In this document: piece by piece, positions 1-42,225 of the stretch | How the letters are laid out: each line of letters opens with the position of its first letter | How positions within the stretch are numbered: the first letter of the stretch is position 1 | DNA from: Eubacteriales bacterium | GTDB taxonomy: Bacteria; Bacillota; Clostridia; Oscillospirales; QAKW01 | Direction of reading: 5' to 3' | Assembly: GCA_045545255.1 (NCBI GenBank) | Contig: JAZQAQ010000102.1 | Location: 1-42,225 of the forward strand | DNA: 42,225 nucleotides | The notes under the pieces: model-generated | The model's database searches: none | What the model saw: only the letters and a program-made list of their open reading frames with translations | What the model was told of the DNA's origin: nothing | Translations under genes and position numbers: made by a program

Positions 1-81
1 CCCGTGTACGCCGACGAGACCGGTTTGACGAATTCGAGAACATTTTTGGCAATCTCCCAGCGTGTCAAAAATAAAAAATGA
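1..81 (+). CDS. C-terminal fragment of an unidentified gene entering from the left edge
   Basis: Frame 1 is open from base 1 to TGA at 79-81 (..LAISQRVKNKK*). Hairpins follow at 58-98 and 100-129. Too short to identify. Confidence 0.2.
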   Translation, partial: PVYADETGLTNSRTFLAISQRVKNKK

Positions 82-98
82 AGTTTTTTGACACGCTG
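58..98. repeat. Inverted repeat with 14-bp arms (CAGCGTGTCAAAAA / TTTTTGACACGCTG) and a 13-nt loop
   Basis: Read directly from the sequence. Lies between two convergent gene ends beside the terminator hairpin. Confidence 0.6.
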
Positions 99-99
99 T

Positions 100-129
100 A
101 AGACCACGGGAACTTGTTCCCGTGGTCTT
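100..129. terminator. Intrinsic terminator hairpin shared by convergent transcripts
   Basis: AAGACCACGGGAAC / GTTCCCGTGGTCTT forms a 13-14 bp stem that abuts the stop codon (130-132) of the minus-strand ABC ATPase gene. T-rich sequence lies on both sides. Confidence 0.65.
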
Positions 130-846
130 TTATTTATAGAAATATTCGGTTTTGCTGTAAAAGATCTTTTGTACGCCAAAGACGGATTCTATTTGGGCAG
201 GGTCTTCCAGCCGACCCTTGTTCATCAGCAGAAGCCTGTGGGCGTAAGTGACGGCATCGTTCAGGTTATGCAGTACCGCCAAAACGGTTTTGCCCTCCTC
301 CTCGGTCAACCGTCTTAAAAGGGACAAAAATTCGGAGGTAAAGTCCATATCCATATGGGCAGTGGGCTCGTCCAGCAGGAAGATCTCTGCATCCTGCGCC
401 AACAGCATGGCAAGGTAGACCTTTTGCCGTTCCCCTCCCGAAAGGGAGGCCAAAAGGCGATGGCGCAAGGCTTGGGTGTCCGTCAGGACGATAGCACGCT
501 CGATCTGCTCCCGATCTTCCGTCTGCAGTTTGCCTGAAAGCCCGAGGTGGGGGTTGCGTCCCAAGGCGATCAGTTCTTCCGCCGTCAGCGCGGATCTTGG
601 CAGAAATTGGGGCAGATAGGCGATCTTTCGTGCCTTTTCCCGCGGGGAACAGTCCTTGAGGGGCTGATCTCCCAAAAGGATCTCGCCATCGTAGCGCACC
701 TGCCCGTTGATACATTTCAAAAGGGTGGATTTGCCGCTGCCGTTTTTGCCGAGAAGGGCGGTGAATTTTCCCCGTTCAAGGGTGAAGTCCAGTCCGTTTA
801 ATATTTGTTTTTTACCGTAGAAGGCAGAAAGGTTTTTAATCTGCAT
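130..846 (-). CDS. ABC transporter ATP-binding protein, iron-siderophore/cobalamin (FecE/BtuD) type
   Basis: Walker A GKNGSGKST, signature LSGGERQ, Walker B FLLDEP. AGGAGG lies 6 nt before the ATG. Last gene of a binding protein-permease-ATPase operon. Confidence 0.9.
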   Translation of the reverse strand: MQIKNLSAFYGKKQILNGLDFTLERGKFTALLGKNGSGKSTLLKCINGQVRYDGEILLGDQPLKDCSPREKARKIAYLPQFLPRSALTAEELIALGRNPHLGLSGKLQTEDREQIERAIVLTDTQALRHRLLASLSGGERQKVYLAMLLAQDAEIFLLDEPTAHMDMDFTSEFLSLLRRLTEEEGKTVLAVLHNLNDAVTYAHRLLLMNKGRLEDPAQIESVFGVQKIFYSKTEYFYK

Positions 847-1840
847 AGCTCTTCCTCCTTAATAAAAGGTAGAAAAAGAAGGGGGCACCGAGGAAGGCTA
901 AAAGGATCCCCACGGGCAGCTCCGAGGGAGCGAAGAGGATGCGTCCCAAAAGGTCGGATAACAGTACCAGCAGTGCACCTAAAGGGGTGGCATAGCAGAG
1001 CTGACGGCGGATACTGCCACCGGATAACCGACGGGCCAGATGGGGGACGATCAAGCCTACAAAGCCCAACAACCCTGCGTAGCTGACCACTGCCGCCGCA
1101 GAGGCACTCGCCAAAAGAAGGCACAGCATCCGCAGAGGGCGGACACGTACTCCGAGGGAGGCGGCAAGGGCATCCCCCAAGCAGAGAACGTCGATTTTTT
1201 GAGCAAAGAGGAGCGTGAGAGTCAGCGCAAGCAGGATGATCACCGCAGGGACGATCAGCTTTTGGGGCAAAACACCTGCCAGACCGCCGATGGAAAAATG
1301 ATTGTAGGTAGCCAGTACGTCGGGGTCTAAAAGAGAAATCAAGGAAATACCGGCGTTGAGCAGGGCTGTTACCGCCACGCCTACTAAAATGACGGTGGCA
1401 CGGGATTCAAAAAGGCGTCCTGCAATGCCGATGATCAGAAGGGTGGCGAGAAAGGCACCGAGAAAGGCACCCAAGGGAAGCCACAGGATATGGGCAGGGA
1501 ACAAATAGAGGGTCAAAATGGCGGCAAAGCCTGCACCTGCATTGATGCCGATGATGTTCGGACCCGCAAGATCGTTGCCGGTGATGCCCTGCAGCAGCAC
1601 GCCCGAAACGGAAAGTCCGATCCCTGCCAGAATGCCGCCCAAAATGCGAGGCAGGCGTAGCTCGTACAGGATCAAGCTTTCGGTTTGGAACCCCTCTTTG
1701 CGGAAAAGTCCGCCCCAAAAGGCGGTGCCCGAGAGAGAGGCACTGCCCAGTCGAAGTGCCAGAAGCAGGACGGCTAAAAGCAACAAAAGCAGGAGGGCGA
1801 CCCCTCCTGCTTTTTGAATTGCCTGATGCTTTTTATTCAT
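836..1840 (-). CDS. FecCD/BtuC-family ABC permease
   Basis: 334-aa polytopic membrane protein with the family-typical LRLPRILGGILAGIGLSVSGVLLQ segment. Start and stop overlap the neighbouring genes. Confidence 0.9.
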   Translation of the reverse strand: MNKKHQAIQKAGGVALLLLLLLAVLLLALRLGSASLSGTAFWGGLFRKEGFQTESLILYELRLPRILGGILAGIGLSVSGVLLQGITGNDLAGPNIIGINAGAGFAAILTLYLFPAHILWLPLGAFLGAFLATLLIIGIAGRLFESRATVILVGVAVTALLNAGISLISLLDPDVLATYNHFSIGGLAGVLPQKLIVPAVIILLALTLTLLFAQKIDVLCLGDALAASLGVRVRPLRMLCLLLASASAAAVVSYAGLLGFVGLIVPHLARRLSGGSIRRQLCYATPLGALLVLLSDLLGRILFAPSELPVGILLAFLGAPFFFYLLLRRKSYAD

Positions 1841-2720
1841 TAAACTGCTCCGGATAAAGAATGGTGGCTAAGGTGCGATAAGCCTCTGCCCAGCGAGCAT
1901 TGGGCTTATATTGGAAAAGTGCCTTGGGCAGATAGGTATATTGCTGATTTTGGACTGCGGATAAAGCACCCCATGCAGGTTGGGTCAGCAGACTGTTCAT
2001 ATAGGCTTTTGCAGCCTCCTCGTTCCCCATAGTGGAGATGAAGATATGGTCGGGATCCTCCTGCAGGATCGCTTCAAGGCTCAAGCCGTCCAAAAGGAGA
2101 GGGGCGCGGTCTGCGATATTCTCTGCCCCCAGCTCTGCCAGCATCGCGGCGGCAAAATGCTGATCCGCCTTTTTTGCCTTGGCGGAGCTTGCGCCGGAGC
2201 CGGAACGGATAAACAGTACTTGAGGTTTATCTTGGATGGCTTTGGTCTTTTGGAGGATGGCTTCGATCTCATTTTGCTGATCCGAGCCGTATTTTTGATA
2301 GGCGTCCTTATTGCCGGTGATCTCGGTGCAATAGGCTAAAAGGGCAAGGTAATCCTCAAAGCATTCCACCCGAAAAAGCTTGCAGGGAACGCCTGCTTTT
2401 TCAAGAATTTTTGCCGCTTCGATCTGAGCGGGAATATCTGCCGAGCCGATCACAAGATCAGGGCGGTAGGAGAGCAGTCGCTCGGCATCGATGGTCTTGC
2501 CTGCACCGCGATCTGCCAGAAGCACTCCTTCCTTGCAGATCCCCCGCTCCACACTCTCGCCCACTGTGATCGCAACCTCGCCGCCTGCCAGCTGCCAGAC
2601 CTCGGCAAAGGAGGAAAGCAGCACCGCAACCCGTTGAGGTTTCCCTTCTTTTACGGGGAGAGACGCGCAGCTGCAAAGCAGGAGGGAAAGGATGAGGCAA
2701 ATGGAGAGAAGTCTTCGCAT
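1833..2720 (-). CDS. ABC substrate-binding lipoprotein, BtuF/FecB-like periplasmic binding protein
   Basis: Signal peptide with lipobox (MRRLLSICLILSLLLCSC). Class III binding-protein-like sequence in operon with the FecCD permease. Start set at the ATG at 2720, 1 nt after the upstream stop; the ORF track start is 2756. Confidence 0.8.
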   Translation of the reverse strand: MRRLLSICLILSLLLCSCASLPVKEGKPQRVAVLLSSFAEVWQLAGGEVAITVGESVERGICKEGVLLADRGAGKTIDAERLLSYRPDLVIGSADIPAQIEAAKILEKAGVPCKLFRVECFEDYLALLAYCTEITGNKDAYQKYGSDQQNEIEAILQKTKAIQDKPQVLFIRSGSGASSAKAKKADQHFAAAMLAELGAENIADRAPLLLDGLSLEAILQEDPDHIFISTMGNEEAAKAYMNSLLTQPAWGALSAVQNQQYTYLPKALFQYKPNARWAEAYRTLATILYPEQFNE

Positions 2721-2721
2721 C

Positions 2722-3609
2722 TTATTTCCCCAAAAGCTTCTTTTCAACATATTCAAAGCCCAGTCGCTGAATGGTATCGCCGAACCGCTCGCCTGCGATG
2801 CCTTCGTCGCGGAAGAGACAGATGGCCCGCTCCACGATGTTCAGCACCTCCTCTGCATCGGTGATAACGGGGGAGAGGGGAATGCCGCGGGCAACCTTTT
2901 TTCCCCAGCGTCCGCCGATATAGATACGATAGCCGTTGGTGGGATGATGGACTGCACCGAAGGGGCATTTTTCAAAGCAACGCCCGCAACGGTTGCAGAT
3001 CTCGGGGTCAATGGTGATCTTATCGGTGAGGGTCGCCGCCTTCATCGGACACCCCTCTGCTACCTGACATTTTTTGCAGCTCTTGCAGTTTTCTGCGTTG
3101 ATCTTCGGTGCTTTTTGACCGATGATGCCGATATCGTTGATATCCGGCTTGACGCAGTTATTGGGGCAGCCGCCTACGGCGATCTTAAATTTATGGGGCA
3201 GCTTCACATCGCGATACCCTTTATAAAAACGCTCGTGAATCGCTTGGGAGAGGGCAAAGGTATCAATGAGTCCGTAAGAGCAGGTGGTACCCTTGCAGGA
3301 TACGACCGGTCGCACCTTGGGACCTGTCCCGCCGATCTCCAGCCCGTATTCTGCCAGAAAGGCGATCAACGGTTCAATATTGGCAAAGGGGATGCGCTGC
3401 AGCTCCACCGACATTCTGCTGGTCATTGCCAACTCTCCGTTGCCGAATCGCTCTGCCGCCTCCGCCAATGCCTTGGCTTCTCTTGCGGTGATTTTGCCGT
3501 TGCGGGTGATGACCCGCGCATTAAAGCAGTCCTCGGTCAGCTTATCTCTTAAAAAGCCCAAGCCTTTGACGCGGGCAATATCTTCCGGTGAAACGGTACA
3601 TTTGATCAT
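2722..3609 (-). CDS. Small sulfite/nitrite-reductase-like protein with siroheme-[4Fe-4S] and 2x[4Fe-4S] ferredoxin motifs (AsrC/DsrA-like)
   Basis: Contains SCKGTTCSYG and GGCPNNCVKP (Cys-X5-Cys ... Cys-X3-Cys) plus CKSCKKCQVAEGCP and CNRCGRCFEKCP. Start moved to the ATG at 3609, which has GGAGG 8 nt upstream; the ORF track start is 3654. Confidence 0.75.
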   Translation of the reverse strand: MIKCTVSPEDIARVKGLGFLRDKLTEDCFNARVITRNGKITAREAKALAEAAERFGNGELAMTSRMSVELQRIPFANIEPLIAFLAEYGLEIGGTGPKVRPVVSCKGTTCSYGLIDTFALSQAIHERFYKGYRDVKLPHKFKIAVGGCPNNCVKPDINDIGIIGQKAPKINAENCKSCKKCQVAEGCPMKAATLTDKITIDPEICNRCGRCFEKCPFGAVHHPTNGYRIYIGGRWGKKVARGIPLSPVITDAEEVLNIVERAICLFRDEGIAGERFGDTIQRLGFEYVEKKLLGK

Positions 3610-3723
3610 AGAAAACACCTCCGATTTGATGCTTTTAGTATATCTCCAAAGCAAAAAACTGTCAATTAAAAGATTGATTTTATCGCAGGATTCCGTTATG
3701 ATTAAATAAAGGAGTGAAATATC

Positions 3724-4611
3724 GTGATTTATACCATTACCTTTAATCCTGCTTTGGATTATGTTATTTATTTAGACCGCTTGATGCCGGGAGAGACCAA
3801 TCGCTGCAAAAGGGAAGAACTGTACTTCGGCGGCAAGGGGATCAATGTTTCTCTGGTTTTGAAGGAGCTGGGTGCAGAGAGTGTGGCTTTGGGCTTTGCC
3901 GCAGGCTTCACCGGCGATGCCTTGGTGCAGTACCTTGCCGATGCGGGAATCAAGGCGGATTTTATCCGCCTCAAAGAGGGATTGACCCGTATTAATGTTA
4001 AATTAAAAGGGGAAGCAGAGACAGAGATCAATGCCTGCGGTCCCGCTGTATCGACGGCAGATCTTGACGCCCTTTTTGCTAAATTGGAGCAATTGGAAAC
4101 GGGAGATCTTTTGGTACTGGCGGGGAGTGTGCCGCCCTCGGTCCCTGCAGATATCTACAGTAAGATCGCAAAGCGGATGGCGGAAAAGAAAATCCGCTTT
4201 GTTACCGATGCGACAGGCGCGCTGCTGAAGGGGGTCCTACCCTATCATCCGTTCCTTATCAAGCCCAACCATCGGGAGCTGGAGGAGCTGGTCGCCCGCC
4301 CCTTGCAGGGGAGTGAAGCGATTGCCGAGGCGGCAAGAGAGCTGCAAAAGGCAGGTGCGCAAAACGTGCTGGTCTCTCGCGGGAAAGAGGGTGCTCTGCT
4401 TTTGGACGAGCAGGGGGAACTCTATGAAATGCCCGCCCTCGGCGGAAAGCCCGTCAATACGGTGGGTGCGGGAGATTCTATGGTGGCAGGCTTTTTGGCG
4501 GGGATCGAAAAAGGCTATGAATACGCCCTTCGCTTAGGCTCTGCCGCAGGCGGAGCTACCGCCTGCAGTCCCGCCCTTGCCAAAAAAGCGGAGATCGAAG
4601 CATTGCTTTGA
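3724..4611 (+). CDS. pfkB: 1-phosphofructokinase (PfkB ribokinase-family sugar kinase)
   Basis: N-terminus MIYTITFNPALDY...GGKGINVS and C-terminal NTVGAGDSMVAGF are PfkB-family signatures. GTG start preceded by AAGGAG. Confidence 0.8.
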   Translation: MIYTITFNPALDYVIYLDRLMPGETNRCKREELYFGGKGINVSLVLKELGAESVALGFAAGFTGDALVQYLADAGIKADFIRLKEGLTRINVKLKGEAETEINACGPAVSTADLDALFAKLEQLETGDLLVLAGSVPPSVPADIYSKIAKRMAEKKIRFVTDATGALLKGVLPYHPFLIKPNHRELEELVARPLQGSEAIAEAARELQKAGAQNVLVSRGKEGALLLDEQGELYEMPALGGKPVNTVGAGDSMVAGFLAGIEKGYEYALRLGSAAGGATACSPALAKKAEIEALL

Positions 4612-4700
4612 GTTTACGAAAAAGTTTCGCAGCCGTCTGTGTTGATTTATCGGCGGCGTCTGTTATAATAAAATGAGAATTAAAAATCGGGAGGATCAAT

Positions 4701-6683
4701 ATGTCTAAAATTCCTTTTTATCTTGATATGGAAGATCATAGCACTTTTCGCGTGATGAACCAGACCGGTGTGCAGCAGTACGCCGTTCCCCGTCCCGCAA
4801 CCCATAACGCTTGCTGGGATGCCTTGATGTCGGAGGAGGGAAAGGTATATGTATCCCTCTGCTCCGAACTGACTACCAATGAATATACCAAGCTGGCGGA
4901 GTACGATCCCATCGAGAATACTTTGAAGGAGCTGCATTATACCAAGGAGCTGATCTTTTCTGATGAGCGTTTTATTCGGGACAGCAAGTTCCATACTGCT
5001 ATGGCGTGGATGAACGACGGCAGAATGGTGGTCCTGACCCATACCACCGATAAATCTCCCGAGCACCCCGCTTGGCTGCCCCAAAGTTATTTCAACCATC
5101 CTTTTGAGGGCTATCCCGGCAGTTCTTTGCTGACCTTTGACCCCAAGACGGGGAAGATGGAGAATTGGGGAATCCCCGTCCATCGGGAGACCATCTACGG
5201 TGCTGCATACGATAAGATCAATAATATTTACTACGGGATCGGCTATTTCAAGGGTCATCTTTACGGCATCGACCTGAATGACCGAAGCGTAAGGGACTAT
5301 GGTGAGGTGACCGAGCGCGCCAGCTATCGGCTGGTGGTGGGACCCGACGATAATATTTATTTTACCACCCGTAACGGACTGCTGCAGCGGATCAACGTCC
5401 GTACCCGCGAGGTGGAGAATACCCGCATCGTCCTGCCCTTTGAAAAGGAGCCGGGTCGATTCCGTCCTTATATGAGTGCCTTTGCCAACGGTCCGGACGG
5501 GATGCTTTATCTTGCGGGAATGCACGATAAGCAGTTGACCCGCTATAATCCGGTCAAGAATAAGTTGGAAAAACTGGGCGAGTATATGCCGGCCGAGATC
5601 TTCTGCAACGGAGTGGACGCCAATATTTATATGGGCAGTATGGGCTTTGATAAAGAAGGAATGCTGTACTATGTTGTCAGCGCCGTCAAGAAGGGCGGAA
5701 AGGAGGAATTTCTCCTGCCTTCTATGCTGATGCGCTGGGACGTCCTGAAAGAGGAGAGCGAGCCTGAAATTCTGGGTCTTTTGGGTACGAAGGAGCGTAC
5801 CACTTATCAGTGCTGTATGATGATTATGGATCATAAGCGGGATCTGATGTTCTGCGCGGGGACCAACCACGCAGACGACGGTCCGAATTTCCTCTCTGTA
5901 GATCTCTCCAAATACCGTGCCCACGCCCTCGAATTGGGCGAGCAGACCACCGATCCGTTGGTTTATCGGGATAACGGGGTCTATGATGAATATGCCGAGA
6001 GAATGGCGCGAGGTGCCGCCGTTATGCGGGAAAATTCCGCCGCCTTCCATAAAGGGACGGAGATCCCCGTCCAGCTCTGGCCTTGCTTTGCAGATAAGGA
6101 TATTGAAAACTCTGCCGTTGTCTCTCTGAAATGGGAGGGCGGTAAGCTGACTGCCATCTGCGGAAAGGACTATTTCACCAAATTTACCATCACCAAAGAG
6201 GGAAAGCTGGAGTCCATCGCCTCCTGCGCTGCGCCCGAAAAACCTGCAAAGCCTCAGGTGGAGGGAGAGCTGCCTCGCTATCCGGGCAGAGTGTATAAAG
6301 CAGTCCCCGCCTTGGAGGTTGCCCTCTCCGAGGGTCGCCGCCTGATCGCTACCGAGGACGGGATGCTCGCCATTGAAAAAGAGGGTGAGCTCTTCGGTCT
6401 GGGTGCGGGCTGGATCAACGGTCCCGTGCGGGCGATGGTTGCCAATAAAGCCGGTACTCTCGTCTACGGTGTGGCGGGAGATGAGGACGATCTGGGAATC
6501 GTCTTTTCCTATGACGACCGCCGAGGTATCCGCTGGCTGGGTCACGTGATGACCGGTCATTATGAGTACGGCTATCACGGCTCCGATCTGCTGACCGCCG
6601 TTGCATTCAGCGAGGACGAAAAGATCCTGACTGTCGGCAGCGGCGGGCGGATGGGTATGGTCTATCTTTATATTGAGGAATGA
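4701..6683 (+). CDS. Uncharacterised 660-aa cytoplasmic protein, beta-propeller-like repeats
   Basis: GGGAGG RBS and no signal peptide. Recurrent blade-like segments (IYYGIGYFKGHLYGIDL, NIYFTTRNGLLQRINV, MLYLAGMHDKQLTRYNP, LVYGVAGDEDDLGIVFSY, ILTVGSGGRMGMVYLY). Its stop lies 5 nt before the next gene. Confidence 0.75.
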   Translation: MSKIPFYLDMEDHSTFRVMNQTGVQQYAVPRPATHNACWDALMSEEGKVYVSLCSELTTNEYTKLAEYDPIENTLKELHYTKELIFSDERFIRDSKFHTAMAWMNDGRMVVLTHTTDKSPEHPAWLPQSYFNHPFEGYPGSSLLTFDPKTGKMENWGIPVHRETIYGAAYDKINNIYYGIGYFKGHLYGIDLNDRSVRDYGEVTERASYRLVVGPDDNIYFTTRNGLLQRINVRTREVENTRIVLPFEKEPGRFRPYMSAFANGPDGMLYLAGMHDKQLTRYNPVKNKLEKLGEYMPAEIFCNGVDANIYMGSMGFDKEGMLYYVVSAVKKGGKEEFLLPSMLMRWDVLKEESEPEILGLLGTKERTTYQCCMMIMDHKRDLMFCAGTNHADDGPNFLSVDLSKYRAHALELGEQTTDPLVYRDNGVYDEYAERMARGAAVMRENSAAFHKGTEIPVQLWPCFADKDIENSAVVSLKWEGGKLTAICGKDYFTKFTITKEGKLESIASCAAPEKPAKPQVEGELPRYPGRVYKAVPALEVALSEGRRLIATEDGMLAIEKEGELFGLGAGWINGPVRAMVANKAGTLVYGVAGDEDDLGIVFSYDDRRGIRWLGHVMTGHYEYGYHGSDLLTAVAFSEDEKILTVGSGGRMGMVYLYIEE

Positions 6684-6687
6684 GTGT

Positions 6688-8046
6688 ATGAAAACTTTGA
6701 ATTATGATGTAGTTGTGGTAGGCGGAGGTCCGGCAGGAGCCGTCGCCGCCATCGCCTCCGCACGGCAAGGGGCAAAGACCCTCTTGGTGGAGCAAAACGG
6801 CTATCTGGGCGGAATGCTGACGATGGGCGGTGTGGGTCCCCAGATGACCTTCCACGCCGGAGATACCCAGGTGGTTTGCGGCATCCCCGATGAGATCATC
6901 GAGCGGCTGAAGGCGCTGAAACTCTCTCCCGGTCATATGGAGGATTTCGTGGGCTATGCCAGCAGCATTACTCCTTTTGATGCAGAGGGAATGAAATACA
7001 TTTTAGAGACGATGGCGCAGGAGGCGGGAGTACAGCTTTTGTATCATACCGTCTTTACCGGCTGTAAGGTCGAGGACGGAAAGATCGTTTCGGCCGAGCT
7101 TTATTCCAAGGGCGGCTTTTTTGAAGTGACCGCCAAGTCGTTTATCGACTGCTCTGCCGATGCGGATCTGGCAACTGCCGCCGGTGTTTCTGCCGTCTAT
7201 GGGCGGGAGAGTGATCACCTTGCCCAGCCGATGACGATGAATATCAAGGTGGCGGGCGTAGATCGGGAGCGGATGATCGAGTATGTCCGCAGTCATCGGG
7301 ACGATATGCTGGATACCATTCCCTTCGATCGGCTGCACGAGTTACCCAGAGCGGGCATTCAGGGTGCTTATTCTCTGATCCGTAAGGCGAAGGATGCAGG
7401 GGAATTTGATGTGGATCGGGATATGGTTTTGTGCTTTGAGACCAATGAACCCGGTGAGATCATCCTTAATATGTCCCGCATCATTATGAAATCTGCGGTG
7501 GATCCCTTCGATCTCACCGACGCGGAGGTGGAGGGACGCCGTCAGGCGCGGCAGATCCTTGCCTTTATGCAAAAGAATATCCCCGGCTTTGAGCATTGCA
7601 GAATCATCTCCACCGGACCCCATATCGGGATTCGGGAGAGCCGCAAGATCAACGGTGTATATAAACTGACCGCCGAGGATCTGCTGGCGAATAAAATGTT
7701 CCCCGATGCGGTTGCGATGGGTGGCTATCCCATTGATATCCATTCTCCGGACGGGGCCGCGATGAAGCATCAGCATTTAAAACCCGGCAGCTGGTATTCG
7801 GTACCGTATCGGAGCTTGATTGCCGCCGAGGTGGAAAACCTCTTGGTTGCCGGACGGTGCATCAGCGCAACCCACGAGGCTTGCGCCGCTGTTCGCGTCA
7901 CCCCCATTGCAATGGCGATGGGTCAAGCAGTGGGTACCGCCGCCGCTCAAAGTGCCGCAACCGGTCAGCCTGCCAATGCGCTGGATACTGATCAATTGAG
8001 AGCGACCCTCAAGGCAGACGGCGTCTTTTTGGAAGAATACAACTGA
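6688..8046 (+). CDS. FAD-dependent oxidoreductase (FAD_oxidored / GIDA-like fold)
   Basis: N-terminal dinucleotide motif DVVVVGGGPAGAVAA. C-terminal LVAGRCISATHEACAAVRVTPIAMAMGQAVG. Clear paralog of the gene at 18949-20175. Start set at the ATG at 6688 after GAGGAA; the ORF track start is 6673. Confidence 0.85.
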   Translation: MKTLNYDVVVVGGGPAGAVAAIASARQGAKTLLVEQNGYLGGMLTMGGVGPQMTFHAGDTQVVCGIPDEIIERLKALKLSPGHMEDFVGYASSITPFDAEGMKYILETMAQEAGVQLLYHTVFTGCKVEDGKIVSAELYSKGGFFEVTAKSFIDCSADADLATAAGVSAVYGRESDHLAQPMTMNIKVAGVDRERMIEYVRSHRDDMLDTIPFDRLHELPRAGIQGAYSLIRKAKDAGEFDVDRDMVLCFETNEPGEIILNMSRIIMKSAVDPFDLTDAEVEGRRQARQILAFMQKNIPGFEHCRIISTGPHIGIRESRKINGVYKLTAEDLLANKMFPDAVAMGGYPIDIHSPDGAAMKHQHLKPGSWYSVPYRSLIAAEVENLLVAGRCISATHEACAAVRVTPIAMAMGQAVGTAAAQSAATGQPANALDTDQLRATLKADGVFLEEYN

Positions 8047-8052
8047 TTTTAA

Positions 8053-8083
8053 GCCTCCCTCCTCTGAGGGAGGCAATTTTATT
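8053..8083 (+). terminator. Intrinsic terminator after the FAD oxidoreductase gene
   Basis: GCCTCCCTC-CTCT-GAGGGAGGC followed by AATTTTATT. Confidence 0.7.
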
Positions 8084-8168
8084 GAATCACTTTGACTTTT
8101 TTATTGCTTTACGCTTTAAAGTGTGATAAAATGTACAATAAGAAATGATCTGCCTTGGAGGTATGGGT

Positions 8169-8951
8169 ATGCTGCTGGCTGTGGATATTGGCAATTCAAG
8201 CATAACGGTTGGCGGTTTCCGCGAGGATGCGGAGCCGGTCTTTTCTATGCGCTTTGCGGCGGGCGAGCATCGCTCTGCCGATGAATATGCTGCCACCCTT
8301 CGGCAGGTCTTGCGGATGCGGAACGTGGAGCCGGAGGAGATCACCGATTGCGCCATCGCCTCGGTCGTGCCGCCATTGACCCATATTTTGGAGCAGGCCC
8401 TGCAGCTGATCCATCCCTGCCGCGTGCTGACAGTAGGTGCCGGCGTCAAAACCGGCTTTTCCATCCGTACCGATGCCCCCTCGGAGGTTGGCGCGGATAT
8501 TATCGCCAATGCCGCCGCAGCGGTAAAAGAGGGAGTGCCCGCCATTATCGTGGATATCGGGACGGCGACGACGGTCTTTGCCGTCAATAGCCGCAAGGAA
8601 TTGATCGGCGGCGTGATCCTGCCCGGGATTTCCTCTTCATTGGCGGGCCTGCGCTCTTCCACTGCTCAATTGCCCATCGTGGCACTGGAGCCGCTGAAAA
8701 AGGCAATCGGAAAAAATACTGCAGAATGTATCTCCATCGGGGTTTTGCAGGGGCACGCTTTTTCCGTAGACGGATTTATTGACCGCTTTTCCGCAGAGGC
8801 GGGGATGGAAAATCCTCAGATCATTGCCACCGGCGGACTTTGCAATCTCCTCTTGCCGCTATGCAACCATAATAATATAAAAGCGGAGCCGTTTCTGACC
8901 CTCAAGGGTCTGCGGGTAATTTACGAAAACACCCGTAAAAAAAGATGTTAA
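8169..8951 (+). CDS. coaX: Type III pantothenate kinase
   Basis: MLLAVDIGNSS... N-terminus and IVDIGTATT / ATGG motifs of the ASKHA-fold CoaX family. Start chosen 7 nt after GGAGG; in-frame alternatives at 8145 and 8163. Confidence 0.85.
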   Translation: MLLAVDIGNSSITVGGFREDAEPVFSMRFAAGEHRSADEYAATLRQVLRMRNVEPEEITDCAIASVVPPLTHILEQALQLIHPCRVLTVGAGVKTGFSIRTDAPSEVGADIIANAAAAVKEGVPAIIVDIGTATTVFAVNSRKELIGGVILPGISSSLAGLRSSTAQLPIVALEPLKKAIGKNTAECISIGVLQGHAFSVDGFIDRFSAEAGMENPQIIATGGLCNLLLPLCNHNNIKAEPFLTLKGLRVIYENTRKKRC

Positions 8952-9047
8952 ACGCTTCGGCGTATAGCATAAATATTTTGAACTGCGATGCACCTGCCGT
9001 AGGGTGGGGCGTCAGCATCGGGTAAAGTCCCGAAAGGAGAATTTCTT

Positions 9048-9659
9048 ATGGAAAGAAGTAAAAGAAGAGCGCAGATCGTCTATCTGACGCAGTTGGGCTT
9101 ATTGCTGGCTGTTGTGGTGGTGTTGCAGTATATCGGCAACTTCATTCCTGTGGTGGCAGGCATTAACCTGACCTTGATCCCCATTGTGGTGGGAGCGGCA
9201 CTGCTGGGTCCTCTCGGAGGACTGATCTTGGGTCTTGCCTGCGGTGCGATGACCTTGATGACCCCCATGGCAATGGCGATTATGAGCCATTCCTGGATAA
9301 TGGCCTTTTTGATCTGCTTCGGTAAGACCGGTCTTGCAGGCTTGGCTGCCGGTTGGATCTATCGCGGTCTTGCCAAGAAAAACCGTCACGTAGGAATCGT
9401 GGCTGCTTCGGTGGCTACCCCCATCATCAATACCGGTGTATTTGTGGGCGGTTGCGTACTGTTGCTGGACTTTTTCGTCGCCAATCCCGGTGTACTTGGC
9501 TTTGAAGCCATCGCCGCCAATATTTCGGCAGGCGGATTCTTTACGATGATCTGCGTTGCCATCGCACCGAACTTCATCATTGAGTTTTTGGTGAATGCCA
9601 TTGCTTCCACCGCCATCTATCAGGTTGTGAAAGTAATTGAAAAAAGAAAGAAAAATTAA
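9048..9659 (+). CDS. ECF-transporter substrate-specific (S) component; substrate unknown, possibly pantothenate given the adjacent coaX
   Basis: 203-aa protein with about 6 TM segments and an S-component-like N-terminal region (LTQLGLLLAVVVVLQYI...LIPIVVGAALLGPLGG). AAAGGAGA RBS. The substrate guess rests on context only. Confidence 0.6.
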   Translation: MERSKRRAQIVYLTQLGLLLAVVVVLQYIGNFIPVVAGINLTLIPIVVGAALLGPLGGLILGLACGAMTLMTPMAMAIMSHSWIMAFLICFGKTGLAGLAAGWIYRGLAKKNRHVGIVAASVATPIINTGVFVGGCVLLLDFFVANPGVLGFEAIAANISAGGFFTMICVAIAPNFIIEFLVNAIASTAIYQVVKVIEKRKKN

Positions 9660-9671
9660 GAGGAAAACAAT

Positions 9672-10133
9672 TTGAAAAAAATCGCCAGTTTTACCGTTAA
9701 TCACGATATTTTGGAATGCGGAATGTATCTTTCCCGTATCGACGGAGATGCAGTAACCTATGATATCCGTATGAAAAAGCCCAATGGCGGGGTTTATCTG
9801 GAGAATCCCGCGATGCATACCATTGAGCATCTTTTTGCCACCTACGCCCGCAACAGTGAATATGCCGATGAGATCCTTTATGTGGGACCTATGGGCTGCC
9901 GTACGGGCTTTTACCTCCTTTTGAGAGACAAAGTCTCCCACGAAGAGGCAATTAAATTGGTGCAGGAGTCGATGGCGTTTATCGCCGACTATGAGGGAGA
10001 GATCCCCGGCACCACCTCCATTGAGTGCGGAAATTACTTAGAGCACGATCTGGCAGGCGCAAAAAGGGAAGCCGCCGCAATTGCAGAGGTTCTTCGGGGA
10101 TGGACACCTGCAATGCTGGCTTACAAAGAATAA
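9672..10133 (+). CDS. luxS: S-ribosylhomocysteine lyase
   Basis: HTIEH metal motif and the GPMGCRTGFY cysteine. Length 153 aa. TTG start 7 nt after GAGGA. Confidence 0.9.
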   Translation: MKKIASFTVNHDILECGMYLSRIDGDAVTYDIRMKKPNGGVYLENPAMHTIEHLFATYARNSEYADEILYVGPMGCRTGFYLLLRDKVSHEEAIKLVQESMAFIADYEGEIPGTTSIECGNYLEHDLAGAKREAAAIAEVLRGWTPAMLAYKE

Positions 10134-10167
10134 AACGCATAAAAAATAGGAAAAGGAATGGATTAAA

Positions 10168-11568
10168 ATGGATTTTATTATTAAAATCATTGGCGCAGTT
10201 TACGGATTTTTATGGAAGGATCTCTTTACCGTTCCGCTGCCCGGCGGCGGGACCTTGGGTCTGCCCTTGCTGGTACTTCTTTTGATTCCGGCAGGCATCT
10301 ATTTCACGATTCGGACGAAGTTTCTTCCCATTCGGAAGTTTCCGGATATGCTGCGGGTCAGTATGGAAAAGAGCGATAAAAAGAGTGGTGCCATCTCCGG
10401 CTGGCAGTCCTTGATCGTTTCCACCGCTACCCGTGTAGGTATGGGAAATCTGGTTGGCGTTGTGGCCGCCATTTCTGCAGGCGGTGCAGGCGCGGTATTT
10501 TGGATGTGGATCACTGCTCTGATCGGCTCTTCCACTGCCTTTATTGAAGGTACGATGGCGCAGCTTCATAAGGAAAAGGATCCTCTCTACGGCGGATATC
10601 GGGGCGGTCCTGCCCAGTACATTCACGGCACTGTTGAAAAATGGCGCAAAAAGCCGATGAAAAAGTCGATTCTTGCGATTTTGTTTGCGATCTCCGGTCT
10701 GATCTGCTGGGGCGGTATCAGTCAGGTAATCGGCAATTCCGTTGCTGAATCCTTTACCAACGCATTTGATATCAAGCCTCTGTATACTGCCATTGTTATT
10801 ACGGTGCTGGCGGCAATTATCGTCTTGAGAAAGAATGCAACCGTCAAGGTGCTGGATATTATGGTCCCCATTATGGCATGCATTTATTTCTGCTTGACCC
10901 TCTTTATCATTTTCAAGAATATCGGGCAGCTGCCCAATGTGTTCGGGCGCATCTTCTCCGAAGCCTTCGGTCTCCGTCAGGTGGCGGCAGGCGGCTTCGG
11001 CGCAGTGCTGATGAACGGCGTTAAGCGCGGTCTCTTCTCCAATGAAGCAGGCTCCGGCTCCGCTCCTTGCGCAGCGGCAGCCGCCGAGACCGACCATCCC
11101 GCAAAGATCGGTCTTCTGCAGGCTTTGGGTGTAATTATTGATACCATCATCATCTGTACCTGTACCGCAATGATTATGCTGCTGGCGCCGGAAGGAAAGC
11201 TGGCGGGATTGCAGGGAATGGCTCTGCTGCAGACCTCTATGGAGCACCATCTGGGCGTTTTTGGTATGATCTTTGTGGCAGTGGTGATGTTCCTCTTCTG
11301 CTTCTCCACCTTCATCGGCGTGCTGTATTATGCCCGCCCCAATGTGGCATATCTCTTCGGCGATAACTGGACTTCCCAGACCCTCTATAAGGTCTTTGCT
11401 CTGATTATGCTGTTTGTCGGCTGTATTGCAGCGTATACCTTTGTGTGGGATCTGGGCGATGTGGGCATTGGTCTGATGACCATCGTTAATCTCTTGGTAT
11501 TGGTCCCCGGTGCCAAGCCCGCCTTGAATGCCCTGAAGGACTACGAACAAAAGAAAAAGCAAAAATAA
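10168..11568 (+). CDS. Alanine/glycine:cation symporter (AGCS family)
   Basis: 466-aa polytopic protein with the family motif GLFSNEAGSGSAP. Confidence 0.9.
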   Translation: MDFIIKIIGAVYGFLWKDLFTVPLPGGGTLGLPLLVLLLIPAGIYFTIRTKFLPIRKFPDMLRVSMEKSDKKSGAISGWQSLIVSTATRVGMGNLVGVVAAISAGGAGAVFWMWITALIGSSTAFIEGTMAQLHKEKDPLYGGYRGGPAQYIHGTVEKWRKKPMKKSILAILFAISGLICWGGISQVIGNSVAESFTNAFDIKPLYTAIVITVLAAIIVLRKNATVKVLDIMVPIMACIYFCLTLFIIFKNIGQLPNVFGRIFSEAFGLRQVAAGGFGAVLMNGVKRGLFSNEAGSGSAPCAAAAAETDHPAKIGLLQALGVIIDTIIICTCTAMIMLLAPEGKLAGLQGMALLQTSMEHHLGVFGMIFVAVVMFLFCFSTFIGVLYYARPNVAYLFGDNWTSQTLYKVFALIMLFVGCIAAYTFVWDLGDVGIGLMTIVNLLVLVPGAKPALNALKDYEQKKKQK

Positions 11569-11572
11569 ATTC

Positions 11573-11600
11573 AAAAAAGGACGCGTCAGCGTCCTTTTTT
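11573..11600 (+). terminator. Intrinsic terminator after the AGCS gene
   Basis: AAAAAAGGACGC-GTCA-GCGTCCTTTTTT. Confidence 0.8.
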
Positions 11601-11622
11601 GAATTATTTCACCGAAAAACTC

Positions 11623-11651
11623 TTGAAAGTTGACAGAAATTATTTTATAAT
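11623..11651 (+). promoter_or_regulatory. Sigma-A-type promoter of the NifU-like/GGGtGRT operon
   Basis: TTGAAA (11623-11628), a 17-nt spacer, then consensus TATAAT (11646-11651), about 45 nt upstream of the ATG. Confidence 0.6.
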
Positions 11652-11698
11652 AAAACCATCTGTGCAATAAACAGCAAATTTTGGAAGGAGAAACCATC

Positions 11699-12391
11699 AT
11701 GAACTATTCACATGAAGTTGAAAGTATGTGCGTGGTAGCCAAGGGTCCCCATCACGGTCCCGCCCCCATCCCCGAAGAGGGCAAGTGGGTAAAGGCTACT
11801 CAGAACAGCGATATCAGCGGACTTTCCCACGGTATCGGCTGGTGCGCTCCCCAGCAGGGCCGCTGCAAGCTGACCCTGAACGTTAAAGAAGGTATTACCG
11901 AGGAAGCTCTGGTCGAGACCTTGGGCTGCTCCGGTATGACCCACTCCGCCGCTATGGCTGCCGAGATCCTGCAGGGCAAGACTCTCTTGGAGGCTCTGAA
12001 CACCGACTTGGTGTGCGACGCCATCAACGTTGCTATGCGTGAGATCTTCAAGCAGCTGGTCTACGGTCGTACCCAGACTGCCTTCTCCGAGGACGGTCTG
12101 CCCATCGGTGCTTCTCTGGAAGACTTGGGTAAGGGTCTGCGCTCTCAGGTTGGTACGATGTTTGCTACCAAGGTCAAGGGCGTGCGCTATATGGAAATGG
12201 CAGAGGGCTACATCCTGAAGGTGGCTCTGGATGCCAATAACGAGTGTATCGGCTATCAGTTTGTCAATCTGGGCAAAATGATGGATATGATCCGTAAGGG
12301 TGCTGATCCGAAGGATGCCTTCGAGAAGAATATCGGTACATACGGTCGGTTCGATGATGCTGTGAAGTACATCGATCCGAGAGCAGAATAA
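11699..12391 (+). CDS. NifU/IscU-like Fe-S scaffold-type protein, the usual partner of GGGtGRT genes
   Basis: Cys-containing segments GWCAPQQGRCKL, LGCSGMTHSAAMA and LVCDAINVA resemble the NifU N-terminal domain. Start set at the ATG at 11699 after GGAAGGAG; the ORF track start is a TTG at 11681. Codon usage is strongly biased. Confidence 0.75.
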   Translation: MNYSHEVESMCVVAKGPHHGPAPIPEEGKWVKATQNSDISGLSHGIGWCAPQQGRCKLTLNVKEGITEEALVETLGCSGMTHSAAMAAEILQGKTLLEALNTDLVCDAINVAMREIFKQLVYGRTQTAFSEDGLPIGASLEDLGKGLRSQVGTMFATKVKGVRYMEMAEGYILKVALDANNECIGYQFVNLGKMMDMIRKGADPKDAFEKNIGTYGRFDDAVKYIDPRAE

Positions 12392-12408
12392 GGAAGGAGG
12401 AACGTTCA

Positions 12409-13407
12409 ATGGCTACTTTTGAAGGATATGAGAGAAGAATCGGCAAGATCCAGCCCGTATTGGAGCAGTATGGCTTCGCTACTCTGGATGAAGCCAATGA
12501 GTATTGCTTGTCCAAAGGCATTGATGTTGCCTCTATCGTGAAGGGTGTCCAGCCCATCGCAGTTGAGAATGCCTCCTGGGCTTATACCCTGGGCGCAGCT
12601 ATCGCTCTGAAGAACAACAGCAAGAACGCTGCTGACGCAGCAAGAGATATCGGTGTGGGTCTGCAGGCATTCTGTATCCCCGGCTCCGTTGCCGAGACCA
12701 GAAGCGTAGGTCTGGGTCACGGTAATCTGGCTGCTATGCTGCTGGAAGAAGAGACCAAGTGCTTCTGCTTCCTGGCAGGTCACGAGTCCTTTGCCGCTGC
12801 AGAGGGCGCAATCGGTATCGCCCGTACCGCCAATAAGGTGCGTAAAGAGCCTCTGCAGGTTATCCTGAACGGTCTCGGTAAGGATGCCGCTTATATCATC
12901 TCCAGAATCAACGGCTTCACCTATGTGGAGACCGACTATGATTTCTATACCGGCGAGCTGAAGATCGTCAACTCCACCGCTTATTCCGACGGCGACCGTG
13001 CAAAGGTTCGTTGCTACGGCTCCAATGACGTTCTGGAAGGCGTTGCTATTATGAAGCACGAGCACGTAGACGTTTCCATCACTGGTAACTCCACCAACCC
13101 CACTCGGTTCCAGCATCCCGTTGCAGGTTCCTATAAGAAGTGGTGCTGGGAGAACGGCAAGAAGTACTTCTCCGTCGCTTCCGGCGGTGGTACCGGCCGT
13201 ACCCTGCATCCCGATAATATGGCCGCAGGCCCCGCTTCCTACGGCTTGACCGATACCATGGGTCGTATGCATGGTGATGCTCAGTTCGCAGGCTCCTCCT
13301 CCGTTCCTGCCCACGTCGAAATGATGGGCTTGATCGGTGCCGGTAACAACCCCATGGTTGGTATGACCGTGGCAGTTGCCGTAGCAGTAAGCGAAGCTTT
13401 GAAATAA
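12409..13407 (+). CDS. GGGtGRT protein (conserved family of unknown function)
   Basis: Contains the eponymous motif in SVASGGGTGRTLHPDN. 332 aa. AAGGAAGGAGG RBS and a strong terminator. Confidence 0.85.
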   Translation: MATFEGYERRIGKIQPVLEQYGFATLDEANEYCLSKGIDVASIVKGVQPIAVENASWAYTLGAAIALKNNSKNAADAARDIGVGLQAFCIPGSVAETRSVGLGHGNLAAMLLEEETKCFCFLAGHESFAAAEGAIGIARTANKVRKEPLQVILNGLGKDAAYIISRINGFTYVETDYDFYTGELKIVNSTAYSDGDRAKVRCYGSNDVLEGVAIMKHEHVDVSITGNSTNPTRFQHPVAGSYKKWCWENGKKYFSVASGGGTGRTLHPDNMAAGPASYGLTDTMGRMHGDAQFAGSSSVPAHVEMMGLIGAGNNPMVGMTVAVAVAVSEALK

Positions 13408-13415
13408 GGTGAATC

Positions 13416-13455
13416 AAAACAAAAAGAGTTGCCTTGAGGCAACTCTTTTTGTTTT
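13416..13455 (+). terminator. Strong intrinsic terminator after the GGGtGRT gene
   Basis: 18-bp arms AAAACAAAAAGAGTTGCC / GGCAACTCTTTTTGTTTT around a TTGA loop. Confidence 0.85.
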
Positions 13456-13497
13456 AAAAGTGTTTATAAGTACAAGTTTTGAATTAATAGAGGGAAG

Positions 13498-14082
13498 ATG
13501 TTATCATATTATTTAAGTTTTATTGACGACGAAAACAGTCGCATTAAATTTGAAGAATTATACTATGCATATCGAAAACAAATGATATTGGTTGCAAAAA
13601 AGTATATTCAGAATGATGATGATGCTCAAGATGTGGTTCATGATGTCTTAGTTGATATTGCTGCAAAACATATGTCGTTGATTCAATCTATTAATGATTC
13701 CAGAGATGTAAGAAATTACTTATTAACAGCTACAAAAAATAGAGCGATAAATGAAATAAAAAGAAGAGATAAGTTTGTATCGTTTGAAAAAGTCGAGAGT
13801 GTTGATCTGTCTAAATATTCAACTTTAAATGATTCTGATTTTATTGATTTGTTATGTGAACGATTAGAATATAAATGTGTTTTAGAGGCAATGCTTAAGT
13901 TAGATGAACCGTATAGAGATGTTTTGTATTATCATTTTGTTGTGGAATTAAAAATAGCGGATATTGCAAAACTTCTTGACCGAAAGGTTCAAACGGTAAA
14001 AAAACAACTAGTTAGAGGAAAAAAACAATTGTTAAGCATATTAGCTGTGGAAGGAATTTTTGATAATTATGCCAATGAATAA
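13498..14082 (+). CDS. ECF-type sigma-70 family RNA polymerase sigma factor
   Basis: Region 2-like FEELYYAYRKQMILVAKKYIQNDDDAQDVVHDVLV and a region 4 HTH (LKIADIAKLLDRKVQTVKKQLVRGKKQL). 194 aa. Lies in the AT-rich island. Confidence 0.85.
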   Translation: MLSYYLSFIDDENSRIKFEELYYAYRKQMILVAKKYIQNDDDAQDVVHDVLVDIAAKHMSLIQSINDSRDVRNYLLTATKNRAINEIKRRDKFVSFEKVESVDLSKYSTLNDSDFIDLLCERLEYKCVLEAMLKLDEPYRDVLYYHFVVELKIADIAKLLDRKVQTVKKQLVRGKKQLLSILAVEGIFDNYANE

Positions 14083-14737
14083 AGCGGATTTATTTGATGC
14101 ATTTAGAAAAGCAGCCAGTGTCGAGTTCGAAGATATTCCGCCGGAAATATGTATTGATTATGCTTTTTCAGTAGATTTTGAATGTAAACTAAAAAAACTG
14201 ATAAAAAAAGAAAAACAAAGGTTGTGGCATTTTATTAATACGGGACCTAAACGGGTAATAATCATTATGATGGTATTTGCTTTATTATTTTCCACTGCAT
14301 GTAGCATCCCATCGATTAGAGAACCAATTTGTTCCTTCTTTGTTGAAGTATATAAGGATTTCGTTCATTATGTTTTTGAGGATGGCATTGATTCGATAAA
14401 AACTAAGTATAAACTCATTGCAGTTCCGAGTGGTTTTAGTAAAACGACGGTGTTCGAAACAGAATCCATCATTGTGACCACATATGAAAATTCTAATGGT
14501 GATTATTTAGAGTTTTCTCAAACAATAACCGATGATGTGGATCTTTATTTGGATTCAGAACGTGGAGAACTAACAGTAATTGACACAACAAATGTGAAAT
14601 ACTATCTTTATACACGAGAAAATTTGATACATATAGTTTTTGTGCGAGATTCATATGTTTTTAATTTGACATATCAAGGTGAACTTGAAAAGGAAGTTAT
14701 TTTCGATATTGCAACTTCAATGGCAGCGGTAGAATAA
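14069..14737 (+). CDS. Putative anti-sigma factor, single-pass membrane protein with a DUF4367-like C-terminal domain
   Basis: Overlaps the sigma gene end. Short cytoplasmic N-terminus, TM segment (VIIIMMVFALLFSTA) and an extracytoplasmic domain with TYENSNGDYLEFSQT-type motif. Alternative starts at 14060 and 14075. Confidence 0.7.
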   Translation: MPMNKADLFDAFRKAASVEFEDIPPEICIDYAFSVDFECKLKKLIKKEKQRLWHFINTGPKRVIIIMMVFALLFSTACSIPSIREPICSFFVEVYKDFVHYVFEDGIDSIKTKYKLIAVPSGFSKTTVFETESIIVTTYENSNGDYLEFSQTITDDVDLYLDSERGELTVIDTTNVKYYLYTRENLIHIVFVRDSYVFNLTYQGELEKEVIFDIATSMAAVE

Positions 14738-14788
14738 CTAATGGAGACCTGATTTTGTAATCATGAAAAATCAGGTCTCCATTAGTTA
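14735..14788. terminator. Bidirectional terminator between convergent island genes
   Basis: Perfect 22-bp arms TAACTAATGGAGACCTGATTTT / AAAATCAGGTCTCCATTAGTTA that include both stop codons. Confidence 0.8.
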
Positions 14789-15238
14789 ATATGTTTTTTT
14801 AACTTCGCATGTTATTTTGTCCGCAGAACCGCCGTTTCCATAAATTTCATATACGGCAGTAATTCGGTATGTTCCGGTTGATGGTAGTTGAAAAGTATGA
14901 GAGCCAGTATATGAGAAGTTATATATTGTATCAACCCATTGATTATTAGGTTGATTAATATCAACGCTTTTCCAGAATAATCCTAAAAAGCGTTTCTCGA
15001 TTTTTGTTGTTATGATTGCTTTTGTTGTGGTGTTTTGGATTCCAACATAACGGTTTGATATTGTGATTATTCCGGAACTAGATACAGAAGCAGAAGTTTG
15101 TGCAGAAACTACATTGTTATATAAAGGAGCTACAGTGTGAGAGGAATCAATGGTAGCTGCGTGAGTATATGGCGTTGACATAATGATTAAGAATAAAATC
15201 AAAATGATCGATAAATTTCTTTTTAATATTTTATTCAT
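14786..15238 (-). CDS. Secreted hypothetical protein (150 aa)
   Basis: Signal peptide MNKILKRNLSIILILFLIIMSTPYTHA. Ser/Thr/Asn-rich and beta-rich mature part. No family recognised. Confidence 0.65.
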   Translation of the reverse strand: MNKILKRNLSIILILFLIIMSTPYTHAATIDSSHTVAPLYNNVVSAQTSASVSSSGIITISNRYVGIQNTTTKAIITTKIEKRFLGLFWKSVDINQPNNQWVDTIYNFSYTGSHTFQLPSTGTYRITAVYEIYGNGGSADKITCEVKKTY

Positions 15239-15277
15239 GTTATTCCTTTCATTAATACAAAATTTAAAAATTTTCTT

Positions 15278-16543
15278 TTAAGGAAGAACAGTTAATTCGC
15301 TTAAACAAAGGACTTCGTCTGACCACATGTGTAAAGTGGTTGAAGAACCCCAAATTGTATTTACATATTCGTAGCGAACTTGACCAAATGCTCCCATATA
15401 TGCATACGATTCATCTGTGACATTGCCCTCGTAAATATAATTAGTTCGTACGACTCCACCAGATGGATCATCTTCATAGCCGTCTATATCGGCGGAGTTC
15501 CATCCATAGAGTTTATAAATATTCCAAGAAACAATATTATCGTTATATATGCCCCCTATTTCTATAGTGCGGGTTGTTACTGTTGTACTCGACATAGTTA
15601 GAGGAACACCAAATGTGGTCCATCCATAATAAGGAATATAAGCTGGAAAAGTTAGATTTTGAACAACACTTCCGTTAGAAGGTGTTACCAATCCGGTAGA
15701 ATGTAAATACTTATCATTACTAATAATTTCAATCCGGTAGGTGTCTGGGTAGACGGTGAGAGATCCGGTGGTGAAACCATGTACATTTTTTAAATATGAT
15801 TTAAACTCACTACAATGGGAATTTACTTTTGCATAGACGGACATAGTATTCTGATTTTCAATCTCGTTAGCGTGGTAAATAGCGATTGTGGCAGCATCAT
15901 AACCAGAAGCATCGATTGTATCATAACCCTGTAAACGTATTGTTGCATCTACTGCCGTAGACATAACGGAATCATTTGATTGGGTTTCGTTTGATGGAAC
16001 TGACCCTTTTTTTGCTTGAACATTAAGTGCTGAGAGCTTGGAAATGTTAGAGGAAAACTCACCAAAGTAAATGATTTGAGGAGCTATTTTTCCAGCACAA
16101 CCGATGGTTAAAACAGAAAATGTTTCTGACTTTGAAATATAGTTGAAATCGAGTGTTAGTTGCTCAATTTTATTATTGTAGGATATCACGGCGTCTAAGA
16201 CACCGACATATCCGTTGGTATCATATGAATCTATTTTTCCAGTAGCAGGTACACTAATTTGTTTTTCTGGAAAAGTAATAGTAATTGATGCTTTTGTAGC
16301 ACAAGTTGATTTGAGATTCTGAATACTTACCGAGATTGATGAAACTGTATAATTTCTTTTTTCATTTTCGGTCGATGAAGAGTATTGTAGTGTGTTAGTT
16401 TGTGATTTATTTAATTGATTATTGGGGGATGAGGTGAATTGAATCATATTTGCTGTTTCCAAAGTTGTGAAAGAACAAAGATTTAGGTTTGATAATGTGA
16501 TGACTATTATCAATAGGGAAAGAATGAGGCGCTTTTTCTTCAT
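15278..16543 (-). CDS. Secreted hypothetical protein (about 421 aa)
   Basis: Start set at MKKKRLILSLLIIVITLS (signal peptide); the ORF track start is 16594. No family recognised. AT-rich codon usage like its neighbours. Confidence 0.65.
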   Translation of the reverse strand: MKKKRLILSLLIIVITLSNLNLCSFTTLETANMIQFTSSPNNQLNKSQTNTLQYSSSTENEKRNYTVSSISVSIQNLKSTCATKASITITFPEKQISVPATGKIDSYDTNGYVGVLDAVISYNNKIEQLTLDFNYISKSETFSVLTIGCAGKIAPQIIYFGEFSSNISKLSALNVQAKKGSVPSNETQSNDSVMSTAVDATIRLQGYDTIDASGYDAATIAIYHANEIENQNTMSVYAKVNSHCSEFKSYLKNVHGFTTGSLTVYPDTYRIEIISNDKYLHSTGLVTPSNGSVVQNLTFPAYIPYYGWTTFGVPLTMSSTTVTTRTIEIGGIYNDNIVSWNIYKLYGWNSADIDGYEDDPSGGVVRTNYIYEGNVTDESYAYMGAFGQVRYEYVNTIWGSSTTLHMWSDEVLCLSELTVLP

Positions 16544-16598
16544 GATTATTTTCCTTTCTTTTCTAATTAATAGTGATAATGTTTTTATAATCAACAGT

Positions 16599-17216
16599 TC
16601 ATATGTTATCCTCCTCCTTTTTTCTTAAAATGTAATATGAGGTGCATATTAGGGCGATCAAGGGATAGATATTGAAAAGAAAACTTTGTAAATAACTTGT
16701 TAATTTATATACAATGAATGGGACTGTCATTTGGGAAAGTATGCTTGAAAAGAATTCTAATGCAGTTGAGTAGGTGAATAGCAGAATGCCTATAATTATC
16801 CATATTGAGGAAAAATATTTCAATTTAATTATTTTGAAGTAATGGCCGGTAAAAAAAATAATTAAGAATAAGAGAACTAATTGGATGATAAATGAACTTT
16901 TTATCTCGCCAGATATCCAAAAAAGAGTGAGAGGTAATATGATACCACCAAAGATCAAGGCTATTTTATAAAATAAATAGAGCCAATCTTTGGTGTTGGC
17001 TTTATTGGTTTTGCAAAAGACCAAAAGAACAAGAAGAGAGGCACTTATACGAATGGCTAGTTGGAAAGAATCATAGATTATCACATTAAAATGGCTGGTT
17101 GTATTGCCAAAGAATAAATTGATAGTAAATGGACGAATAGTCCCAATAATTAATAAGTTGATTAATGAGTATATTGTTATGGCTTTCCAAAAAGATTTTA
17201 AGGAATTCATATTCAT
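16599..17216 (-). CDS. Polytopic membrane protein (205 aa), function unknown
   Basis: About 6 hydrophobic segments and no catalytic motif recognised (no AgrB-type or CPBP-type residues). First gene of the minus-strand island operon. Confidence 0.6.
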   Translation of the reverse strand: MNMNSLKSFWKAITIYSLINLLIIGTIRPFTINLFFGNTTSHFNVIIYDSFQLAIRISASLLVLLVFCKTNKANTKDWLYLFYKIALIFGGIILPLTLFWISGEIKSSFIIQLVLLFLIIFFTGHYFKIIKLKYFSSIWIIIGILLFTYSTALEFFSSILSQMTVPFIVYKLTSYLQSFLFNIYPLIALICTSYYILRKKEEDNI

Positions 17217-17340
17217 ATAATAAAGATCCTTGATTAAGAATTTGGTGTTTCTATTAATATAACAACGATAGAAACAAAAAGAGGACAGAAAAAAAGAATT
17301 TTTTTGTATGCGGTGGATTTTAAATAAAAAATCACCAATA

Positions 17341-17388
17341 AATCCTATGATTAGTATGACTGTGGCTGTATCTGAGGCTCTGAAGTAA
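17341..17388 (+). pseudogene. Diverged duplicate of the last ~15 codons of a GGGtGRT gene
   Basis: Translates to NPMISMTVAVSEALK*. The intact gene ends NPMVGMTVAVAVAVSEALK* (13348-13407). The copy is AT-richer and has no gene body upstream. Confidence 0.65.
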
Positions 17389-17442
17389 GGTTAGACCGCT
17401 GAAATCAGCGCAGACCGACTAAAATAAAGAAAGAACCTGCTT

Positions 17443-17797
17443 GTGGCACCCTCCGTAAGGAAGGTGCCACAGTTATATTCGCCTAACGGCGAGTGATATT
17501 GCTACGCAGTTATATTATGCTACGCATAGTGATATTGTCCTTCGGACAGTTAAATGGGCGAATATAATATCACTGAAACCGTTAGGTTTCAATATCACTT
17601 TTGCTGCAAGGCAAAAATATCACTGCAAACGATAGTTTGCAATATCACTTTACCTGCCGAGAAAAATACTCTTTATTTTCGGCGAGTATTTACCTTTCTC
17701 AAAGTACGTAACCCACTATGACACTTTCACAATACAAAAGTATCATTTCTCTTATAAAAGGAAAAAGGAGACAACTTCTTTACGAAGTGTCTCCTTT
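17443..17797 (+). mobile_element. ~355-bp non-coding structured element inserted into a terminator loop (copy A of a repeat family; MITE/PATE-like)
   Basis: Its flanks, 17429-17442 and 17798-17814, reconstitute the intact terminator seen at 22172-22201. Subterminal hairpins at 17442-17471 and 17767-17794. No ORF with an RBS. Homologous in layout and tail sequence to 23112-23451. Confidence 0.55.
17566..17649 (+). repeat. Four AATATCACT motifs at an exact 25-nt period, separated by three different 16-nt hairpins
   Basis: Motif starts at 17566, 17591, 17616 and 17641. Spacers are GAAACC-GTTA-GGTTTC, TTTGC-TGCAAG-GCAAA and GCAAAC-GATA-GTTTGC. Inverted motif copies (AGTGATATT / AGTTATATT) lie at 17471, 17492, 17508 and 17528. 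Confidence 0.85.
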
Positions 17798-17820
17798 CGG
17801 CAGGTTCTTTTTTTGTGTCT

Positions 17821-17878
17821 TCGCGTCGGGATGACCGCTCGGCGTATCATATACGCCTTCGGGACCGTCCCGACGCGA
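17821..17878. repeat. Nested palindrome
   Basis: Outer 11-bp arms TCGCGTCGGGA / TCCCGACGCGA enclose an inner hairpin GGCGTAT-CAT-ATACGCC. GACCGCTC (17833-17840) is also complementary to GAGCGGTC (17893-17900). Confidence 0.6.
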
Positions 17879-17972
17879 TCTGCATCTGATTTGAGCGGTC
17901 TGCGGGAGGAATATCGGAGAAAACGAAAATCTCATCCCATTTGAAAGGTTTGTAAAAACCAAATGAATTAGA

Positions 17973-17999
17973 GACCCCTGAAAAGGGGTCCCTTTTTAT
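17973..17999. terminator. Terminator hairpin at the end of the AraC-family gene
   Basis: GACCCCT-GAAA-AGGGGTC lies next to the stop at 17996-17998. There is a T-run on the plus side and T-rich sequence on the minus side. Confidence 0.55.
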
Positions 18000-18820
18000 T
18001 TCTCATGCTGTTTTCGGTATTCAGTGGGGGTGGTGTGGTAGGTGGCTTTAAAGACCTTATTAAAATAGGTGACGTTTTTAAAGCCTACTTCCGTCGAAAT
18101 TTCGATGATGCTGTGGGAGGTAGAAACAAGCAGTTTTTCTGCCTGTTTCAGTCGTTCCGAGCGGATATAGTCGTTTAGGGAAACACCGGTTTCTTTTTTG
18201 AAAAGTCGGCAAAGGTAGCGAGGATTATAATAAAAGGTCTCTACAAGGTTTTTGGCATACAACTCAAAGTCAAGATTTTCGCGGATATAGTTTTTGATAT
18301 TACGGATCAGGGGTTTTTCGTTCGTCTGAGCATCAGGAAAGTTTTGAAGCAAAAAAAGGATGTAGTTTTCGATGGTTTGGGAGACGCTTCGGCACAGTTC
18401 GGGGGAGAAATCCTGCTCCAAGCTATCTAAAGGGAGCGGCTGTCCCTTTGCCTTTTTTCTCATTTTGCGAAGGGAGTCTTCTCCGTCCGAAATATTGCCG
18501 ATAAAGATGATGGCGGCAACATCGTCCTCTATCAGAACGGGGTGGGTGTACTCATAGATGCCGTTGACACAATGTGCGCCGAAGGCTGTTTTGGTTTTCA
18601 TGGTCTTTTTGATAACGAAGTTTCGGCACCGCAAACATCTTGAGTAGGATTGACTGCTGAGTCTTTTGAAACTGTCACAGATAGGGGTGGCATGAATTTG
18701 GTGATCGGACGGCAGCTTGCAGGCGGTGTTGCCGTAATCCTTGAAAAACAAAACCACAATGTGAAGGTTTGTTTTGTATTCGATCTGTTGGATGAGTTGA
18801 TATAAAAGAGAAACGGACAT
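17996..18820 (-). CDS. AraC-family transcriptional regulator with a PocR-like N-terminal sensor domain
   Basis: C-terminal double HTH (YAKNLVETFYYNPRYLCRLFKKETGVSLNDYIRSERLKQAEKLL...FKNVTYFNKVFKATYHTTPTEYR). Cys-rich N-terminal half. Start set at the ATG at 18820 after GGAG; a TTG lies at 18832. Confidence 0.85.
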   Translation of the reverse strand: MSVSLLYQLIQQIEYKTNLHIVVLFFKDYGNTACKLPSDHQIHATPICDSFKRLSSQSYSRCLRCRNFVIKKTMKTKTAFGAHCVNGIYEYTHPVLIEDDVAAIIFIGNISDGEDSLRKMRKKAKGQPLPLDSLEQDFSPELCRSVSQTIENYILFLLQNFPDAQTNEKPLIRNIKNYIRENLDFELYAKNLVETFYYNPRYLCRLFKKETGVSLNDYIRSERLKQAEKLLVSTSHSIIEISTEVGFKNVTYFNKVFKATYHTTPTEYRKQHEK

Positions 18821-18948
18821 CTTGAACTCCAAAGCACATATTTTTGAAAATTATAGTATAAATGTTTCATTTTTTCAAGTTTTAAAACGATTATTATAAG
18901 AATTTGATTGGGTATGGTGTTACAATAAATAAAAAAGGAGGCGTTTTT

Positions 18949-20175
18949 ATGAATAAGTATGATTTGATCGTTGTCGGTGGCGGAATTTCCGGCATCTGCG
19001 CCGCGGTAGCGGCGGCACGGCAGGAACTTTCGGTGTTACTGCTTGAGGAGTCCGGTGTTCTCGGCGGTGCCATGTCCAACAGCTTGGTGTATCCCTTTAT
19101 GCGTTTTCGGACGCGTGGAGAGGGAGCGAAGCTTCTTTCGGCGGGGTTATTTTCTGAAATTCAAAAACGCCATGCGACTTACGGAGACTCCTCTTGGGAG
19201 ACCTATAAGCTGATCTTCGATGAAATGATGGAGGAGGCGGGGGTGGCCGTCCTGCTCCATGCCACGGTGATGGAGGCCGTCTGTGAGGGGCGGCAGGTCG
19301 TCGGAGTTAAGGCGGCGACCAAAAGCGGTGTTCTGGACTTCTATGCCGATTTCTTTATCGATGCCAGCGGCGACGGTGCCTTGATCGCTCTGACGGGGTG
19401 CGATTATCAGCTGGGCAGAGAAAGCGACGGCTACTGCCAGCCCATGACCACCTGCTTTCGGTTGAGCAACGTGGATATTCCGCAGTTTTTGAAGGAAAAG
19501 GAGACCCTGCAACAGAAGTATAAGGAATACAGAGAAAAGGGTCTCATTCAAAATCCACGTGAAAATATCTTGACTTTTAACGGGATCGGGGACGGCATTT
19601 TGCATTTCAACACCACCCGTATCGTGATGGAGGATCCCACCGATGCCTTTGGGATCAGCCGTGCGGAGATGGGCGCCCGTAAGCAGATCAAGGAGATGTT
19701 TGATTTCATGCGGGAGAATGCAGAGAGCTGTAAAGACGCAAACCTCGTTTACGTGGCAAATCACATCGGTATCCGTGAGAGCCGCAAGCTGAAGGGGGTT
19801 CATATTCTGACCGAGGAAGAGCTGGTTGCCTGCAAGGATTTTGAGGATACCATCGCCCTCGGCTGTTATGATATCGATATCCATAACCCCACCGGAACGG
19901 GAACTTATATCTATAAATTCCAAGGGGATGATTATTACAAGATTCCCTATCGCTGTTTGTTGCCCAAGGAATACGATAATATGCTGGTCGCGGGACGATG
20001 TCTTTCCGCCGATCACGCCGCTCATTCTTCGGTGCGTATCATTCCCATCTGCGCCAATATGGGCGAGGCGGCGGGTATTGCGGCGGCAGTCTGCAAAAAG
20101 GACGGCACCAATGCCCATACCGTAGACGTCCAAAAGGTACGCAATACCTTGCTTGAGAAGGGAGCAATATTATGA
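18949..20175 (+). CDS. FAD-dependent oxidoreductase, paralog of 6688-8046
   Basis: YDLIVVGGGISGICAA dinucleotide motif. Shares IGIRESRK, DIDIH and LVAGRC..(S/A)..H......VR..P blocks with the first copy. AGGAGG RBS before the ATG at 18949. Confidence 0.85.
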   Translation: MNKYDLIVVGGGISGICAAVAAARQELSVLLLEESGVLGGAMSNSLVYPFMRFRTRGEGAKLLSAGLFSEIQKRHATYGDSSWETYKLIFDEMMEEAGVAVLLHATVMEAVCEGRQVVGVKAATKSGVLDFYADFFIDASGDGALIALTGCDYQLGRESDGYCQPMTTCFRLSNVDIPQFLKEKETLQQKYKEYREKGLIQNPRENILTFNGIGDGILHFNTTRIVMEDPTDAFGISRAEMGARKQIKEMFDFMRENAESCKDANLVYVANHIGIRESRKLKGVHILTEEELVACKDFEDTIALGCYDIDIHNPTGTGTYIYKFQGDDYYKIPYRCLLPKEYDNMLVAGRCLSADHAAHSSVRIIPICANMGEAAGIAAAVCKKDGTNAHTVDVQKVRNTLLEKGAIL

Positions 20176-22169
20176 CGGGGATCAACGAAGGGGAGGAAGC
20201 GGAGTTCCTGGTTCCGGTCGGCCTTACGGGAAACTGGCAGACACCGGAGGATGTTGCCGCTACTGTTACACAGCAGCACGAACGGTACGGGTTGAAACGG
20301 TTTGCGCTGGCCGCGCCCGGCTTGGCATGGAGATACAAAGGATATCCTGACGTAACGGTCTATGAGCAGTTTGCCGAAATCTTTTGTCGGGTACGTGAAT
20401 TGTTAAAGGGTCGGGATCTGGCTCTCGGTTGGTGGAGCTCTGTCAATTTGAAGTCCGGCAGACACCCGGATATTCAGCCCGTTGTAAGGGGGGACGGAGA
20501 AGAGCATCCCTTTGCCAACTGCCCCTCCGATGACGAATTTAAGGAACGTCACGCGAAAAATATAGCTACGTTCTGTCGGATCGCAAGGCCGGATTTTATC
20601 ATTATTGAGGATGATTACTGTATCAGTGCGGCGGCAGGCAAATACGGCTGTTTTTGCAAAAACCATCTGGCTGAATTTGAAAAACGTGTGGGAAGACGTT
20701 ATGAGCGGGAAGAATTGGTGCGCATTTTCGGAAAAAAGGAGCAGGACTCCATTGAGCTTCTGAAACGGTACAAGGAAATGCTCAAGGACACTATGGTGGA
20801 TTTTTCTGTTCAGATCAGACGGGAATTGGACAAGCAGACACCGGAAATCCCGATCTGTCTTGCCCAAGCAGGAACCATTGACAACGACGGAAATGCAACA
20901 GAGGCGGTTTGTCGGGCACTGGCAGGCAAGAATCACCGTCCTCTTTGTCGACTTTACGGTGCCTATTACAATGGCGGCGAGATCAAAAATGTTCCCGAAC
21001 TGCTGTACCACGCCGTTTACTGTAAGCAGCATATCAGTGAGGATTTTGGGCTTTATCATGAATCGGATACCTATCCGCATACGCGCTTTTTCACCTCGGC
21101 AAGAATGATGAAAACTTATTTGGGAATTACCTATTCTCAGGGGCTTATCGGTTCTGTTTTTCAGACCCAGCAGCATTTGGACGATCCCGGTGAGGAAACT
21201 GCCTACGGTGAAATGCTGAAAAGCGAGCGTGCTCGCCTGACGGAGCTGATCAAAACGGTATCGGGCTGTACGCCCATGGGGGTGGAGATTCCTTATGATC
21301 CGTTTTATAATTTTATGGAGGAAAGCAGAAATCCGCTTTGGGTAAGACCGGTGACCGCCTTTGGTATCCCCTTTGTCACCACCCCTGCCAAAACGGCATT
21401 TCTGGATGAGGTGAGCGCAAAGTATCTCGGCGATGATGAACTGAAACGCTATCTGTCCGGCAATCTCTTTTTAGACGGGGACGCGGCCTATCACTTGACA
21501 CAACGGGGATACGGCAGATATCTGGGCGTTTCGGTCGGGGAGAACGCCGTTACGGACGAGATGAAGTACGATTTTGCGGCAAAGGAAGTGATTCGGCCGC
21601 CCTTTGACCAATATTCCGTGGGTAAAAATATGCCTGCGGCACATACCTATGCAAAGGGGAAAAATGGCATCCCCAGAAGTATGACCCACCTCGAAGAAAA
21701 GACAGAGATCATCAGCGAGGTTCTTTCCTGCGAAGGAATCCCGTTTACCGTCGGGATGACACGCTTTGAAAACGAGCTGGGCGGTCGGGTCGTGGTGATG
21801 GGGATGACCTTGAGAGGGAACGGCTCGCAATCGCTGTTCAATTACCGCCGTATGAGGCTGTTTGATCAACTGCTTTTATGGGGAAATGCGGAAATTCCCT
21901 TTGTGAAAAACGAGCCGTATCTCCATCTGATCGCCAATAAGGGCGGAAGCGATAAGGATTTTTCCTATCAGATGACGGTGATCAATCTGGCGGAGGATAC
22001 GGTGAGCGGTGCAGAAATATATCTGCCGGAATGTATGCGGAATAAAGAAATTCTGTATCTTACCGCTGACGGATGCTGGGAAAAGGCGGATATTGTCGAA
22101 ACCAAGGATGGGATGATGATCAAGCATCCGTTGGAAATCTGTGAACCGTTGTATCTAACATTCAGATAG
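20172..22169 (+). CDS. Uncharacterised 665-aa cytoplasmic protein (possibly glycoside-hydrolase-like TIM barrel; unverified)
   Basis: ATGA start/stop overlap with the FAD gene. No signal peptide. Not similar to the 660-aa partner of the other FAD gene. Confidence 0.7.
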   Translation: MTGINEGEEAEFLVPVGLTGNWQTPEDVAATVTQQHERYGLKRFALAAPGLAWRYKGYPDVTVYEQFAEIFCRVRELLKGRDLALGWWSSVNLKSGRHPDIQPVVRGDGEEHPFANCPSDDEFKERHAKNIATFCRIARPDFIIIEDDYCISAAAGKYGCFCKNHLAEFEKRVGRRYEREELVRIFGKKEQDSIELLKRYKEMLKDTMVDFSVQIRRELDKQTPEIPICLAQAGTIDNDGNATEAVCRALAGKNHRPLCRLYGAYYNGGEIKNVPELLYHAVYCKQHISEDFGLYHESDTYPHTRFFTSARMMKTYLGITYSQGLIGSVFQTQQHLDDPGEETAYGEMLKSERARLTELIKTVSGCTPMGVEIPYDPFYNFMEESRNPLWVRPVTAFGIPFVTTPAKTAFLDEVSAKYLGDDELKRYLSGNLFLDGDAAYHLTQRGYGRYLGVSVGENAVTDEMKYDFAAKEVIRPPFDQYSVGKNMPAAHTYAKGKNGIPRSMTHLEEKTEIISEVLSCEGIPFTVGMTRFENELGGRVVVMGMTLRGNGSQSLFNYRRMRLFDQLLLWGNAEIPFVKNEPYLHLIANKGGSDKDFSYQMTVINLAEDTVSGAEIYLPECMRNKEILYLTADGCWEKADIVETKDGMMIKHPLEICEPLYLTFR

Positions 22170-22174
22170 AGGAA

Positions 22175-22201
22175 AGAACCTGCTTCGGCAGGTTCTTTTT
22201 T
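22175..22201 (+). terminator. Intrinsic terminator (the intact version of the sequence split at 17.44/17.80 kb)
   Basis: AGAACCTGC-TTCG-GCAGGTTCT followed by TTTTT. Confidence 0.85.
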
Positions 22202-22238
22202 ATATCCCATCATACAATCACCGCTACGGCATCAGCAT

Positions 22239-22658
22239 CCATACATTGATATCCATCAATGTATGGATGCTGTCCGAACGTCAATAATTAGAGGAGCATT
22301 GATGCACATCAATGCCTTGCGATGACTATACATTGATGAGCACCGATGCTTGGCGTTGACATATACATTGATCAGTATCAATGCCTTGAGATAACTATAC
22401 ATTGATGAGAATCAATGTCTTGATATAATTATATATTGATGAGTATCAATGCGTTGCGATAGTTATACATTGATGAGTATCGATGCTTGGTGTTGACATA
22501 TGCATTGATGAGTATCAATGTTTGGCGTTAGCATATACATTGATCAACATTGATGCTTGGTGTTGACAAATACATTGATGAGCATCGATGCCCTGCGATA
22601 GCTATACATTGATGGAGATCGATGTTGGGTTTGGCATATGTATTGATGAGAAGCGAGG
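22239..22658. repeat. Array of 12 CATTGAT-N4-ATCAATG palindromes; ten form a head-to-tail run with a 34-35 bp period
   Basis: Core starts at 22244, 22297, 22331, 22366, 22400, 22434, 22468, 22503, 22538, 22573, 22607 and 22641 (the last is degenerate). There are two spacer variants. The first copy, 22239-22266, is a perfect 12+4+12 palindrome. Confidence 0.9.
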
Positions 22659-22715
22659 TTCTGATGGGGTATTTTAGAGGGGAGGAGTATGTAGATTTAA
22701 AGCATCGTGCAGATA

Positions 22716-22744
22716 TTGACAAATTCACAAAAAATGTTATCATT
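22716..22744 (+). promoter_or_regulatory. Extended -10 promoter of the ArsR-family gene
   Basis: TTGACA (22716-22721), a 16-nt spacer, then TG-T-TATCAT (22735-22743). Confidence 0.65.
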
Positions 22745-22770
22745 TATACATTGATGATCATCAATGTATA
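22745..22770. promoter_or_regulatory. Perfect 26-bp palindromic operator TATACATTGAT-GATC-ATCAATGTATA
   Basis: Lies between the -10 element and the GGAGGG RBS of the wHTH regulator gene. Has the same core as the upstream array. Confidence 0.7.
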
Positions 22771-22788
22771 GGAGGGACGAAGATAACT

Positions 22789-23058
22789 ATGAGCGATCAG
22801 GAGTTGATCCAATGTTTGAAAGTAATGGCGGATCCGATACGCTATGCTATTTTAGATATGCTTCGAGAGCGACCGGCGCACTCTTATGAGCTTTTAGCCG
22901 GATTATCCATTACACAACCGACACTTTCTCATCATATGAAGGTATTGCGAGAATCCGGGTTGGTAACCGTTATACAGGAACCGCGCTGGAAAACCTATGC
23001 ATTAAATGAAATAAAACTCGGCACACTCATCCGACAATTAGAAGAATTCTTGAAGTGA
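22789..23058 (+). CDS. ArsR/SmtB-family winged-helix transcriptional regulator (89 aa), no obvious metal-sensing site
   Basis: ADPIRYAILDML...ELLAGLSITQPTLSHHMKVLRESGLV is the ArsR HTH signature. There is only one Cys (C9), no ELCVCDL motif and no C-terminal His/Asp/Glu cluster. Confidence 0.85.
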   Translation: MSDQELIQCLKVMADPIRYAILDMLRERPAHSYELLAGLSITQPTLSHHMKVLRESGLVTVIQEPRWKTYALNEIKLGTLIRQLEEFLK

Positions 23059-23111
23059 GACGGAGTCAATATTTCTCTTTTTCATTTGAATATTTTGCGG
23101 GATAAAGAGAG

Positions 23112-23451
23112 TCTTTAGCATTGTGTCCCGAAGGACACAATGCAGCGATATAAATCCCTTGCAGGATTTGCGATATGGCAAAGCTGCGATATGTCCTTTT
23201 TGCGCGATATGTGCCTTACGGCACGGGATAGGGGATTTATATCATATCGCATTTACCGATCGGTAAATATATCGTTTTTTCGTCAGAAAAAATATCGCAT
23301 TGCGAAGCAATATATCGCCAAAATAATTACTACCTGAAAAAGAGCTTTGTTTTCTCTTCTTCGGGTAGTTTTGTTTTACACTATTACAAGCAGGAATTTT
23401 GTATGCCAAAATTTCACGTTCTTTATAAAAAACTGACCTTAAGTAATCTAC
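23112..23451 (+). repeat. Copy B1 (~340 bp) of the structured non-coding element family
   Basis: Left hairpin CATTGTGTCC-CGAA-GGACACAATG (23119-23142). GCGATAT motifs at 23145, 23170, 23186 and 23204. Inverted ATATCG(C) motifs at 23244, 23269, 23292 and 23312, each separated by a different hairpin. The tail resembles 17650-17766. Boundaries are approximate. Confidence 0.7.
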
Positions 23452-23573
23452 TCTTTAGCATTGTGTCCCCAAGGACACAATGCAGCGATATAAATCCCTT
23501 GCAGGATTTGCAATATAGCAAAGCTGCGATATGTGCCTTGCGGCACGGGAAAGTGGATTTATATCATATCGCA
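23452..23573 (+). repeat. Copy B2, a truncated tandem copy of the same element
   Basis: Near-identical to B1 over the left hairpin and the motif array, apart from an 18-nt deletion. Homology stops at ATATCGCA (23573). Confidence 0.75.
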
Positions 23574-23575
23574 CA

Positions 23576-23604
23576 TTGACCTTGGTTTTAAAATATGGTA
23601 TGAT
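23576..23604 (+). promoter_or_regulatory. Candidate promoter of the ygjV operon at the B2 truncation point
   Basis: TTGACC (23576-23581), a 17-nt spacer, then TATGAT (23599-23604), 30 nt upstream of the ATG. Confidence 0.5.
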
Positions 23605-23633
23605 GATAAAAAATAGTAGAAGCGGAGAAGAGG

Positions 23634-24176
23634 ATGCATTTTTTAGAGCGGTTGATAACGGAAAACGGCATCGCCTGGGTGGTCGGTCAGGGCTTTGGCA
23701 TACTGGCGATCATCCTGGGATTTATTTCCTATCAAGTGCGGACGCAGCGTCAAATTTTGTTTATGCAAAGTATGGTCGCGGTGGTGTTTAGCATACATTA
23801 CTTTTTGATCGGGGCTTATTCCGGTATGGCGATGAACGCCTTGAATATCGCTCGAAATATTTGCTACGATTATCGGGTGAGAAAGGGCATCTGCAGTAAG
23901 CTGATTCCCATCGGCTTTGTTGTACTGCAGGCGGCGATCTGCAGCTTGACTTGGGAAGCGTGGTATTCGGTATTTGTGATGCTGGGGATTTGCATCAATA
24001 GCTATTGTATGTCTTTTTCAGATCCGCAAAACGTGCGAAAAAGCATTCTTGTGACCTCGCCGATGGTGCTGACCTACGATGCATTTGCCCGTTCGGTGGG
24101 CGGATTTATTTACGAAGCGGTGGCGCTTGCTTCTGCAATGATTGGAATTTTGAGAAATAGGGGGAAGAAAAAATGA
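23634..24176 (+). CDS. YgjV-family inner membrane protein
   Basis: 180-aa protein with about 5-6 TM segments, and the pattern GQGFGILAIILGFISYQVRTQRQIL...IHYFLIGAYSGMAMNALNIARN is typical of YgjV. GAGAAGAGG RBS. Confidence 0.7.
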   Translation: MHFLERLITENGIAWVVGQGFGILAIILGFISYQVRTQRQILFMQSMVAVVFSIHYFLIGAYSGMAMNALNIARNICYDYRVRKGICSKLIPIGFVVLQAAICSLTWEAWYSVFVMLGICINSYCMSFSDPQNVRKSILVTSPMVLTYDAFARSVGGFIYEAVALASAMIGILRNRGKKK

Positions 24177-24967
24177 AACTGATTATCTTTGCCGATCTGC
24201 ATTATTATGCGGGAGATCGCGAAACTGCCATTTTTGGCAAAACAAAAAAATTGACCCAATATGCCCCGTCGATGCTGGAGCAGCTGATCGAGAAGGTCAA
24301 CGGCGAGTATAAGCCTGATGCCGTCATCAATTTGGGGGATTCCATTCAGGACGGCAACGATCATGATGCCGATATCATCAGCCTGAAAAAAGTGGCGGAG
24401 AAGGTCAAGGAATTTGAATGCCCTTATTATATGGTATTGGGCAACCACGATATGAAGATGTTTGACTCCAAGCGGGAGGCGGAAGAGATCTTCGGCTTTG
24501 ATCGCTTTACCTATTCGGTGGATCTTTGCGGGTATCATCTGGTCTTTATGACTAATGATCTCAAGCCCGAGCTGGGCACCGCAGGCGGCGGGACGGTCAA
24601 GACCCACGCGATGGCGGAGGAGGATATCGCGTGGTTGCGGCAGGATCTTGCAAAGAATGAGAAGCCCTGCATCATTTGTACCCACTATCCCTTTACGGGC
24701 GATACCTGGAAAAGTCCCTATGCGTTGATTGAAAATCGGGACAAGCTTTTTGAGATCATGGATCAGGATCCCCGGCTCATTGCGGTCTTTTCGGGTCATA
24801 CCCACGTCGCCTATAACGAAGAACGGAAAGGGGTCAAGCATATCATCTTCGGCTCGCCCACCGCAGACCTTACCGAATGCGGCACCCCCGACGCGGTCTA
24901 CTATGAAGTGGATATTGAGGGGGATCAGATCAACGTCACCGAGCATTTGTTTGAGGTACGGGAATGA
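24173..24967 (+). CDS. Metallophosphoesterase (calcineurin-like)
   Basis: Motifs FADLH, GDSIQDG, GNHD and GHTH in the canonical order. ATGA overlap with ygjV. Confidence 0.85.
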   Translation: MKLIIFADLHYYAGDRETAIFGKTKKLTQYAPSMLEQLIEKVNGEYKPDAVINLGDSIQDGNDHDADIISLKKVAEKVKEFECPYYMVLGNHDMKMFDSKREAEEIFGFDRFTYSVDLCGYHLVFMTNDLKPELGTAGGGTVKTHAMAEEDIAWLRQDLAKNEKPCIICTHYPFTGDTWKSPYALIENRDKLFEIMDQDPRLIAVFSGHTHVAYNEERKGVKHIIFGSPTADLTECGTPDAVYYEVDIEGDQINVTEHLFEVRE

Positions 24968-25863
24968 ATCGTTTAGTTGGTATTTCTATTGGAGAATTGC
25001 AAAGAAAATACGGAGATCGACGGGCACTGGAGATCGCTCGAGAGATTGGTGCCGATGCCATTGATTTTAATTTGAAGGCAGAGCCCTATGAGGAGGGCTC
25101 GGTTTATAATCAGCCCGACGAGGCGATTGCTGCCTACTATCGGGAGTTGGGGGAGTATGCGGCTTCCTTGGGGTTGGTAGTTTCCCAGACCCACGGTCGG
25201 TGCAAAAGCTTTTGCGGAGAGGCGGAATGGGATAGGGTGACGGTGGAAAAATGCCGTCTGGATTGCCTTGCCACCGCCGTCTTGGGCGCACCGGTCTGCG
25301 TCATCCACAGTGTAGCCACCGGCTCGGTGGGGCCGGATGCAGACCCGCAGTATATGCGGGATCTGAACCACTCTCTGTTTATGACCATCCTGCCTTTTGC
25401 CAAAGAATACGGCGTGAAGATTGCGGCGGAAACTTTTGGTGATTCCGCCAAGCACGGCTGTGTTGATTTCTTTGGAAATATTGATGAATTCATTATGGCC
25501 TGCAAGCGGATCGAGGAGACGGAGCTTGCTCCGTATTTTACCGTCTGCGTGGATACGGGTCATTCCAATAAGGCGATGCGGTTTGGCAACCCCACCCCTG
25601 CCGACGTCATTCGTCGGATCGGCGGTCGCACCACTATCCTGCACTTAAATGACAACGATACCCTTACCGATCAGCACAAGATCCCTATGACGGGGTGCAT
25701 CGATTGGGAGGACGTTTTCAATGCTCTGGATGAGGTGGGCTATAACGGTGTTTACAATATGGAGCTGAGCCTCAAACATTTCGGCGAGGCGTTTTTGATC
25801 GAGCACGCCGCCTTTGCGGTGCAGGTGATGCGGCATTTATTGAATACGAGGTACGGAAAATGA
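24964..25863 (+). CDS. Sugar phosphate isomerase/epimerase (xylose-isomerase-like TIM barrel)
   Basis: AP-endonuclease-2/TIM-barrel-like pattern (IAAETFG, VCVDTGH, HLNDN, YNMEL). Overlaps both neighbouring genes by 4 nt. Confidence 0.75.
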   Translation: MNRLVGISIGELQRKYGDRRALEIAREIGADAIDFNLKAEPYEEGSVYNQPDEAIAAYYRELGEYAASLGLVVSQTHGRCKSFCGEAEWDRVTVEKCRLDCLATAVLGAPVCVIHSVATGSVGPDADPQYMRDLNHSLFMTILPFAKEYGVKIAAETFGDSAKHGCVDFFGNIDEFIMACKRIEETELAPYFTVCVDTGHSNKAMRFGNPTPADVIRRIGGRTTILHLNDNDTLTDQHKIPMTGCIDWEDVFNALDEVGYNGVYNMELSLKHFGEAFLIEHAAFAVQVMRHLLNTRYGK

Positions 25864-26135
25864 CCACCTTTCAGAAATTAGACCGTCTGACCGCCTTGGT
25901 GCGGGCAGATGAAAGCCTGCGGCAGGCATTGCTGGCAACGCAAAACTCGGCGGAGCCGATCTTGGATTTTTGTGCGCTGGCGCAGGAGGCGGGAATAGAT
26001 CTGGCAGCAGGGGAGCTTTTCGCGGTGGGATTGGAATATTCCGATAACCAGTGCAAAAGCACCAACGGCGGCAATCCTTCTCCCTATGAAGCCTTCGATG
26101 ATGCCTATGAAAATTTCATTTTTTCTATCAAATAA
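25860..26135 (+). CDS. Nif11-domain small protein (91 aa)
   Basis: N-terminal 50 aa (FQKLDRLTALVRADESLRQALLATQNSAEPILDFCALAQEAGIDLAAGELF) match the Nif11 pattern. The tail is ...NQCKSTNGGNPSPYEAFDDAYENFIFSIK. Confidence 0.65.
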   Translation: MTTFQKLDRLTALVRADESLRQALLATQNSAEPILDFCALAQEAGIDLAAGELFAVGLEYSDNQCKSTNGGNPSPYEAFDDAYENFIFSIK

Positions 26136-26139
26136 AAAG

Positions 26140-26176
26140 CAGGAGAAAGACTTGTTCTTTCTCCTGTATATTTTTA
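26140..26176 (+). terminator. Intrinsic terminator after the Nif11-like gene
   Basis: CAGGAGAAAGA / TCTTTCTCCTG stem followed by TATATTTTTA. Confidence 0.75.
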
Positions 26177-26191
26177 CGCAAAAATGAAATA

Positions 26192-26237
26192 ACCCTCGAA
26201 ATGTTCCGCTTTCTCGTCACAGAATCATTTCGAGGGT
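26192..26237. repeat. Inverted repeat with 12-bp perfect arms (ACCCTCGAAATG / CATTTCGAGGGT) and a 22-nt loop
   Basis: Read directly from the sequence. The arms extend imperfectly to about 19 bp. Lies in a ~430-bp stretch with no convincing gene. Confidence 0.6.
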
Positions 26238-26519
26238 CATTTCGTTGAACTTGCAGGTTCCAACATGGTGTACCTCACTTTCTTTGATTTTTCAGGCTCG
26301 TTTCCTCTTTTCGGTCGGGCTGTGTCCTAATGTTCCAAAGATCCTTCCAAATCTATGTCAATTTTTTGTCCCGCACTACGGTGCGGCTTTAGAGCGGCGA
26401 CCTTTCGAGCCTTCTTTGAAGTTTTCCTTCTCTTCGATTATAGAATACCATACTTTTTTCTGTTTTTCAATTCGCAAAAACCCATAAAATTTCAAGAAAA
26501 ATTTTATTTTATTTGCGAA

Positions 26520-26549
26520 TTGACAAGTATGAATCATTTTTGATATAAT
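26520..26549 (+). promoter_or_regulatory. Near-consensus promoter upstream of the lipase gene
   Basis: TTGACA (26520-26525), an 18-nt spacer, then TATAAT (26544-26549). Confidence 0.55.
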
Positions 26550-26559
26550 AAATTTGTTG

Positions 26560-26581
26560 GGCGTCATTTGACGCCTTTTTT
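26560..26581 (+). terminator. Terminator-like hairpin plus T6 immediately downstream of that promoter
   Basis: GGCGTCA-TT-TGACGCC followed by TTTTTT, beginning about 4 nt after the predicted +1. Confidence 0.5.
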
Positions 26582-26603
26582 GTTGCCCGGAATAGAATAT
26601 AGT

Positions 26604-27227
26604 ATGGAATTGAGCCGTCTATTTGAGAAGTGTATGACCACACCGTATATTCACGTGGAAAATGGGGCGAGCTTTGCTGCGGAGCAGCCGGGCAATCGGC
26701 TGCAGCTTTATTTTGAAGCCTCCCACGGAGCTACCGACTGGAAAAACAATCTGGATTTTCCCGCCAAACCATATCGGCGGATGGATGATCGGATATGGTT
26801 TGCCCATCAAGGCTTTTTGAAGGTCTGGAAATCAGCGGAGGAGTATCTGGAGGAGATGATCAAAGACCCTGCGATCAGGGAGATCGTCATTGCCGGCTAT
26901 TCCCATGGCGCGGCGTTGGCGGTGCTCTGCTATGAATACGTCTGGTTCCACCGCCCTGACCTACGCACTCGATTGACCGGATTTGGATTCGGTTGTCCTC
27001 GGGTGGTCTGGGGGTTTGCACCAAGGGAACGCTGGGCAGGGTTTACGGTAGTGCGCAATACGGATGATCTTGTTACCCATCTTCCTCCTGCGGTACTGGG
27101 GTATACCCATATTGGGCATTTACTGGAGATTGGGGAAAAGGGACGCTATTCTTCCATTGATGCGCATCGCCCGGAAAATATTCTGACTGAACTAAAAAGA
27201 TATGAGCTGCTTTTGCCAAGTGTCTAA
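26604..27227 (+). CDS. Class 3 lipase / alpha-beta hydrolase
   Basis: Nucleophile elbow GYSHGAALA and a later D..V..LP segment. Start uncertain: the ATG at 26604 has no clear RBS, and the ORF is open from a TTG at 26568. Confidence 0.7.
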   Translation: MELSRLFEKCMTTPYIHVENGASFAAEQPGNRLQLYFEASHGATDWKNNLDFPAKPYRRMDDRIWFAHQGFLKVWKSAEEYLEEMIKDPAIREIVIAGYSHGAALAVLCYEYVWFHRPDLRTRLTGFGFGCPRVVWGFAPRERWAGFTVVRNTDDLVTHLPPAVLGYTHIGHLLEIGEKGRYSSIDAHRPENILTELKRYELLLPSV

Positions 27228-27258
27228 ATGAGCATTTGACAAAAGAAGCTCATATTTT

Positions 27259-29616
27259 TTATTTTTGATAAAAGCTTTTTGCAATGTGTACCGCGTCCAT
27301 AGCGTTCTTTCCGTAGAAATCCGCGCAGATCATCTTGGCATAGTCCTCGTTGAGAACGGCACCTCCCACCATTACCTTGATGGTAGGGTCTGATTCGTGG
27401 ATCAGTCGGATGGTTTCTTCCATGGCAGGCACAGTGGTGGTCATCAGCGCGCTGAGTCCCACCAGTCGGCAGTCGTGCTTTTGCGCCGCCTCTAAAACTC
27501 GGGCAGGCTCTACGTCCCGTCCCAGATCGATCACCTTAAAACCGTAACTTTCCAAAAGGACCTGCACGATATTCTTTCCGATATCGTGGATATCCCCCTT
27601 GACCGTCGCCAGCAGGATGCTTTCTCCGTTTTCTGCGGCGGCGGGCATTTTTTCTTTGATTCGAGCAAATGCTGCGTTTGCAGCCTCGGCACTCATCAGC
27701 AGCTGGGGCAGGTATGCCTTTTTCTGCTCGAAAGCTGCTCCGATCTCGTTGAGGGCGGGGATGATCTCTTCGTTGATGACTGCCAGCGGCTCACGCTCTG
27801 CCAGTGCGGCATCGGCGGTGATGACGGCGTCCTCCTTCATCCCTTTGACCACTGCGTACCGCAGACTGATATCGGTCGGCGCGGCATTGGATACGGCGGG
27901 GGCGGATTGATCCGCATAAGCGATAAAGTCCTTGCAGGCGGGATCCATTCCCCGCAGAGCGCGGAAGGCGTACCAGCTATCCATCATCCCTTGAGAGAAG
28001 GGGTTCATAATGGCGCAGTTGAGTCCGTTTTCCATCGCGCATACAAAGAAGGCGGCATTGATTTTTTCACGGGCGGGCAGCCCGAAGGAGACATTGGAGA
28101 CACCGAGGCTGGTATAAAAACCGTCCGCACGCAAAAGGCGGATGGCGTTCAGCGTCACTGCGGCACTTTGAGGATCGGAGGAGACTGTCAGAGCCAGGGG
28201 ATCGACGATGATATCCTTCTTTTGAATGCTGTATTCCGCCGCCCGTGCGGCAATTCTCCGCGCGATGGCAAGTCTCCCTTCGGCAGTGGCGGGAATACCG
28301 GTGCTGTCCATCGTGAGGGCAATGACCGATCCGCCGTATTTCTGCACCGAGGGGAAGACGGCATCCATACTTTCCGCCTCGCCGTTGACGGAATTGATCA
28401 GCGGCTTTCCGTTATAGACCCGCATTGCATCTGCCAGCACTTTGGGGTTTGCGGAGTCCAGCTGGAGAGGAAGATCGGTGACTGCCTGCAGAGCGACCAC
28501 TGCTTTTTTCATCATTTTTTGCTCGTCAATTTCAGGCAGACCCACGTTGACGTCCAGAATCTGCACCCCCGCGTCTGCCTGACGGATCCCTTCGTTGAGA
28601 AGATAGTTCATATCCTCGTTGCGGAGGGCTTCTTTTAATTTCGGCTTGCCGGTGGGGTTGATCCGCTCCCCGATGAGCAAGGGCATCTCTCCCACTTCTA
28701 CCGCGTGAGTATAGGAGGAGACGACGGTTTTATTCTTTGGCTTGGGCAGAGTGTAGGGAATGCACGCGGTCTTTTCCTTCATCGCTTGGATATGGGCAGG
28801 GGTGGTACCGCAGCAGCCGCCCGGAATGCAGCCGCCCTTTTGCACGATCTCTTCCATACAATCGGCAAATTCCGCAGGAGTGACGCTAAAGACGGTCTCG
28901 CCGTCTCGGATTTGGGGTAGCCCCGCATTGGGATTGACAATAATGGGCAAGGAGGCGCAATCTGCAAGCTGCTCCACCACCGCCAGCATCTGGCGGGGAC
29001 CTAAAGAGCAGTTGATGCCCAAAGCATCTACCCCCAAGCCCTCCAGCAGAGCCACCATAGCGGCGGGGTCTGCGCCGGTCATCAGCTTGCCGCTGCCGTC
29101 ATAAACATTGGTGACGAAGACGGGCAGATCGGTCTGCTCCTTTGCCGCAAGAACAGCGGCTTTGGTTTCGTAGCTGTCGTTCATCGTTTCGATGAGGATC
29201 AGGTCTGCGCCGTATTCGGCTGCCAACTTCGTATTGGCGGCGAAAAGCCCCACCGCCTCTTCAAAGGGGAGATCGCCCAAAGGCTCCAGCAGACGGCCTG
29301 TGGGCCCGATGTCGAAGGCGATGTATGCTTCCTCCCGTCCTGCAACCGCCGCCTTGGCGCAGTCCATCGCGGCGCGGATCAGTTCACGGTAGTTTTCATA
29401 TTTATCCCGATTGATGCCAAAGGTATTGGTCTTGATGATATTCGCTCCCGCATCCAGATAAGCAGAATGCAGAGCGGTGATCTTTTCGGGGGCGGTAAGA
29501 TTCCATATCTCGGGCGGCTGACCTGCGGGCAGACCTAAAGCCTGCAGTACCGTTCCGGTACCGCCGTCGAAGTAAAGTCGTTTTGTTTTGAGAAGTGTAC
29601 GAATATCAGTTTTCAT
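27259..29616 (-). CDS. metH: Cobalamin-dependent methionine synthase without the C-terminal activation domain
   Basis: The Hcy-binding domain (GGCCGTTP), pterin-binding domain and B12-binding domain (GDIHDIGKNIV) occur in order over 785 aa. Confidence 0.9.
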   Translation of the reverse strand: MKTDIRTLLKTKRLYFDGGTGTVLQALGLPAGQPPEIWNLTAPEKITALHSAYLDAGANIIKTNTFGINRDKYENYRELIRAAMDCAKAAVAGREEAYIAFDIGPTGRLLEPLGDLPFEEAVGLFAANTKLAAEYGADLILIETMNDSYETKAAVLAAKEQTDLPVFVTNVYDGSGKLMTGADPAAMVALLEGLGVDALGINCSLGPRQMLAVVEQLADCASLPIIVNPNAGLPQIRDGETVFSVTPAEFADCMEEIVQKGGCIPGGCCGTTPAHIQAMKEKTACIPYTLPKPKNKTVVSSYTHAVEVGEMPLLIGERINPTGKPKLKEALRNEDMNYLLNEGIRQADAGVQILDVNVGLPEIDEQKMMKKAVVALQAVTDLPLQLDSANPKVLADAMRVYNGKPLINSVNGEAESMDAVFPSVQKYGGSVIALTMDSTGIPATAEGRLAIARRIAARAAEYSIQKKDIIVDPLALTVSSDPQSAAVTLNAIRLLRADGFYTSLGVSNVSFGLPAREKINAAFFVCAMENGLNCAIMNPFSQGMMDSWYAFRALRGMDPACKDFIAYADQSAPAVSNAAPTDISLRYAVVKGMKEDAVITADAALAEREPLAVINEEIIPALNEIGAAFEQKKAYLPQLLMSAEAANAAFARIKEKMPAAAENGESILLATVKGDIHDIGKNIVQVLLESYGFKVIDLGRDVEPARVLEAAQKHDCRLVGLSALMTTTVPAMEETIRLIHESDPTIKVMVGGAVLNEDYAKMICADFYGKNAMDAVHIAKSFYQK

Positions 29617-30175
29617 ATTTGATCCCCATAATGGCAGTGATGGACTTGGTAGGTACCATCAGCAGATTTTTGGTAAGGGTAATTCCGATGGCTTGCCCCT
29701 GCAGAAAGCGGAGCAGCGGCTCTTGATAGGAGAGGGAGAGATCACCGTAGCCCGGGCTGTATCGCTTAGCGCAGTTCAGCGTCCCCTTTAATTCATCCTC
29801 CGCCAGTTGGCAAGCGGCATCCGCAAGGGTGGAGGCGAGGGCGTCGGTGATGAAATGCTCCGCCGTGTCGGACACGGATAGCCGCATCAGCAGGCGATCC
29901 ACGCCGATCCCTAAAGTGACCGCAAATAAAAAGGCTTCGTTGCAGCCCTCCAGATTTTTGGCAAGACTGCGGCTTTGAATTTTCCCAAAGCCCAGCTCCA
30001 GCGTGTCGCTTTCCCGCAGGATGGGCACCCGCCGAAAGGAATAACGGCAGGTGATGACCTTCCTTAATTCCTGCAAACAGTGCTCTGCTCCCTCCACCGG
30101 GAGTCGGCTTTGCAGACGGGCGCGCAGTTCAATGGGATCGGGTTGCAGGCAGAGGGCGTCGATCTCGCGGATCAT
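29606..30175 (-). CDS. Stand-alone methionine synthase activation-domain-like protein
   Basis: 189 aa with RYSPGYGD and MVPTKSITAIMGI motifs. Sits between metF and metH with overlapping ends. Confidence 0.75.
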   Translation of the reverse strand: MIREIDALCLQPDPIELRARLQSRLPVEGAEHCLQELRKVITCRYSFRRVPILRESDTLELGFGKIQSRSLAKNLEGCNEAFLFAVTLGIGVDRLLMRLSVSDTAEHFITDALASTLADAACQLAEDELKGTLNCAKRYSPGYGDLSLSYQEPLLRFLQGQAIGITLTKNLLMVPTKSITAIMGIKYEN

Positions 30176-31032
30176 TTGATGATCTCCGAAAGGTTGCGCT
30201 TGATGGCCTCCGCCACGTCGGGCTTATTCATAGAATAAACGTGTACCGCGTTGATGCCGTTGGCAAGCAGGTCGATGATCTGCTCGGTGGCATAAGCAAT
30301 ACCCGCCTGCTTCATTGCCGCAGGGTCATCGCCGTAGCGGTCAACGATGCGGATAAACCGTTGGGGCAGAGAGGTGCCGGAAATGGCGCAGATGCGCTTG
30401 ATCTGGCGGGGGTTGGTCACAGGCATAATACCCGCTACCACAGGGACGTTTATCCCCGCCTTGTACATCCGATACATAAAATTATAAAGAATATTATTAT
30501 CAAAAAACATCTGGGTGGTAAGAAACTCGCAGCCGCTTTCCACCTTGATCTTCAGACTGTCGATATCCGCAGAGCTGTTTGCACTTTCCGGGTGGCTTTC
30601 GGGGTAGCAGGCTCCGCCGATACAAAATCCGCCGAAATCGCGGATGGCACGGGTCAGATCGCTGGCATAGCGGAAAGAAAGATTTTCCGCGCTCATCCCC
30701 TCGGGCAGATCTCCCCGCAGGGCTAAAATATTTTCGATCCCCATCTCCTTGAGGGCGGTCAGCTGATCGCGGATGGTCTCCTCGGAGGCGTGGATACAGC
30801 TCAGGTGCACCAGCGGAGTGGTGCCGCTGTCCAGAAGGGATTTTGCGATATCAAAGGTATACTGAGAGGTGCTTCCGCCTGCGCCGTAGGTGACGCTGAT
30901 ATAGCTGGGATCGAGATTTCCGATGGCTTGCGCCGCTTCTGCCACCTCGTGAAAGGCGGCGTCGGTCTTGGGGGGAAAGACTTCAAAGGAAAGACTGGGC
31001 TTTCCGTTGCGGATTCTTTCTGAAATTTTCAT
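30172..31032 (-). CDS. metF: Methylenetetrahydrofolate reductase
   Basis: SFEVFPPKT, YISVTYGAGGS and LALRGD motifs. 286 aa. Confidence 0.9.
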   Translation of the reverse strand: MKISERIRNGKPSLSFEVFPPKTDAAFHEVAEAAQAIGNLDPSYISVTYGAGGSTSQYTFDIAKSLLDSGTTPLVHLSCIHASEETIRDQLTALKEMGIENILALRGDLPEGMSAENLSFRYASDLTRAIRDFGGFCIGGACYPESHPESANSSADIDSLKIKVESGCEFLTTQMFFDNNILYNFMYRMYKAGINVPVVAGIMPVTNPRQIKRICAISGTSLPQRFIRIVDRYGDDPAAMKQAGIAYATEQIIDLLANGINAVHVYSMNKPDVAEAIKRNLSEIIK

Positions 31033-31131
31033 AAAATCACTTCTTTTTTATTATTATAGTTAAATTAATAATAGCACAGCATTTTTCGCATTGCAAGCAG
31101 ATATTTCACATAAAGTATATGGGGTGAATTT

Positions 31132-32655
31132 ATGAACAATCGGAAATTTTTTCAAAATGCAGTCCTGCTGACCGGTACCGGATTGGTACTGCGTGCGGCG
31201 GGTCTTTTGCTGCGGGTACTGCTGGCGAATGTGCTGGGAGAGGAGGGGATGGGACTATATTCCCTGACCTTCACCGTTTATAATCTTTTTATTACCCTTG
31301 CCCAATCGGGGATCGCGGCGGCGGTGACTCGGCTGGTGGCGCAGCATCTGGCATTGCGCCAGCAGGGAAAGGCGCGGGGCGCGCTTCGGGCGTGCCTGAT
31401 GTGGGCGGCGATTCTCGGCGGCGGAGCCTGCCTTTTGCTGTTTGCGAGCAGCGACTTTCTTGCGGCACGCTGGATCGGTAACCGCGATTGCGCTTTTGCA
31501 CTGCGGATGCTGGCGTTTTCCTTGCCTTTTATGACGGTCTCCGGTTGCTATGCGGGATATTTCGTCAGCCGACGGAATGTGCTGCCCGGCAGTCTCTCCC
31601 AGATTTTGGAGCAGGCGGTACGGCTGGGGATGGTAGTGCTGGCAGTTTTGGCATTTCGGGGTTATGGCTTTTCCGTACTGCTGGGTGTGGTGGTATTGGC
31701 GAATACCGTCTCGGAAGGGGTCTCCTGCCTCTTTTTGCTGATCGCTGACCGCCGCGACCCCTTGCGGGCAAAGCCGGAAAAGCCGGAGCGGGGGAGTATT
31801 CGCCGCATCGCACTGCCGGTGGCGGCATCCCGCTATCTTTCCACCGCCCTTCATACTACCGAGAATATCCTGATCCCCACCGCCATCGCCCGCTATAGCG
31901 GTAGTTATTCCCTCGGTCTGGCGCAGTTTGGTGCTCTCAAGGGGATGGCGATCCCCCTGCTCTTTTTCCCTGCCTCTTTTCTGACCGCCCTTTCCTCCCT
32001 CCTTGTGCCGGAGGTGACCGATACCTCCGCCCGTGCCGACTGGAAGTCCACCCGCTCCATCGTCTCCCGCGCACTGGAGATCACCATTACCCTTTCGGTG
32101 ATGATCGGCGGTGTGTTTTTTATTTACGGCGATTCCTTGGGCGGCTTGCTCTTTCATAGTGATACCGTCAGTATGATGCTGCGGGTGCTGGCACCCATCA
32201 CCCCCTTTATGTATATGGATACCATCGCAGACGGACTGCTTAAAGGACTGGATCGCCAGAGCAAGGCGTTGCGGAATAATACCATCGATTCTATTCTGCG
32301 GATCCTGCTTATTACGTTTGCAGTCCCTACCTTCGGTATCTATGGCTTTTTAGGGGTGATGGTCTTCAGCAACGTGCTGGTGGCGTCCCTCAATATGGGT
32401 ACGCTGCTGAAGGCGTGCAGGTTGAGCTTTCATTGGAGGGAATGGGTGCTCCGTCCCTTGACGGCGGCAGGGCTTTCCTCGGCAGTATGGGCACTCTTAC
32501 CCCTTCGGGGTACACTCTGGAGAATGATTCTCGGTGCCGGACTTTGGTGCGGGATCTATCTGCTATTTTATTGGTTGACACTTTCTGAAAAAAATTCTAT
32601 AATAAGATCAAAGGGAGTGAGAAAGCGTGAAGCAAAGACTGCTGGAATGTTTTGA
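31132..32655 (+). CDS. MOP-superfamily flippase, SpoVB / polysaccharide biosynthesis protein-like
   Basis: 507-aa protein with about 14 TM segments and an N-terminus FFQNAVLLTGTGLVLRAAGLLLRVLLANVLGEEGMGLY typical of SpoVB/MurJ-like proteins. Confidence 0.8.
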   Translation: MNNRKFFQNAVLLTGTGLVLRAAGLLLRVLLANVLGEEGMGLYSLTFTVYNLFITLAQSGIAAAVTRLVAQHLALRQQGKARGALRACLMWAAILGGGACLLLFASSDFLAARWIGNRDCAFALRMLAFSLPFMTVSGCYAGYFVSRRNVLPGSLSQILEQAVRLGMVVLAVLAFRGYGFSVLLGVVVLANTVSEGVSCLFLLIADRRDPLRAKPEKPERGSIRRIALPVAASRYLSTALHTTENILIPTAIARYSGSYSLGLAQFGALKGMAIPLLFFPASFLTALSSLLVPEVTDTSARADWKSTRSIVSRALEITITLSVMIGGVFFIYGDSLGGLLFHSDTVSMMLRVLAPITPFMYMDTIADGLLKGLDRQSKALRNNTIDSILRILLITFAVPTFGIYGFLGVMVFSNVLVASLNMGTLLKACRLSFHWREWVLRPLTAAGLSSAVWALLPLRGTLWRMILGAGLWCGIYLLFYWLTLSEKNSIIRSKGVRKREAKTAGMF

Positions 32656-33190
32656 AGAAGTCCCCATTGTGGCGGCTGCCAAAAGCGCAGAGGAGCTGGA
32701 GAGATGTCTGGAGAGCAAAAGTGACGTTATCTTTTTGCTGTTTGGGGATATCTGTACCGTGGCGGCGCTGGTGGAGCGTGTCAAGACGGCGGGTAAGATC
32801 GCCATTGTCCATCTGGATCTCATCGACGGGCTTGCCCCCAAGGAGATCAGCGTGGATTTCATCGCCGAGGAGACATTGGCGGACGGCGTTATTTCTACTA
32901 AAAATTCCATTATTCGCTATGCCCACCAAAAGGGGCTTTTGACCATTCAGCGGTACTTTCTGCTGGATTCCCGTGTGTTGGAAAATATTGCAAAAAACGT
33001 ATCCCCCGCAGACTTTTTTGAGGTCCTGCCGGGCGTGATGCCCAAGATCATCCGTCAGCTCGTGAGGACGACGGGTAAGCCTATCATCGCAGGCGGGATG
33101 ATCCGTGATAAGGAGGATGTGATGGGCGCTTTGTCTGCGGGCGCAGTGGCCATCTCCTCGACGAACAGTGATGTCTGGTTTATGGAGTAA
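32627..33190 (+). CDS. glpP: Glycerol-3-phosphate responsive antiterminator family protein
   Basis: 187 aa, with PIVAAAKS...VIFLLFGDI...IVHLDLIDGL...VISTK...IQRYFLLDS...PGVMPK typical of GlpP. GTG start after AGGGAG. Confidence 0.8.
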   Translation: MKQRLLECFEEVPIVAAAKSAEELERCLESKSDVIFLLFGDICTVAALVERVKTAGKIAIVHLDLIDGLAPKEISVDFIAEETLADGVISTKNSIIRYAHQKGLLTIQRYFLLDSRVLENIAKNVSPADFFEVLPGVMPKIIRQLVRTTGKPIIAGGMIRDKEDVMGALSAGAVAISSTNSDVWFME

Positions 33191-33196
33191 AGTAAA

Positions 33197-34795
33197 ATGA
33201 AACTGAAATTTTTAGGTGCTGCCCACGAGGTTACAGGCTCCTGTACCTTGCTGGAGGCGGCAGGGAAGCGAATTCTGATCGACTGCGGTATGGAGCAGGG
33301 CGCAGATATTTATGAGAATTGCAGTATGCCCGTTTCTCCTTCGGAGGTGGATGCGGTCCTGCTGACCCACGCCCATATCGACCATTCCGGCAAGCTGCCT
33401 ATGCTGGCGGCGCAGGGCTTTTGCGGCGAGATCTATGCCACCGGCGCGACGGTCAAGCTCTGCGGTATTATGCTGCAGGATTCCGCTCATATTCAGGAGC
33501 AGGAGGCACTCTGGCGTAACCGCAAAGCGCAGCGTTCGGGTGCGGAGCCGTATGTCCCCTTATATACGGTGCAGGATGCGCAGCAGACGATGCAGCTTTT
33601 TGTGCCCTGCAGCTATCATCGGGAATATTCCGTTGCCGATGGGATCACCATCCGCTTTCTGGACGCAGGGCATCTGATGGGCTCTGCCAGTATTGAGATT
33701 ACTGTGCTGGAGGATGGGGAGCGGCACGTATTGCTCTTTTCCGGCGATCTGGGCAATGTGAACCGTCCTTTGATCCGCGATCCCGAAAAACCCTCTTATG
33801 CAGATACGGTCATCATCGAATCCACCTACGGCAACCGTCTTCACGGAGAGCGCAAGGACTATATCGGTCAGCTGACTGCAGTCTTGCAGGAGACCTTTGA
33901 TCGGGGTGGAAATGTGGTGATCCCCTCCTTTGCGGTGGGCAGAACGCAGGAGTTTTTGTATCTCTTGCGGGAGATCAAGGAAAAAGGACTGGTTACGGGT
34001 CACGATGGCTTCCCCGTCTTTGTGGATAGCCCCCTTGCGGTGGAGGCGACCAAGATCTATTTCGACGATCTCATCGAGTACTACGATAAGGAAATGCTGG
34101 ATCTGATCGAGCGCGGCATCAACGTGCTGGAGTTTCCCGGTCTGCAGGTTTCCGTTACCGCCGAGGAATCTATGGCGATCAATGAGAATCAGGTGCCGAA
34201 GGTCATCCTTTCCGCCAGCGGAATGTGTGAGGCGGGTAGAATCCGCCATCATTTGAAGCATAACCTTTGGCGGGCAGACAGTACGGTCCTCTTTGTGGGC
34301 TATCAAGCGGAGGGGACGATGGGACGTTACCTGCAGGACGGCGCGCCCGAGATCAAGCTTTTCGGTGAGACGGTGCAGGTCAAGGCCACCATTGCCACGA
34401 TGGACGGCATCAGCGGTCACGCCGATCAGCAGATTATGCTGGATTGGCTGGGTGCTTTGCAGAACCGTCCCCGCGTGTATGTCAACCACGGCAACGATCT
34501 GGTCTGCGATGAATTTGCCGCCGTCATTCGTGAGCGGCTGGGCTTTGAGGCGACCGCCCCCTATAACGGTGCGGTATACGACGTTCGCTCCGGCATTTTG
34601 CTGGAGGAGGGCAATCGGGTTCGTCTGGAGAAACGGTCGGCGAAGAAGTCCCGCAGCGACTCCGTCTTTGAGCGGCTGATGAATGCGGGTAAGCGTCTGA
34701 TGGCAGTGATCGAAAAGTGCCGCGGACGGAGTAATAAGGATTTGGCAAAGTTTGCCGACCAGATCAATCGGTTGGCAGATAAATGGGAGGAATAA
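33197..34795 (+). CDS. MBL-fold beta-CASP RNA-metabolising hydrolase
   Basis: HAHIDHSG motif, beta-CASP insertion and the C-terminal SGHAD motif. 532 aa. Confidence 0.85.
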   Translation: MKLKFLGAAHEVTGSCTLLEAAGKRILIDCGMEQGADIYENCSMPVSPSEVDAVLLTHAHIDHSGKLPMLAAQGFCGEIYATGATVKLCGIMLQDSAHIQEQEALWRNRKAQRSGAEPYVPLYTVQDAQQTMQLFVPCSYHREYSVADGITIRFLDAGHLMGSASIEITVLEDGERHVLLFSGDLGNVNRPLIRDPEKPSYADTVIIESTYGNRLHGERKDYIGQLTAVLQETFDRGGNVVIPSFAVGRTQEFLYLLREIKEKGLVTGHDGFPVFVDSPLAVEATKIYFDDLIEYYDKEMLDLIERGINVLEFPGLQVSVTAEESMAINENQVPKVILSASGMCEAGRIRHHLKHNLWRADSTVLFVGYQAEGTMGRYLQDGAPEIKLFGETVQVKATIATMDGISGHADQQIMLDWLGALQNRPRVYVNHGNDLVCDEFAAVIRERLGFEATAPYNGAVYDVRSGILLEEGNRVRLEKRSAKKSRSDSVFERLMNAGKRLMAVIEKCRGRSNKDLAKFADQINRLADKWEE

Positions 34796-34798
34796 AAA

Positions 34799-35938
34799 AT
34801 GAAGATCTTATTTGCGGCAGATGTGTCGTTCAACTATTTCCCGTCCCTGCCCTCTGCGGCAGAGGCGGAGGCGATTATGCAGGAAACTGCCGCCTATTTC
34901 AAAAAAGCGGATTTCAGCATCCTCAATCTGGAGAATATCTTCGGTCAGCGTGAGGAGCATACCCCGATCGTTAAGGCGGGTCCTAACCTCATCTCCGATG
35001 AGCAGTTTTGTGCCTTTGTGGATACCTTGAATCCCACCGTTGTGGGACTGGCAAATAACCATAGTCGGGACTATGGCGACAGTGCGCTGCTTTATACCAA
35101 GCAGCTTTTGCTGGATAAGGGCTATCAGGTCATCGGCGCAGGTAAGAATATCGAAGAAGCCTATGAAGCCGCCATTTTAGAAAAGGACGGCGTGAAGGCT
35201 GCTATCATTGCGGTCAACGAGAATGAATTCGGCGTTGCGGATGTGGATGCGGCAGGGACTGCAGGTTATGATCTGACCCGTGTTACCAAGGCGATCTTCA
35301 AGGCAAAGGAGCAGGGTGCAACCCCCATCATTTATTTCCACGGCGGCAATGAGCATAATCCATTCCCCTCTCCGGGTAAGGTGGGACTGTATCGCCACTT
35401 CATCGATCTGGGTGCAAAAGCGGTCATTGCGATGCATACGCACTGTCCTCAGGGTTATGAGTTTTATGAGGGCTGCCCCATCGTCTATAGTATGGGTAAT
35501 TTCTTCTTCCCCTCTGAAAACGAGAGACCGACCTGGAAGGTGGGCTATATGACCGAGCTGGAGCTGACTGCCGATGGCGCGAAGCTGGAGCTGATCCCCT
35601 ATACCTTCCATTTTGATCATCATACGCCGATGAAGGGAGAGCAGAAAGCGCGCTTTATGGCGTATATTGAGGAACTGAACGCCCCCATCAAGGATCTCAA
35701 AAAGCTGCGGGAATATTTTGATAGCTGGTGTATGATCACCGGCTTGAAGTATGCGGGCTATCTGAGCTTTGGCCTCGAATCTGAGCCGGCGCAGCAGGCT
35801 CGGCTGAAGAATAGCTTCTCCTGCGAGGCGCATAACGAGCTGATCGGCAATACCGTCAAGATTTATTTCGAGGATCGGGTGGAGGAAGCCAAATCCAAGG
35901 TGGCAGAGATCGAGCGTCTGCAAAATATAGTGTTTTAA
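34799..35938 (+). CDS. CapA-family (PGA_cap) metallophosphatase-like protein
   Basis: FAADVSFNY, LANNHSRDYG, IYFHGGNEH and MHTHCPQG segments match the CapA pattern. Confidence 0.8.
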   Translation: MKILFAADVSFNYFPSLPSAAEAEAIMQETAAYFKKADFSILNLENIFGQREEHTPIVKAGPNLISDEQFCAFVDTLNPTVVGLANNHSRDYGDSALLYTKQLLLDKGYQVIGAGKNIEEAYEAAILEKDGVKAAIIAVNENEFGVADVDAAGTAGYDLTRVTKAIFKAKEQGATPIIYFHGGNEHNPFPSPGKVGLYRHFIDLGAKAVIAMHTHCPQGYEFYEGCPIVYSMGNFFFPSENERPTWKVGYMTELELTADGAKLELIPYTFHFDHHTPMKGEQKARFMAYIEELNAPIKDLKKLREYFDSWCMITGLKYAGYLSFGLESEPAQQARLKNSFSCEAHNELIGNTVKIYFEDRVEEAKSKVAEIERLQNIVF

Positions 35939-35943
35939 ATCAT

Positions 35944-35980
35944 AACCGCAAGAAGAAATTCTTGCGGTTTTTTCTTTTTT
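35944..35980 (+). terminator. Intrinsic terminator after capA
   Basis: AACCGCAAGAA-GAAA-TTCTTGCGGTT followed by a T-run. Confidence 0.8.
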
Positions 35981-36014
35981 CTCTCATATAATAAAAGGAA
36001 AGGAGGGAAAGGAG

Positions 36015-36614
36015 ATGCCGGAAGTCTACTTATCGCCGTCGCCCCGTCATTTTAATCGTGGCTACGGCACCTTCGGTACAGAAGAGGAGCGGATGAATCT
36101 TATCGCCGATGTGGTGGAGCTGGAATTGGTGCGAAACGGGCTGACTACCGCCCGTAATAACCCCGCCTACGATCTGCCTACAGTGGTCTCCGATGCCAAT
36201 GCACAAAATTCCGATGTCTATGTGGCCATTCGGTCGGTCTTTTGTGATGCGGGGGTGCGGGGATCAAGGGTGTATTATTACCGCCCCGGTACCAATAGCC
36301 AGCGGTTGGCGGAGGATATCTATCGGCAACTCTCGCAGATCACCCCCACAGAGGATCGGGGGGTGGAGACTGGTCAAAACGTTTATGGCGGGCTTGGCTT
36401 TTACGAACTGCGGCGCACAAGGATGCCCGCCGTCATTGTGGAGGTGGGGTGCCACGGCAACCCGCAGGATGCGGATTTCATCGTTCGCAACGTCTATGAG
36501 ATCGGGGTCGCCATCGCAGAAGGGATCCTCGATTACTTCGGATTGCCCTTTATGCCGCAGTCTGTGGAAGAGCAGCAAAGATTGAAAAATGAATATAATT
36601 CAGTATATTTATGA
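36015..36614 (+). CDS. N-acetylmuramoyl-L-alanine amidase family protein
   Basis: VYLSPSP...N N-terminus, VYVAIRS, and YELRRTRMPAVIVEVGCHGNPQDA typical of amidase_3-like cell wall hydrolases. Confidence 0.7.
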   Translation: MPEVYLSPSPRHFNRGYGTFGTEEERMNLIADVVELELVRNGLTTARNNPAYDLPTVVSDANAQNSDVYVAIRSVFCDAGVRGSRVYYYRPGTNSQRLAEDIYRQLSQITPTEDRGVETGQNVYGGLGFYELRRTRMPAVIVEVGCHGNPQDADFIVRNVYEIGVAIAEGILDYFGLPFMPQSVEEQQRLKNEYNSVYL

Positions 36615-36674
36615 ATAAAATTTATTATATGCGTATAATATTCAAGAAAAAACCGAAAAAATTTGAATTTAATG

Positions 36675-36703
36675 CTTGACAATTTGAATATTATGCATTA
36701 TAA
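36675..36703 (+). promoter_or_regulatory. Consensus promoter of the amino-acid ABC operon
   Basis: TTGACA (36675-36680), a 17-nt spacer, then TATAAT (36698-36703). Confidence 0.65.
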
Positions 36704-36746
36704 TACAAACATCATCATTAAAAATTAATGAAAAGAGGAAAAAACT

Positions 36747-37520
36747 ATGAACATGAAGAAAATTTTATGCCTGGTTCTGGCTCTGCTGATGGTCGTTACC
36801 TGCTTGGCAGGCTGCGGCGCAAAGAAGGATGATTCCAAGCTGGTTATGGCAACCAATGCAGAGTTCCCTCCCTATGAGTATATGGAAGACGGTAAGATCG
36901 TCGGTATCGATGCAGAGATCGCTGCCAAGATCGCTGAGAAGCTGGGCAAAGAGCTGGTTATCGAGAATGTGGACTTTGATTCCATCATCATCGGCGTGCA
37001 GGAAGGCAAGTATGATTTTGCTATGGCCGGTCTGACCGTGACTGAGGATCGTAAGGAGCAGGTTGATTTCACCGATACCTATGCGACCGGTAAGCAGGTC
37101 ATCATCGTGAAGAACGATTCCAAGATCACCAAGGCAGACGATCTCTTCGCTGAGGGTGCGAACCATAAGATCGGCGTTCAGCTGGCTACCACCGGTGACC
37201 TGTACTGCACCTGGGATATCGAGGATGAGAAGCTGGGTACCGTCGAGCGTTACAATAAGGGCGCTGACGCTATTATGGCTCTGCAGTCCGGTAAGGTTGA
37301 TTGCGTTGTAATCGATAATGAGCCTGCAAAGGTATTCGTTCAGCAGAACGAGGGTCTGAAGATTCTGGAGACCGAGTACATCATCGAGGATTATGCCGCT
37401 GCTGTCGGTAAGAAGAATCCAGAGCTGCTCAAGGATATCAACACCGCTCTGAAGGAACTGATCGCAGACGGTACCGTTAAGAAGATCATCGATACCTACA
37501 TTCCTTCCGAGAGCAAGTAA
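36747..37520 (+). CDS. Polar amino-acid ABC transporter substrate-binding lipoprotein
   Basis: Lipobox LAGC. SBP_bac_3-like sequence (FPPYEY, GIDAEIA, DFAMAGLTVTEDRKEQVDFT). Confidence 0.9.
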   Translation: MNMKKILCLVLALLMVVTCLAGCGAKKDDSKLVMATNAEFPPYEYMEDGKIVGIDAEIAAKIAEKLGKELVIENVDFDSIIIGVQEGKYDFAMAGLTVTEDRKEQVDFTDTYATGKQVIIVKNDSKITKADDLFAEGANHKIGVQLATTGDLYCTWDIEDEKLGTVERYNKGADAIMALQSGKVDCVVIDNEPAKVFVQQNEGLKILETEYIIEDYAAAVGKKNPELLKDINTALKELIADGTVKKIIDTYIPSESK

Positions 37521-37534
37521 TTAAAACTAAAAAA

Positions 37535-37564
37535 TACAAGGGCTGTATTGTTGCAGCCCTTGTA
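37535..37564 (+). other. Intercistronic hairpin after the binding-protein gene
   Basis: TACAAGGGCTG / CAGCCCTTGTA forms an 11-bp stem with an 8-nt loop. No T-run follows, so partial attenuation or an mRNA-stabilising role is only inferred. Confidence 0.4.
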
Positions 37565-37583
37565 GTCTGTGAAAGGGAAAGTA

Positions 37584-38309
37584 ATGCAAGAGTTTTTTCT
37601 GAAGTTGTGGCGCGATTTCCACACAGCGTTTATCGAGGATAACCGCTGGAAATATATTGTAGAGGGTATTCAGAATACGCTGCTCCTCACCTTTTTTGCG
37701 CTGATTTTGGGCGTGGCTTTGGGTGTTGTCATCGCGGCGATCCGCTCTACATATGATAAGCAGTATAAGCATATGACCGGCATCGCAAAGCCGCTTCTTG
37801 CGGTGGGCAACTGGATCTGTAAGGTCTATCTGACCGTTATCCGCGGTACTCCGTCTATGGTTCAAATCCTGATCATCTTCTTTATTATTATGGCAAGCTC
37901 CAATAATAAGATGCTCTGCGGTGTGATCGCATTCGGTGTCAATTCCGGTGCGTATGTGGCGGAGATCATCCGCGGCGGTATTATGAGTGTGGACCCCGGT
38001 CAGAGCGAGGCAGGGCGTTCCTTGGGCTTCGGCTATGTCCAGACGATGTGGTTTATCGTTATCCCTCAGGCGTTTAAGAGCATTCTGCCTGCTTTGGCAA
38101 ATGAGTTCATCGTCCTTTTGAAGGAGACGGCAATCGCAGGCTATGTGGGCGTCACCGACCTGACTCGCGGTGCGAATATTATCCGTGGTGTTACCTATCA
38201 AAGCTTCTGGCCTCTCTTGGCGGTAGCGGCGATATATCTGATTATGGTAATGTTTTTCTCTTGGTTGGTAAGCAAGCTGGAGAGGAGGTTGCAGAATAGT
38301 GAACGGTGA
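37584..38309 (+). CDS. Polar amino-acid ABC transporter permease
   Basis: HisM/GlnP-type permease with the EAA-like segment ([23 protein letters not shown]). ATG at 37584; the ORF is also open from a GTG at 37569. Confidence 0.9.
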
Positions 38310-39042
38310 CACTTTGATTCAGGTCAAGGACCTGAAGGTGCATTATAAAAACGGCGCAATCAAAGCGCTGGACGGCGTGGACATTGATATCAAGCGCGGT
38401 GAGGTCGTGGTGGTCATCGGTCCTTCCGGCAGCGGTAAATCCACCCTGCTCCGCAGTCTCAATCTGCTGGAGACTCCCACTGCGGGCGAAGTGATTTTCG
38501 ACGGTGTGGATATCAACAGTAAAAAGGTCAATATCAATCTCCATCGGCAAAAGATGGGAATGGTTTTTCAGCATTTTAATCTCTTCCCCCATATGACCAT
38601 CCTGAAGAATATGACCATCGCACCTATGCGGCTGAAGAAAATGACGAAAGCCGATGCAGAAGCCAAGGCGATGGAACTTTTGGAGCGGGTCGGCCTTGCT
38701 GATCGCGCCAAGGCGTATCCCAGCCAGCTCTCCGGCGGGCAAAAGCAGCGTGTTGCCATTGTCCGTGCCCTTTGTATGGATCCGGACGTGATGCTCTTTG
38801 ATGAGCCTACCTCTGCGCTGGACCCCGAAATGGTCGGCGAGGTGCTGGACGTTATGAAGCATCTGGCAAAAGAGGGAATGACGATGGTGGTGGTGACCCA
38901 CGAGATGGGCTTTGCACGTGAGGTGGGCAGCCGTGTCGTCTTTATGGACGGCGGTAAGCTGATCGAGCAGGGAACCCCCGATGAGATCTTCACCAATCCG
39001 CAAAGTCCTCGTTTGCAGGACTTTTTGGCAAAAGTTCTTTAA
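38299..39042 (+). CDS. Polar amino-acid ABC transporter ATP-binding protein (GlnQ-like)
   Basis: Walker [10 protein letters not shown], signature LSGGQKQR, Walker [15 protein letters not shown] start overlapping the permease end. Confidence 0.9.
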
Positions 39043-39053
39043 AAAAATTCAAA

Positions 39054-39079
39054 ACGGGGGTTGACAAGTCAACCCCCGT
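39054..39079. repeat. Perfect palindrome ACGGGGGTTGAC-AA-GTCAACCCCCGT
   Basis: 12-bp arms. The T-run lies on the minus-strand side only. Overlaps the -35 (TTGACA at 39061) of a likely tRNA promoter, with TAGAAT at 39084. Confidence 0.6.
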
Positions 39080-39100
39080 GTAGTAGAATAGAGTGGCTGT

Positions 39101-39177
39101 GGAGGCATAGCTCAGCTGGTTAGAGTACTTGCTTGACATGCAAGGGGTCACTGGTTCGATTCCAGTTGTCTCCACCA
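39101..39177 (+). tRNA. tRNA-Val (anticodon GAC), CCA encoded
   Basis: Cloverleaf read by hand. Acceptor GGAGGCA/TGTCTCC, D arm GCTC..GAGT, anticodon stem CTTGC/GCAAG with loop TTGACAT, T arm ACTGG-TTCGATT-CCAGT, then ACCA. Confidence 0.9.
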
Positions 39178-39182
39178 TAAAT

Positions 39183-39215
39183 AAAAGGACTACTTCGGTA
39201 GTCCTTTTATTTTTT
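39183..39215. terminator. Terminator after the tRNA, usable on both strands
   Basis: AAAAGGACTAC-TTCG-GTAGTCCTTTT followed by ATTTTTT. Confidence 0.8.
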
Positions 39216-39724
39216 AAGATTACAGCCACCAACCCCAAAATTGCCAGCAACAGCGCGGGCAGAGCCACGGCGGTGCCGTAGCGGGTGAATTTGCCGAAGG
39301 AGAGTCGGATATGATGGGCGCGGAGTAATTGCATCCACATAATCCCTGCCAGTGCCCCGATGGGGGTGAAAAAGGCACCTAAATTGGAGCCGATGATGCT
39401 GGCATAGAGGGCGGCTGTTTGCGTAACGCCGGTGAGATCGGCGGTGATGCCCGAAAAGAGGACGCTCATAGGGATATTGTTCATCAGATTGGCGGCGAGG
39501 AAAGAGGTGGTTCCATAACCCCAGCTGGCAGAGAGCGGGGATAAAAGCTCGGCGATCTGCTTGGTGACACCGTATTTTTCCAGTGCCAGCACCAGCGCGC
39601 CGAAAAGCGGTGGCAGCCAGTAAATGCTGATCTGTTCGTGCCCGATTTTGATCGATGGCTTAGTGAAAACCAGAGCGATCAGACCGAGGCAGGTTAATAT
39701 ACATACAATGGTTACAAAAATCAT
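39215..39724 (-). pseudogene. Remnant of an ArsB/NhaD-type (ion transporter superfamily) permease with an internal deletion and no native stop
   Basis: The first ~48 aa resemble a permease N-terminus, which then joins directly to a C-terminal-type region (NLMNNIPMSVLF...IGSNLGAFFTPIGALAGIMW). About 170 aa remain against about 400+ expected. The frame stays open through the terminator and the antisense tRNA to 38990. Confidence 0.5.
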
Positions 39725-41442
39725 ATTCTTAACTCAAAAACCACCAATTGAGCGGCGGGGACGGTGACACGATATTCGCCGTCCTTGATTTTTTGAACTT
39801 CTACCGATGCGGATTCGTAGAGCTTGGAAAGTTCGCCTTTTTCCTTGAGAGCGACGGTGACGGTGGCATCGGCAGCCTGGTTGATGGTGTCGCCCTCGGC
39901 GATGGTGCGGTGGTTGCCTTCATTGTTGAAGATGGTCAGATAGCGACCGTGCTCGTCCTCCGAGAGGATCCAATGGAGACCGTCCACATTGACGGGGAGC
40001 AGCTCCTTCACTTTGCAGCGGAGCATCTGCTCAAGGGCTTCAAGGTCGCTGCCGTTGATGATGGGCAGATCCGGATGCGCTTTGGCAAAAGCCCCGTCGG
40101 GGTCGGCATCGATCAGGAGTGCGTACTGCCGGAGCGCCGTCTCGGGTGCATCGGCATAGATGATATCAAAGTGATCCCCAAAGCGGGAATTTTGAATGGT
40201 TTTTCCCTCGTTGCCGTATTTTCCGGCTTCTTCGCCCTGAAAGACAGTTTTGATGACGTCCTGAATTTTTCCGAATCGGACGGCGGTGGCTTTATCGGGG
40301 GTGATCCGCAAAAAGCTATTGCTGGGAGTGCAGATGGGTCCCTTGAAGCCTGTCCCTATGTGGACGCAGTCCAGATCGCAGGGGAGGACGATGGCGAAGG
40401 GGATCTGCGCCTGCATCTTTTTATGATTTCGTGCAAAATTGATGAATTCCTTTTTGACCTTGCCGTAGGGGGAAAGGTCGTAGGTCTCCATATTGTAGAA
40501 GGAACGGACAAATCCCCATTCCTCAGCCCAAAACTCCGCGCCGCTCATCAGAGCGTGGAAGTACAGTCTGCGTTGCAGGAGTCGGGAAGAACCGCCGTTT
40601 TCACCGCAGGTGGTAAAATCGTCGCCAAATTGCTCCTGGGTGTAGTTCCAATCGTTGTAGGGGAGGTTGCCGTAGACGGGTTGGGTGTAGTTGGTGCCGT
40701 TCTCCGCCTTTTTCCAGCATTCGTAGTAGACGCCCCATTTTTTATTGTGTGCCTTTGCCATCCCGCGGGCAAGGGCGATCTGAATGCGGGTGTGGGCGGT
40801 CTGGTATCCGATCTCCGGCATAAAGACCTTGACTCCTGCTTTATGCTCCAATTGAAAGAGCAGCGAGCCGCCGTCGCAGGAGAGGATGTTGCCGTCGGTT
40901 TGCTCCAATCGCTTGAGGATCGTATTGTAAAGATCCTCCCGTACCTCCTCGATGGTGGTGGGGCGGGTGAGAACGGCGTATTCCTCGGGGGTGCCGTGGG
41001 TGAAGCGGTAGATGGGCTCATTTTGCGGGTTGGTGGATTCGGGGCTGAACATCTGCTCTCTGATGTTTTCCACAGTATAGGGAAGCCCCGCCATTCGTTG
41101 CATCAGCCGATTCCAATCGTTATAGCGATTGTTGCCGATCTCGTGAAGCTGGATGCCTAAAAACCATTCGCCCAAAAGGTCGTTGTATTCTTTGAGGAGG
41201 GCTTTATCAAAGGCGTAAGGATGATACTTGACCCCGCCGGTCAGACGATCGACATAAAAGGCGTACCCTTCCTTTTTCAGCATTTCGTAAAGGGTGCTGC
41301 CTTTGGCGGCAAGCGCGTTGAATTTTTTTCGGTTGGGCAGGGTGAAGATGTGCTGGATCTTCAGACCGCTATCCTCATTTAGAAAATTATTTTTGACCAA
41401 GCCTTCAAAATGATCCGGCTCGTAAACGTGAAAAATTTTCAT
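39721..41442 (-). CDS. Uncharacterised 573-aa cytoplasmic protein
   Basis: Normal protein composition, no signal peptide, no family recognised by eye. The 470-aa plus-strand ORF opposite is a shadow ORF. Confidence 0.7.
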   Translation of the reverse strand: MKIFHVYEPDHFEGLVKNNFLNEDSGLKIQHIFTLPNRKKFNALAAKGSTLYEMLKKEGYAFYVDRLTGGVKYHPYAFDKALLKEYNDLLGEWFLGIQLHEIGNNRYNDWNRLMQRMAGLPYTVENIREQMFSPESTNPQNEPIYRFTHGTPEEYAVLTRPTTIEEVREDLYNTILKRLEQTDGNILSCDGGSLLFQLEHKAGVKVFMPEIGYQTAHTRIQIALARGMAKAHNKKWGVYYECWKKAENGTNYTQPVYGNLPYNDWNYTQEQFGDDFTTCGENGGSSRLLQRRLYFHALMSGAEFWAEEWGFVRSFYNMETYDLSPYGKVKKEFINFARNHKKMQAQIPFAIVLPCDLDCVHIGTGFKGPICTPSNSFLRITPDKATAVRFGKIQDVIKTVFQGEEAGKYGNEGKTIQNSRFGDHFDIIYADAPETALRQYALLIDADPDGAFAKAHPDLPIINGSDLEALEQMLRCKVKELLPVNVDGLHWILSEDEHGRYLTIFNNEGNHRTIAEGDTINQAADATVTVALKEKGELSKLYESASVEVQKIKDGEYRVTVPAAQLVVFELRI

Positions 41443-41543
41443 AAAACCCCTCCTTTATCAAAGAAAATTATAGTGATTTTCGACCCTAAAGTCAATATGA
41501 AAAATATGTTGCAGGTTGGAAAATGCTATGATAAAATGTTGGT

Positions 41544-42029
41544 ATGAAAATCATCAGAAGTAATCGAAAGACCATATCGTTATCTATCAATAAAGAGGGT
41601 CAGCCGGAGGTGCGGGCACCGCGGTATTGCTCCGATGCGGTGATTGCTGCATTCATTGAGAAGCATCGTGACTGGATCGAAAAGCATATGGCTGCCCACC
41701 GTACCTATACCGATGGGGAGATCGCCGCTCTGCGGGCGAAGGCGAAGGTATATATTCCCTTGCGGGTGGCGTACTATGCACCCTTGATGGGCGTCAAGCC
41801 GACGGGGATCAAGATCACCTCCGCCCGTACCCGCTACGGTAGCTGCAGTCCGAAAAACGGACTTTGCTTTTCTCTTTATTTGATGGAAAAAAGTGAGCGC
41901 GCCATCGACTATGTGGTGGTGCACGAGCTGGCGCATATCCTCCGTCGCGACCATAGCCCCGCCTTTTATCGCGAGGTGGAAAAAATTCTTCCCGACTATA
42001 AAAAACGAGTAAAGGAACTAAAAGGATGA
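41544..42029 (+). CDS. YgjP-like / DUF45 (M48-related) metallopeptidase
   Basis: HELAHI zinc motif near the C-terminus. 161 aa. Typical N-terminus (IRSNRKTISLSI). Confidence 0.8.
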   Translation: MKIIRSNRKTISLSINKEGQPEVRAPRYCSDAVIAAFIEKHRDWIEKHMAAHRTYTDGEIAALRAKAKVYIPLRVAYYAPLMGVKPTGIKITSARTRYGSCSPKNGLCFSLYLMEKSERAIDYVVVHELAHILRRDHSPAFYREVEKILPDYKKRVKELKG

Positions 42030-42225
42030 TCAAACGTTTTATTGCTTTTTATAAACCGCATATGAAGCTTTTCTGGGCGGATATGTTCTTTGCCATCCTC
42101 AGCGCATCCACTACTCTGGTGATTCCGCTGATGGTGCGGAACATCACCGGTGATTTCGTCCTCCGCGGGGGGCACGAAGCTTTGCGGCTGATCCTGCTCT
42201 TTGCCATTGGGATGGTGGCGTTCAT
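42026..42225 (+). CDS. ABC transporter permease/ATP-binding fusion protein, N-terminal part (runs off the window)
   Basis: ATGA overlap with the upstream gene. MIKRFIAFYKPHMKLFWADMFFAILSASTTLVIPLMVRNI is typical of MsbA-type exporter transmembrane domains. Confidence 0.75.
   Translation, partial: MIKRFIAFYKPHMKLFWADMFFAILSASTTLVIPLMVRNITGDFVLRGGHEALRLILLFAIGMVAF

Follow-up and report, generated by a model that had tools for sequence, protein, structure and literature searches.

A probable displaced gene end beyond an AT-rich island at the 3' end of a GGGtGRT gene in a Clostridia genome

A GGGtGRT gene in an Eubacteriales bacterium (GenBank assembly GCA_045545255.1) is followed by an AT-rich island, on the far side of which lies a second copy of the gene's end. 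The locus raises the question of which of the two ends belonged to the resident gene and how the island came to lie between them. We addressed this across the window, meaning the whole 42,225-nt stretch of DNA analysed, by comparison with GGGtGRT loci in related genomes.

The island and its two gene ends

Windowed G+C content was 31.9% over positions 13408-17340 (3,933 bp; 300-nt windows spanned 0.28-0.39), compared with 52.8% in the left flank (1-13407) and 50.5% in the right flank (17389-42225), while GC3 was 0.20-0.35 in the five island ORFs and 0.55-0.65 in neighbouring genes. The original prediction, made by eye, had placed this contrast at 25-30% against 50-60%; these values were slightly too extreme, but the sharp drop was confirmed. 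The live gene ends in NPMVGMTVAVAVAVSEALK and a stop at 13348-13407, and the orphan tail at 17341-17388 (48 nt) encodes NPMISMTVAVSEALK and a stop. We aligned the gene's last 26 residues and stop against the whole window with the gene masked, and the best six-frame local alignment to the orphan scored 54, compared with 33.7 +/- 3.1 (maximum 45) in 200 composition-matched first-order Markov sequences, none of which reached 54. This bears out the prediction of a second, diverged gene tail, and no homology to the gene was found left of ~17338, as expected from the further claim that the orphan has no gene body in front of it. The two tails in the window are diverged, with ~75% identity and a 12-nt gap.

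A conspecific genome, L161 (GCA_045580735.1), carries an identical arrangement of island, two tails and right flank, with 0 mismatches to the window over 13279-17581. Because this assembly is independent, the island structure is not an assembly artefact. A misjoin of an AT-rich contig inside the contig at a conserved gene is hardly credible, even though the window is a contig of a metagenome-assembled genome and the high conservation of GGGtGRT could mislead assemblers, since L161 is identical at the left junction as well, and the orphan and original flank sit where a real insertion predicts. Sequence searches found the island only within the window's own species, with no second copy and no circular junction, and found no conspecific genome lacking it. 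Pfam scans and integrase jackhmmer searches detected no integrase, integrase fragment or other recombinase within the island or elsewhere on the 42-kb contig, in agreement with the earlier statement that none lies in or beside the island.

Table 1 Features of the GGGtGRT locus and the island in window coordinates
Feature	Position	Strand	Evidence
Full-length GGGtGRT gene	12409-13407	+	PF14057, E 1.7e-193
Resident part of GGGtGRT gene, including GTATGAC block (13361-13367)	12409-13367	+	PF14057; L180 comparison
Putative replacement gene end, last 13 codons and stop, probably island-borne (P' side of attL)	13368-13407	+	
Terminator hairpin, probably island-borne, directly 3' of replacement stop	13416-13455	+	18-bp stem, loop UUGA; RNAfold -24.8 kcal/mol
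ECF-type sigma-70 factor	13498-14082	+	Sigma70_r2, Sigma70_r4_2; TIGR02937 sigma70-ECF 55.6 bits, cutoff 42.9
DUF4367 protein, presumed membrane anti-sigma partner	14060-14737	+	PF14285, E 3e-12
150-aa protein, N-terminal hydrophobic segment, convergent with sigma pair	14786-15238	-	No Pfam match
421-aa protein, rare family	15278-16543	-	No Pfam, PHROG or NCBIfam match
~205-aa hydrophobic, probably membrane protein; first gene of leftward operon	16599-17216	-	ORF; no family match
Island right arm (P side of attR)	17217-17353	+	No homology to GGGtGRT gene left of ~17338
Apparently element-borne, AT-shifted copy of NPMV(G) codons (AATCCTATGATTA, 13 nt)	17341-17353	+	Mismatches to L180
Second GTATGAC copy, putative crossover core in attR	17354-17360	+	Longest identity block, live vs orphan tail
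Probable displaced original gene end (B'), decaying, 12-nt loss in GCNGTN tract	17361-17388	+	L180 comparison
Probable original 3' flank F1 (ACCGCTGAAATCAGCG...) and left arm of original terminator	17389-17440	+	L180, L001 alignments
AraC/PocR regulator, probable original downstream neighbour of GGGtGRT	17996-18832	-	Pfam; L180 ortholog P0128

Assignment of the tails by comparison with an empty site

An empty site, which the original prediction had suggested seeking in relatives, was found in L180, a genome of a different species that is syntenic with the window over ~8 kb to the left and ~6 kb to the right, with flanks 75-79% identical. Here the GGGtGRT stop and the AraC gene (ortholog P0128, 80%) are separated by 72 bp, and relative to this arrangement the window carries an insertion. 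The live tail of L180, GTA TCT GAA GCA CTG AAA TAA followed by ACCGCTGAAAT..., matched the orphan and its flank in the window rather than the window's live tail. Specifically, 17361-17388 differed from the L180 live tail at 4 of 28 nt, and 17362-17439 aligned to L180rc 9902-9973, directly after the L180 live stop. A second genome of the same species, L181, had the same TCT/CTG tail and flank, such that GTA TCT GAR GCN CTG AAR TAA is common to the orphan, L180 and L181, and the F1 flank also aligned with L001 (alignment score 56, against 27 +/- 5 for shuffled sequences).

The opposite pattern was found for the gene-attached tail. Overall, the window's gene was 90.4% identical to that of L180, with no mismatches in 13345-13367 and 6 in 119 nt over 13249-13367, while 13368-13407 held 11 mismatches in 40 nt (gene-wide rate 8.9%; binomial P = 5e-4). 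AGC/TTG codons occur in this live tail at the place of TCT/CTG in L180, L181 and the orphan, the sequence following its stop (GGTGAATC...) had no counterpart in L180 or L001, and the hairpin sequence (13416-13455) was missing from the empty site. To the left of and including the core, it was the orphan that differed from L180 (6 mismatches in 16-23 aligned nt, against 0 for the live gene). A three-way comparison with the empty site placed the best breakpoint at GTATGAC (13361-13367 and 17354-17360), with 4 mismatches in 51 nt in host-like segments and 17 in 63 in foreign-like segments (Fisher P = 0.014), a small sample of ~110 aligned nucleotides. The live and orphan tails thus look like reciprocal host/element hybrids around GTATGAC, such that the island probably brought in both the terminator and the final 40 nt of the live gene. 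The orphan, in turn, is probably for the most part the former end of the resident gene, with only its first ~13 nt looking element-borne.

By contrast, the original prediction had interpreted the whole orphan as a passenger that travelled with the island from a low-GC donor and shared the island's composition, with a native live tail and a junction at or after the stop (TAAGGT). This reading draws on the AT shift of the orphan's first 13 nt, on the TAAGGT that follows both tails and on the similarity of the live tail to that of L001, the closest relative by gene identity, which shares its amino acids and AGC/TTG codons and is 85% identical over 60 nt, a normal level of divergence. The composition, however, did not fit, as the orphan (39.6% G+C, GC3 0.40) was closer in GC3 to the live tail (48%, GC3 0.47) and to host tails than to the island genes, and its low G+C arises mostly from the loss of the 12-nt GCNGTN tract and two G-to-A changes. 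Against a passenger origin, the orphan matched the L180 live tail, flank and terminator from GTATGAC onward, both syntenic empty genomes join the orphan's tail type to the same flank, the mismatches of the live tail to L180 are concentrated in the last 40 nt, and an element crossing over after the stop would have no need of a tail copy. Counting against our assignment, F1 comes directly after an AGC/TTG-type tail in L001; this tail is either native to the L001 lineage, where the element would have acquired it, or left by deletion of an element.

A parallel case was found in L142, in which a 7.7-kb element with a tyrosine integrase lies between two tail copies. Four conspecific contigs with empty sites (L138, L140, L141 and L143; gene 99.2-99.5% identical) have the tail and flank of the L142 orphan, and the gene-attached end in L142 is new. 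In this species, the only one in which occupied and empty sites were both seen, the orphan is thus the host's own former end and the new end was supplied by the element, which again argues against a passenger orphan in the window. More generally, integrase-bearing elements at GGGtGRT were 10-15 points more AT-rich than their hosts while their tail copies were host-like, so that a low-GC donor is not required, and we consider the passenger reading quite unlikely.

Integration at other GGGtGRT loci and the proposed mechanism

In nine of the 123 GGGtGRT loci surveyed, each with at least 1.5 kb of downstream sequence, a Phage_integrase (tyrosine integrase) gene, or a fragment of one, began no more than 400 bp past the stop. 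These 400-bp zones make up 2.2% of the 2.2 Mb of sequence and contain nine of its 12 integrase-bearing loci. Orphan tails were present downstream of the gene in L049, L142, L041, L009, L012 and L078, and more weakly in L003, while L175 had a tandem array of tail, integrase, element, tail and integrase. In the conspecific L161, the tail borders at ~13246 on the arm of another element, made up of 87 nt of AT-rich DNA of unrelated sequence and a diverged stretch of 37 nt, and in that strain the unit of tail and island was in turn displaced. Judged from these sequences, the GGGtGRT 3' end is a recurrent integration hotspot for tyrosine-integrase elements. Together with the empty site in L180, this recurrence upholds the original view of the locus as the footprint of an element that integrates at a gene's 3' end and carries a copy of its target.

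In the mechanism we favour, a foreign segment of ~3.99 kb (13368-17360) would have entered the resident gene by conservative site-specific recombination at GTATGAC, a 7-bp crossover core lying 47 nt from the ORF's end. This segment would have come with a ~60-nt gene-end copy of its own, coding for NPMISMTVAVAVAVSEALK and a stop. At attL, the resident gene would thereby be fused to the element's last 13 codons, stop and strong terminator, while at attR the resident end, 3' flank and terminator would be left behind the element's right arm as the orphan, with the original gene end pushed ~4 kb downstream. The orphan would afterwards have undergone a 12-nt loss and a change at an invariant Gly. 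The recombinase would have been a tyrosine integrase, like those of the intact elements that occupy this site elsewhere in Clostridia, and its gene would since have been lost from the island. We infer the exact crossover and the former presence of an integrase, and the enzyme type by analogy only; taken as a whole, site-specific insertion at GTATGAC with tail replacement and later loss of the recombinase is an account that we regard as likely. The most fitting reading of the island is an integrative element that is decayed or non-autonomous (CIME-like).

The identity block spans only 7 nt, which we judged too short for RecA-type homologous recombination, thus favouring a site-specific enzyme. 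A homology-driven exchange would instead have brought the island from a relative in which it was already present, through two RecA-mediated crossovers, the left one within the conserved GGGtGRT gene and the right one within the shared flank. The gene is indeed mosaic among close relatives (90-nt windows range from 100% to 77% identity), and the window equals L161 across 13279-17581 with differences clustered outside. However, such an exchange accounts for spread and not origin, because the hybrid tail duplication must still arise once, and the mismatches at the ends of the L161 match fall in the arm of the other element and in a repeated Gut-1 region, places likely to suffer from assembly noise. 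We consider it highly improbable as the source of this locus.

A further alternative retains site-specific insertion but holds that the island never had an integrase, and is a CIME-like satellite with att sites that the integrases of co-resident elements, directed at this gene end, continue to mobilise in trans or in cis. All five island ORFs are intact, and integrase-less cassettes occur in L049 (3.6 kb, GT2/GtrA-like, with 122-nt repeats that differ at one position) and L078 (6.4 kb, bounded by tail repeats). In L161, the other element abutting the tail and island gives the accreted arrangement described for cis-mobilisation (PMC5704250). In contrast, homology on the element side of attR extends over only ~13 nt and 12 nt are deleted next to the core, so that attR, although both 7-bp core copies are present, may no longer be a substrate; moreover, the island occurred in one species, as a single copy and with no circular junction found. 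We regard this alternative as unlikely. A broader extension, in which the GGGtGRT 3' end would be a hitherto unrecognised and widely used hotspot across Clostridia for several unrelated integrase families with differing crossovers in the last ~165 nt, its C-terminus largely element-supplied, and in which the integrase-less cassettes of the window, L049 and L078 would be tail-copy satellites moved by resident integrases, is possible and is put forward tentatively.

Comparable systems and cargo

CIMEs and decayed ICE/IME remnants at the 3' ends of protein genes are represented by the ICESt1/ICESt3-CIME system at fda in Streptococcus thermophilus (review PMC5704250, which cites Pavlovic 2004 and Bellanger 2011). 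Like the fda CIMEs, the window's island uses the 3' end of a conserved gene, is bounded by direct repeats derived from the gene end and lacks integration and transfer genes, and the site is reused with tandem accretion (L175, L161). Unlike them, its target is GGGtGRT (PF14057), and its repeats are so diverged that attR may be dead. The island also resembles the elements in L041, L142, L074, L080, L109 and L175, which share the GGGtGRT 3'-end site, a replacement end followed by a hairpin, a displaced host end and a composition more AT-rich than the host. L041/L142-type elements, however, have a 90-95-nt tail copy starting from VEMMG, a conserved CACATCAT...ATGATGTG hairpin and an integrase directly after the new stop (within ~300 bp), while in the island the tail copy measures ~60 nt, the hairpin differs and an integrase is lacking, and the crossover lies upstream of NPM in L009 and L041 compared with GTATGAC in the window. 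These differences weigh against the proposed mechanism, and no intact parent element related to the island was identified.

At tRNA and tmRNA 3'-end islands, the gene is restored with an element-borne 3' end, and serial direct repeats mark successive insertions. The window differs in that a protein-coding ORF is targeted, such that replacement changes codons and at least 13 C-terminal residues would be element-supplied. Work on ssrA-specific islands in Dehalococcoides describes a horizontally acquired island at the single-copy ssrA with site-specific mobilisation (PMC3146451). The insertion scar in the window is an ordinary kind of mobile-element event, and its target gene is new within the literature searched, where integration at GGGtGRT is not reported in any of the 13 papers that name the gene. 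GGGtGRT features in proteomics papers on the rumen, the chicken gut and the human gut.

The pattern across loci suggests that the last 13-55 GGGtGRT codons are repeatedly overwritten by mobile elements, and this would account for a tail that varies far more than the gene body. Within the window's clade, the final 60 nt were 68-80% identical, compared with 84-89% for the remainder. Variation in the tail should accordingly not be taken for adaptive or phylogenetic signal, and a gene end followed by an orphan tail offers a new and readily spotted landmark for integrative elements and their cargo in genomes of uncultured Clostridia.

The cargo consists of an ECF sigma, DUF4367 and small-protein module and a two-gene envelope-protein operon, and the window indicates that a small regulatory and envelope cassette can remain fixed once the integration machinery is gone. 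Three of the five ORFs had no assigned family, and Pfam, PHROG and NCBIfam searches detected no integrase, relaxase or other transfer gene among the five. Prophage genes for structure, lysis or replication were likewise not found in the island, where PHROG matches were limited to the sigma factor and one family of unknown function, and blastn against 50,697 phage records gave no match. The sigma gene has a GC3 of 0.195, and its nearest homologues were only ~55% identical. In homologous modules (L170-L174), the DUF4367 gene was always 3' of the sigma gene, a position from which alone its anti-sigma role is presumed, and homologues of the 150-aa protein (E 1e-39 to 1e-41) had the same convergent position, marking it as the third member of a conserved three-gene module. 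The 421-aa family comprised only 5 clusters in 5.8 billion proteins; at other loci its members neighbour an HTH_34 gene and a protein of ~234 aa, and the L167 member has genes for a relaxase, for ParB and for a large serine recombinase next to it.

An AT-rich island between two GGGtGRT gene ends

The GGGtGRT gene is complete, ending in NPMVGMTVAVAVAVSEALK and a stop codon, and the 3,933 bp that follow have a G+C content of 31.9% compared with 52.8% in the left flank and 50.5% in the right, in agreement with the AT-rich island of the original prediction. GC content at third codon positions (GC3) was 0.20–0.35 in the five island ORFs and 0.55–0.65 in neighbouring genes. The 48-nt orphan tail beyond the island encodes NPMISMTVAVSEALK and a stop codon, and scored higher than any other segment when all six frames of the window, minus the gene itself, were searched for the gene tail (54, compared with 33.7 ± 3.1 and a maximum of 45 in 200 composition-matched random sequences), which substantiates the second, diverged gene tail. 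An nhmmer nucleotide profile of gene tails did not recover the orphan at E < 1; the protein-level test did. We dropped a transposon target-site duplication, the repeat being 48 nt long, diverged and coding-derived, and also an invertible or alternative C-terminal cassette, as both tails have the same orientation and an invertase is absent.

The sigma factor, DUF4367 and 150-aa genes, the last convergent with the other two, form a conserved module that recurs on other contigs. The 421-aa family is very rare (5 clusters in 5.8 billion proteins), elsewhere adjoins HTH_34 genes, and once lies beside a relaxase, ParB and a large serine recombinase. Family scans of the island and of the whole 42-kb window detected neither integrase, resolvase nor transposase genes, nor any phage gene; for the island and its borders, the lack of a recombinase had already been read from the sequence. 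Plasmid and phage collections gave no nucleotide match to the island (blastn), and the 160 related loci held no homologue of its proteins. Exact-protein look-ups returned no match for GGGtGRT, for NifU-like and AraC (each of these with two candidate starts), or for the 438-aa ORF as first delimited.

Features of the GGGtGRT locus in the window and of tail repeats in other genomes; distances are from the intact gene
Feature	Position or distance	Strand	Details
Two pairs of ~660-aa protein and PF12831 oxidoreductase	4701-8046; 18904-22169		opposite gene order
Sodium:alanine symporter gene	10134-11573		between LuxS and NifU-like
GGGtGRT gene	12409-13407	+	PF14057, E 1.7e-193
Live (gene-attached) tail	13348-13407	+	
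GTATGAC core	13361-13367; 17354-17360		
Terminator hairpin after live stop	13416-13455		18-bp stem, -24.8 kcal/mol
Island	13408-17340		
ECF sigma factor	13498-14082	+	Sigma70_r2/r4_2; TIGR02937 score exceeds cutoff
DUF4367 protein	14060-14737	+	
150-aa protein	14786-15238	-	
421-aa protein	15278-16543	-	
~205-aa hydrophobic protein	16599-17216	-	
Orphan tail	17341-17388	+	
16-nt inverted repeat	17393-17408; 17886-17901		
~360-bp insertion	17441-17799		
Gut-1 RNA	17470-17560	+	RF01706; 57.7 bits, gathering score 50
Second Gut-1 copy	17562-17650	-	sub-threshold, 39.9 bits
L049 orphan	3.6 kb		122 nt, one mismatch
L049 cassette	11002-14626		no integrase
L142 orphan	7.7 kb		
L041 orphan	~10 kb		
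L009 orphan	1.2 kb		frameshifted
L012 orphan	immediately 3' of stop		second weak fragment ~1.9 kb beyond
L078 orphan	6.4 kb		
L078 cassette	1857-8248		no integrase
L003 orphan	3451-3527		weaker case
L175 tails	9755-9855; 17570-17668		
L175 integrases	10001-10939; 17804-18748		

The structure recurs in a separate assembly of this species, GCA_045580735.1 (L161), where junctions, island, orphan and right flank are all present and 13279–17581 aligns without a mismatch; this identity across both junctions rules out an assembly chimera or artefact. At positions 1–124 of this assembly (window ~13155–13278), 87 nt of unrelated AT-rich DNA stand in for the gene body and are followed by a diverged 37-nt stretch with six changes relative to the window, three of them synonymous; together they abut the tail at ~13246, and from 13279 there is no difference. 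Apparently, in this strain, the tail-plus-island unit was displaced when a further element, with a longer tail copy, integrated upstream; the left end looks like the right arm of an element carrying a ~165-nt tail copy, and the arrangement points to recent integration at the GGGtGRT end within the species. This other element was not found: viral contigs gave no exact match to a 25-mer taken from those foreign 87 nt, and blastn-short of the first 100 nt against the window and related loci gave only chance matches of 14–18 nt.

An empty site and the predicted crossover

The neighbouring AraC has an 80% ortholog (P0128) on a 198-kb contig, L180, where synteny with the window extends to either side, with Peripla_BP_2, NIR_SIR, PfkB, a 658-aa protein, FAD_oxidored, Pan_kinase, ECF-S, LuxS, NifU-like and GGGtGRT, then AraC, FAD_oxidored, Metallophos and Lipase_3, in shared order. 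Only 72 bp separate its GGGtGRT stop from AraC, so that an empty site does exist, in another species; GGGtGRT protein scans of genomes and metagenomes gave only other species (≤95% aa identity) and no conspecific genome without the island. The L180 live tail reads ATG GTT GGT ATG ACT GTA GCT GTT GCA GTT GCT GTA TCT GAA GCA CTG AAA TAA, followed by ACCGCTGAAATCGGCG and a terminator, and L181, from the same species, is identical in type. The orphan end in the window (GTA TCT GAG GCT CTG AAG TAA, then ACCGCTGAAATCAGCG) is of the L180 type, while the live tail (GTA AGC GAA GCT TTG AAA TAA, then GGTGAATC) is not. The L181 contig (6779–6907) stops at CCG ATG (Pro-Met) tail codons, within 3 nt of the orphan's left boundary, which may be chance, or the assembly may have broken at the edge of a repeat, in which case this genome too would have two tails.

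Compared with L180, the live gene had no mismatches in 13345–13367 and 6/119 over 13249–13367, but 11/40 over 13368–13407 against a gene-wide rate of 8.9% (binomial P = 5e-4), while the orphan showed the opposite trend, with 6 mismatches in 16–23 aligned nt on its left side and 4/28 on its right. For both tails, a single breakpoint fitted best at the 7-bp GTATGAC (Fisher P = 0.014). Judged from these alignments, the tails appear to be reciprocal hybrids, as expected of the left and right junctions (attL and attR) of an inserted element, and together with the L180 empty site they uphold the reading of the island as an integration into the gene 3′ end.

We propose that the incoming DNA would have brought a ~60-nt copy of the GGGtGRT gene end, and that recombination at GTATGAC would have given the resident gene a new end taken from the element (final 13 codons, stop codon and 18-bp-stem terminator) and stranded the gene's own end, along with the original 3′ flank and terminator, behind the right arm of the element. 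The predicted junctions are ...AACAACCCCATGGTTG-GTATGAC-TGTGGCTGTA... for the empty target (attB) and ...CCAATAAATCCTATGATTA-GTATGAC-CGTGGCAGTTGCC... for the circular element (attP). Because a 7-nt identity was judged too short for RecA-type homologous recombination, we infer a site-specific enzyme, which by analogy with intact elements at the GGGtGRT end would be a tyrosine integrase. The orphan would later have decayed, having lost 12 nt in a slippage-prone GCNGTN tract and acquired Val to Ile and Gly to Ser changes, the Gly being invariant in 157 intact genes.

The orphan had been taken to share the island's composition and to have travelled with it from a low-GC donor, which is wrong or at least unsupported. 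Its GC3 (0.40) resembles the 0.47 of the live tail and not the values of the island genes, and from the core onward it matches the L180 empty-site tail and continues into the original flank, such that only its first ~13 nt look element-borne. Nor does AT-richness require a low-GC donor, since integrase elements at the GGGtGRT end are 10–15 points AT-richer than their hosts and carry host-like tail copies. A search for a decayed attR of the kind in L142, a locus with an intact element, found no gene-like sequence left of ~17338, and that candidate was dropped.

In L001, the closest locus by gene identity (88.6% nt), a tail with the AGC/TTG (Ser/Leu) codons of the live type is directly followed by the original 3′ flank (window 17389–17440). 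Either AGC/TTG is native there and the element acquired its tail type in such a host, or L001 has undergone deletion of an element. The gene is mosaic among the window, L001, L081, L002 and L003 (L001 and L081 are 100% identical over the first 90 nt and 77–79% over ~541–770), and divergence is consistently highest in its last 60 nt (68–80% identity, compared with 84–89% elsewhere), which fits repeated tail replacement.

Integration at GGGtGRT ends in other genomes

Among 160 fetched loci with GGGtGRT relatives, a profile built on the last 40 residues of the protein identified several genomes with orphan tails downstream of an intact gene, on the same strand. A PF00589 tyrosine recombinase gene or fragment starts ≤400 bp past the stop in 9 of the 123 loci with ≥1.5 kb of downstream sequence; 12 loci have any PF00589 gene in the 2.2 Mb, and 9 of these 12 have it in that 2.2% of sequence. 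At the L142 locus, two tail copies bracket a 7.7-kb element that encodes an integrase, and four conspecifics (L138, L140, L141 and L143; gene 99.2–99.5% identical) are empty sites whose tail and flank are those of the L142 orphan, while the gene-attached end of L142 differs. Such elements therefore bring in a new gene end, and what remains as the orphan is the end that the host had originally. Elements that target and restore a gene 3′ end, followed by decay and accretion, are well known, as with ICESt1/CIME at fda and islands at tRNA genes and ssrA.

An IMG/VR contig (L175) holds a tandem array of tail, integrase, element, tail and integrase. A copy of the GGGtGRT tail and a shared CACATCAT...ATGATGTG hairpin open each of the two elements, and no full gene precedes the first tail. 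Phage records searched with the tail (tblastn) gave nothing informative on attP: 'Bacteriophage sp.' contigs matched, of which the inspected H4 is bacterial DNA because it holds a full GGGtGRT gene, and the other matches sit at contig ends.

The L003 live tail (953–1100) ends in GATVAVAVAVEESLK and a stop codon, then TAATAAGGCTTTTCAAGCC, and resembles the element-borne end of L041 (TAATAAGGCTTTCGAGG), with an orphan of the TCT/CTG type (PMVGMAVSEALK, stop) ~2.4 kb downstream. L003 is probably another decayed insertion. Between its tails are an AraC gene and a 444-aa ORF read as GH29 fucosidase-like. Orthology by descent of the L003 and window orphans was considered and dropped, as right-flank similarity was not significant (28 vs 28.6 ± 5.4).

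Cassettes that carry cargo but no integrase, with a tail repeat at each end, are found repeatedly at the GGGtGRT end, in the window, L049 (between 122-nt repeats with one position different) and L078. This recurrence is new, as is GGGtGRT as a target gene; in 13 papers mentioning the gene we found no description of integration there, as represented mainly by titles and abstracts. Read from ORF translations without family scans, the L049 cassette encodes a GT2 glycosyltransferase, a GtrA-like protein and a 576-aa membrane protein; labels likewise read from translations give L078 a transporter-like protein and three more large ORFs, then a long orphan tail.

Since an integrase gene is absent, the island would now be a defective remnant resembling a cis-mobilizable element (CIME), as defined in PMC5704250. 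Alternatively, it may be a non-autonomous cassette moved by the integrases of other elements. As to the parent family of the putative remnant, the island differs from L041/L142-type integrase elements in that it has none of the three features of that type.

Flanking features of the locus

The ~360-bp insertion 3′ of the orphan splits the gene's original terminator hairpin (arms 17426–17440 and 17800–17814), which is intact in L180, and contains both Gut-1 copies. The segment is 82–85% identical to positions 12075–11736 of locus L004, with a partial match to 1699–1859, and so behaves like a small repeated or mobile element. The 16-nt inverted repeat (AGACCGCTGAAATCAG / CTGATTTGAGCGGTCT) encloses the region 3′ of the orphan. 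L001 has the same pairing right after its live stop (9556–9571, ~9689–9704), where two compensatory changes turn G-C into A-T and C-G into T-A. The pairing suggests that a long-range stem 3′ of GGGtGRT is conserved; L180 is without the second arm.

The symporter gene occurs in the window and L002 and is absent from L001 and the syntenic L180 (7 bp at the position), a second indel beside the GGGtGRT operon. The ~660-aa proteins (no Pfam match) and FAD-dependent oxidoreductases on either side of the locus may be paralogous pairs.

Follow-up and report, generated by a model that had tools for sequence, protein, structure and literature searches.

A non-coding element at the tip of an intrinsic terminator carries Gut-1 repeats and belongs to a gut Clostridia family that inserts into unrelated terminators

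Introduction

IS1630 of Mycoplasma fermentans targets inverted repeats such as rho-independent terminators, IS30 carries inverted repeats of ~26 bp, and elements of the IS3 family generate target duplications of 3–4 bp. The intervening sequences of 23S rRNA lie in hairpin loops and are bounded by inverted repeats, and some of them encode a ~120-aa protein of the PF05635 family. MIC231 of B. cereus is a mobile insertion cassette. The insertion point of IS30 within its near-palindromic hot spots is the central 2 bp, and the inserted copy is flanked by 2-bp direct repeats (PMC9333248). The IS3-family elements IS1397 and ISKpn1 insert specifically in extragenic palindromes (REP), a specificity that resides in the transposase (PMC1525189). 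Among smaller elements, the P. gingivalis MITE BrickBuilt contains an internal array of 23-nt repeats (PMC4596501), and none of the prokaryotic MITE families listed in a 2024 review is specific for terminator loops (PMC10969869). Finally, the Gut-1 RNA motif (Rfam RF01706) was described by Weinberg et al. in 2010 (PMC2864571).

Here, a 42,225-nt contig of an Eubacteriales bacterium (GCA_045545255.1, JAZQAQ010000102.1; hereafter the window) is analyzed. A first-pass annotation of this sequence had proposed that a mobile, non-coding element landed in the loop of an intrinsic terminator by single-strand transposition.

Results

Element A interrupts the loop of an intrinsic terminator

Element A is a 353-bp non-coding sequence (17443-17795) located at the tip of a transcription-terminator hairpin that is common to the convergent GGGtGRT-family and AraC-family genes (Table 1). 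The interrupted terminator corresponds to GAAAGAACCTGC-TTCG-GCAGGTTCTTTTTT, and the break lies within its loop: GAAAGAACCTGC plus TT ends at 17442 and the right half starts at 17798, in agreement with the positions given by the first-pass annotation. The arrangement is not due to chance: the edges of this single insert match the terminator halves over a 14-mer and a 16-mer. In the minimum-free-energy fold of the whole element, the left half of the terminator pairs with 17800-17814, and this outer stem closes the structure (z = −12.3 versus shuffles); both strands fold equally well. No credible ORF is present inside element A, the longest (55 aa) running through the repeat array.

Both ends of the element are hairpins. 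The left-end hairpin (17443-17470) consists of 8 bp, one mismatch and 3 bp closed by a GTAA loop, with a folding energy of −21.5 kcal/mol, and the right-end hairpin (17767-17794) has a comparable energy of −20.4 kcal/mol. These hairpins had been noted before, along with a supposed lack of terminal inverted repeats. When the left end is aligned with the reverse complement of the right end, however, 21 of 31 aligned bases are the same (68%), a weak inverted repeat whose score was equaled by only 1 of 2000 shuffles. The left-end hairpin appears terminator-like for transcription coming in from the left, as does the right-end hairpin, on the minus strand, for the transcript of the AraC-family gene. 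In addition, TT flanks the element on both sides. The annotation had allowed at most a TT target duplication at this site, and the TTCG loop of the empty site is compatible with one; for element A itself the TT is ambiguous, being indistinguishable from an element that simply ends in TT.

Table 1 Features of element A and related sequences in the window.
Feature	Position	Strand	Remarks
Left half of split terminator	17426..17440	+	A-rich tract and stem GAAAGAACCTGC
TT, left copy of putative 2-bp target duplication	17441..17442	.	First two bases of the original TTCG loop
Left-end hairpin (left terminal inverted repeat)	17443..17470	+	Followed by AGTTATATT
Forward Gut-1 array	17470..17560	+	RF01706, 57.7 bits (gathering score, 50)
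Reverse Gut-1 array	17562..17650	-	RF01706, 39.9 bits (below threshold), E 2.8e-6; repeat family D9
Tail region	17651..17766	+	Promoter-like ATGACA-17-TATCAT at 17718-17746
Right-end hairpin (right terminal inverted repeat)	17767..17795	+	On the - strand, followed by TTTTTCCTTTTAT
TT, right copy of putative 2-bp target duplication	17796..17797	.	L132 homology ends at 17797
Right half of split terminator	17798..17814	+	CG, stem GCAGGTTC and T7
Paralogous intact terminator	22172..22201	+	3' of a 665-aa gene; GAAAGAACCTGC-TTCG-GCAGGTTC and T-run
Copy B, related element of another subfamily	23112..23451	+	Hairpin GCATTGTGTCC..GGACACAATGC; arrays on GCGATAT/ATATCGC
Copy C, truncated tandem copy of the left portion of B	23452..23575	+	Gut-1, 32.6 bits

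The uninterrupted site is found in related genomes

The orthologous site was reached in three related genomes through protein homologues of the flanking genes, with synteny on both sides. It is an uninterrupted terminator in L131, where stem and loop are identical, and likewise in L132 and L129/L130. The closest relative (L132) aligns with the window at 89% identity over 22171..17797, and the alignment breaks off precisely at the boundary of element A. In metagenomes, no exact match to the predicted uninterrupted site turned up. The empty sites in the relatives show that a bidirectional intrinsic terminator was already in place when element A inserted at its apex, and they bear out the proposal of a mobile, non-coding insertion. 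The annotation had also treated the intact hairpin at 22172-22201 as the "before" state of a before-and-after pair. The coordinates of this hairpin are correct and such a pair does exist, but its empty member lies in the related genomes: at the position of the 22.17-kb hairpin, the relatives have different terminators, and the L132 homology ends at 22171. This hairpin is therefore a paralogous copy, not the ancestral empty site.

Element A holds an inverted pair of Gut-1 arrays

The interior of element A contains two inverted copies of Rfam Gut-1 (RF01706), linked by the AT-rich center GGCGAATATAATATCAC. The forward array, which lies above the curated gathering score for Gut-1 membership (50 bits), is built from five AGT(G/T)A(T/A)AT(T) repeats, and small hairpins occupy three of its four spacers, the second spacer (TGCTACGC) forming none. 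On the plus strand, the reverse array consists of four AATATCACT repeats split by 6-bp tetraloop hairpins with unrelated stems. Hairpin stems vary from unit to unit, and the conserved part is only the 7–9-nt linker. Across 337 distinct spacers, Watson–Crick pairs amount to 93–94%, and the hairpin spacers are under selection for pairing in single-stranded form; the wobble-pair bias favors the strand opposite to the Rfam orientation of Gut-1, so that any Gut-1 transcript would be expected from the strand reading AUAUCAC. A role of the heptamers as phased sites on double-stranded DNA is unlikely, as their spacing of ~22–28 bp is variable and does not place them on one helical face. A predicted promoter-like sequence, TTGAAA-17-TGnTATTAT, reads leftward on the minus strand (17592-17564), and a σ70 promoter reading rightward from the array center is unlikely because its spacer, judged by eye, is too long. 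The tail of element A has homologues in at least 15 other loci, with 74–92% identity to L063, L094, L067, L105, L068, L053 and others.

Two sequences at 23.1 and 23.45 kb had been named as related copies. Copies B and C do share the architecture of element A, but they carry GCGATAT as the heptamer and only sub-threshold Gut-1 matches (24.5 and 20.7 bits in copy B), and no split terminator is detectable around either of them. They represent a partial tandem duplication (repeat families D4 and D8). Copy B has homologues in L023, L069 and L035. Copy C adjoins the promoter of a YgjV-family gene, and the host sequence restarts at attgacctt, as in L131.

The family inserts repeatedly into unrelated terminators

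More than 119 related loci are present in gut Clostridia genomes, so the element is indeed multi-copy, as the annotation had supposed, and Gut-1 scores above the gathering threshold in many of them. Among the hairpin-ended copies with a readable flank, the left flank is the left half of a different terminator (A-run and stem) in 36 of 39. Unique complementary halves, A-run/stem on one side and stem/T-run on the other, flank 21 of 86 copies; permutation controls (n = 20) gave a mean of 2.95 and a maximum of 5 such matches. The target stems have no sequence in common. These results show that the family inserts repeatedly into unrelated terminators.

The family elements terminate on both sides in a hairpin of ~26–30 bp, one end being an inverted copy of the other. 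This inversion holds in every subfamily, and repeats of 13–20 bp are clearer in L056, L095, L101 and L110; examples of the inverted repeats of the family are GGCGTGATACTCTTAACGGAGAATTT and GAGGCACCCTCCGTAAGG, each followed at the far end by its inverse. A 2-bp duplication located at the center of the target palindrome flanks most copies. In the largest subfamily, when fixed boundaries are applied, the duplication is perfect in 8 of 11 copies and the other three match at only one of the two bases. From one subfamily to another, the element boundaries carry an uncertainty of ~1 nt, and some of them were picked after inspection. Judged by eye, no more than 5 of 10 copies agreed with a 3-bp model, which was rejected in favor of the 2-bp model. 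The dinucleotide varies by site among TT, AT, TA, TC, AA and CA: for example, TA is duplicated in L019, L056 and L095, TC in L067 and L068, and AT in L081.

Longer relatives with the same ends contain an internal promoter and passenger genes, never a transposase. The commonest passenger is the 23S-rRNA-intervening-sequence protein, PF05635 (E = 1.8e-28), of which at least 7990 close homologues occur in gut metagenomes. In L048 (1241 bp), a PF05635 gene and a lipoprotein-like ORF lie between the family ends; other passenger forms with these ends are L019 (782 bp), L042 (849 bp) and L148 (~1.14 kb). A metagenome scan additionally recovered L135-L137, which share the left repeat and are preceded by a terminator-like flank but lack Gut-1 arrays, and Gut-1 arrays are also found without the inverted repeats. 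The Gut-1 array pair is thus a separable passenger module. Our best guess is that the arrays act as a multi-site protein-binding scaffold, made of RNA or single-stranded DNA, that is tied to the adjacent passenger promoter or PF05635 gene.

A second context is observed for 23 copies, whose arrays lie directly 3' of an intact terminator-like hairpin and have no defined right end. In 13 of these 23, a predicted tRNA gene is located just upstream and ends 0–3 nt before the hairpin. The main insertion model leaves this context unexplained. A duplication of the IS1630 type, which would place a second terminator-type hairpin 3' of the tRNA-adjacent copies, yielded only chance matches. One unannotated fecal "phage" contig carries the tRNA-adjacent form.

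Searches recovered no cognate transposase gene

As the annotation had stated, the window holds no recognizable transposase gene: none was found among 19 of the larger ORFs, mainly those near element A and in the central part. When every ORF lying up to 3.5 kb from ~120 copies was clustered, no transposase emerged, and no Y1 or RAYT-like protein cluster, the kind of gene that the annotation had suggested looking for, recurs within this distance. An all-against-all DNA comparison of the related loci (~0.8 Mb) for IS-like repeats, and a scan for extra copies of the inverted repeats, likewise produced no transposase. In viral contigs, searches with inverted-repeat patterns returned 0 matches and 10 chance matches in coding sequence, again with no transposase. 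BLAST searches of plasmids and phages gave no plasmid match and no transposase, and a metagenome scan for the left inverted repeat lacking its palindromic partner gave no autonomous element. In all, these searches of the window, related loci, viral contigs and plasmids recovered no autonomous partner sharing the inverted repeats. Since no transposase was found, the DDE/IS30-like assignment made below draws only on end anatomy and footprint.

Discussion

Element A is probably a non-autonomous transposon with terminal inverted repeats, roughly the size of a MITE, that belongs to a large gut Clostridia family and is moved by a DDE-type transposase acting in trans. As expected for a MITE, it has terminal inverted repeats and a short duplication (ambiguous for element A alone), and it is small, non-coding and multi-copy, with empty sites in related genomes. 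To mobilize the element, a DDE-type transposase from elsewhere would recognize the inverted repeats and would make cuts staggered by 2 bp at the dyad center of long A-tract/stem/loop/stem/T-tract palindromes. The two end hairpins, each with an inward T-rich tract, may then stand in for the termination that is lost through insertion, in which case terminator tips would be a harmless landing site.

The family has much in common with E. coli IS30, namely inverted repeats of ~26 bp, a 2-bp duplication and insertion at a dyad center, and it shows the combination of a 2–3-bp duplication with palindrome-center insertion that characterizes the IS30 family. On the other hand, the inverted-repeat sequences are unrelated to those of IS30, the ends themselves are hairpins, the targets are alike in shape (A-tract/stem/loop/stem/T-tract) instead of sharing a consensus, and no IS30-type or other transposase was found. 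IS1630 duplicates its whole target repeat, whereas these elements split it. Insertion inside extragenic palindromes is shared with IS1397 and ISKpn1, but those elements are autonomous, and within a genome their target is a single conserved REP sequence rather than arbitrary terminators. In being short, non-coding, intergenic and multi-copy, with inverted repeats and small duplications, the elements resemble bacterial MITEs and mobile insertion cassettes. The cassette resemblance extends to the forms that have passenger genes and no transposase: family members, though not element A, enclose passengers between the same inverted repeats without encoding a transposase. What sets them apart from known MITEs is that their internal repeats correspond to a curated "RNA" of Rfam whose hairpins covary, and that their ends appear to serve as replacement terminators as well.

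The absence of a transposase across the whole family, passenger forms included, would also suit a cassette that relies for its movement on a tyrosine or serine recombinase of the host or a prophage. The 28–32-bp palindromic ends would then be core sites, like those of Xer-dependent pdif modules or integron attC hairpins, the terminators would mimic the core site, and the 2 bp would be the crossover dinucleotide. The ends resemble two inverted 12–13-bp arms about a 4–6-bp center, the targets are palindromes with matching geometry, and the shared flank is exactly 2 bp. However, site-specific recombinases need specific arms and the target stems offer no common sequence. The dinucleotide also differs within one subfamily (TT or AT), which a conservative crossover would not tolerate without mismatch, and no recombinase gene is associated with the elements. 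We consider movement by such a recombinase unlikely.

Another proposal takes the Gut-1 arrays and the four-helix-bundle protein PF05635 as the core of a cassette system that would invade hairpin tips without a conventional transposase, via structure-guided host nucleic-acid enzymes, and holds that the same kind of element made the 23S rRNA intervening sequences. The family elements do resemble those intervening sequences in lying at hairpin tips and in having PF05635 as the commonest passenger; they differ in occupying terminators and not rRNA, and element A has no ORF. This proposal is, in our estimation, distinctly improbable.

The single-strand mechanism favored by the first-pass annotation was that of a PATE derived from IS200/IS605 or of a REP/RAYT-like element, in which a Y1 HUH transposase acts on subterminal hairpins and inserts the element 3' of a short fixed flank, CTT. 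Strong hairpins at both ends, internal spacers selected for pairing in one strand, a hairpin target that could extrude on the lagging strand and the lack of a transposase encoded in cis are all consistent with it. Across the family, however, none of its three diagnostic premises survives. Instead of being direct repeats, the end hairpins are inverted copies, and in element A the same-strand loops read GTAA at the left end and TTTAC at the right; the dinucleotides next to the elements are duplicated and change from site to site; and the left flank is no fixed CTT but whichever terminator stem or loop was hit. The lack of a recurrent Y1 or RAYT-like cluster near the copies also counts against it. 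A PATE would have ends in direct orientation without inverted repeats, and a fixed 4–5-nt 5' target without duplication, neither of which is seen; a REPIN, which would have a single conserved palindrome and 5' tetranucleotide per genome and an associated RAYT gene, is contradicted by stems that differ per unit around a conserved 7–9-nt linker, and by the missing RAYT-like cluster. A single-strand origin is therefore very unlikely.

Scarcely credible is the reading that nothing was inserted and that the whole 390-nt region is one structured RNA gene, an extended Gut-1 RNA whose closing helix doubles as a terminator, the differing terminator halves being covariation of that helix. The closing outer stem and the classification of Gut-1 as an sRNA in Rfam (PMC2864571) accord with such a gene. 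The bare terminators at the syntenic site in three relatives refute it as the sole explanation; moreover, homology stops at the element edge, the flanks show 2-bp duplications and inverted repeats, the same ends enclose protein-coding passengers of 0.8–1.2 kb, and neither strand folds better than the other. Part of the element may be transcribed as RNA. Of the remaining candidates, a class C group II intron, which would contain ribozyme domains I–VI, is rejected because element A is only 353 bp, has no group II match in Rfam and sits inside a loop instead of just 3' of a stem, and IS110/bridge-RNA systems, Tn7- or Mu-like end repeats, replication-origin iterons and integrase arm sites were dropped because no associated protein was found and the arrays are separable from the mobile backbone.

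Returning to the transposon reading, Gut-1, which has been an orphan family in Rfam since 2010, is a module of repeats frequently carried by mobile elements in human and ruminant gut Clostridia. In contrast to its classification in Rfam, it is found here within a mobile element, as an inverted pair, in Clostridia assemblies from animal as well as human guts, and is not a free-standing sRNA gene limited to human gut samples. The elements point to an undescribed mobile-element family that identifies intrinsic terminators by their shape and inserts at the apex, and what appear to be built-in replacement terminators would make insertion nearly neutral. Should the cognate transposase be identified, it would be a candidate for directing insertions to terminator tips, natural "safe harbour" sites, with genes left undisturbed. 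The longer family members behave as mobile expression cassettes, combining a promoter and a conserved leader with passenger genes that vary, and given the abundance of their PF05635 homologues in gut metagenomes, they may matter for gene flow in the microbiome. The PF05635 link also provides a testable approach to the old question of how rRNA hairpin loops acquired their intervening sequences. If the improbable cassette system without a transposase were real, it would constitute a categorically new mobility mechanism and give a function to two orphans, PF05635 and Gut-1.

Insertion site and empty sites

The first-pass annotation had described an intact terminator hairpin at 22.17 kb and the same stem split in two at 17.4 kb, and this description was confirmed at both positions (see table). 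To search for empty sites, the closest homologues (~80% protein identity) of the downstream AraC-family regulator were retrieved with their flanking DNA, and uninterrupted terminators were present at the syntenic position in related genomes. In relative L131, AAAAAAGAACCTGC-CGAA-GCAGGTTCTTTTTT lies right after the stop codon and equals the 22.17-kb sequence, including the loop, on the window plus strand. The orthologous site of L132 reads AAAAAAAGAACCTGC-CGAG-GCAGGTTTTTTTTT, and that of L129 and L130 reads AAAAAAGAACCTGTC-TTGC-GACAGGTTCTTTCC, followed by the 3′ end of a convergent GGGtGRT-family gene; this 3′-end sequence is also kept in the window, on the left side of the split terminator. 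The alignment of L132 with the window (89% identity over 4.4 kb) stops at 17797, the final base ahead of the right half-terminator. Together, the intact terminators and this alignment end indicate that the terminator is older than the element, which almost certainly inserted into its loop, as judged from these comparisons. The earlier reading of the two window hairpins as a before-and-after pair thus reached the right conclusion, a mobile insertion, by reasoning that was partly wrong: other terminators occupy the 22172 position in relatives, so the hairpin there is a paralogue.

Several neighbouring segments also vary. The region at 22170–23575, which holds the terminator copy, a 34-bp repeat array, an ArsR-family gene and the related elements B and C, is missing in L131, where the terminator of a 665-aa gene directly precedes a YgjV-family promoter; L132 homology stops at 22171. 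The array fills the gap between the 22.17-kb terminator and the ArsR-family gene and resembles a set of iterons or an operator array. In L129 the GGGtGRT-family gene adjoins the AraC-family gene; in the window a ~4-kb island comes between them, with genes for an ECF sigma factor and a DUF4367 protein plus three ORFs without a Pfam match, and other genes take its place in L131 and L132. A fragment resembling the GGGtGRT-gene 3′ end is repeated near the island's right border, as if the island had integrated into the end of that gene. Finally, a 181-bp segment separating the terminator from the stop codon of the AraC-family gene is found in L132 and is absent from L129 and L131. This segment opens with its own terminator-like hairpin, has a long imperfect hairpin inside, and could represent a further small mobile element or repeat; ~38–50 nt of it recur in relatives (L132 6639–6688, L131 5589–5633, L130 2581–2617).

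Features of the window at and around the split terminator
Feature	Position	Strand	Description
4-kb island	13408–17390		
GGGtGRT 3′-end-like fragment	about 17330–17390		
Split terminator, left	ends 17442		left arm + TT
Left-end hairpin	17443–17470		8 bp, one mismatch, 3 bp, loop GTAA; −21.5 kcal/mol
Gut-1 (RF01706), forward array	17470–17560	plus	57.7 bits (gathering score 50)
Gut-1 second copy, reverse array	17562–17650	minus	39.9 bits
Right-end hairpin	17767–17794		−20.4 kcal/mol
Split terminator, right	starts 17798		CG + right arm + T7
181-bp segment	17815–17995		
AraC-family regulator gene	17996–18820	minus	downstream of element
Intact hairpin	22172–22201		GAAAGAACCTGC-TTCG-GCAGGTTC, then T6
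~34-bp repeat array	22236–22773		at least 11 tandem copies; palindromic core ATACATTGATGAGnATCAATG
ArsR-family gene	22789–23058		

Anatomy of the element

From left to right, the element consists of the left hairpin, the forward array, an AT-rich centre (GGCGAATATAATATCAC), the reverse array, a tail of 116 nt that includes a promoter-like site, and the right hairpin; it has no credible ORF. Five AGT(G/T)A(T/A)AT(T) units make up the forward array; of its four spacers, three hold small hairpins and the second, TGCTACGC, forms none. The reverse array has four AATATCACT units, between which lie 6-bp tetraloop hairpins with unrelated stems. The fold of the whole region, closed in the prediction by the outer split stem, is far more stable than that of shuffles on both strands (z about −12). 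Copies B and C (23.1–23.6 kb) share this plan but have GCGATAT repeats and weak Gut-1 scores.

A family found at terminators

Further copies were sought, and the element proved to be multi-copy: one pattern search of species-representative genomes gave more than 119 loci among the matches listed, many at contig ends and every one in gut Clostridia (Oscillospiraceae, Acutalibacteraceae, Christensenellaceae, Butyrivibrio, Ruminococcus and others). Gut-1 scores above threshold in many of them. The 99 copies with sufficient left flank were classified as hairpin-ended, with a left-end hairpin like that of the window (43); single-array, without the forward array and in several cases within 5′ leaders of ordinary genes (28); terminator-type, with GAAAAAA-stem-TTTTTTC immediately ahead of the arrays (23); or unclear (5). 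In the hairpin-ended class, the left flank is an A-run and a GC-containing stem ending a few bases short of the element in 36 of 39 copies. Where the right side is readable, the complementary stem and a T-run follow the right end, and the stem sequence differs at every locus (for example L025, L029, L040, L045, L048, L067, L068, L071, L081, L084, L101, L105, L110 and L148). By a single fixed criterion, 21 of 86 copies split a terminator, compared with a mean of 2.95 and a maximum of 5 when left and right flanks were re-paired across loci in 20 permutations. The element very probably belongs to a multi-copy family that targets terminators.

On a 4.2-kb IMG/VR contig (L002, 1340–1570), a left half-terminator follows a fucosidase gene and leads into a copy whose tail is missing; this copy adjoins phage-like head genes (connector, HK97-type capsid, ClpP protease, portal). 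In L096 (5784–7523), a single split terminator surrounds a full window-subfamily copy, an MFS transporter gene and a second right-end hairpin, with the first internal hairpin flipped, an arrangement that suggests gene capture or inversion between element ends.

In the terminator-type class, 13 of 23 copies have a tRNA gene predicted immediately upstream, ending 0–3 nt ahead of the hairpin. At tRNA-adjacent loci (L016, L017, L022, L027, L028, L037, L038, L041, L061, L072, L086, L098, L111, L134), the Gut-1 pair immediately follows the hairpin, which itself lies 0–3 nt past the end of a Tyr, Thr, Glu, Gln, Asn, Cys, Arg or Leu tRNA. The identical hairpin follows different tRNAs in different genomes, and at several loci (e.g. 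L017, L028, L037) the arrays are followed by unrelated ORFs preceded by AGGCGGTGA, a conserved promoter and ribosome-binding site. No right boundary could be defined for these copies. Other array contexts include a run of at least nine hairpin-plus-ATATCAC units ending in a terminator (L099, about 3000–3350, minus strand) and, in Butyrivibrio crossotus (L052, 1800–3530), duplicated arrays within a 1.7-kb segment bordered by perfect 24-bp inverted repeats.

Passengers and Gut-1 arrays

Versions of 0.8–1.2 kb with the same ends as the short elements (L048, L019, L042, L148) enclose one or two ORFs and an internal terminator, with a σ70-like promoter right behind the arrays. L023, a 1430-bp split-terminator unit by score, carries a 262-aa membrane and zinc-ribbon ORF; a search for its inverted right end recovered none. 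The recurrent passenger ORF is a PF05635 "23S rRNA intervening-sequence protein" (E = 1.8e-28) with at least 7990 homologues, mostly on short contigs; the best 120 clusters (defined at 90% identity) are all 91–97% identical to the query. One PF05635-carrying element is fixed between the same gene pair in 10/10 sampled assemblies (nine from ENA metagenome samples, one an NCBI genome; the protein cluster is named Ruminococcus sp. at NCBI). A conserved structured motif, GGGTATGGGC..GCCC..GCATTTGTAATACAAATGCGAAACTGGCGATAA, lies just 5′ of passenger ORFs and in short-element tails (L042, L048, L148 at 2857–2910, L137, L036, L040, L023) and is a candidate cis-regulatory leader; at the gathering threshold, Rfam gave no match for it in L040, L042, L048, L036 or L023.

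Three metagenome contigs have the same left repeat beside a terminator-like left flank without Gut-1 arrays, and arrays also occur without the inverted repeats. Thus, the arrays are a separable module rather than the backbone's transposition machinery. Across 337 distinct inter-heptamer spacers, 93–94% of outer positions form Watson–Crick pairs despite unrelated sequences, which indicates that single-strand pairing is under selection. On the ATATCAC-reading strand, G:T exceeds A:C in both arrays (34 vs 16 in the reverse, 14 vs 5 in the forward), weak evidence that the functional strand may be opposite to the Rfam orientation. Phased double-stranded-DNA sites are opposed by the variable heptamer spacing (22–28 nt). 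The source paper for Gut-1 says only that the motif occurs in human gut sequences (PMC2864571). Our tentative guess is that the arrays are an RNA or ssDNA scaffold with multiple protein-binding sites, perhaps linked to the neighbouring promoter or PF05635 gene.

Ends and mode of insertion

The element had been thought to lack terminal inverted repeats. In all subfamilies, however, the sequence of the left hairpin's outer arm recurs in inverted orientation at the right end (for example, GGCGTGATACTCTTAACGGAG vs reverse complement GGGTGATGTCCTTAGCGGAG). The match is 13/13 bases in L056, likewise clear in L095 and L094, and 21/31 in the window copy, a value equalled by 1 of 2000 shuffles. The first pass had also allowed at most a TT duplication; TT is compatible with the empty site of the window copy, and 2-bp duplications recur across the family and differ by site. 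When the repeat consensus was used to fix the boundaries, the dinucleotides on the two sides were identical in 8 of 11 largest-subfamily copies (TT in seven, AT in one), although TT is frequent in these loops and the element edges can be placed only to within about 1 nt. TA (L019, L056, L095) and TC occur in other subfamilies, and AT, AA and CA were read by eye in three further copies. In reconstructed target loops, the duplicated pair lies at or adjoins the dyad centre. The window copy fits this pattern (empty loop TTCG; filled site TT-[element]-TT-CG); taken alone, it would also be compatible with a blunt insertion of an element ending in TT.

Inverted repeats, a site-variable 2-bp duplication, insertion at the dyad centre and non-autonomous passenger copies point to a DDE-type transposase acting in trans, a mechanism that the repeats and duplication make somewhat the likelier. 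Such an enzyme would move the non-autonomous element into the dyad centre of terminator palindromes. IS30 similarly targets the two central base pairs of near-palindromic hot spots and generates 2-bp repeats there (PMC9333248), a likeness that extends to the duplication at the palindrome centre in this family; an IS30-family transposase specifically is nonetheless doubtful. IS1397 and ISKpn1 illustrate that the choice of extragenic palindromes as targets can lie with the transposase (PMC1525189). No transposase (Y1 or other) or integrase gene recurs within 3.5 kb of about 120 family copies. A cassette driven by a recombinase is less likely because the targets share no sequence. The single-strand IS200/IS605 and RAYT models favoured initially failed their defining tests.

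T-rich tracts lie inward of both end hairpins (AGTTATATT on the left; TTTTTCCTTTTAT on the right, minus strand), and the chances are about even that these hairpins act as terminators. If so, the element would bring replacement terminators for both convergent host genes, and terminator tips would be tolerated as landing sites. A check of papers on terminators and MITEs, including a 2024 review of MITEs, and of the source paper for Gut-1 turned up no account of this family, of MITEs specific to terminator loops or of any mobile setting for Gut-1. The element is a MITE or mobile insertion cassette, unusual in its shape-based targeting, in ends that possibly insulate it from host transcription, and in its PF05635 and Gut-1 passengers.

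Follow-up and report, generated by a model that had tools for sequence, protein, structure and literature searches.

A Gut-1 motif within a two-armed, hairpin-rich element inserted into a terminator of a gut Clostridia chromosome

Introduction

Between positions 17443 and 17795 of a 42,225-nucleotide stretch of DNA from an Eubacteriales bacterium (GCA_045545255.1 JAZQAQ010000102.1:1-42225; hereafter the window), a short conserved motif alternates with hairpins of differing sequence, and the same motif recurs in inverted form in the left half of the array. Is such an array a folded RNA, a DNA repeat or a set of protein-binding sites, and does it belong to a family that has already been described? 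The preliminary description, made from the sequence of the window, took the variable stems with preserved pairing as a sign of selection on a folded RNA or single-stranded DNA, named a multimeric protein reading phased sites as the alternative, and recognised no described RNA family or repeat class.

Results

Motif array and anatomy of the inserted unit

The exact 9-mer AATATCACT occurred on the + strand at positions 17566, 17591, 17616 and 17641. Its reverse complement, AGTGATATT, was found at 17492 and 17528, and a one-mismatch form of the latter, AGTTATATT, at 17471 and 17508. All six exact copies of AATATCACT or AGTGATATT in the window lay within 17492–17649, with a chance expectation for exact copies in the window of approximately 0.3 (estimated from base composition); the array is far beyond chance. 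The three right spacers were perfect hairpins of 5–6 bp (GAAACC-GTTA-GGTTTC, 17575–17590; TTTGC-TGCAAG-GCAAA, 17600–17615; GCAAAC-GATA-GTTTGC, 17625–17640), and the left spacers were shorter hairpins (CGCC-TAAC-GGCG, 17480–17491; GC-TAC-GC, 17501–17507; ATGC-TAC-GCAT, 17517–17527; GTCC-TTC-GGAC, 17537–17547; all on the + strand). Both the positions of the 9-mer and the hairpins between its copies, as given in the preliminary description, were borne out by this check of the sequence. Motifs followed each other in steps of 25 nt throughout the right arm, and of 21, 16 and 20 nt in the left arm.

The array is part of an inserted unit of 353 bp (17443–17795, +), in which no open reading frame of at least 60 amino acids was found. 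The unit starts with a leading hairpin, hp0 (17443–17470, +; GTGGCACCCTCC-GTAA-GGAAGGTGCCAC, the loop being of the GNRA type when read on the + strand), followed by a left domain that holds the four left motifs (17470–17567, +), a right array of four AATATCACT motifs and three hairpins (17566–17649, +), and a right part of 146 nt (17650–17795, +) with an imperfect hairpin at approximately 17654–17690 and a terminal hairpin at 17767–17794. The right part also contains a box, GTAACCCACTATGACACTTT (17719–17738, +). The right-part box (AACCCACTATGACAC) and a homologous terminal hairpin recurred only in locus L092, the second full unit, which means that the family does not share the whole 353-bp composite. 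The core common to the elements extends from the first left motif through the last right motif. This core is bounded on both sides by the inverted 9-mer, and the 353-bp unit by two loosely similar hairpins.

Two further copies were present in the window. The second copy (23112–23451, +) has a leading hairpin (23118–23143, +), left motifs GCGATAT at 23145, 23170, 23186 and 23204, and right motifs ATATCGC at 23244, 23292 and 23312 and ATATCGT at 23269 (span 23244–23318), and it ends in a right part. The different motif previously reported for this 23.1-kb copy, GCGATAT on the left and ATATCGC on the right, was thus found again, with one right motif reading ATATCGT. The two 25-nt steps listed for it are the first step of each arm, and the remaining steps differ (25/16/18 nt on the left, 25/23/20 nt on the right). 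The third copy (23452–23575, +) consists of a left domain only and is 94% identical to the second copy. Directly after it, ahead of an open reading frame at 23634–24176, lies a promoter-like TTGACC-17-TATGAT (23576–23604).

Membership in the Gut-1 family

The left half of the window copy (17470–17560, +) matched the Rfam model of Gut-1 (RF01706) with 57.7 bits (E = 5e-9), above the gathering score of 50. The earlier statement that no described RNA family was recognisable was overturned by this match, the refuting outcome it had itself named beforehand. At a relaxed threshold, the same model also matched the minus strand of the right arm (17562–17650) with 39.9 bits, which makes the element an inverted pair of Gut-1-like arrays. 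This score and those of the remaining arms and copies were below the gathering score (39.9, 32.6, 24.5 and 20.7 bits), the 32.6 bits belonging to the third copy (23483–23558).

Gut-1 was described as a candidate non-coding RNA from human gut metagenome sequence only, with no organism or function assigned, and covariation was called for it (Weinberg et al. 2010, PMC2864571). This original paper was the only one on Gut-1 or RF01706 found in the searchable literature. The left half fits the description of Gut-1 as three short hairpins split by GUGAAAU/GUGAUAU-type motifs, with covarying stems that are 96.7–100% paired. In the flanks given in the Stockholm file of Weinberg et al., the seeds BAAZ01000095, BAAZ01000085, BAAZ01000322 and BAAZ01000187 bear the same right array (four AUAUCAC motifs plus hairpins), and seed BAAV01002358 combines a left GUGAAAU with a right AUUUCAC. 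The seed flanks also contain P1, the long-range helix described below. The right array in the seed flanks shows that the two-armed layout is a property of the Gut-1 family, though it is absent from the model. The window array therefore belongs to a family that is already on record. That record is incomplete, and whether it should be filed as an sRNA gene is questionable.

A long-range helix closes the left domain

P1 pairs the first left motif, along with the 5′ side of the first hairpin, with a perfect complement located immediately upstream of the first right motif. In the window copy, the 5′ arm (TTATATTCGCC, 17473–17483, +) is a perfect 11-nt complement of a central 3′ arm (GGCGAATATAA, 17557–17567, +) that abuts the first right motif; in the second copy, GATATAAATCCC (23147–23158) pairs with GGGATTTATATC (23232–23243, both +). 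Among the matches listed, a perfect complement of 9–14 nt was present in 34 of 98 arrays, in approximately 30 of them at a constant distance of 91–98 nt upstream of the first right motif, with 10–14 perfect pairs in P1, and the same query against downstream DNA never gave more than 8 nt. The 5′ arm changes in step with its partner, as seen in TTATATTCGCC, TTCTATTCGCC, TTTTATTCGCC, GATATAAATTCC and GATATGGATCCTGC.

Three motif classes with matching left and right forms were found (GTGATAT/ATATCAC, GCGATAT/ATATCGC and GUGAAAU/AUUUCAC). Class-1 elements keep the right-array layout of four motifs and three hairpins. In 24 aligned class-1 left domains, P1 and the three hairpins were paired in 98.1% of the cells, with seven pairs changed on both sides. 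The covariation score of these 24 domains was 0.245 against 0.064 after shuffling, a value reached by none of 500 shuffles, and pairing was only 32–47% when the 3′ partners were slid by 1–3 columns. One position of P1 alone read AU in 15, CG in four, UA in four and UG in one of the domains. An unguided RNAalifold consensus of 18 whole elements likewise closed the left domain with P1 (13 pairs) and contained 23 covarying pairs; its right array consisted of three separate hairpins with ATATCAC single-stranded, and there was no left-right ladder. P1 and the local first hairpin (CGCC...GGCG) compete with each other, which leaves room for alternative folds. Nothing corresponding to P1 exists on the right, which sets the element apart from a simple symmetric inverted-repeat transposon. 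The conserved and covarying pairing supports selection on a folded RNA or single-stranded DNA, as first proposed, as the best reading.

Left motifs of class 1 have drifted to GTTATAT, GTTCTAT, GTGGTAT and GTGTTAT; ATATCAC on the right is unchanged. Single arrays without a partner arm exist as well. Together with the uncompensated drift on the left, these arrays indicate that a ladder of left-right helices is not conserved. The co-variation of left and right motifs noted in the preliminary description thus holds as a match at the level of classes; it does not extend to a compensation for the left drift, and only the first left motif pairs, as part of P1, with the centre of the element.

Hairpin modules, spacing and strand

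Among the matches listed, 266 of the 337 unique spacers of the arrays formed at least three Watson–Crick pairs, against 75 after shuffling. These counts and the 98.1% pairing of the aligned left domains confirm the earlier view that the spacers vary in sequence and keep their pairing. Variants of the first right hairpin differ by compensatory changes (GAAACC/GGTTTC, GAAGCC/GGCTTC, GAAACT/AGTTTC), and exchange of whole modules also occurs, loci L064 and L103 differing in the second right hairpin only. Approximately 98% of the stem pairs were Watson–Crick (first count: 1376 Watson–Crick, 24 G.T and 20 A.C). The start-to-start spacing of the motifs ranged from 14 to 33 nt, mostly 16–27 nt, over 115 arrays among the matches listed. 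The 25-nt phase previously regarded as conserved did not hold across these arrays, the exact step running only through the right arm of the window copy.

The loops were strongly biased towards one strand. Read in the ATATCAC sense, they were GNA in 66, GNNA in 46 and TNC in one of the cases among the matches listed, and mostly C–G closed; taken together, 112 loops versus one among the matches listed were C-GNA-G or C-GNNA-G on the strand that is read, in either arm, from the centre outwards. Adjacent arrays were divergent in the ATATCAC sense in 20 cases and convergent in one among the matches listed. Hence, when a whole element is read on its + strand, GNA/GNNA loops appear in the right arm and their mirror image, TNC/TNNC, in the left. 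The first right hairpin often contained tandem G.A/A.G mismatches (TGC-GA-CC...GG-GA-GCA, TGT-GA-GC...GC-GA-ACA), and tandem G.A pairs are sensible only on the ATATCAC-sense strand. The ATATCAC-sense hairpins were the more stable ones with an RNA energy model (94 vs 36) as well as with a DNA model (96 vs 21); both models preferred this strand, so their comparison did not separate the two chemistries and was set aside as a discriminator. C-GNA-G triloops are classic extra-stable DNA mini-hairpins and more typical of DNA than of RNA, and in RNA one would not expect GNYA loops to be as common as GNRA loops, which gives a lead towards DNA.

Non-Watson–Crick pairs gave strand signals of both kinds. 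In the right array, eight G.T versus three A.C pairs on the + strand were a weak signal for this strand. A split count of the left-domain hairpins gave three A.C and no G.T pairs on the + strand, which favours the minus strand. The + strand is favoured by three to four G.U-type pairs that the 24-sequence alignment places in P1 and the third left hairpin. For the left arm, the loop bias favours the strand opposite to the Gut-1 annotation, and the few G.U pairs favour the annotated strand.

Two structural candidates were rejected. Kissing loops were considered because left UNC and right GNA loops are of complementary types, but the loops showed no element-specific matching (14 observed vs 11.8 ± 2.6 with permuted elements). 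Divergent central promoters were dismissed too: the minus-strand TTGAAA-17-TATTAT of the window, although a good match, uses a variable hairpin arm and would start inside P1, and the GCGATAT class lacks an equivalent. No conserved promoter was found.

Insertion into a terminator and genomic placement

Relatives (syntenic contigs L240–L245) were obtained by a protein search with the 665-amino-acid neighbour of the element and by contig look-ups. Contig L241 (91% protein identity) aligned to window positions 17340–17930 with approximately 97% identity on both sides of a clean gap of 355 nt. An intact terminator, GAACCTGC-TTCG-GCAGGTTC-TTTTTTT, lies there downstream of the GGGtGRT gene. The loop of this terminator is interrupted in the window by the 353 bp of 17443–17795, with TT on either side: the 5′ arm GAAAGAACCTGC and the first flanking TT occupy 17429–17442 (+), and the second TT is followed by the 3′ arm with its T-run (TTCGGCAGGTTCTTTTTT, 17796–17813, +). 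The intact form, GAAAGAACCTGCTTCGGCAGGTTCTTTTTT, is present in L241 and also in the window at 22172–22201. At least one copy has thus recently inserted into a terminator. The TT duplication is known from this one empty site; the flanks of L092 look different, possibly with a 9-bp repeat, and neither L092 nor L096 had a flank pattern matching TT/TT.

The whole 22.2–23.6-kb stretch that holds the second and third copies is extra DNA relative to L240, L244 and L245. No Gut-1 signal was found in 58 kb of five syntenic relatives, and the window has the three copies described here and no others. Since close relatives lack any copy, the element is locally dispensable. The window element is non-coding and dispensable, and the elements of the window probably matter only for termination or read-through at the GGGtGRT/AraC and ArsR/YgjV intergenic regions.

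Copies with unrelated flanks were present inside one and the same genome as well as in many species. The two copies on contig L096 were identical from the first left motif onward and had unrelated left flanks, and L022 and L091 carried different element classes after the same tRNA-Thr/Tyr pair. An element lay directly 3′ of a tRNA gene in 13 of 60 loci among the matches listed; the order was always tRNA, hairpin, left domain and right array, and the same tRNAs recurred across species. Of 35 whole elements, 89% were preceded by a stem of at least 6 bp that ended no more than 16 nt ahead of the first left motif, compared with 31% of random control positions, and most of these leading stems had at least 10 bp. 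Whole elements sit immediately 3′ of terminator-like hairpins, often after tRNA genes and in a preferred orientation. They were on the same strand as the 5′ gene in 19 cases and on the opposite strand in seven, with corresponding counts of 20 and eight for the 3′ gene. Single arrays were less strand-biased, and both orientations relative to genes occur. Some right arrays end 7–55 nt upstream of a start codon, which implies that they are transcribed in those cases. Gene-neighbour enrichment was dismissed, the flanking genes being unrelated (for example pyrF, lipoproteins, four-helix-bundle proteins and STAS proteins). No gene between the arms, transposase or other partner gene was found in approximately 80 loci of 8 kb among the matches listed, and the loci listed included no autonomous copy with a gene between its arms.

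Distribution across genomes

A pattern scan for three ATATCRC motifs with gaps of 9–20 nt in one genome per species gave at least 119 stretches, from which a filter for hairpin spacers retained 115 arrays in approximately 80 loci among the matches listed. Overall, the pattern scans yielded at least 80 loci beyond the window. Matches without hairpins (in Actinomycetes, Proteobacteria and others) were ordinary tandem repeats and were discarded. Almost all hosts among the matches listed were gut metagenome-assembled genomes (MAGs) labelled Oscillospiraceae, Acutalibacteraceae, Ruminococcaceae, Christensenellaceae, Clostridia or Eubacteriales, with a few labelled Lachnospiraceae, and the host animals of the carrier MAGs listed were human, goat, sheep, deer, buffalo, cattle and horse. 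Several copies per contig or MAG were seen in L096, L107, L114, L115 and the window, the last of which combines two motif classes within one genome. All copies were intergenic, and every type of intergenic region was represented.

The same pattern applied to viral contigs gave approximately three true elements among at least 120 stretches listed. A BLAST search with the window unit against 50,697 phage records found one fragment, in a fecal phage contig. Against the plasmid collection, BLAST found no element, the only matches being two of 41 nt between Kurthia plasmids and the right part, outside the arrays. An association with phages or plasmids was rejected on these results. The closest homologue of the 665-amino-acid neighbour protein in the protein search was 91% identical and encoded in a Clostridia MAG. 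A protein-based metagenome scan for relatives of this neighbour gave none, and an exact-protein look-up with three window proteins returned no record. The window is chromosomal DNA of gut Clostridia.

Discussion

The full form of Gut-1 is best read as a two-armed, non-coding interspersed repeat of approximately 350 bp of gut Oscillospirales/Clostridia. On this reading, a long hairpin is followed by a left domain of approximately 95 nt, which comprises three to four short hairpins between GYGAWAU-type motifs and is closed by P1 (11–14 bp), and by a right array of three to five ATATCRC motifs that alternate with stable hairpins. Its nature is best read as that of a mosaic, terminator-associated and lineage-specific interspersed repeat, with selection acting on the structure of a single-stranded form. 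We lean, by a little more than even chances, towards the element being primarily a DNA repeat that spreads like REP/BIME elements or miniature inverted-repeat transposable elements (MITEs), with the inverted arms as the recognised module and effects at the RNA level as secondary. Such an element would spread or be copied as DNA in a REP/BIME- or MITE-like manner. The 7–9-mers, which are terminal as well as internal and inverted between the arms, would be the sites of a putative factor, to which they may be presented single-stranded between mini-hairpins capped by GNA/GNNA loops. After insertion, the element might be co-transcribed with its neighbours, and its hairpins could replace the disrupted terminator. 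Recognition as single-stranded DNA by a dedicated putative factor would go a step beyond an inserted, structured repeat.

A functional structured RNA on the + strand, either a small RNA or a 3′-UTR/5′-UTR module transcribed together with its neighbours, with the dispersed copies as a secondary matter, is a possible reading to which we give rather less weight. In such an RNA, P1 would close the left domain. Single-stranded AUAUCAC between hairpins capped by GNRA or GNA loops might, for example, act as a protein platform or sponge, a terminator, a stabiliser or a processing module. The match to the Gut-1 covariance model, the covariation called in the original paper and the 23 covarying pairs of the consensus fold are in line with such an RNA, as are the co-orientation with upstream genes and tRNAs and the right arrays that end shortly before start codons. 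The non-Watson–Crick pairs of the + strand, mostly of the G.U type in the right hairpins (8 vs 3) and, with three to four pairs, in P1 and the third left hairpin, point the same way, together with the tandem G.A pairs and GNRA loops on the + strand of the right array and the leading hairpin. However, the left-domain loops read on this strand as the mirror forms UNC/UNNC, which are not a stable RNA loop type, and GNA triloops and GNYA loops match GNRA loops in frequency, a pattern that would be more usual for DNA mini-hairpins than for RNA. Wobble pairs make up only approximately 2% of the stem pairs, single arrays occur in both orientations to genes, close relatives entirely lack the elements, and the search for a conserved promoter was negative. 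The orientation bias, the few G.U-type pairs of the + strand and the positions before start codons also fit an RNA role, and the DNA-repeat and functional-RNA views are not mutually exclusive.

A more far-reaching reading we regard as rather unlikely. Gut-1 would then be an undescribed terminator-targeting mobile or self-copying repeat, whose arms, as arrays of a 7–9-nt site, are read as single-stranded DNA by a putative enzyme specific to Oscillospirales, with the sites displayed between extra-stable C-GNA-G DNA mini-hairpins.

Two further explanations are very improbable. In a left-right ladder, each left motif would pair with a right motif to form a rod of 9-bp helices and hairpin pairs with four-way junctions. 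Two of the four left motifs of the window copy are indeed perfect complements of right motifs, the minimum-free-energy fold of the single sequence uses such pairs (z = −8.9 on the + strand, −7.9 on the − strand), and the motif classes match between the arms; however, the class-1 left motifs vary without compensation in the invariant ATATCAC, the right motifs are unpaired in the consensus fold of 18 elements, single arrays have no partner arm, and P1 would have to open first, so that the ladder is largely refuted. Phased duplex-DNA sites for a multimeric protein (iteron-, origin-, centromere- or operator-like), with the palindromic spacers as incidental, would account for a short motif in two inverted groups, as in plasmid iteron or centromere arrays, and TATCACT of the motif would fit the WATCACW heptad of the omega repressor, but the spacing tracks hairpin length (mostly 16–27 bp) and thus shows no helical phasing, spacer pairing, loop type and the long-range helix are under selection with a strand-specific signal, two motif classes coexist in one genome, and the copies are dispersed on chromosomes and essentially absent from the plasmid and phage collections. 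The variable spacing speaks against the multimeric protein considered in the preliminary description.

Rfam has listed Gut-1 since 2010, as an orphan RNA found in the human gut only, with no known organism, context or function. Its carriers can now be named as Oscillospiraceae, Acutalibacteraceae, Ruminococcaceae and other Clostridia living in many animals, and the catalogued motif is one arm of a larger, two-armed element whose closing helix the model lacks. Gut-1 matches in gut metagenomes may therefore mark a repeat element and not an sRNA gene. This shifts the focus to a mobilising or binding factor, and to single-stranded DNA as well as RNA.

Comparison with known systems

The closest catalogued relative is the Gut-1 Rfam model, of which the left half of the window copy is a member from a gut microbe. 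The model covers the left domain alone, without P1, the right array or the leading hairpin. Its entry is filed as an sRNA and records neither the opposite-strand match of the second arm, nor the insertion into a terminator, nor the GNA-type loops on the strand antisense to the annotation.

Sponge RNAs of the CsrB/RsmZ type share with Gut-1 a short conserved motif between or on hairpins and are likewise filed as non-coding RNA. In contrast to these, the Gut-1 motif varies between copies in one genome, one arm is inverted, the copies are dispersed, and no cognate protein is known. Plasmid iteron, centromere and operator arrays have a fixed helical phasing and lie on a replicon or near the cognate gene, neither of which was found for Gut-1. 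The ends of Tn7, Mu and Tn402-type transposons resemble Gut-1 in that a short site is repeated in each arm and inverted between the arms, with one site at the tip of the core (AGTKATATT ... AATATCACT). However, the Gut-1 sites are only 7–9 bp long and separated by selected hairpins, the arms abut without cargo, and no transposase was identified.

MITEs and modular repeats (Correia/CREE, RUP, BOX, ERIC) are, like Gut-1, non-coding, dispersed and highly structured elements of 100–350 bp. Their insertions are polymorphic between relatives and flanked by short duplications, and they can provide terminators or promoters or interfere with them. Like Gut-1, BOX elements have a modular build in which internal units vary in number. 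Presence and absence at a conserved site, as known from MITEs, was seen at the empty site of L241, with flanks of approximately 97% identity. Gut-1 differs in its ends, which are hairpins or 9-mers and not long inverted repeats that match a known transposase family, in its target, a terminator loop with a TT duplication documented once, and in that no parent insertion sequence or autonomous element was found for it.

REP, BIME and REPIN elements share with Gut-1 the short extragenic palindromes with a conserved single-stranded motif beside a hairpin, the inverted mosaic groups and the many dispersed copies, often at the 3′ ends of genes. They are thought to act in single-stranded DNA and to affect mRNA too. 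Gut-1 elements are extragenic multi-copy palindromes in inverted groups (20 vs 1 among the matches listed). In place of the GTAG at the foot of REP hairpins, they carry ATATCAC, ATATCGC or ATTTCAC, and their hairpins differ within one element rather than being mutual copies. Each Gut-1 arm is an array of three to five units, the left domain has a closing helix, and the host lineage is Clostridia, whereas REP elements occur in proteobacteria with RAYT (Y1 HUH) transposases; no RAYT-like gene was present between the Gut-1 arms in approximately 80 loci of 8 kb among the matches listed. If Gut-1 is a terminator-targeting mobile repeat, it would be a Firmicutes counterpart of the REPIN–RAYT system with a different architecture.

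Terminator and promoter-like sites associated with the Gut-1 element

The 30-nt terminator GAAAGAACCTGCTTCGGCAGGTTCTTTTTT is a recurrent sequence in its own right, found downstream of genes that are unrelated to one another and also in the genomes of relatives. In the window it was present intact at 22172–22201 and in split form at 17429–17442 and 17796–17813, on either side of the first Gut-1 copy; it also occurred at 4782–4813 of L240, a syntenic contig from a relative. It may be the preferred target for insertion of the Gut-1 element.

Two near-consensus promoter-like sites were detected. The first (TTGAAA-17-TATTAT, minus strand, 17592–17564, directed leftward) is made up of the first right hairpin and the element centre. 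The second (TTGACC-17-TATGAT, plus strand, 23576–23604) directly follows the third Gut-1 copy. It is kept in the syntenic contigs L240 and L243, and the YgjV-like gene is probably transcribed from it.

Neighbouring repeats and genes

Approximately 15 tandem units of 34–35 nt each (22236–22770) were located directly upstream of an ArsR-family gene (22789–23058). Every unit contained the palindrome ACATTGAT-N4-ATCAATGT, and the units had no match in Rfam. L243 carried a single unit at the matching position. From L240 and two further syntenic contigs (L244 and L245), both the units and the ArsR gene were missing. The units may serve as operator palindromes or form a repeat family of their own.

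A low-GC island of approximately 4 kb (31–40% GC; 13390–17351) lay inside the GGGtGRT gene (12409–13407), at its 3′ end. Besides secreted and membrane ORFs, the island carried genes for an ECF-type sigma factor and a putative anti-sigma protein. The original end of the GGGtGRT gene (..MTVAVSEALK*) was retained in displaced form at 17352–17387. The island was absent from the relative's contig L241, and L240 had an insertion of about 100 nt with a 3′-end duplication of the same kind at the same spot. This site looks like a hot spot for integration.

In several species, a small-protein gene directly followed the Gut-1 element (loci L013 and L015, 3′ of the right array, and locus L044). Its product, with the N-terminus MSDSILR/MADSILR..KSK.FAK.I, resembles the four-helix-bundle proteins of the '23S rRNA intervening sequence' family, a frequent companion of mobile DNA.

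Comparison with omega repressor heptads

The heptad TATCACT within the 9-mer (17566–17574 and other motif copies) fits WATCACW, the heptad to which the omega repressor of the streptococcal plasmid pSM19035 binds. This likeness is probably a coincidence, because omega repressor heptads are contiguous and the motif classes ATATCGC and ATTTCAC do not fit WATCACW.

Follow-up and report, generated by a model that had tools for sequence, protein, structure and literature searches.

The window, a stretch of 42,225 nucleotides from a Eubacteriales bacterium, has a context of chromosomal housekeeping genes (coaX, metH, MTHFR and RNase J), and its GC content is 0.41 at 22-24 kb compared with about 0.50-0.55 on both sides, which bears out the lower-GC position of the locus described in an initial annotation. 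A hairpin followed by a T-run, GAACCTGCttcgGCAGGTTCTTTTTT (22165..22206, + strand; inverted repeat I22), resembles an intrinsic terminator and is absent from the consensus terminator scan listing. It ends an upstream gene coding for a 665-aa protein (stop codon end at 22169) and forms the upstream edge of a non-coding module. The distal-most site of this module (22233..22272) is a perfect 18+4+18 palindrome (I16, 100% complementary) around CATTGAT-atcc-ATCAATG (22244-22261, 0 mismatches), where a 12+4+12 palindrome had been annotated. It is followed by a second site, CATTGAT gcac ATCAATG (22297..22314), the first unit with an array-type spacer after it, and by a head-to-tail array of ten units (22327..22658; repeat families D1-D4) with core starts at 22331, 22366, 22400, 22434, 22468, 22503, 22538, 22573, 22607 and 22641, the last unit being a left half-site only. 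No strand is assigned to these sites or to the array. Further downstream lie a promoter, an operator and the gene for an 89-aa winged-helix protein of the ArsR/SmtB family (22789..23058, + strand).

When the window is scanned for CATTGAT-N4-ATCAATG with up to two mismatches, 12 matches are obtained, all within 22244-22766, whereas 0.32 are expected by chance from dinucleotide shuffles and none of 100 shuffles reached 12. Thirteen copies of the palindrome had been claimed; 12 of these are clear, and the thirteenth, at 22641, is half-decayed and retains the left half only (TATTGAT gaga AGCGAGG). The ten head-to-tail units with a spacing of 34-35 bp and two intermixed spacer variants are reproduced by the unit listing and by Tandem Repeats Finder, which reports 22297-22614 with a period of 34, 9.2 copies and 75% matches. 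As had been proposed, the array does not code, the periods of this and related arrays (30-31, 34-35 and 48-50 bp) not being consistently multiples of three. A coding array was also rejected on the ground that gene-caller ORFs inside the arrays are not conserved between loci. Nor is the array of the CRISPR type, as spacers are conserved within each array and the annotated flanks hold no cas genes. The copy number in the window (11-12 units) is read from a short-read contig, but about 17 contigs, assembled independently by different programs from different samples, show the same architecture, so that the array is real in kind and not an assembly artefact.

The promoter of the regulator gene (22716..22743, + strand) consists of TTGACA (22716-22721), a spacer whose length has been corrected to 16 nt, and the extended -10 element TGtTATCAT (-10 at 22738-22743), and is the best match of the region in a promoter scan (11/12 with TG). 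The perfect 26-bp palindrome annotated between the extended -10 and the ribosome binding site (RBS) is confirmed at 22745..22770 (TATACATTGATGATCATCAATGTATA, composed of TATACATTGAT-GATC-ATCAATGTATA; inverted repeat I21, no strand assigned). It starts one base past the -10 hexamer, so that it probably spans the transcription start, and its final base overlaps the RBS AGGAGG, after which the ATG follows at 22789. Promoter, extended -10 and perfect dyad are kept in an alignment of six orthologous loci, the proteins of which are 63-100% identical. Related dyads are present further afield: three of the six more distant ArsR homologues checked have a match of this dyad class in their promoters, and all three have ars genes alongside. 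These are the Arthrobacter ACR3/arsR/arsC locus with two perfect CG-type dyads, and Paraeggerthella arsP-trx-arsR and the locus L028 (arsR-arsP-trx-arsC), each with a dyad of two mismatches over the -35. By analytical estimate, the chance of such a dyad is about 0.003 per region. No array is present in the directly read upstream DNA of two more distant ArsRs (≤48% identical), and clustered sites were not found upstream of three others. With the layout kept in the orthologues and the dyad recurring in distant relatives, the 26-bp palindrome is very probably the operator of the regulator gene, which would be autorepressed, as the initial annotation had assumed.

The 89-aa protein belongs to the ArsR/SmtB family by fold, matching the winged helix-turn-helix profiles Pfam HTH_5 (1.5e-13) and HTH_20 (3.3e-13) and NCBIfam HTH_metalloreg (6e-19; 67.6 bits, cut-off 55), and its PDB relatives include HlyU, BigR, ArsR, NmtR and CzrA. 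Its recognition helix, ITQPTLSHHMKVL, is nearly identical to that of CxC-bearing ArsR homologues encoded beside ars genes, with which it shares the helix QPT(L/V)SHH(M/L)K. The As(III)-binding CxC motif of the nearest As-type relatives (CAC, CVC) is replaced by H-S-Y in all seven aligned orthologues, an alpha5 His/Asp/Glu ligand set is not visible in their alignment, and the sole cysteine, Cys9, is conserved across the clade. The protein thus has none of the known metal or metalloid sensing sites (alpha3 CxC, alpha3N or alpha5 ligands), in agreement with the earlier view that it is probably not a metal sensor, and is, judged by its alignment, a sensor-less derivative within the ArsR/SmtB family. 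Beyond the ArsR dimer it has no obvious oligomerisation module, so that any cooperative coating of the array is an assumption. Close plasmid or phage homologues were not found, the best being less than 45% identical. One plasmid homologue, the best plasmid match, was inspected and sits in an arsenic-resistance region.

The orthologues found with upstream sequence (65-100% identity) come from about five lineages of uncultured gut Clostridia, and all of them keep the promoter, the operator and, 70-140 bp upstream, an array of the same dyad, so that the co-occurrence of regulator and array, suggested earlier as a check, holds in every case. The arrays themselves have diverged: their units are 30-50 bp long, the spacers have changed, and 3-13 copies are present. 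The regulator-proximal units number 11-12 in the window, 8 in L001, 7 in L002, 3 in L003, at least 10 in L007+L019, and 13 in L010 and L018. Even strains with identical proteins differ, with 7, 7, 8, 8, 8 and 13 units on fully resolved contigs and at least 7 and at least 12 on two cut contigs. This variation in unit number between strains at one locus, together with the existence of several loci, is that of an interspersed VNTR of the MIRU type. No helical phase is shared by the periods seen (30-31, 34-36, 46-51 and 138+36 bp), which hence imply no single higher-order geometry. The flanks of the operators are TATA/TATA in clade A and CA/TG in clade B, while clade B units are bordered by CA at one end and by TA at the opposite end, without a clean signal of co-evolution. 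Array and regulator gene stay together, whereas the genes upstream of the array vary by lineage, and no homology between lineages was found for them. The small membrane proteins encoded beside the regulator share no family that would mark them as an SdpI-like partner.

The initial annotation had described a stack upstream of one regulator. The array is indeed there, but four related genomes hold further arrays away from the regulator, a distribution that had been named in advance as evidence against the proposal. In a genome-wide scan, arrays were found in only four MAGs of the clade, in addition to the Arthrobacter operator pair, and each of the four contains one ArsR orthologue and two to three remote arrays (5 to at least 18 units) with no regulator nearby. 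Per genome, 3-4 arrays with about 35-45 units were detected, in fragmentary MAGs scanned for array-type matches only. Co-directional genes flank each of the seven fully resolved array loci, and every fully resolved remote array is located directly before a downstream gene. For instance, in L013 a consensus TTGACA-N17-TATAAT promoter is followed by an array running straight into the RBS, and in L012 the space between deoD and deoB, in what looks like an operon, is taken up by an array; at deoD-deoB, one MAG has 6-7 units and another at least 18. The sites are strongly clustered, with 243 in clusters against 6 isolated two-mismatch matches in 269 kb (2.6 expected by chance), and no isolated strong site was seen in the approximately 270 kb sampled. 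Remote positions are lineage-specific, many arrays end contigs, as repeats do, and the regulator gene is the only locus with an array in every lineage. A two-unit pattern gave three matches in a JGI metagenome scan, all unrelated, and none in a viral-contig scan. We read the remote arrays as changing the interpretation of the locus and not as refuting binding of the protein.

The 20-bp core is ACATYGATG-NN-CATCRATGT. In a logo of 138 units, positions 0-8 and 11-19 carry 1.3-2.0 bits and the Y/R pair about 1.0 bit, while most flanking and central columns carry less than 0.5 bit (0.51 at one flank position). Since the information is confined to the core, selection acts on the 20-bp dyad, whose length matches that of a site for an ArsR dimer. 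At the Y/R pair, many array units are imperfect (T-G or C-A), whereas the operator is always perfect.

We hypothesize that a tandem satellite, interspersed and specific to the lineage, has one of its loci in this region and that its 20-bp core is the operator of the adjacent 89-aa protein, with titration-coupled autoregulation and a transcriptional roadblock as its consequences; this reading as a whole we consider about evenly poised between right and wrong. Its parts differ in strength: rather than a simple gene switch, array and repressor probably form a naturally occurring satellite of protein-bound DNA, and binding of the protein to the dyad is well supported, if indirectly, by comparison of sequences, while for the function we infer titration and roadblock. 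Among the three options offered initially, a new kind of protein-bound satellite fits best, the regulator sink is still live as part of the mechanism, and the centromere is disfavoured. In the proposed mechanism, the protein would be a dimeric autorepressor that descended from As(III)-sensing ArsRs and lost its sensor, and it would bind every array unit. As all strong sites in the sampled DNA lie within arrays, arrays and not single promoters would be its main targets. The gene lies beside an array and would be turned off only upon occupation of its own operator, so that the amount of protein made would follow how many sites there are to cover, which is the logic of iteron and datA-type control loci. 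Coated arrays might act as multi-dimer obstacles or insulators against RNA polymerase arriving from an upstream gene or promoter, and heritable changes in copy number could tune the strength of the block. Comparison shows that units are amplified and replaced fast; in this reading, the arrays arise by slippage or unequal exchange, and at least one spread by segmental duplication carrying flanking DNA. Several points count against this scheme. The operator is perfect and many units are imperfect, so that with simple autorepression the operator would be occupied before the arrays, some of whose sites might stay vacant; a repressor lacking a sensor would impose a constitutive block, the benefit of which inside a deo operon is not evident; and rapid change in copy number and in array location is compatible with a nearly neutral satellite as well. 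In addition, covariation at the Y/R pair is predicted by a hairpin model and not by a dimer model. That the sensor-less ArsR-type protein and its dispersed operator arrays make up a dedicated 'protein-coated satellite' system, with synthesis matched to sites and with copy-number-tuned polar barriers or insulators to transcription and possibly replication, is speculative and rather unlikely.

A nearly neutral or selfish interspersed satellite similar to REP/BIME or MIRU elements, amplified by slippage and spread by recombination, with the operator as its seed or as an extra copy and with binding incidental and no function selected, is unlikely. It would account for the 7-13 units among identical-protein strains, for the lineage-specific remote positions, for the turnover of spacers and periods and for arrays that often end contigs, and part of the 5' end of recD2 has been carried to a second locus within one higher-order unit, which points to passive segmental duplication. 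However, no lineage has lost the array beside the regulator, even at 63-65% protein identity and with its units completely replaced, the 20-bp dyad alone is conserved, with sharp boundaries, and sites are absent outside arrays. Moreover, two palindromes would make equally good hairpins, yet CATTGATG..CATCAATG is the only one observed, and this suggests that the sequence itself is recognised.

Another proposal is that the units work as single-stranded hairpins, either of ssDNA or in RNA leaders and intra-operon elements that affect mRNA stability, processing or attenuation, with the protein having a secondary role or none at remote arrays; we regard this as improbable. Remote arrays do occupy transcribed positions (the L013 5' leader after its consensus promoter and the L012 intra-operon gap), and the Y/R pair covaries (T-A 48 with 37 expected, C-G 43 with 32 expected, T-G 28, C-A 18), but this may come from the amplification of whole units. 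In the sense of the gene, regulator-proximal arrays contain 67 T-G pairs, which are U-G-compatible, and no C-A pair, in keeping with RNA hairpins, whereas in remote arrays the polarity is reversed, with 18 C-A and 4 T-G when read along the downstream gene, so that sense transcripts there would carry mismatches. A general sense-RNA model is not supported by this pattern. A leading/lagging mutation bias was rejected as the cause of the polarity, since in both classes the sense strand has a positive GC skew at most loci, with three exceptions overall. RNA of the + strand folds at -121 kcal/mol compared with -92 kcal/mol for the other strand, both with z near -4.9, but the stems are short (7-9 bp) and A+T-rich, the window array is preceded by a terminator and has no strong promoter match upstream in the scan, and Rfam gives no family over the array at gathering thresholds, only chance-level microRNA/sRNA matches (E near 0.1-1). 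The consistent polarity of units, differing between proximal and remote arrays, would also suit a chromosome-level role, in which a small winged-helix protein binds centromere-like or organising sites (ParB/parS, TubR/tubC or AspA-like) or polar barriers to forks or transcription (RTP/Ter-like). TubR and AspA are small ArsR-like winged-helix centromere binders, RTP of B. subtilis is an autoregulated winged-helix dimer whose gene adjoins two of its dispersed polar sites, and long operator arrays bound by repressor stall replication forks. Such a role is nonetheless very improbable here. In line with the initial annotation, the ORFs scanned in the window and the 20-kb context of the gene in L030 include no ParA-, ParM- or TubZ-like NTPase, plasmid and phage relatives were not found, and the surroundings are chromosomal and housekeeping, so that neither the NTPase operon nor the autonomous replicon of a partition centromere was found. 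The cumulative GC skew rises steadily across the window, and thus the locus is not at a skew switch, the arrays share no helical phase, and they abut ordinary gene starts.

Bacterial transcription factors usually act via one or a few operators, and the long operator arrays known so far are mostly products of engineering or belong to the iteron, centromere and titration loci of replicons. No literature precedent was found for natural dispersed operator arrays tied to an ArsR. The present arrays suggest that a chromosomal transcription-factor site has turned into an interspersed satellite that continues to evolve and is permanently linked to the gene of the protein presumed to bind it. If binding is confirmed, they would offer a natural case for titration-coupled autoregulation, for a multi-site roadblock or insulator and for the coexistence of arrays with replication, and a test of how families of interspersed repeats can arise out of regulatory sites. 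The protein and its array may further serve as a compact orthogonal pair for synthetic biology, and the copy-number-variable array as a strain-typing marker for an uncultured gut lineage.

With the ArsR/SmtB autorepressors that have a 12-2-12-type operator (As(III)-sensing ArsR, CzrA, SmtB, HlyU, BigR and SdpR), the system shares the fold, the family and a dimer-size dyad at its own promoter. In contrast to these, the sensor is lost, no resistance genes share an operon with the regulator, and one or two operators are replaced by arrays that occupy several loci and range from 3 to at least 18 copies. Like the iteron and titration loci (P1 incA/incC with repA, the RctB sites of V. cholerae, and DnaA-datA of E. 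coli), it would place the gene of an autoregulated DNA-binding protein beside an array of the protein's own sites, and the extra arrays could titrate the protein, the number of sites setting the demand. However, replication is not initiated by this protein, dimer palindromes take the place of direct-repeat iterons, the arrays front housekeeping genes without origin features, and titration is here inferred. The tandem sites just upstream of a small (about 90 aa) autoregulated DNA-binding-protein gene recall TubR/tubC, ParR/parC and AspA, from which the system differs in having no NTPase, a chromosomal location, several arrays beside unrelated genes and a variable period. The enterobacterial REP/BIME elements and the MIRU-type VNTRs of mycobacteria are likewise short, imperfectly palindromic or tandem extragenic units, often in co-transcribed positions between co-directional genes, clustered with conserved linkers, polymorphic in copy number and lineage-specific, and RAYT genes are flanked by their REPs much as the gene of the presumed binding protein is flanked by its repeats. 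The flanks examined showed neither a RAYT nor a transposase gene, there is no GTAG-type signature, and with 3-4 extragenic loci detected per MAG as opposed to hundreds, the number of arrays is far below that of typical REP families; furthermore, the core is the operator of a transcription-factor family. In synthetic operator arrays (lacO/tetO) and decoy sites (PMC3322331, PMC7826281, PMC8599769), there are likewise many tandem repressor sites; arrays of this type sequester the factor and, once bound, block polymerases. Compared with these engineered arrays, the satellite described here would be a natural, evolving counterpart with a dedicated protein.

A terminator-like hairpin (22165-22206) belonging to a 665-aa gene is separated from the 89-aa ArsR/SmtB-type regulator gene (22789-23058, + strand) by ~580 non-coding bases, and all 12 matches to CATTGAT-N4-ATCAATG (≤2 mismatches) fall within this gap, with none elsewhere in the 42 kb; dinucleotide shuffles predict 0.32 matches, and none of 100 shuffles reached 12. 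The distal copy (22244) is inside a perfect 18+4+18 palindrome (22233-22272). Unit by unit, it is followed by a second copy at 22297 and ten head-to-tail units of 34-35 bp (22331 to 22641), in which two spacer types are intermixed and the last unit is half-decayed; Tandem Repeats Finder counts 9.2 copies of a 34-bp period over 22297-22614. After a 108-bp gap, the predicted operator, a perfect 26-bp palindrome (22745-22770), starts one base past the -10 hexamer of the regulator promoter (TTGACA, 16 nt, TGtTATCAT; 22716-22743), the best promoter match in the region, and ends at the RBS. The motif scan, repeat finding, unit layout, promoter match and family assignment, the last by profile and structure relatives, uphold the initial annotation, which had described a palindrome array and an operator before an ArsR/SmtB gene, in all but small details.

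The same arrangement is found in related gut Clostridia. Six orthologous loci share TTGAC(A/G) and a TG-extended -10 followed, after 3-5 nt, by a perfect dyad, and every orthologous locus with upstream sequence has an array 70-140 bp farther upstream. The arrays comprise 8 units with a period of ~49 bp (locus L001), 7 units at 31 bp (L002), 3 units at ~31 bp (L003), at least 10 units at ~31 bp (the joined contigs L007 and L019) or 13 units in a 117-bp three-unit higher-order repeat (L010 and L018). Spacers and periods are lineage-specific, the genes upstream of the array show no homology between the window and L001, and the array-plus-gene module persists down to 63-65% protein identity. Upstream DNA of two more distant ArsRs, read directly, contains no array, and a search for clustered sites upstream of three others found none. 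Fully resolved arrays in contigs from different samples encoding an identical protein have 7, 7, 8, 8, 8 and 13 units, and two cut contigs with an identical regulator have at least 7 and at least 12. Hence, unit copy number is polymorphic among strains with the same regulator, and an error in one assembly cannot account for the arrays. The operator and the distal-most unit are both perfect in the window, L001 and L010.

Across 20 loci, 138 units yield a logo with 1.3-2.0 bits at ACATYGATG-NN-CATCRATGT, ~1.0 bit at the variable Y/R pair and mostly <0.5 bit in flanking and central columns (0.51 in one flank column). Clade DNA totalling 269 kb has 243 clustered sites versus six isolated matches, each with 2 mismatches, where 2.6 are expected by chance. 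Within this biased 269-kb sample, the regulator would have no ordinary single-operator regulon, its predicted targets being the arrays and its own promoter. Imperfect units are polar: read in the regulator's sense, those of regulator-proximal arrays (window, L001, L002, L003, L010, L018, L030-L037) are T-G in 67 cases and C-A in none, versus 4 T-G and 18 C-A, in the downstream gene's sense, in arrays remote from the regulator (L005-L023). Replication-strand mutation bias is ruled out as the cause, since most loci, regulator-proximal and remote alike, have a positive GC skew on the sense strand.

The closest named relatives of the regulator are at most 48% identical, and ars genes adjoin several of them. 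Its recognition helix, ITQPTLSHHMKVL, is invariant across orthologues and near-identical in aligned CxC-containing homologues (P0006, P0013 and P0027), and its clade has H-S-Y at the alpha3 CxC position. Helix likeness and the replaced CxC mark the regulator, an ArsR/SmtB member by family that does not classify as a sensor, as a putative sensor-less derivative of arsenic repressors. The single Cys, Cys9, is kept throughout the clade and may provide a thiol switch. Close relatives are very rare: among 5.8 billion clusters only four others are ≥65% identical, and all four come from gut metagenomes or from MAGs with a Eubacteriales or Clostridia label. When a two-unit DNA pattern was scanned across 185,579 genomes, a collection outside which the window's own genome falls, the single out-of-clade match was in Arthrobacter cheniae, where the divergent ACR3/arsR-arsC promoter region has two perfect dyads, GCATCGATGGTCATCGATGC and TACATCGATGAGCATCGATGT. 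These CATCGATG-NN-CATCGATG dyads (NZ_QZVT01000001; 2700-2770 of locus L011) are 32 bp apart; they resemble a native operator pair serving a canonical CVC-containing ArsR, and they make a useful positive control for binding assays. Promoters of five more ArsR homologues were checked, and the -35 is covered by TATTGACATATATCAATG in Paraeggerthella arsP-trx-arsR and by CATTGACAATCATCTATG in an arsR-arsP-trx-arsC locus. A dyad at ≤2 mismatches thus occurs in 3/6 homologue promoters (chance ~0.003 per 200-bp region, an analytical estimate), and with this independent comparative support the 89-aa protein very probably binds the palindrome.

Besides Arthrobacter, the scan matched 18 contigs from only four MAGs (JAZUNB, JAZNGR, JAZSBU and JAFSHF), each with one regulator orthologue beside one array and further arrays with no regulator nearby. 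Once contig ends plainly belonging together had been joined, remote arrays were located between deoC-deoD and deoB-cdd (6-7 units in L012, where they fill an intra-operon gap; at least 18 in another MAG, L023+L020); behind dnaJ and a 221-aa gene, possibly running on to an ABC solute-binding gene (14 units in L008, 4 in L006; 6 in L017); between prfB, followed by a terminator and a consensus promoter, and the RBS of a lipoprotein-like gene (L013 and L009+L021, with 5 to at least 14 units), where the L013 array forms the 5' leader behind a TTGACA-N17-TATAAT promoter; between a 107-aa gene and recD2, in 174-bp higher-order units (L014; L015+L005); and before a GH26-SLH gene (2 units, L016). Co-directional genes flank the array in 7/7 fully resolved loci, and 0-75 nt separate the last unit from the downstream start, a distance of 70-140 nt where the regulator's own promoter intervenes. 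The recD2-derived flank common to L016 and L014 shows a spread of arrays, at least once, by segmental duplication carrying flanking DNA. The 174-bp repeat (L014 3100-3600, L015 100-340, L016 100-330) consists of two dyads and a 138-nt spacer and includes what appears to be the start of the recD2 ORF (ATGGACAATTATATCAAAATGCGTTGCATT...); the L016 copy precedes the GH26-SLH gene. In clade B, cytidine deaminase is directly 3' of the regulator and another array precedes deoB-cdd, hinting at a link to nucleoside catabolism.

Three lineages have small membrane proteins, of no common family, next to the regulator: one of 125 aa separates operator from regulator in L002 (891-1268), and downstream of the regulator come a DUF3784 protein in L030 (10567-10875) and a YgjV protein in the window (23634-24176). 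Two TnpV genes (L036 1444-2181, L038 1087-1824) replace DUF3784 in some identical-regulator strains, and the 3' side of the regulator gene seems to be variable or prone to insertions. In the window, two ~140-nt direct repeats just downstream of the regulator (23112-23251 and 23452-23573; 94% identical, GCGATAT/ATATCGC-rich) score 32.6 and 24.5 bits for Gut-1, below the gathering score of 50. A bona fide Gut-1 RNA (RF01706, 57.7 bits) is at 17470-17560; a scan of eleven related loci gave no Gut-1 match. This RNA is part of a low-GC island (13000-18900; 31-42% versus ~50-55%) that may be horizontally acquired. Also encoded there are an ECF-type sigma factor (13498-14082), a DUF4367 protein (14060-14737), an AraC/PocR regulator (17996-18832) and, at 14786-17216, several membrane or unknown proteins that lack a Pfam match. 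At 4701-8046 and 18904-22169, a PF12831 FAD-dependent oxidoreductase gene adjoins, in opposite gene order, a ~660-aa protein; the two ~660-aa proteins have no Pfam or NCBIfam match and no BLASTP-detectable homology to each other. A tRNA-Val(GAC) (39101-39177, + strand) is within the 3' part of a minus-strand ORF (38990-39724). The middle of this ORF, which may be a truncated permease gene or over-extended, matches the ArsB permease model over the model's C-terminal fifth alone.

Beyond the observed architecture, conservation, turnover, dispersal and gene-relative position of the arrays, and the family and sensor loss of the protein, we hypothesize that regulator dimers bind all units, that the neighbouring array titrates the regulator and so ties its autorepressed synthesis to site number, and that coated arrays hinder RNA polymerase arriving from upstream, to a degree tuned by copy number. 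As a whole, this package is about evenly balanced between holding and failing. Against it, the operator is perfect but array units often are not, array periods have no common helical phase, and a constitutive block would bring no obvious benefit.

A nearly neutral satellite would fit the rapid turnover, and we regard it as doubtful. That the units act as hairpins, in RNA or single-stranded DNA, is in keeping with the transcribed positions of the arrays and the covarying Y/R pair, but as a general model it is opposed by the polarity of imperfect units and is rather unlikely. A centromere or fork-barrier role is most improbable; the scanned ORFs include no NTPase gene, the setting is not that of a mobile replicon, and the GC skew does not switch at the locus.

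The system is real, conserved and unexpected, directly testable with the purified 89-aa protein, and so far confined to one uncultured clade; in the searchable literature, we came across no natural satellite in which a transcription factor operator forms dispersed tandem arrays and the gene for that factor is linked to one of them. The array locus has none of the defining features of partition systems or of CRISPR. By architecture, its nearest counterparts are iteron and titration loci (P1 repA with incC/incA, DnaA-datA) and centromere arrays, and by genomic behaviour they are REP/BIME and MIRU-type interspersed repeats.
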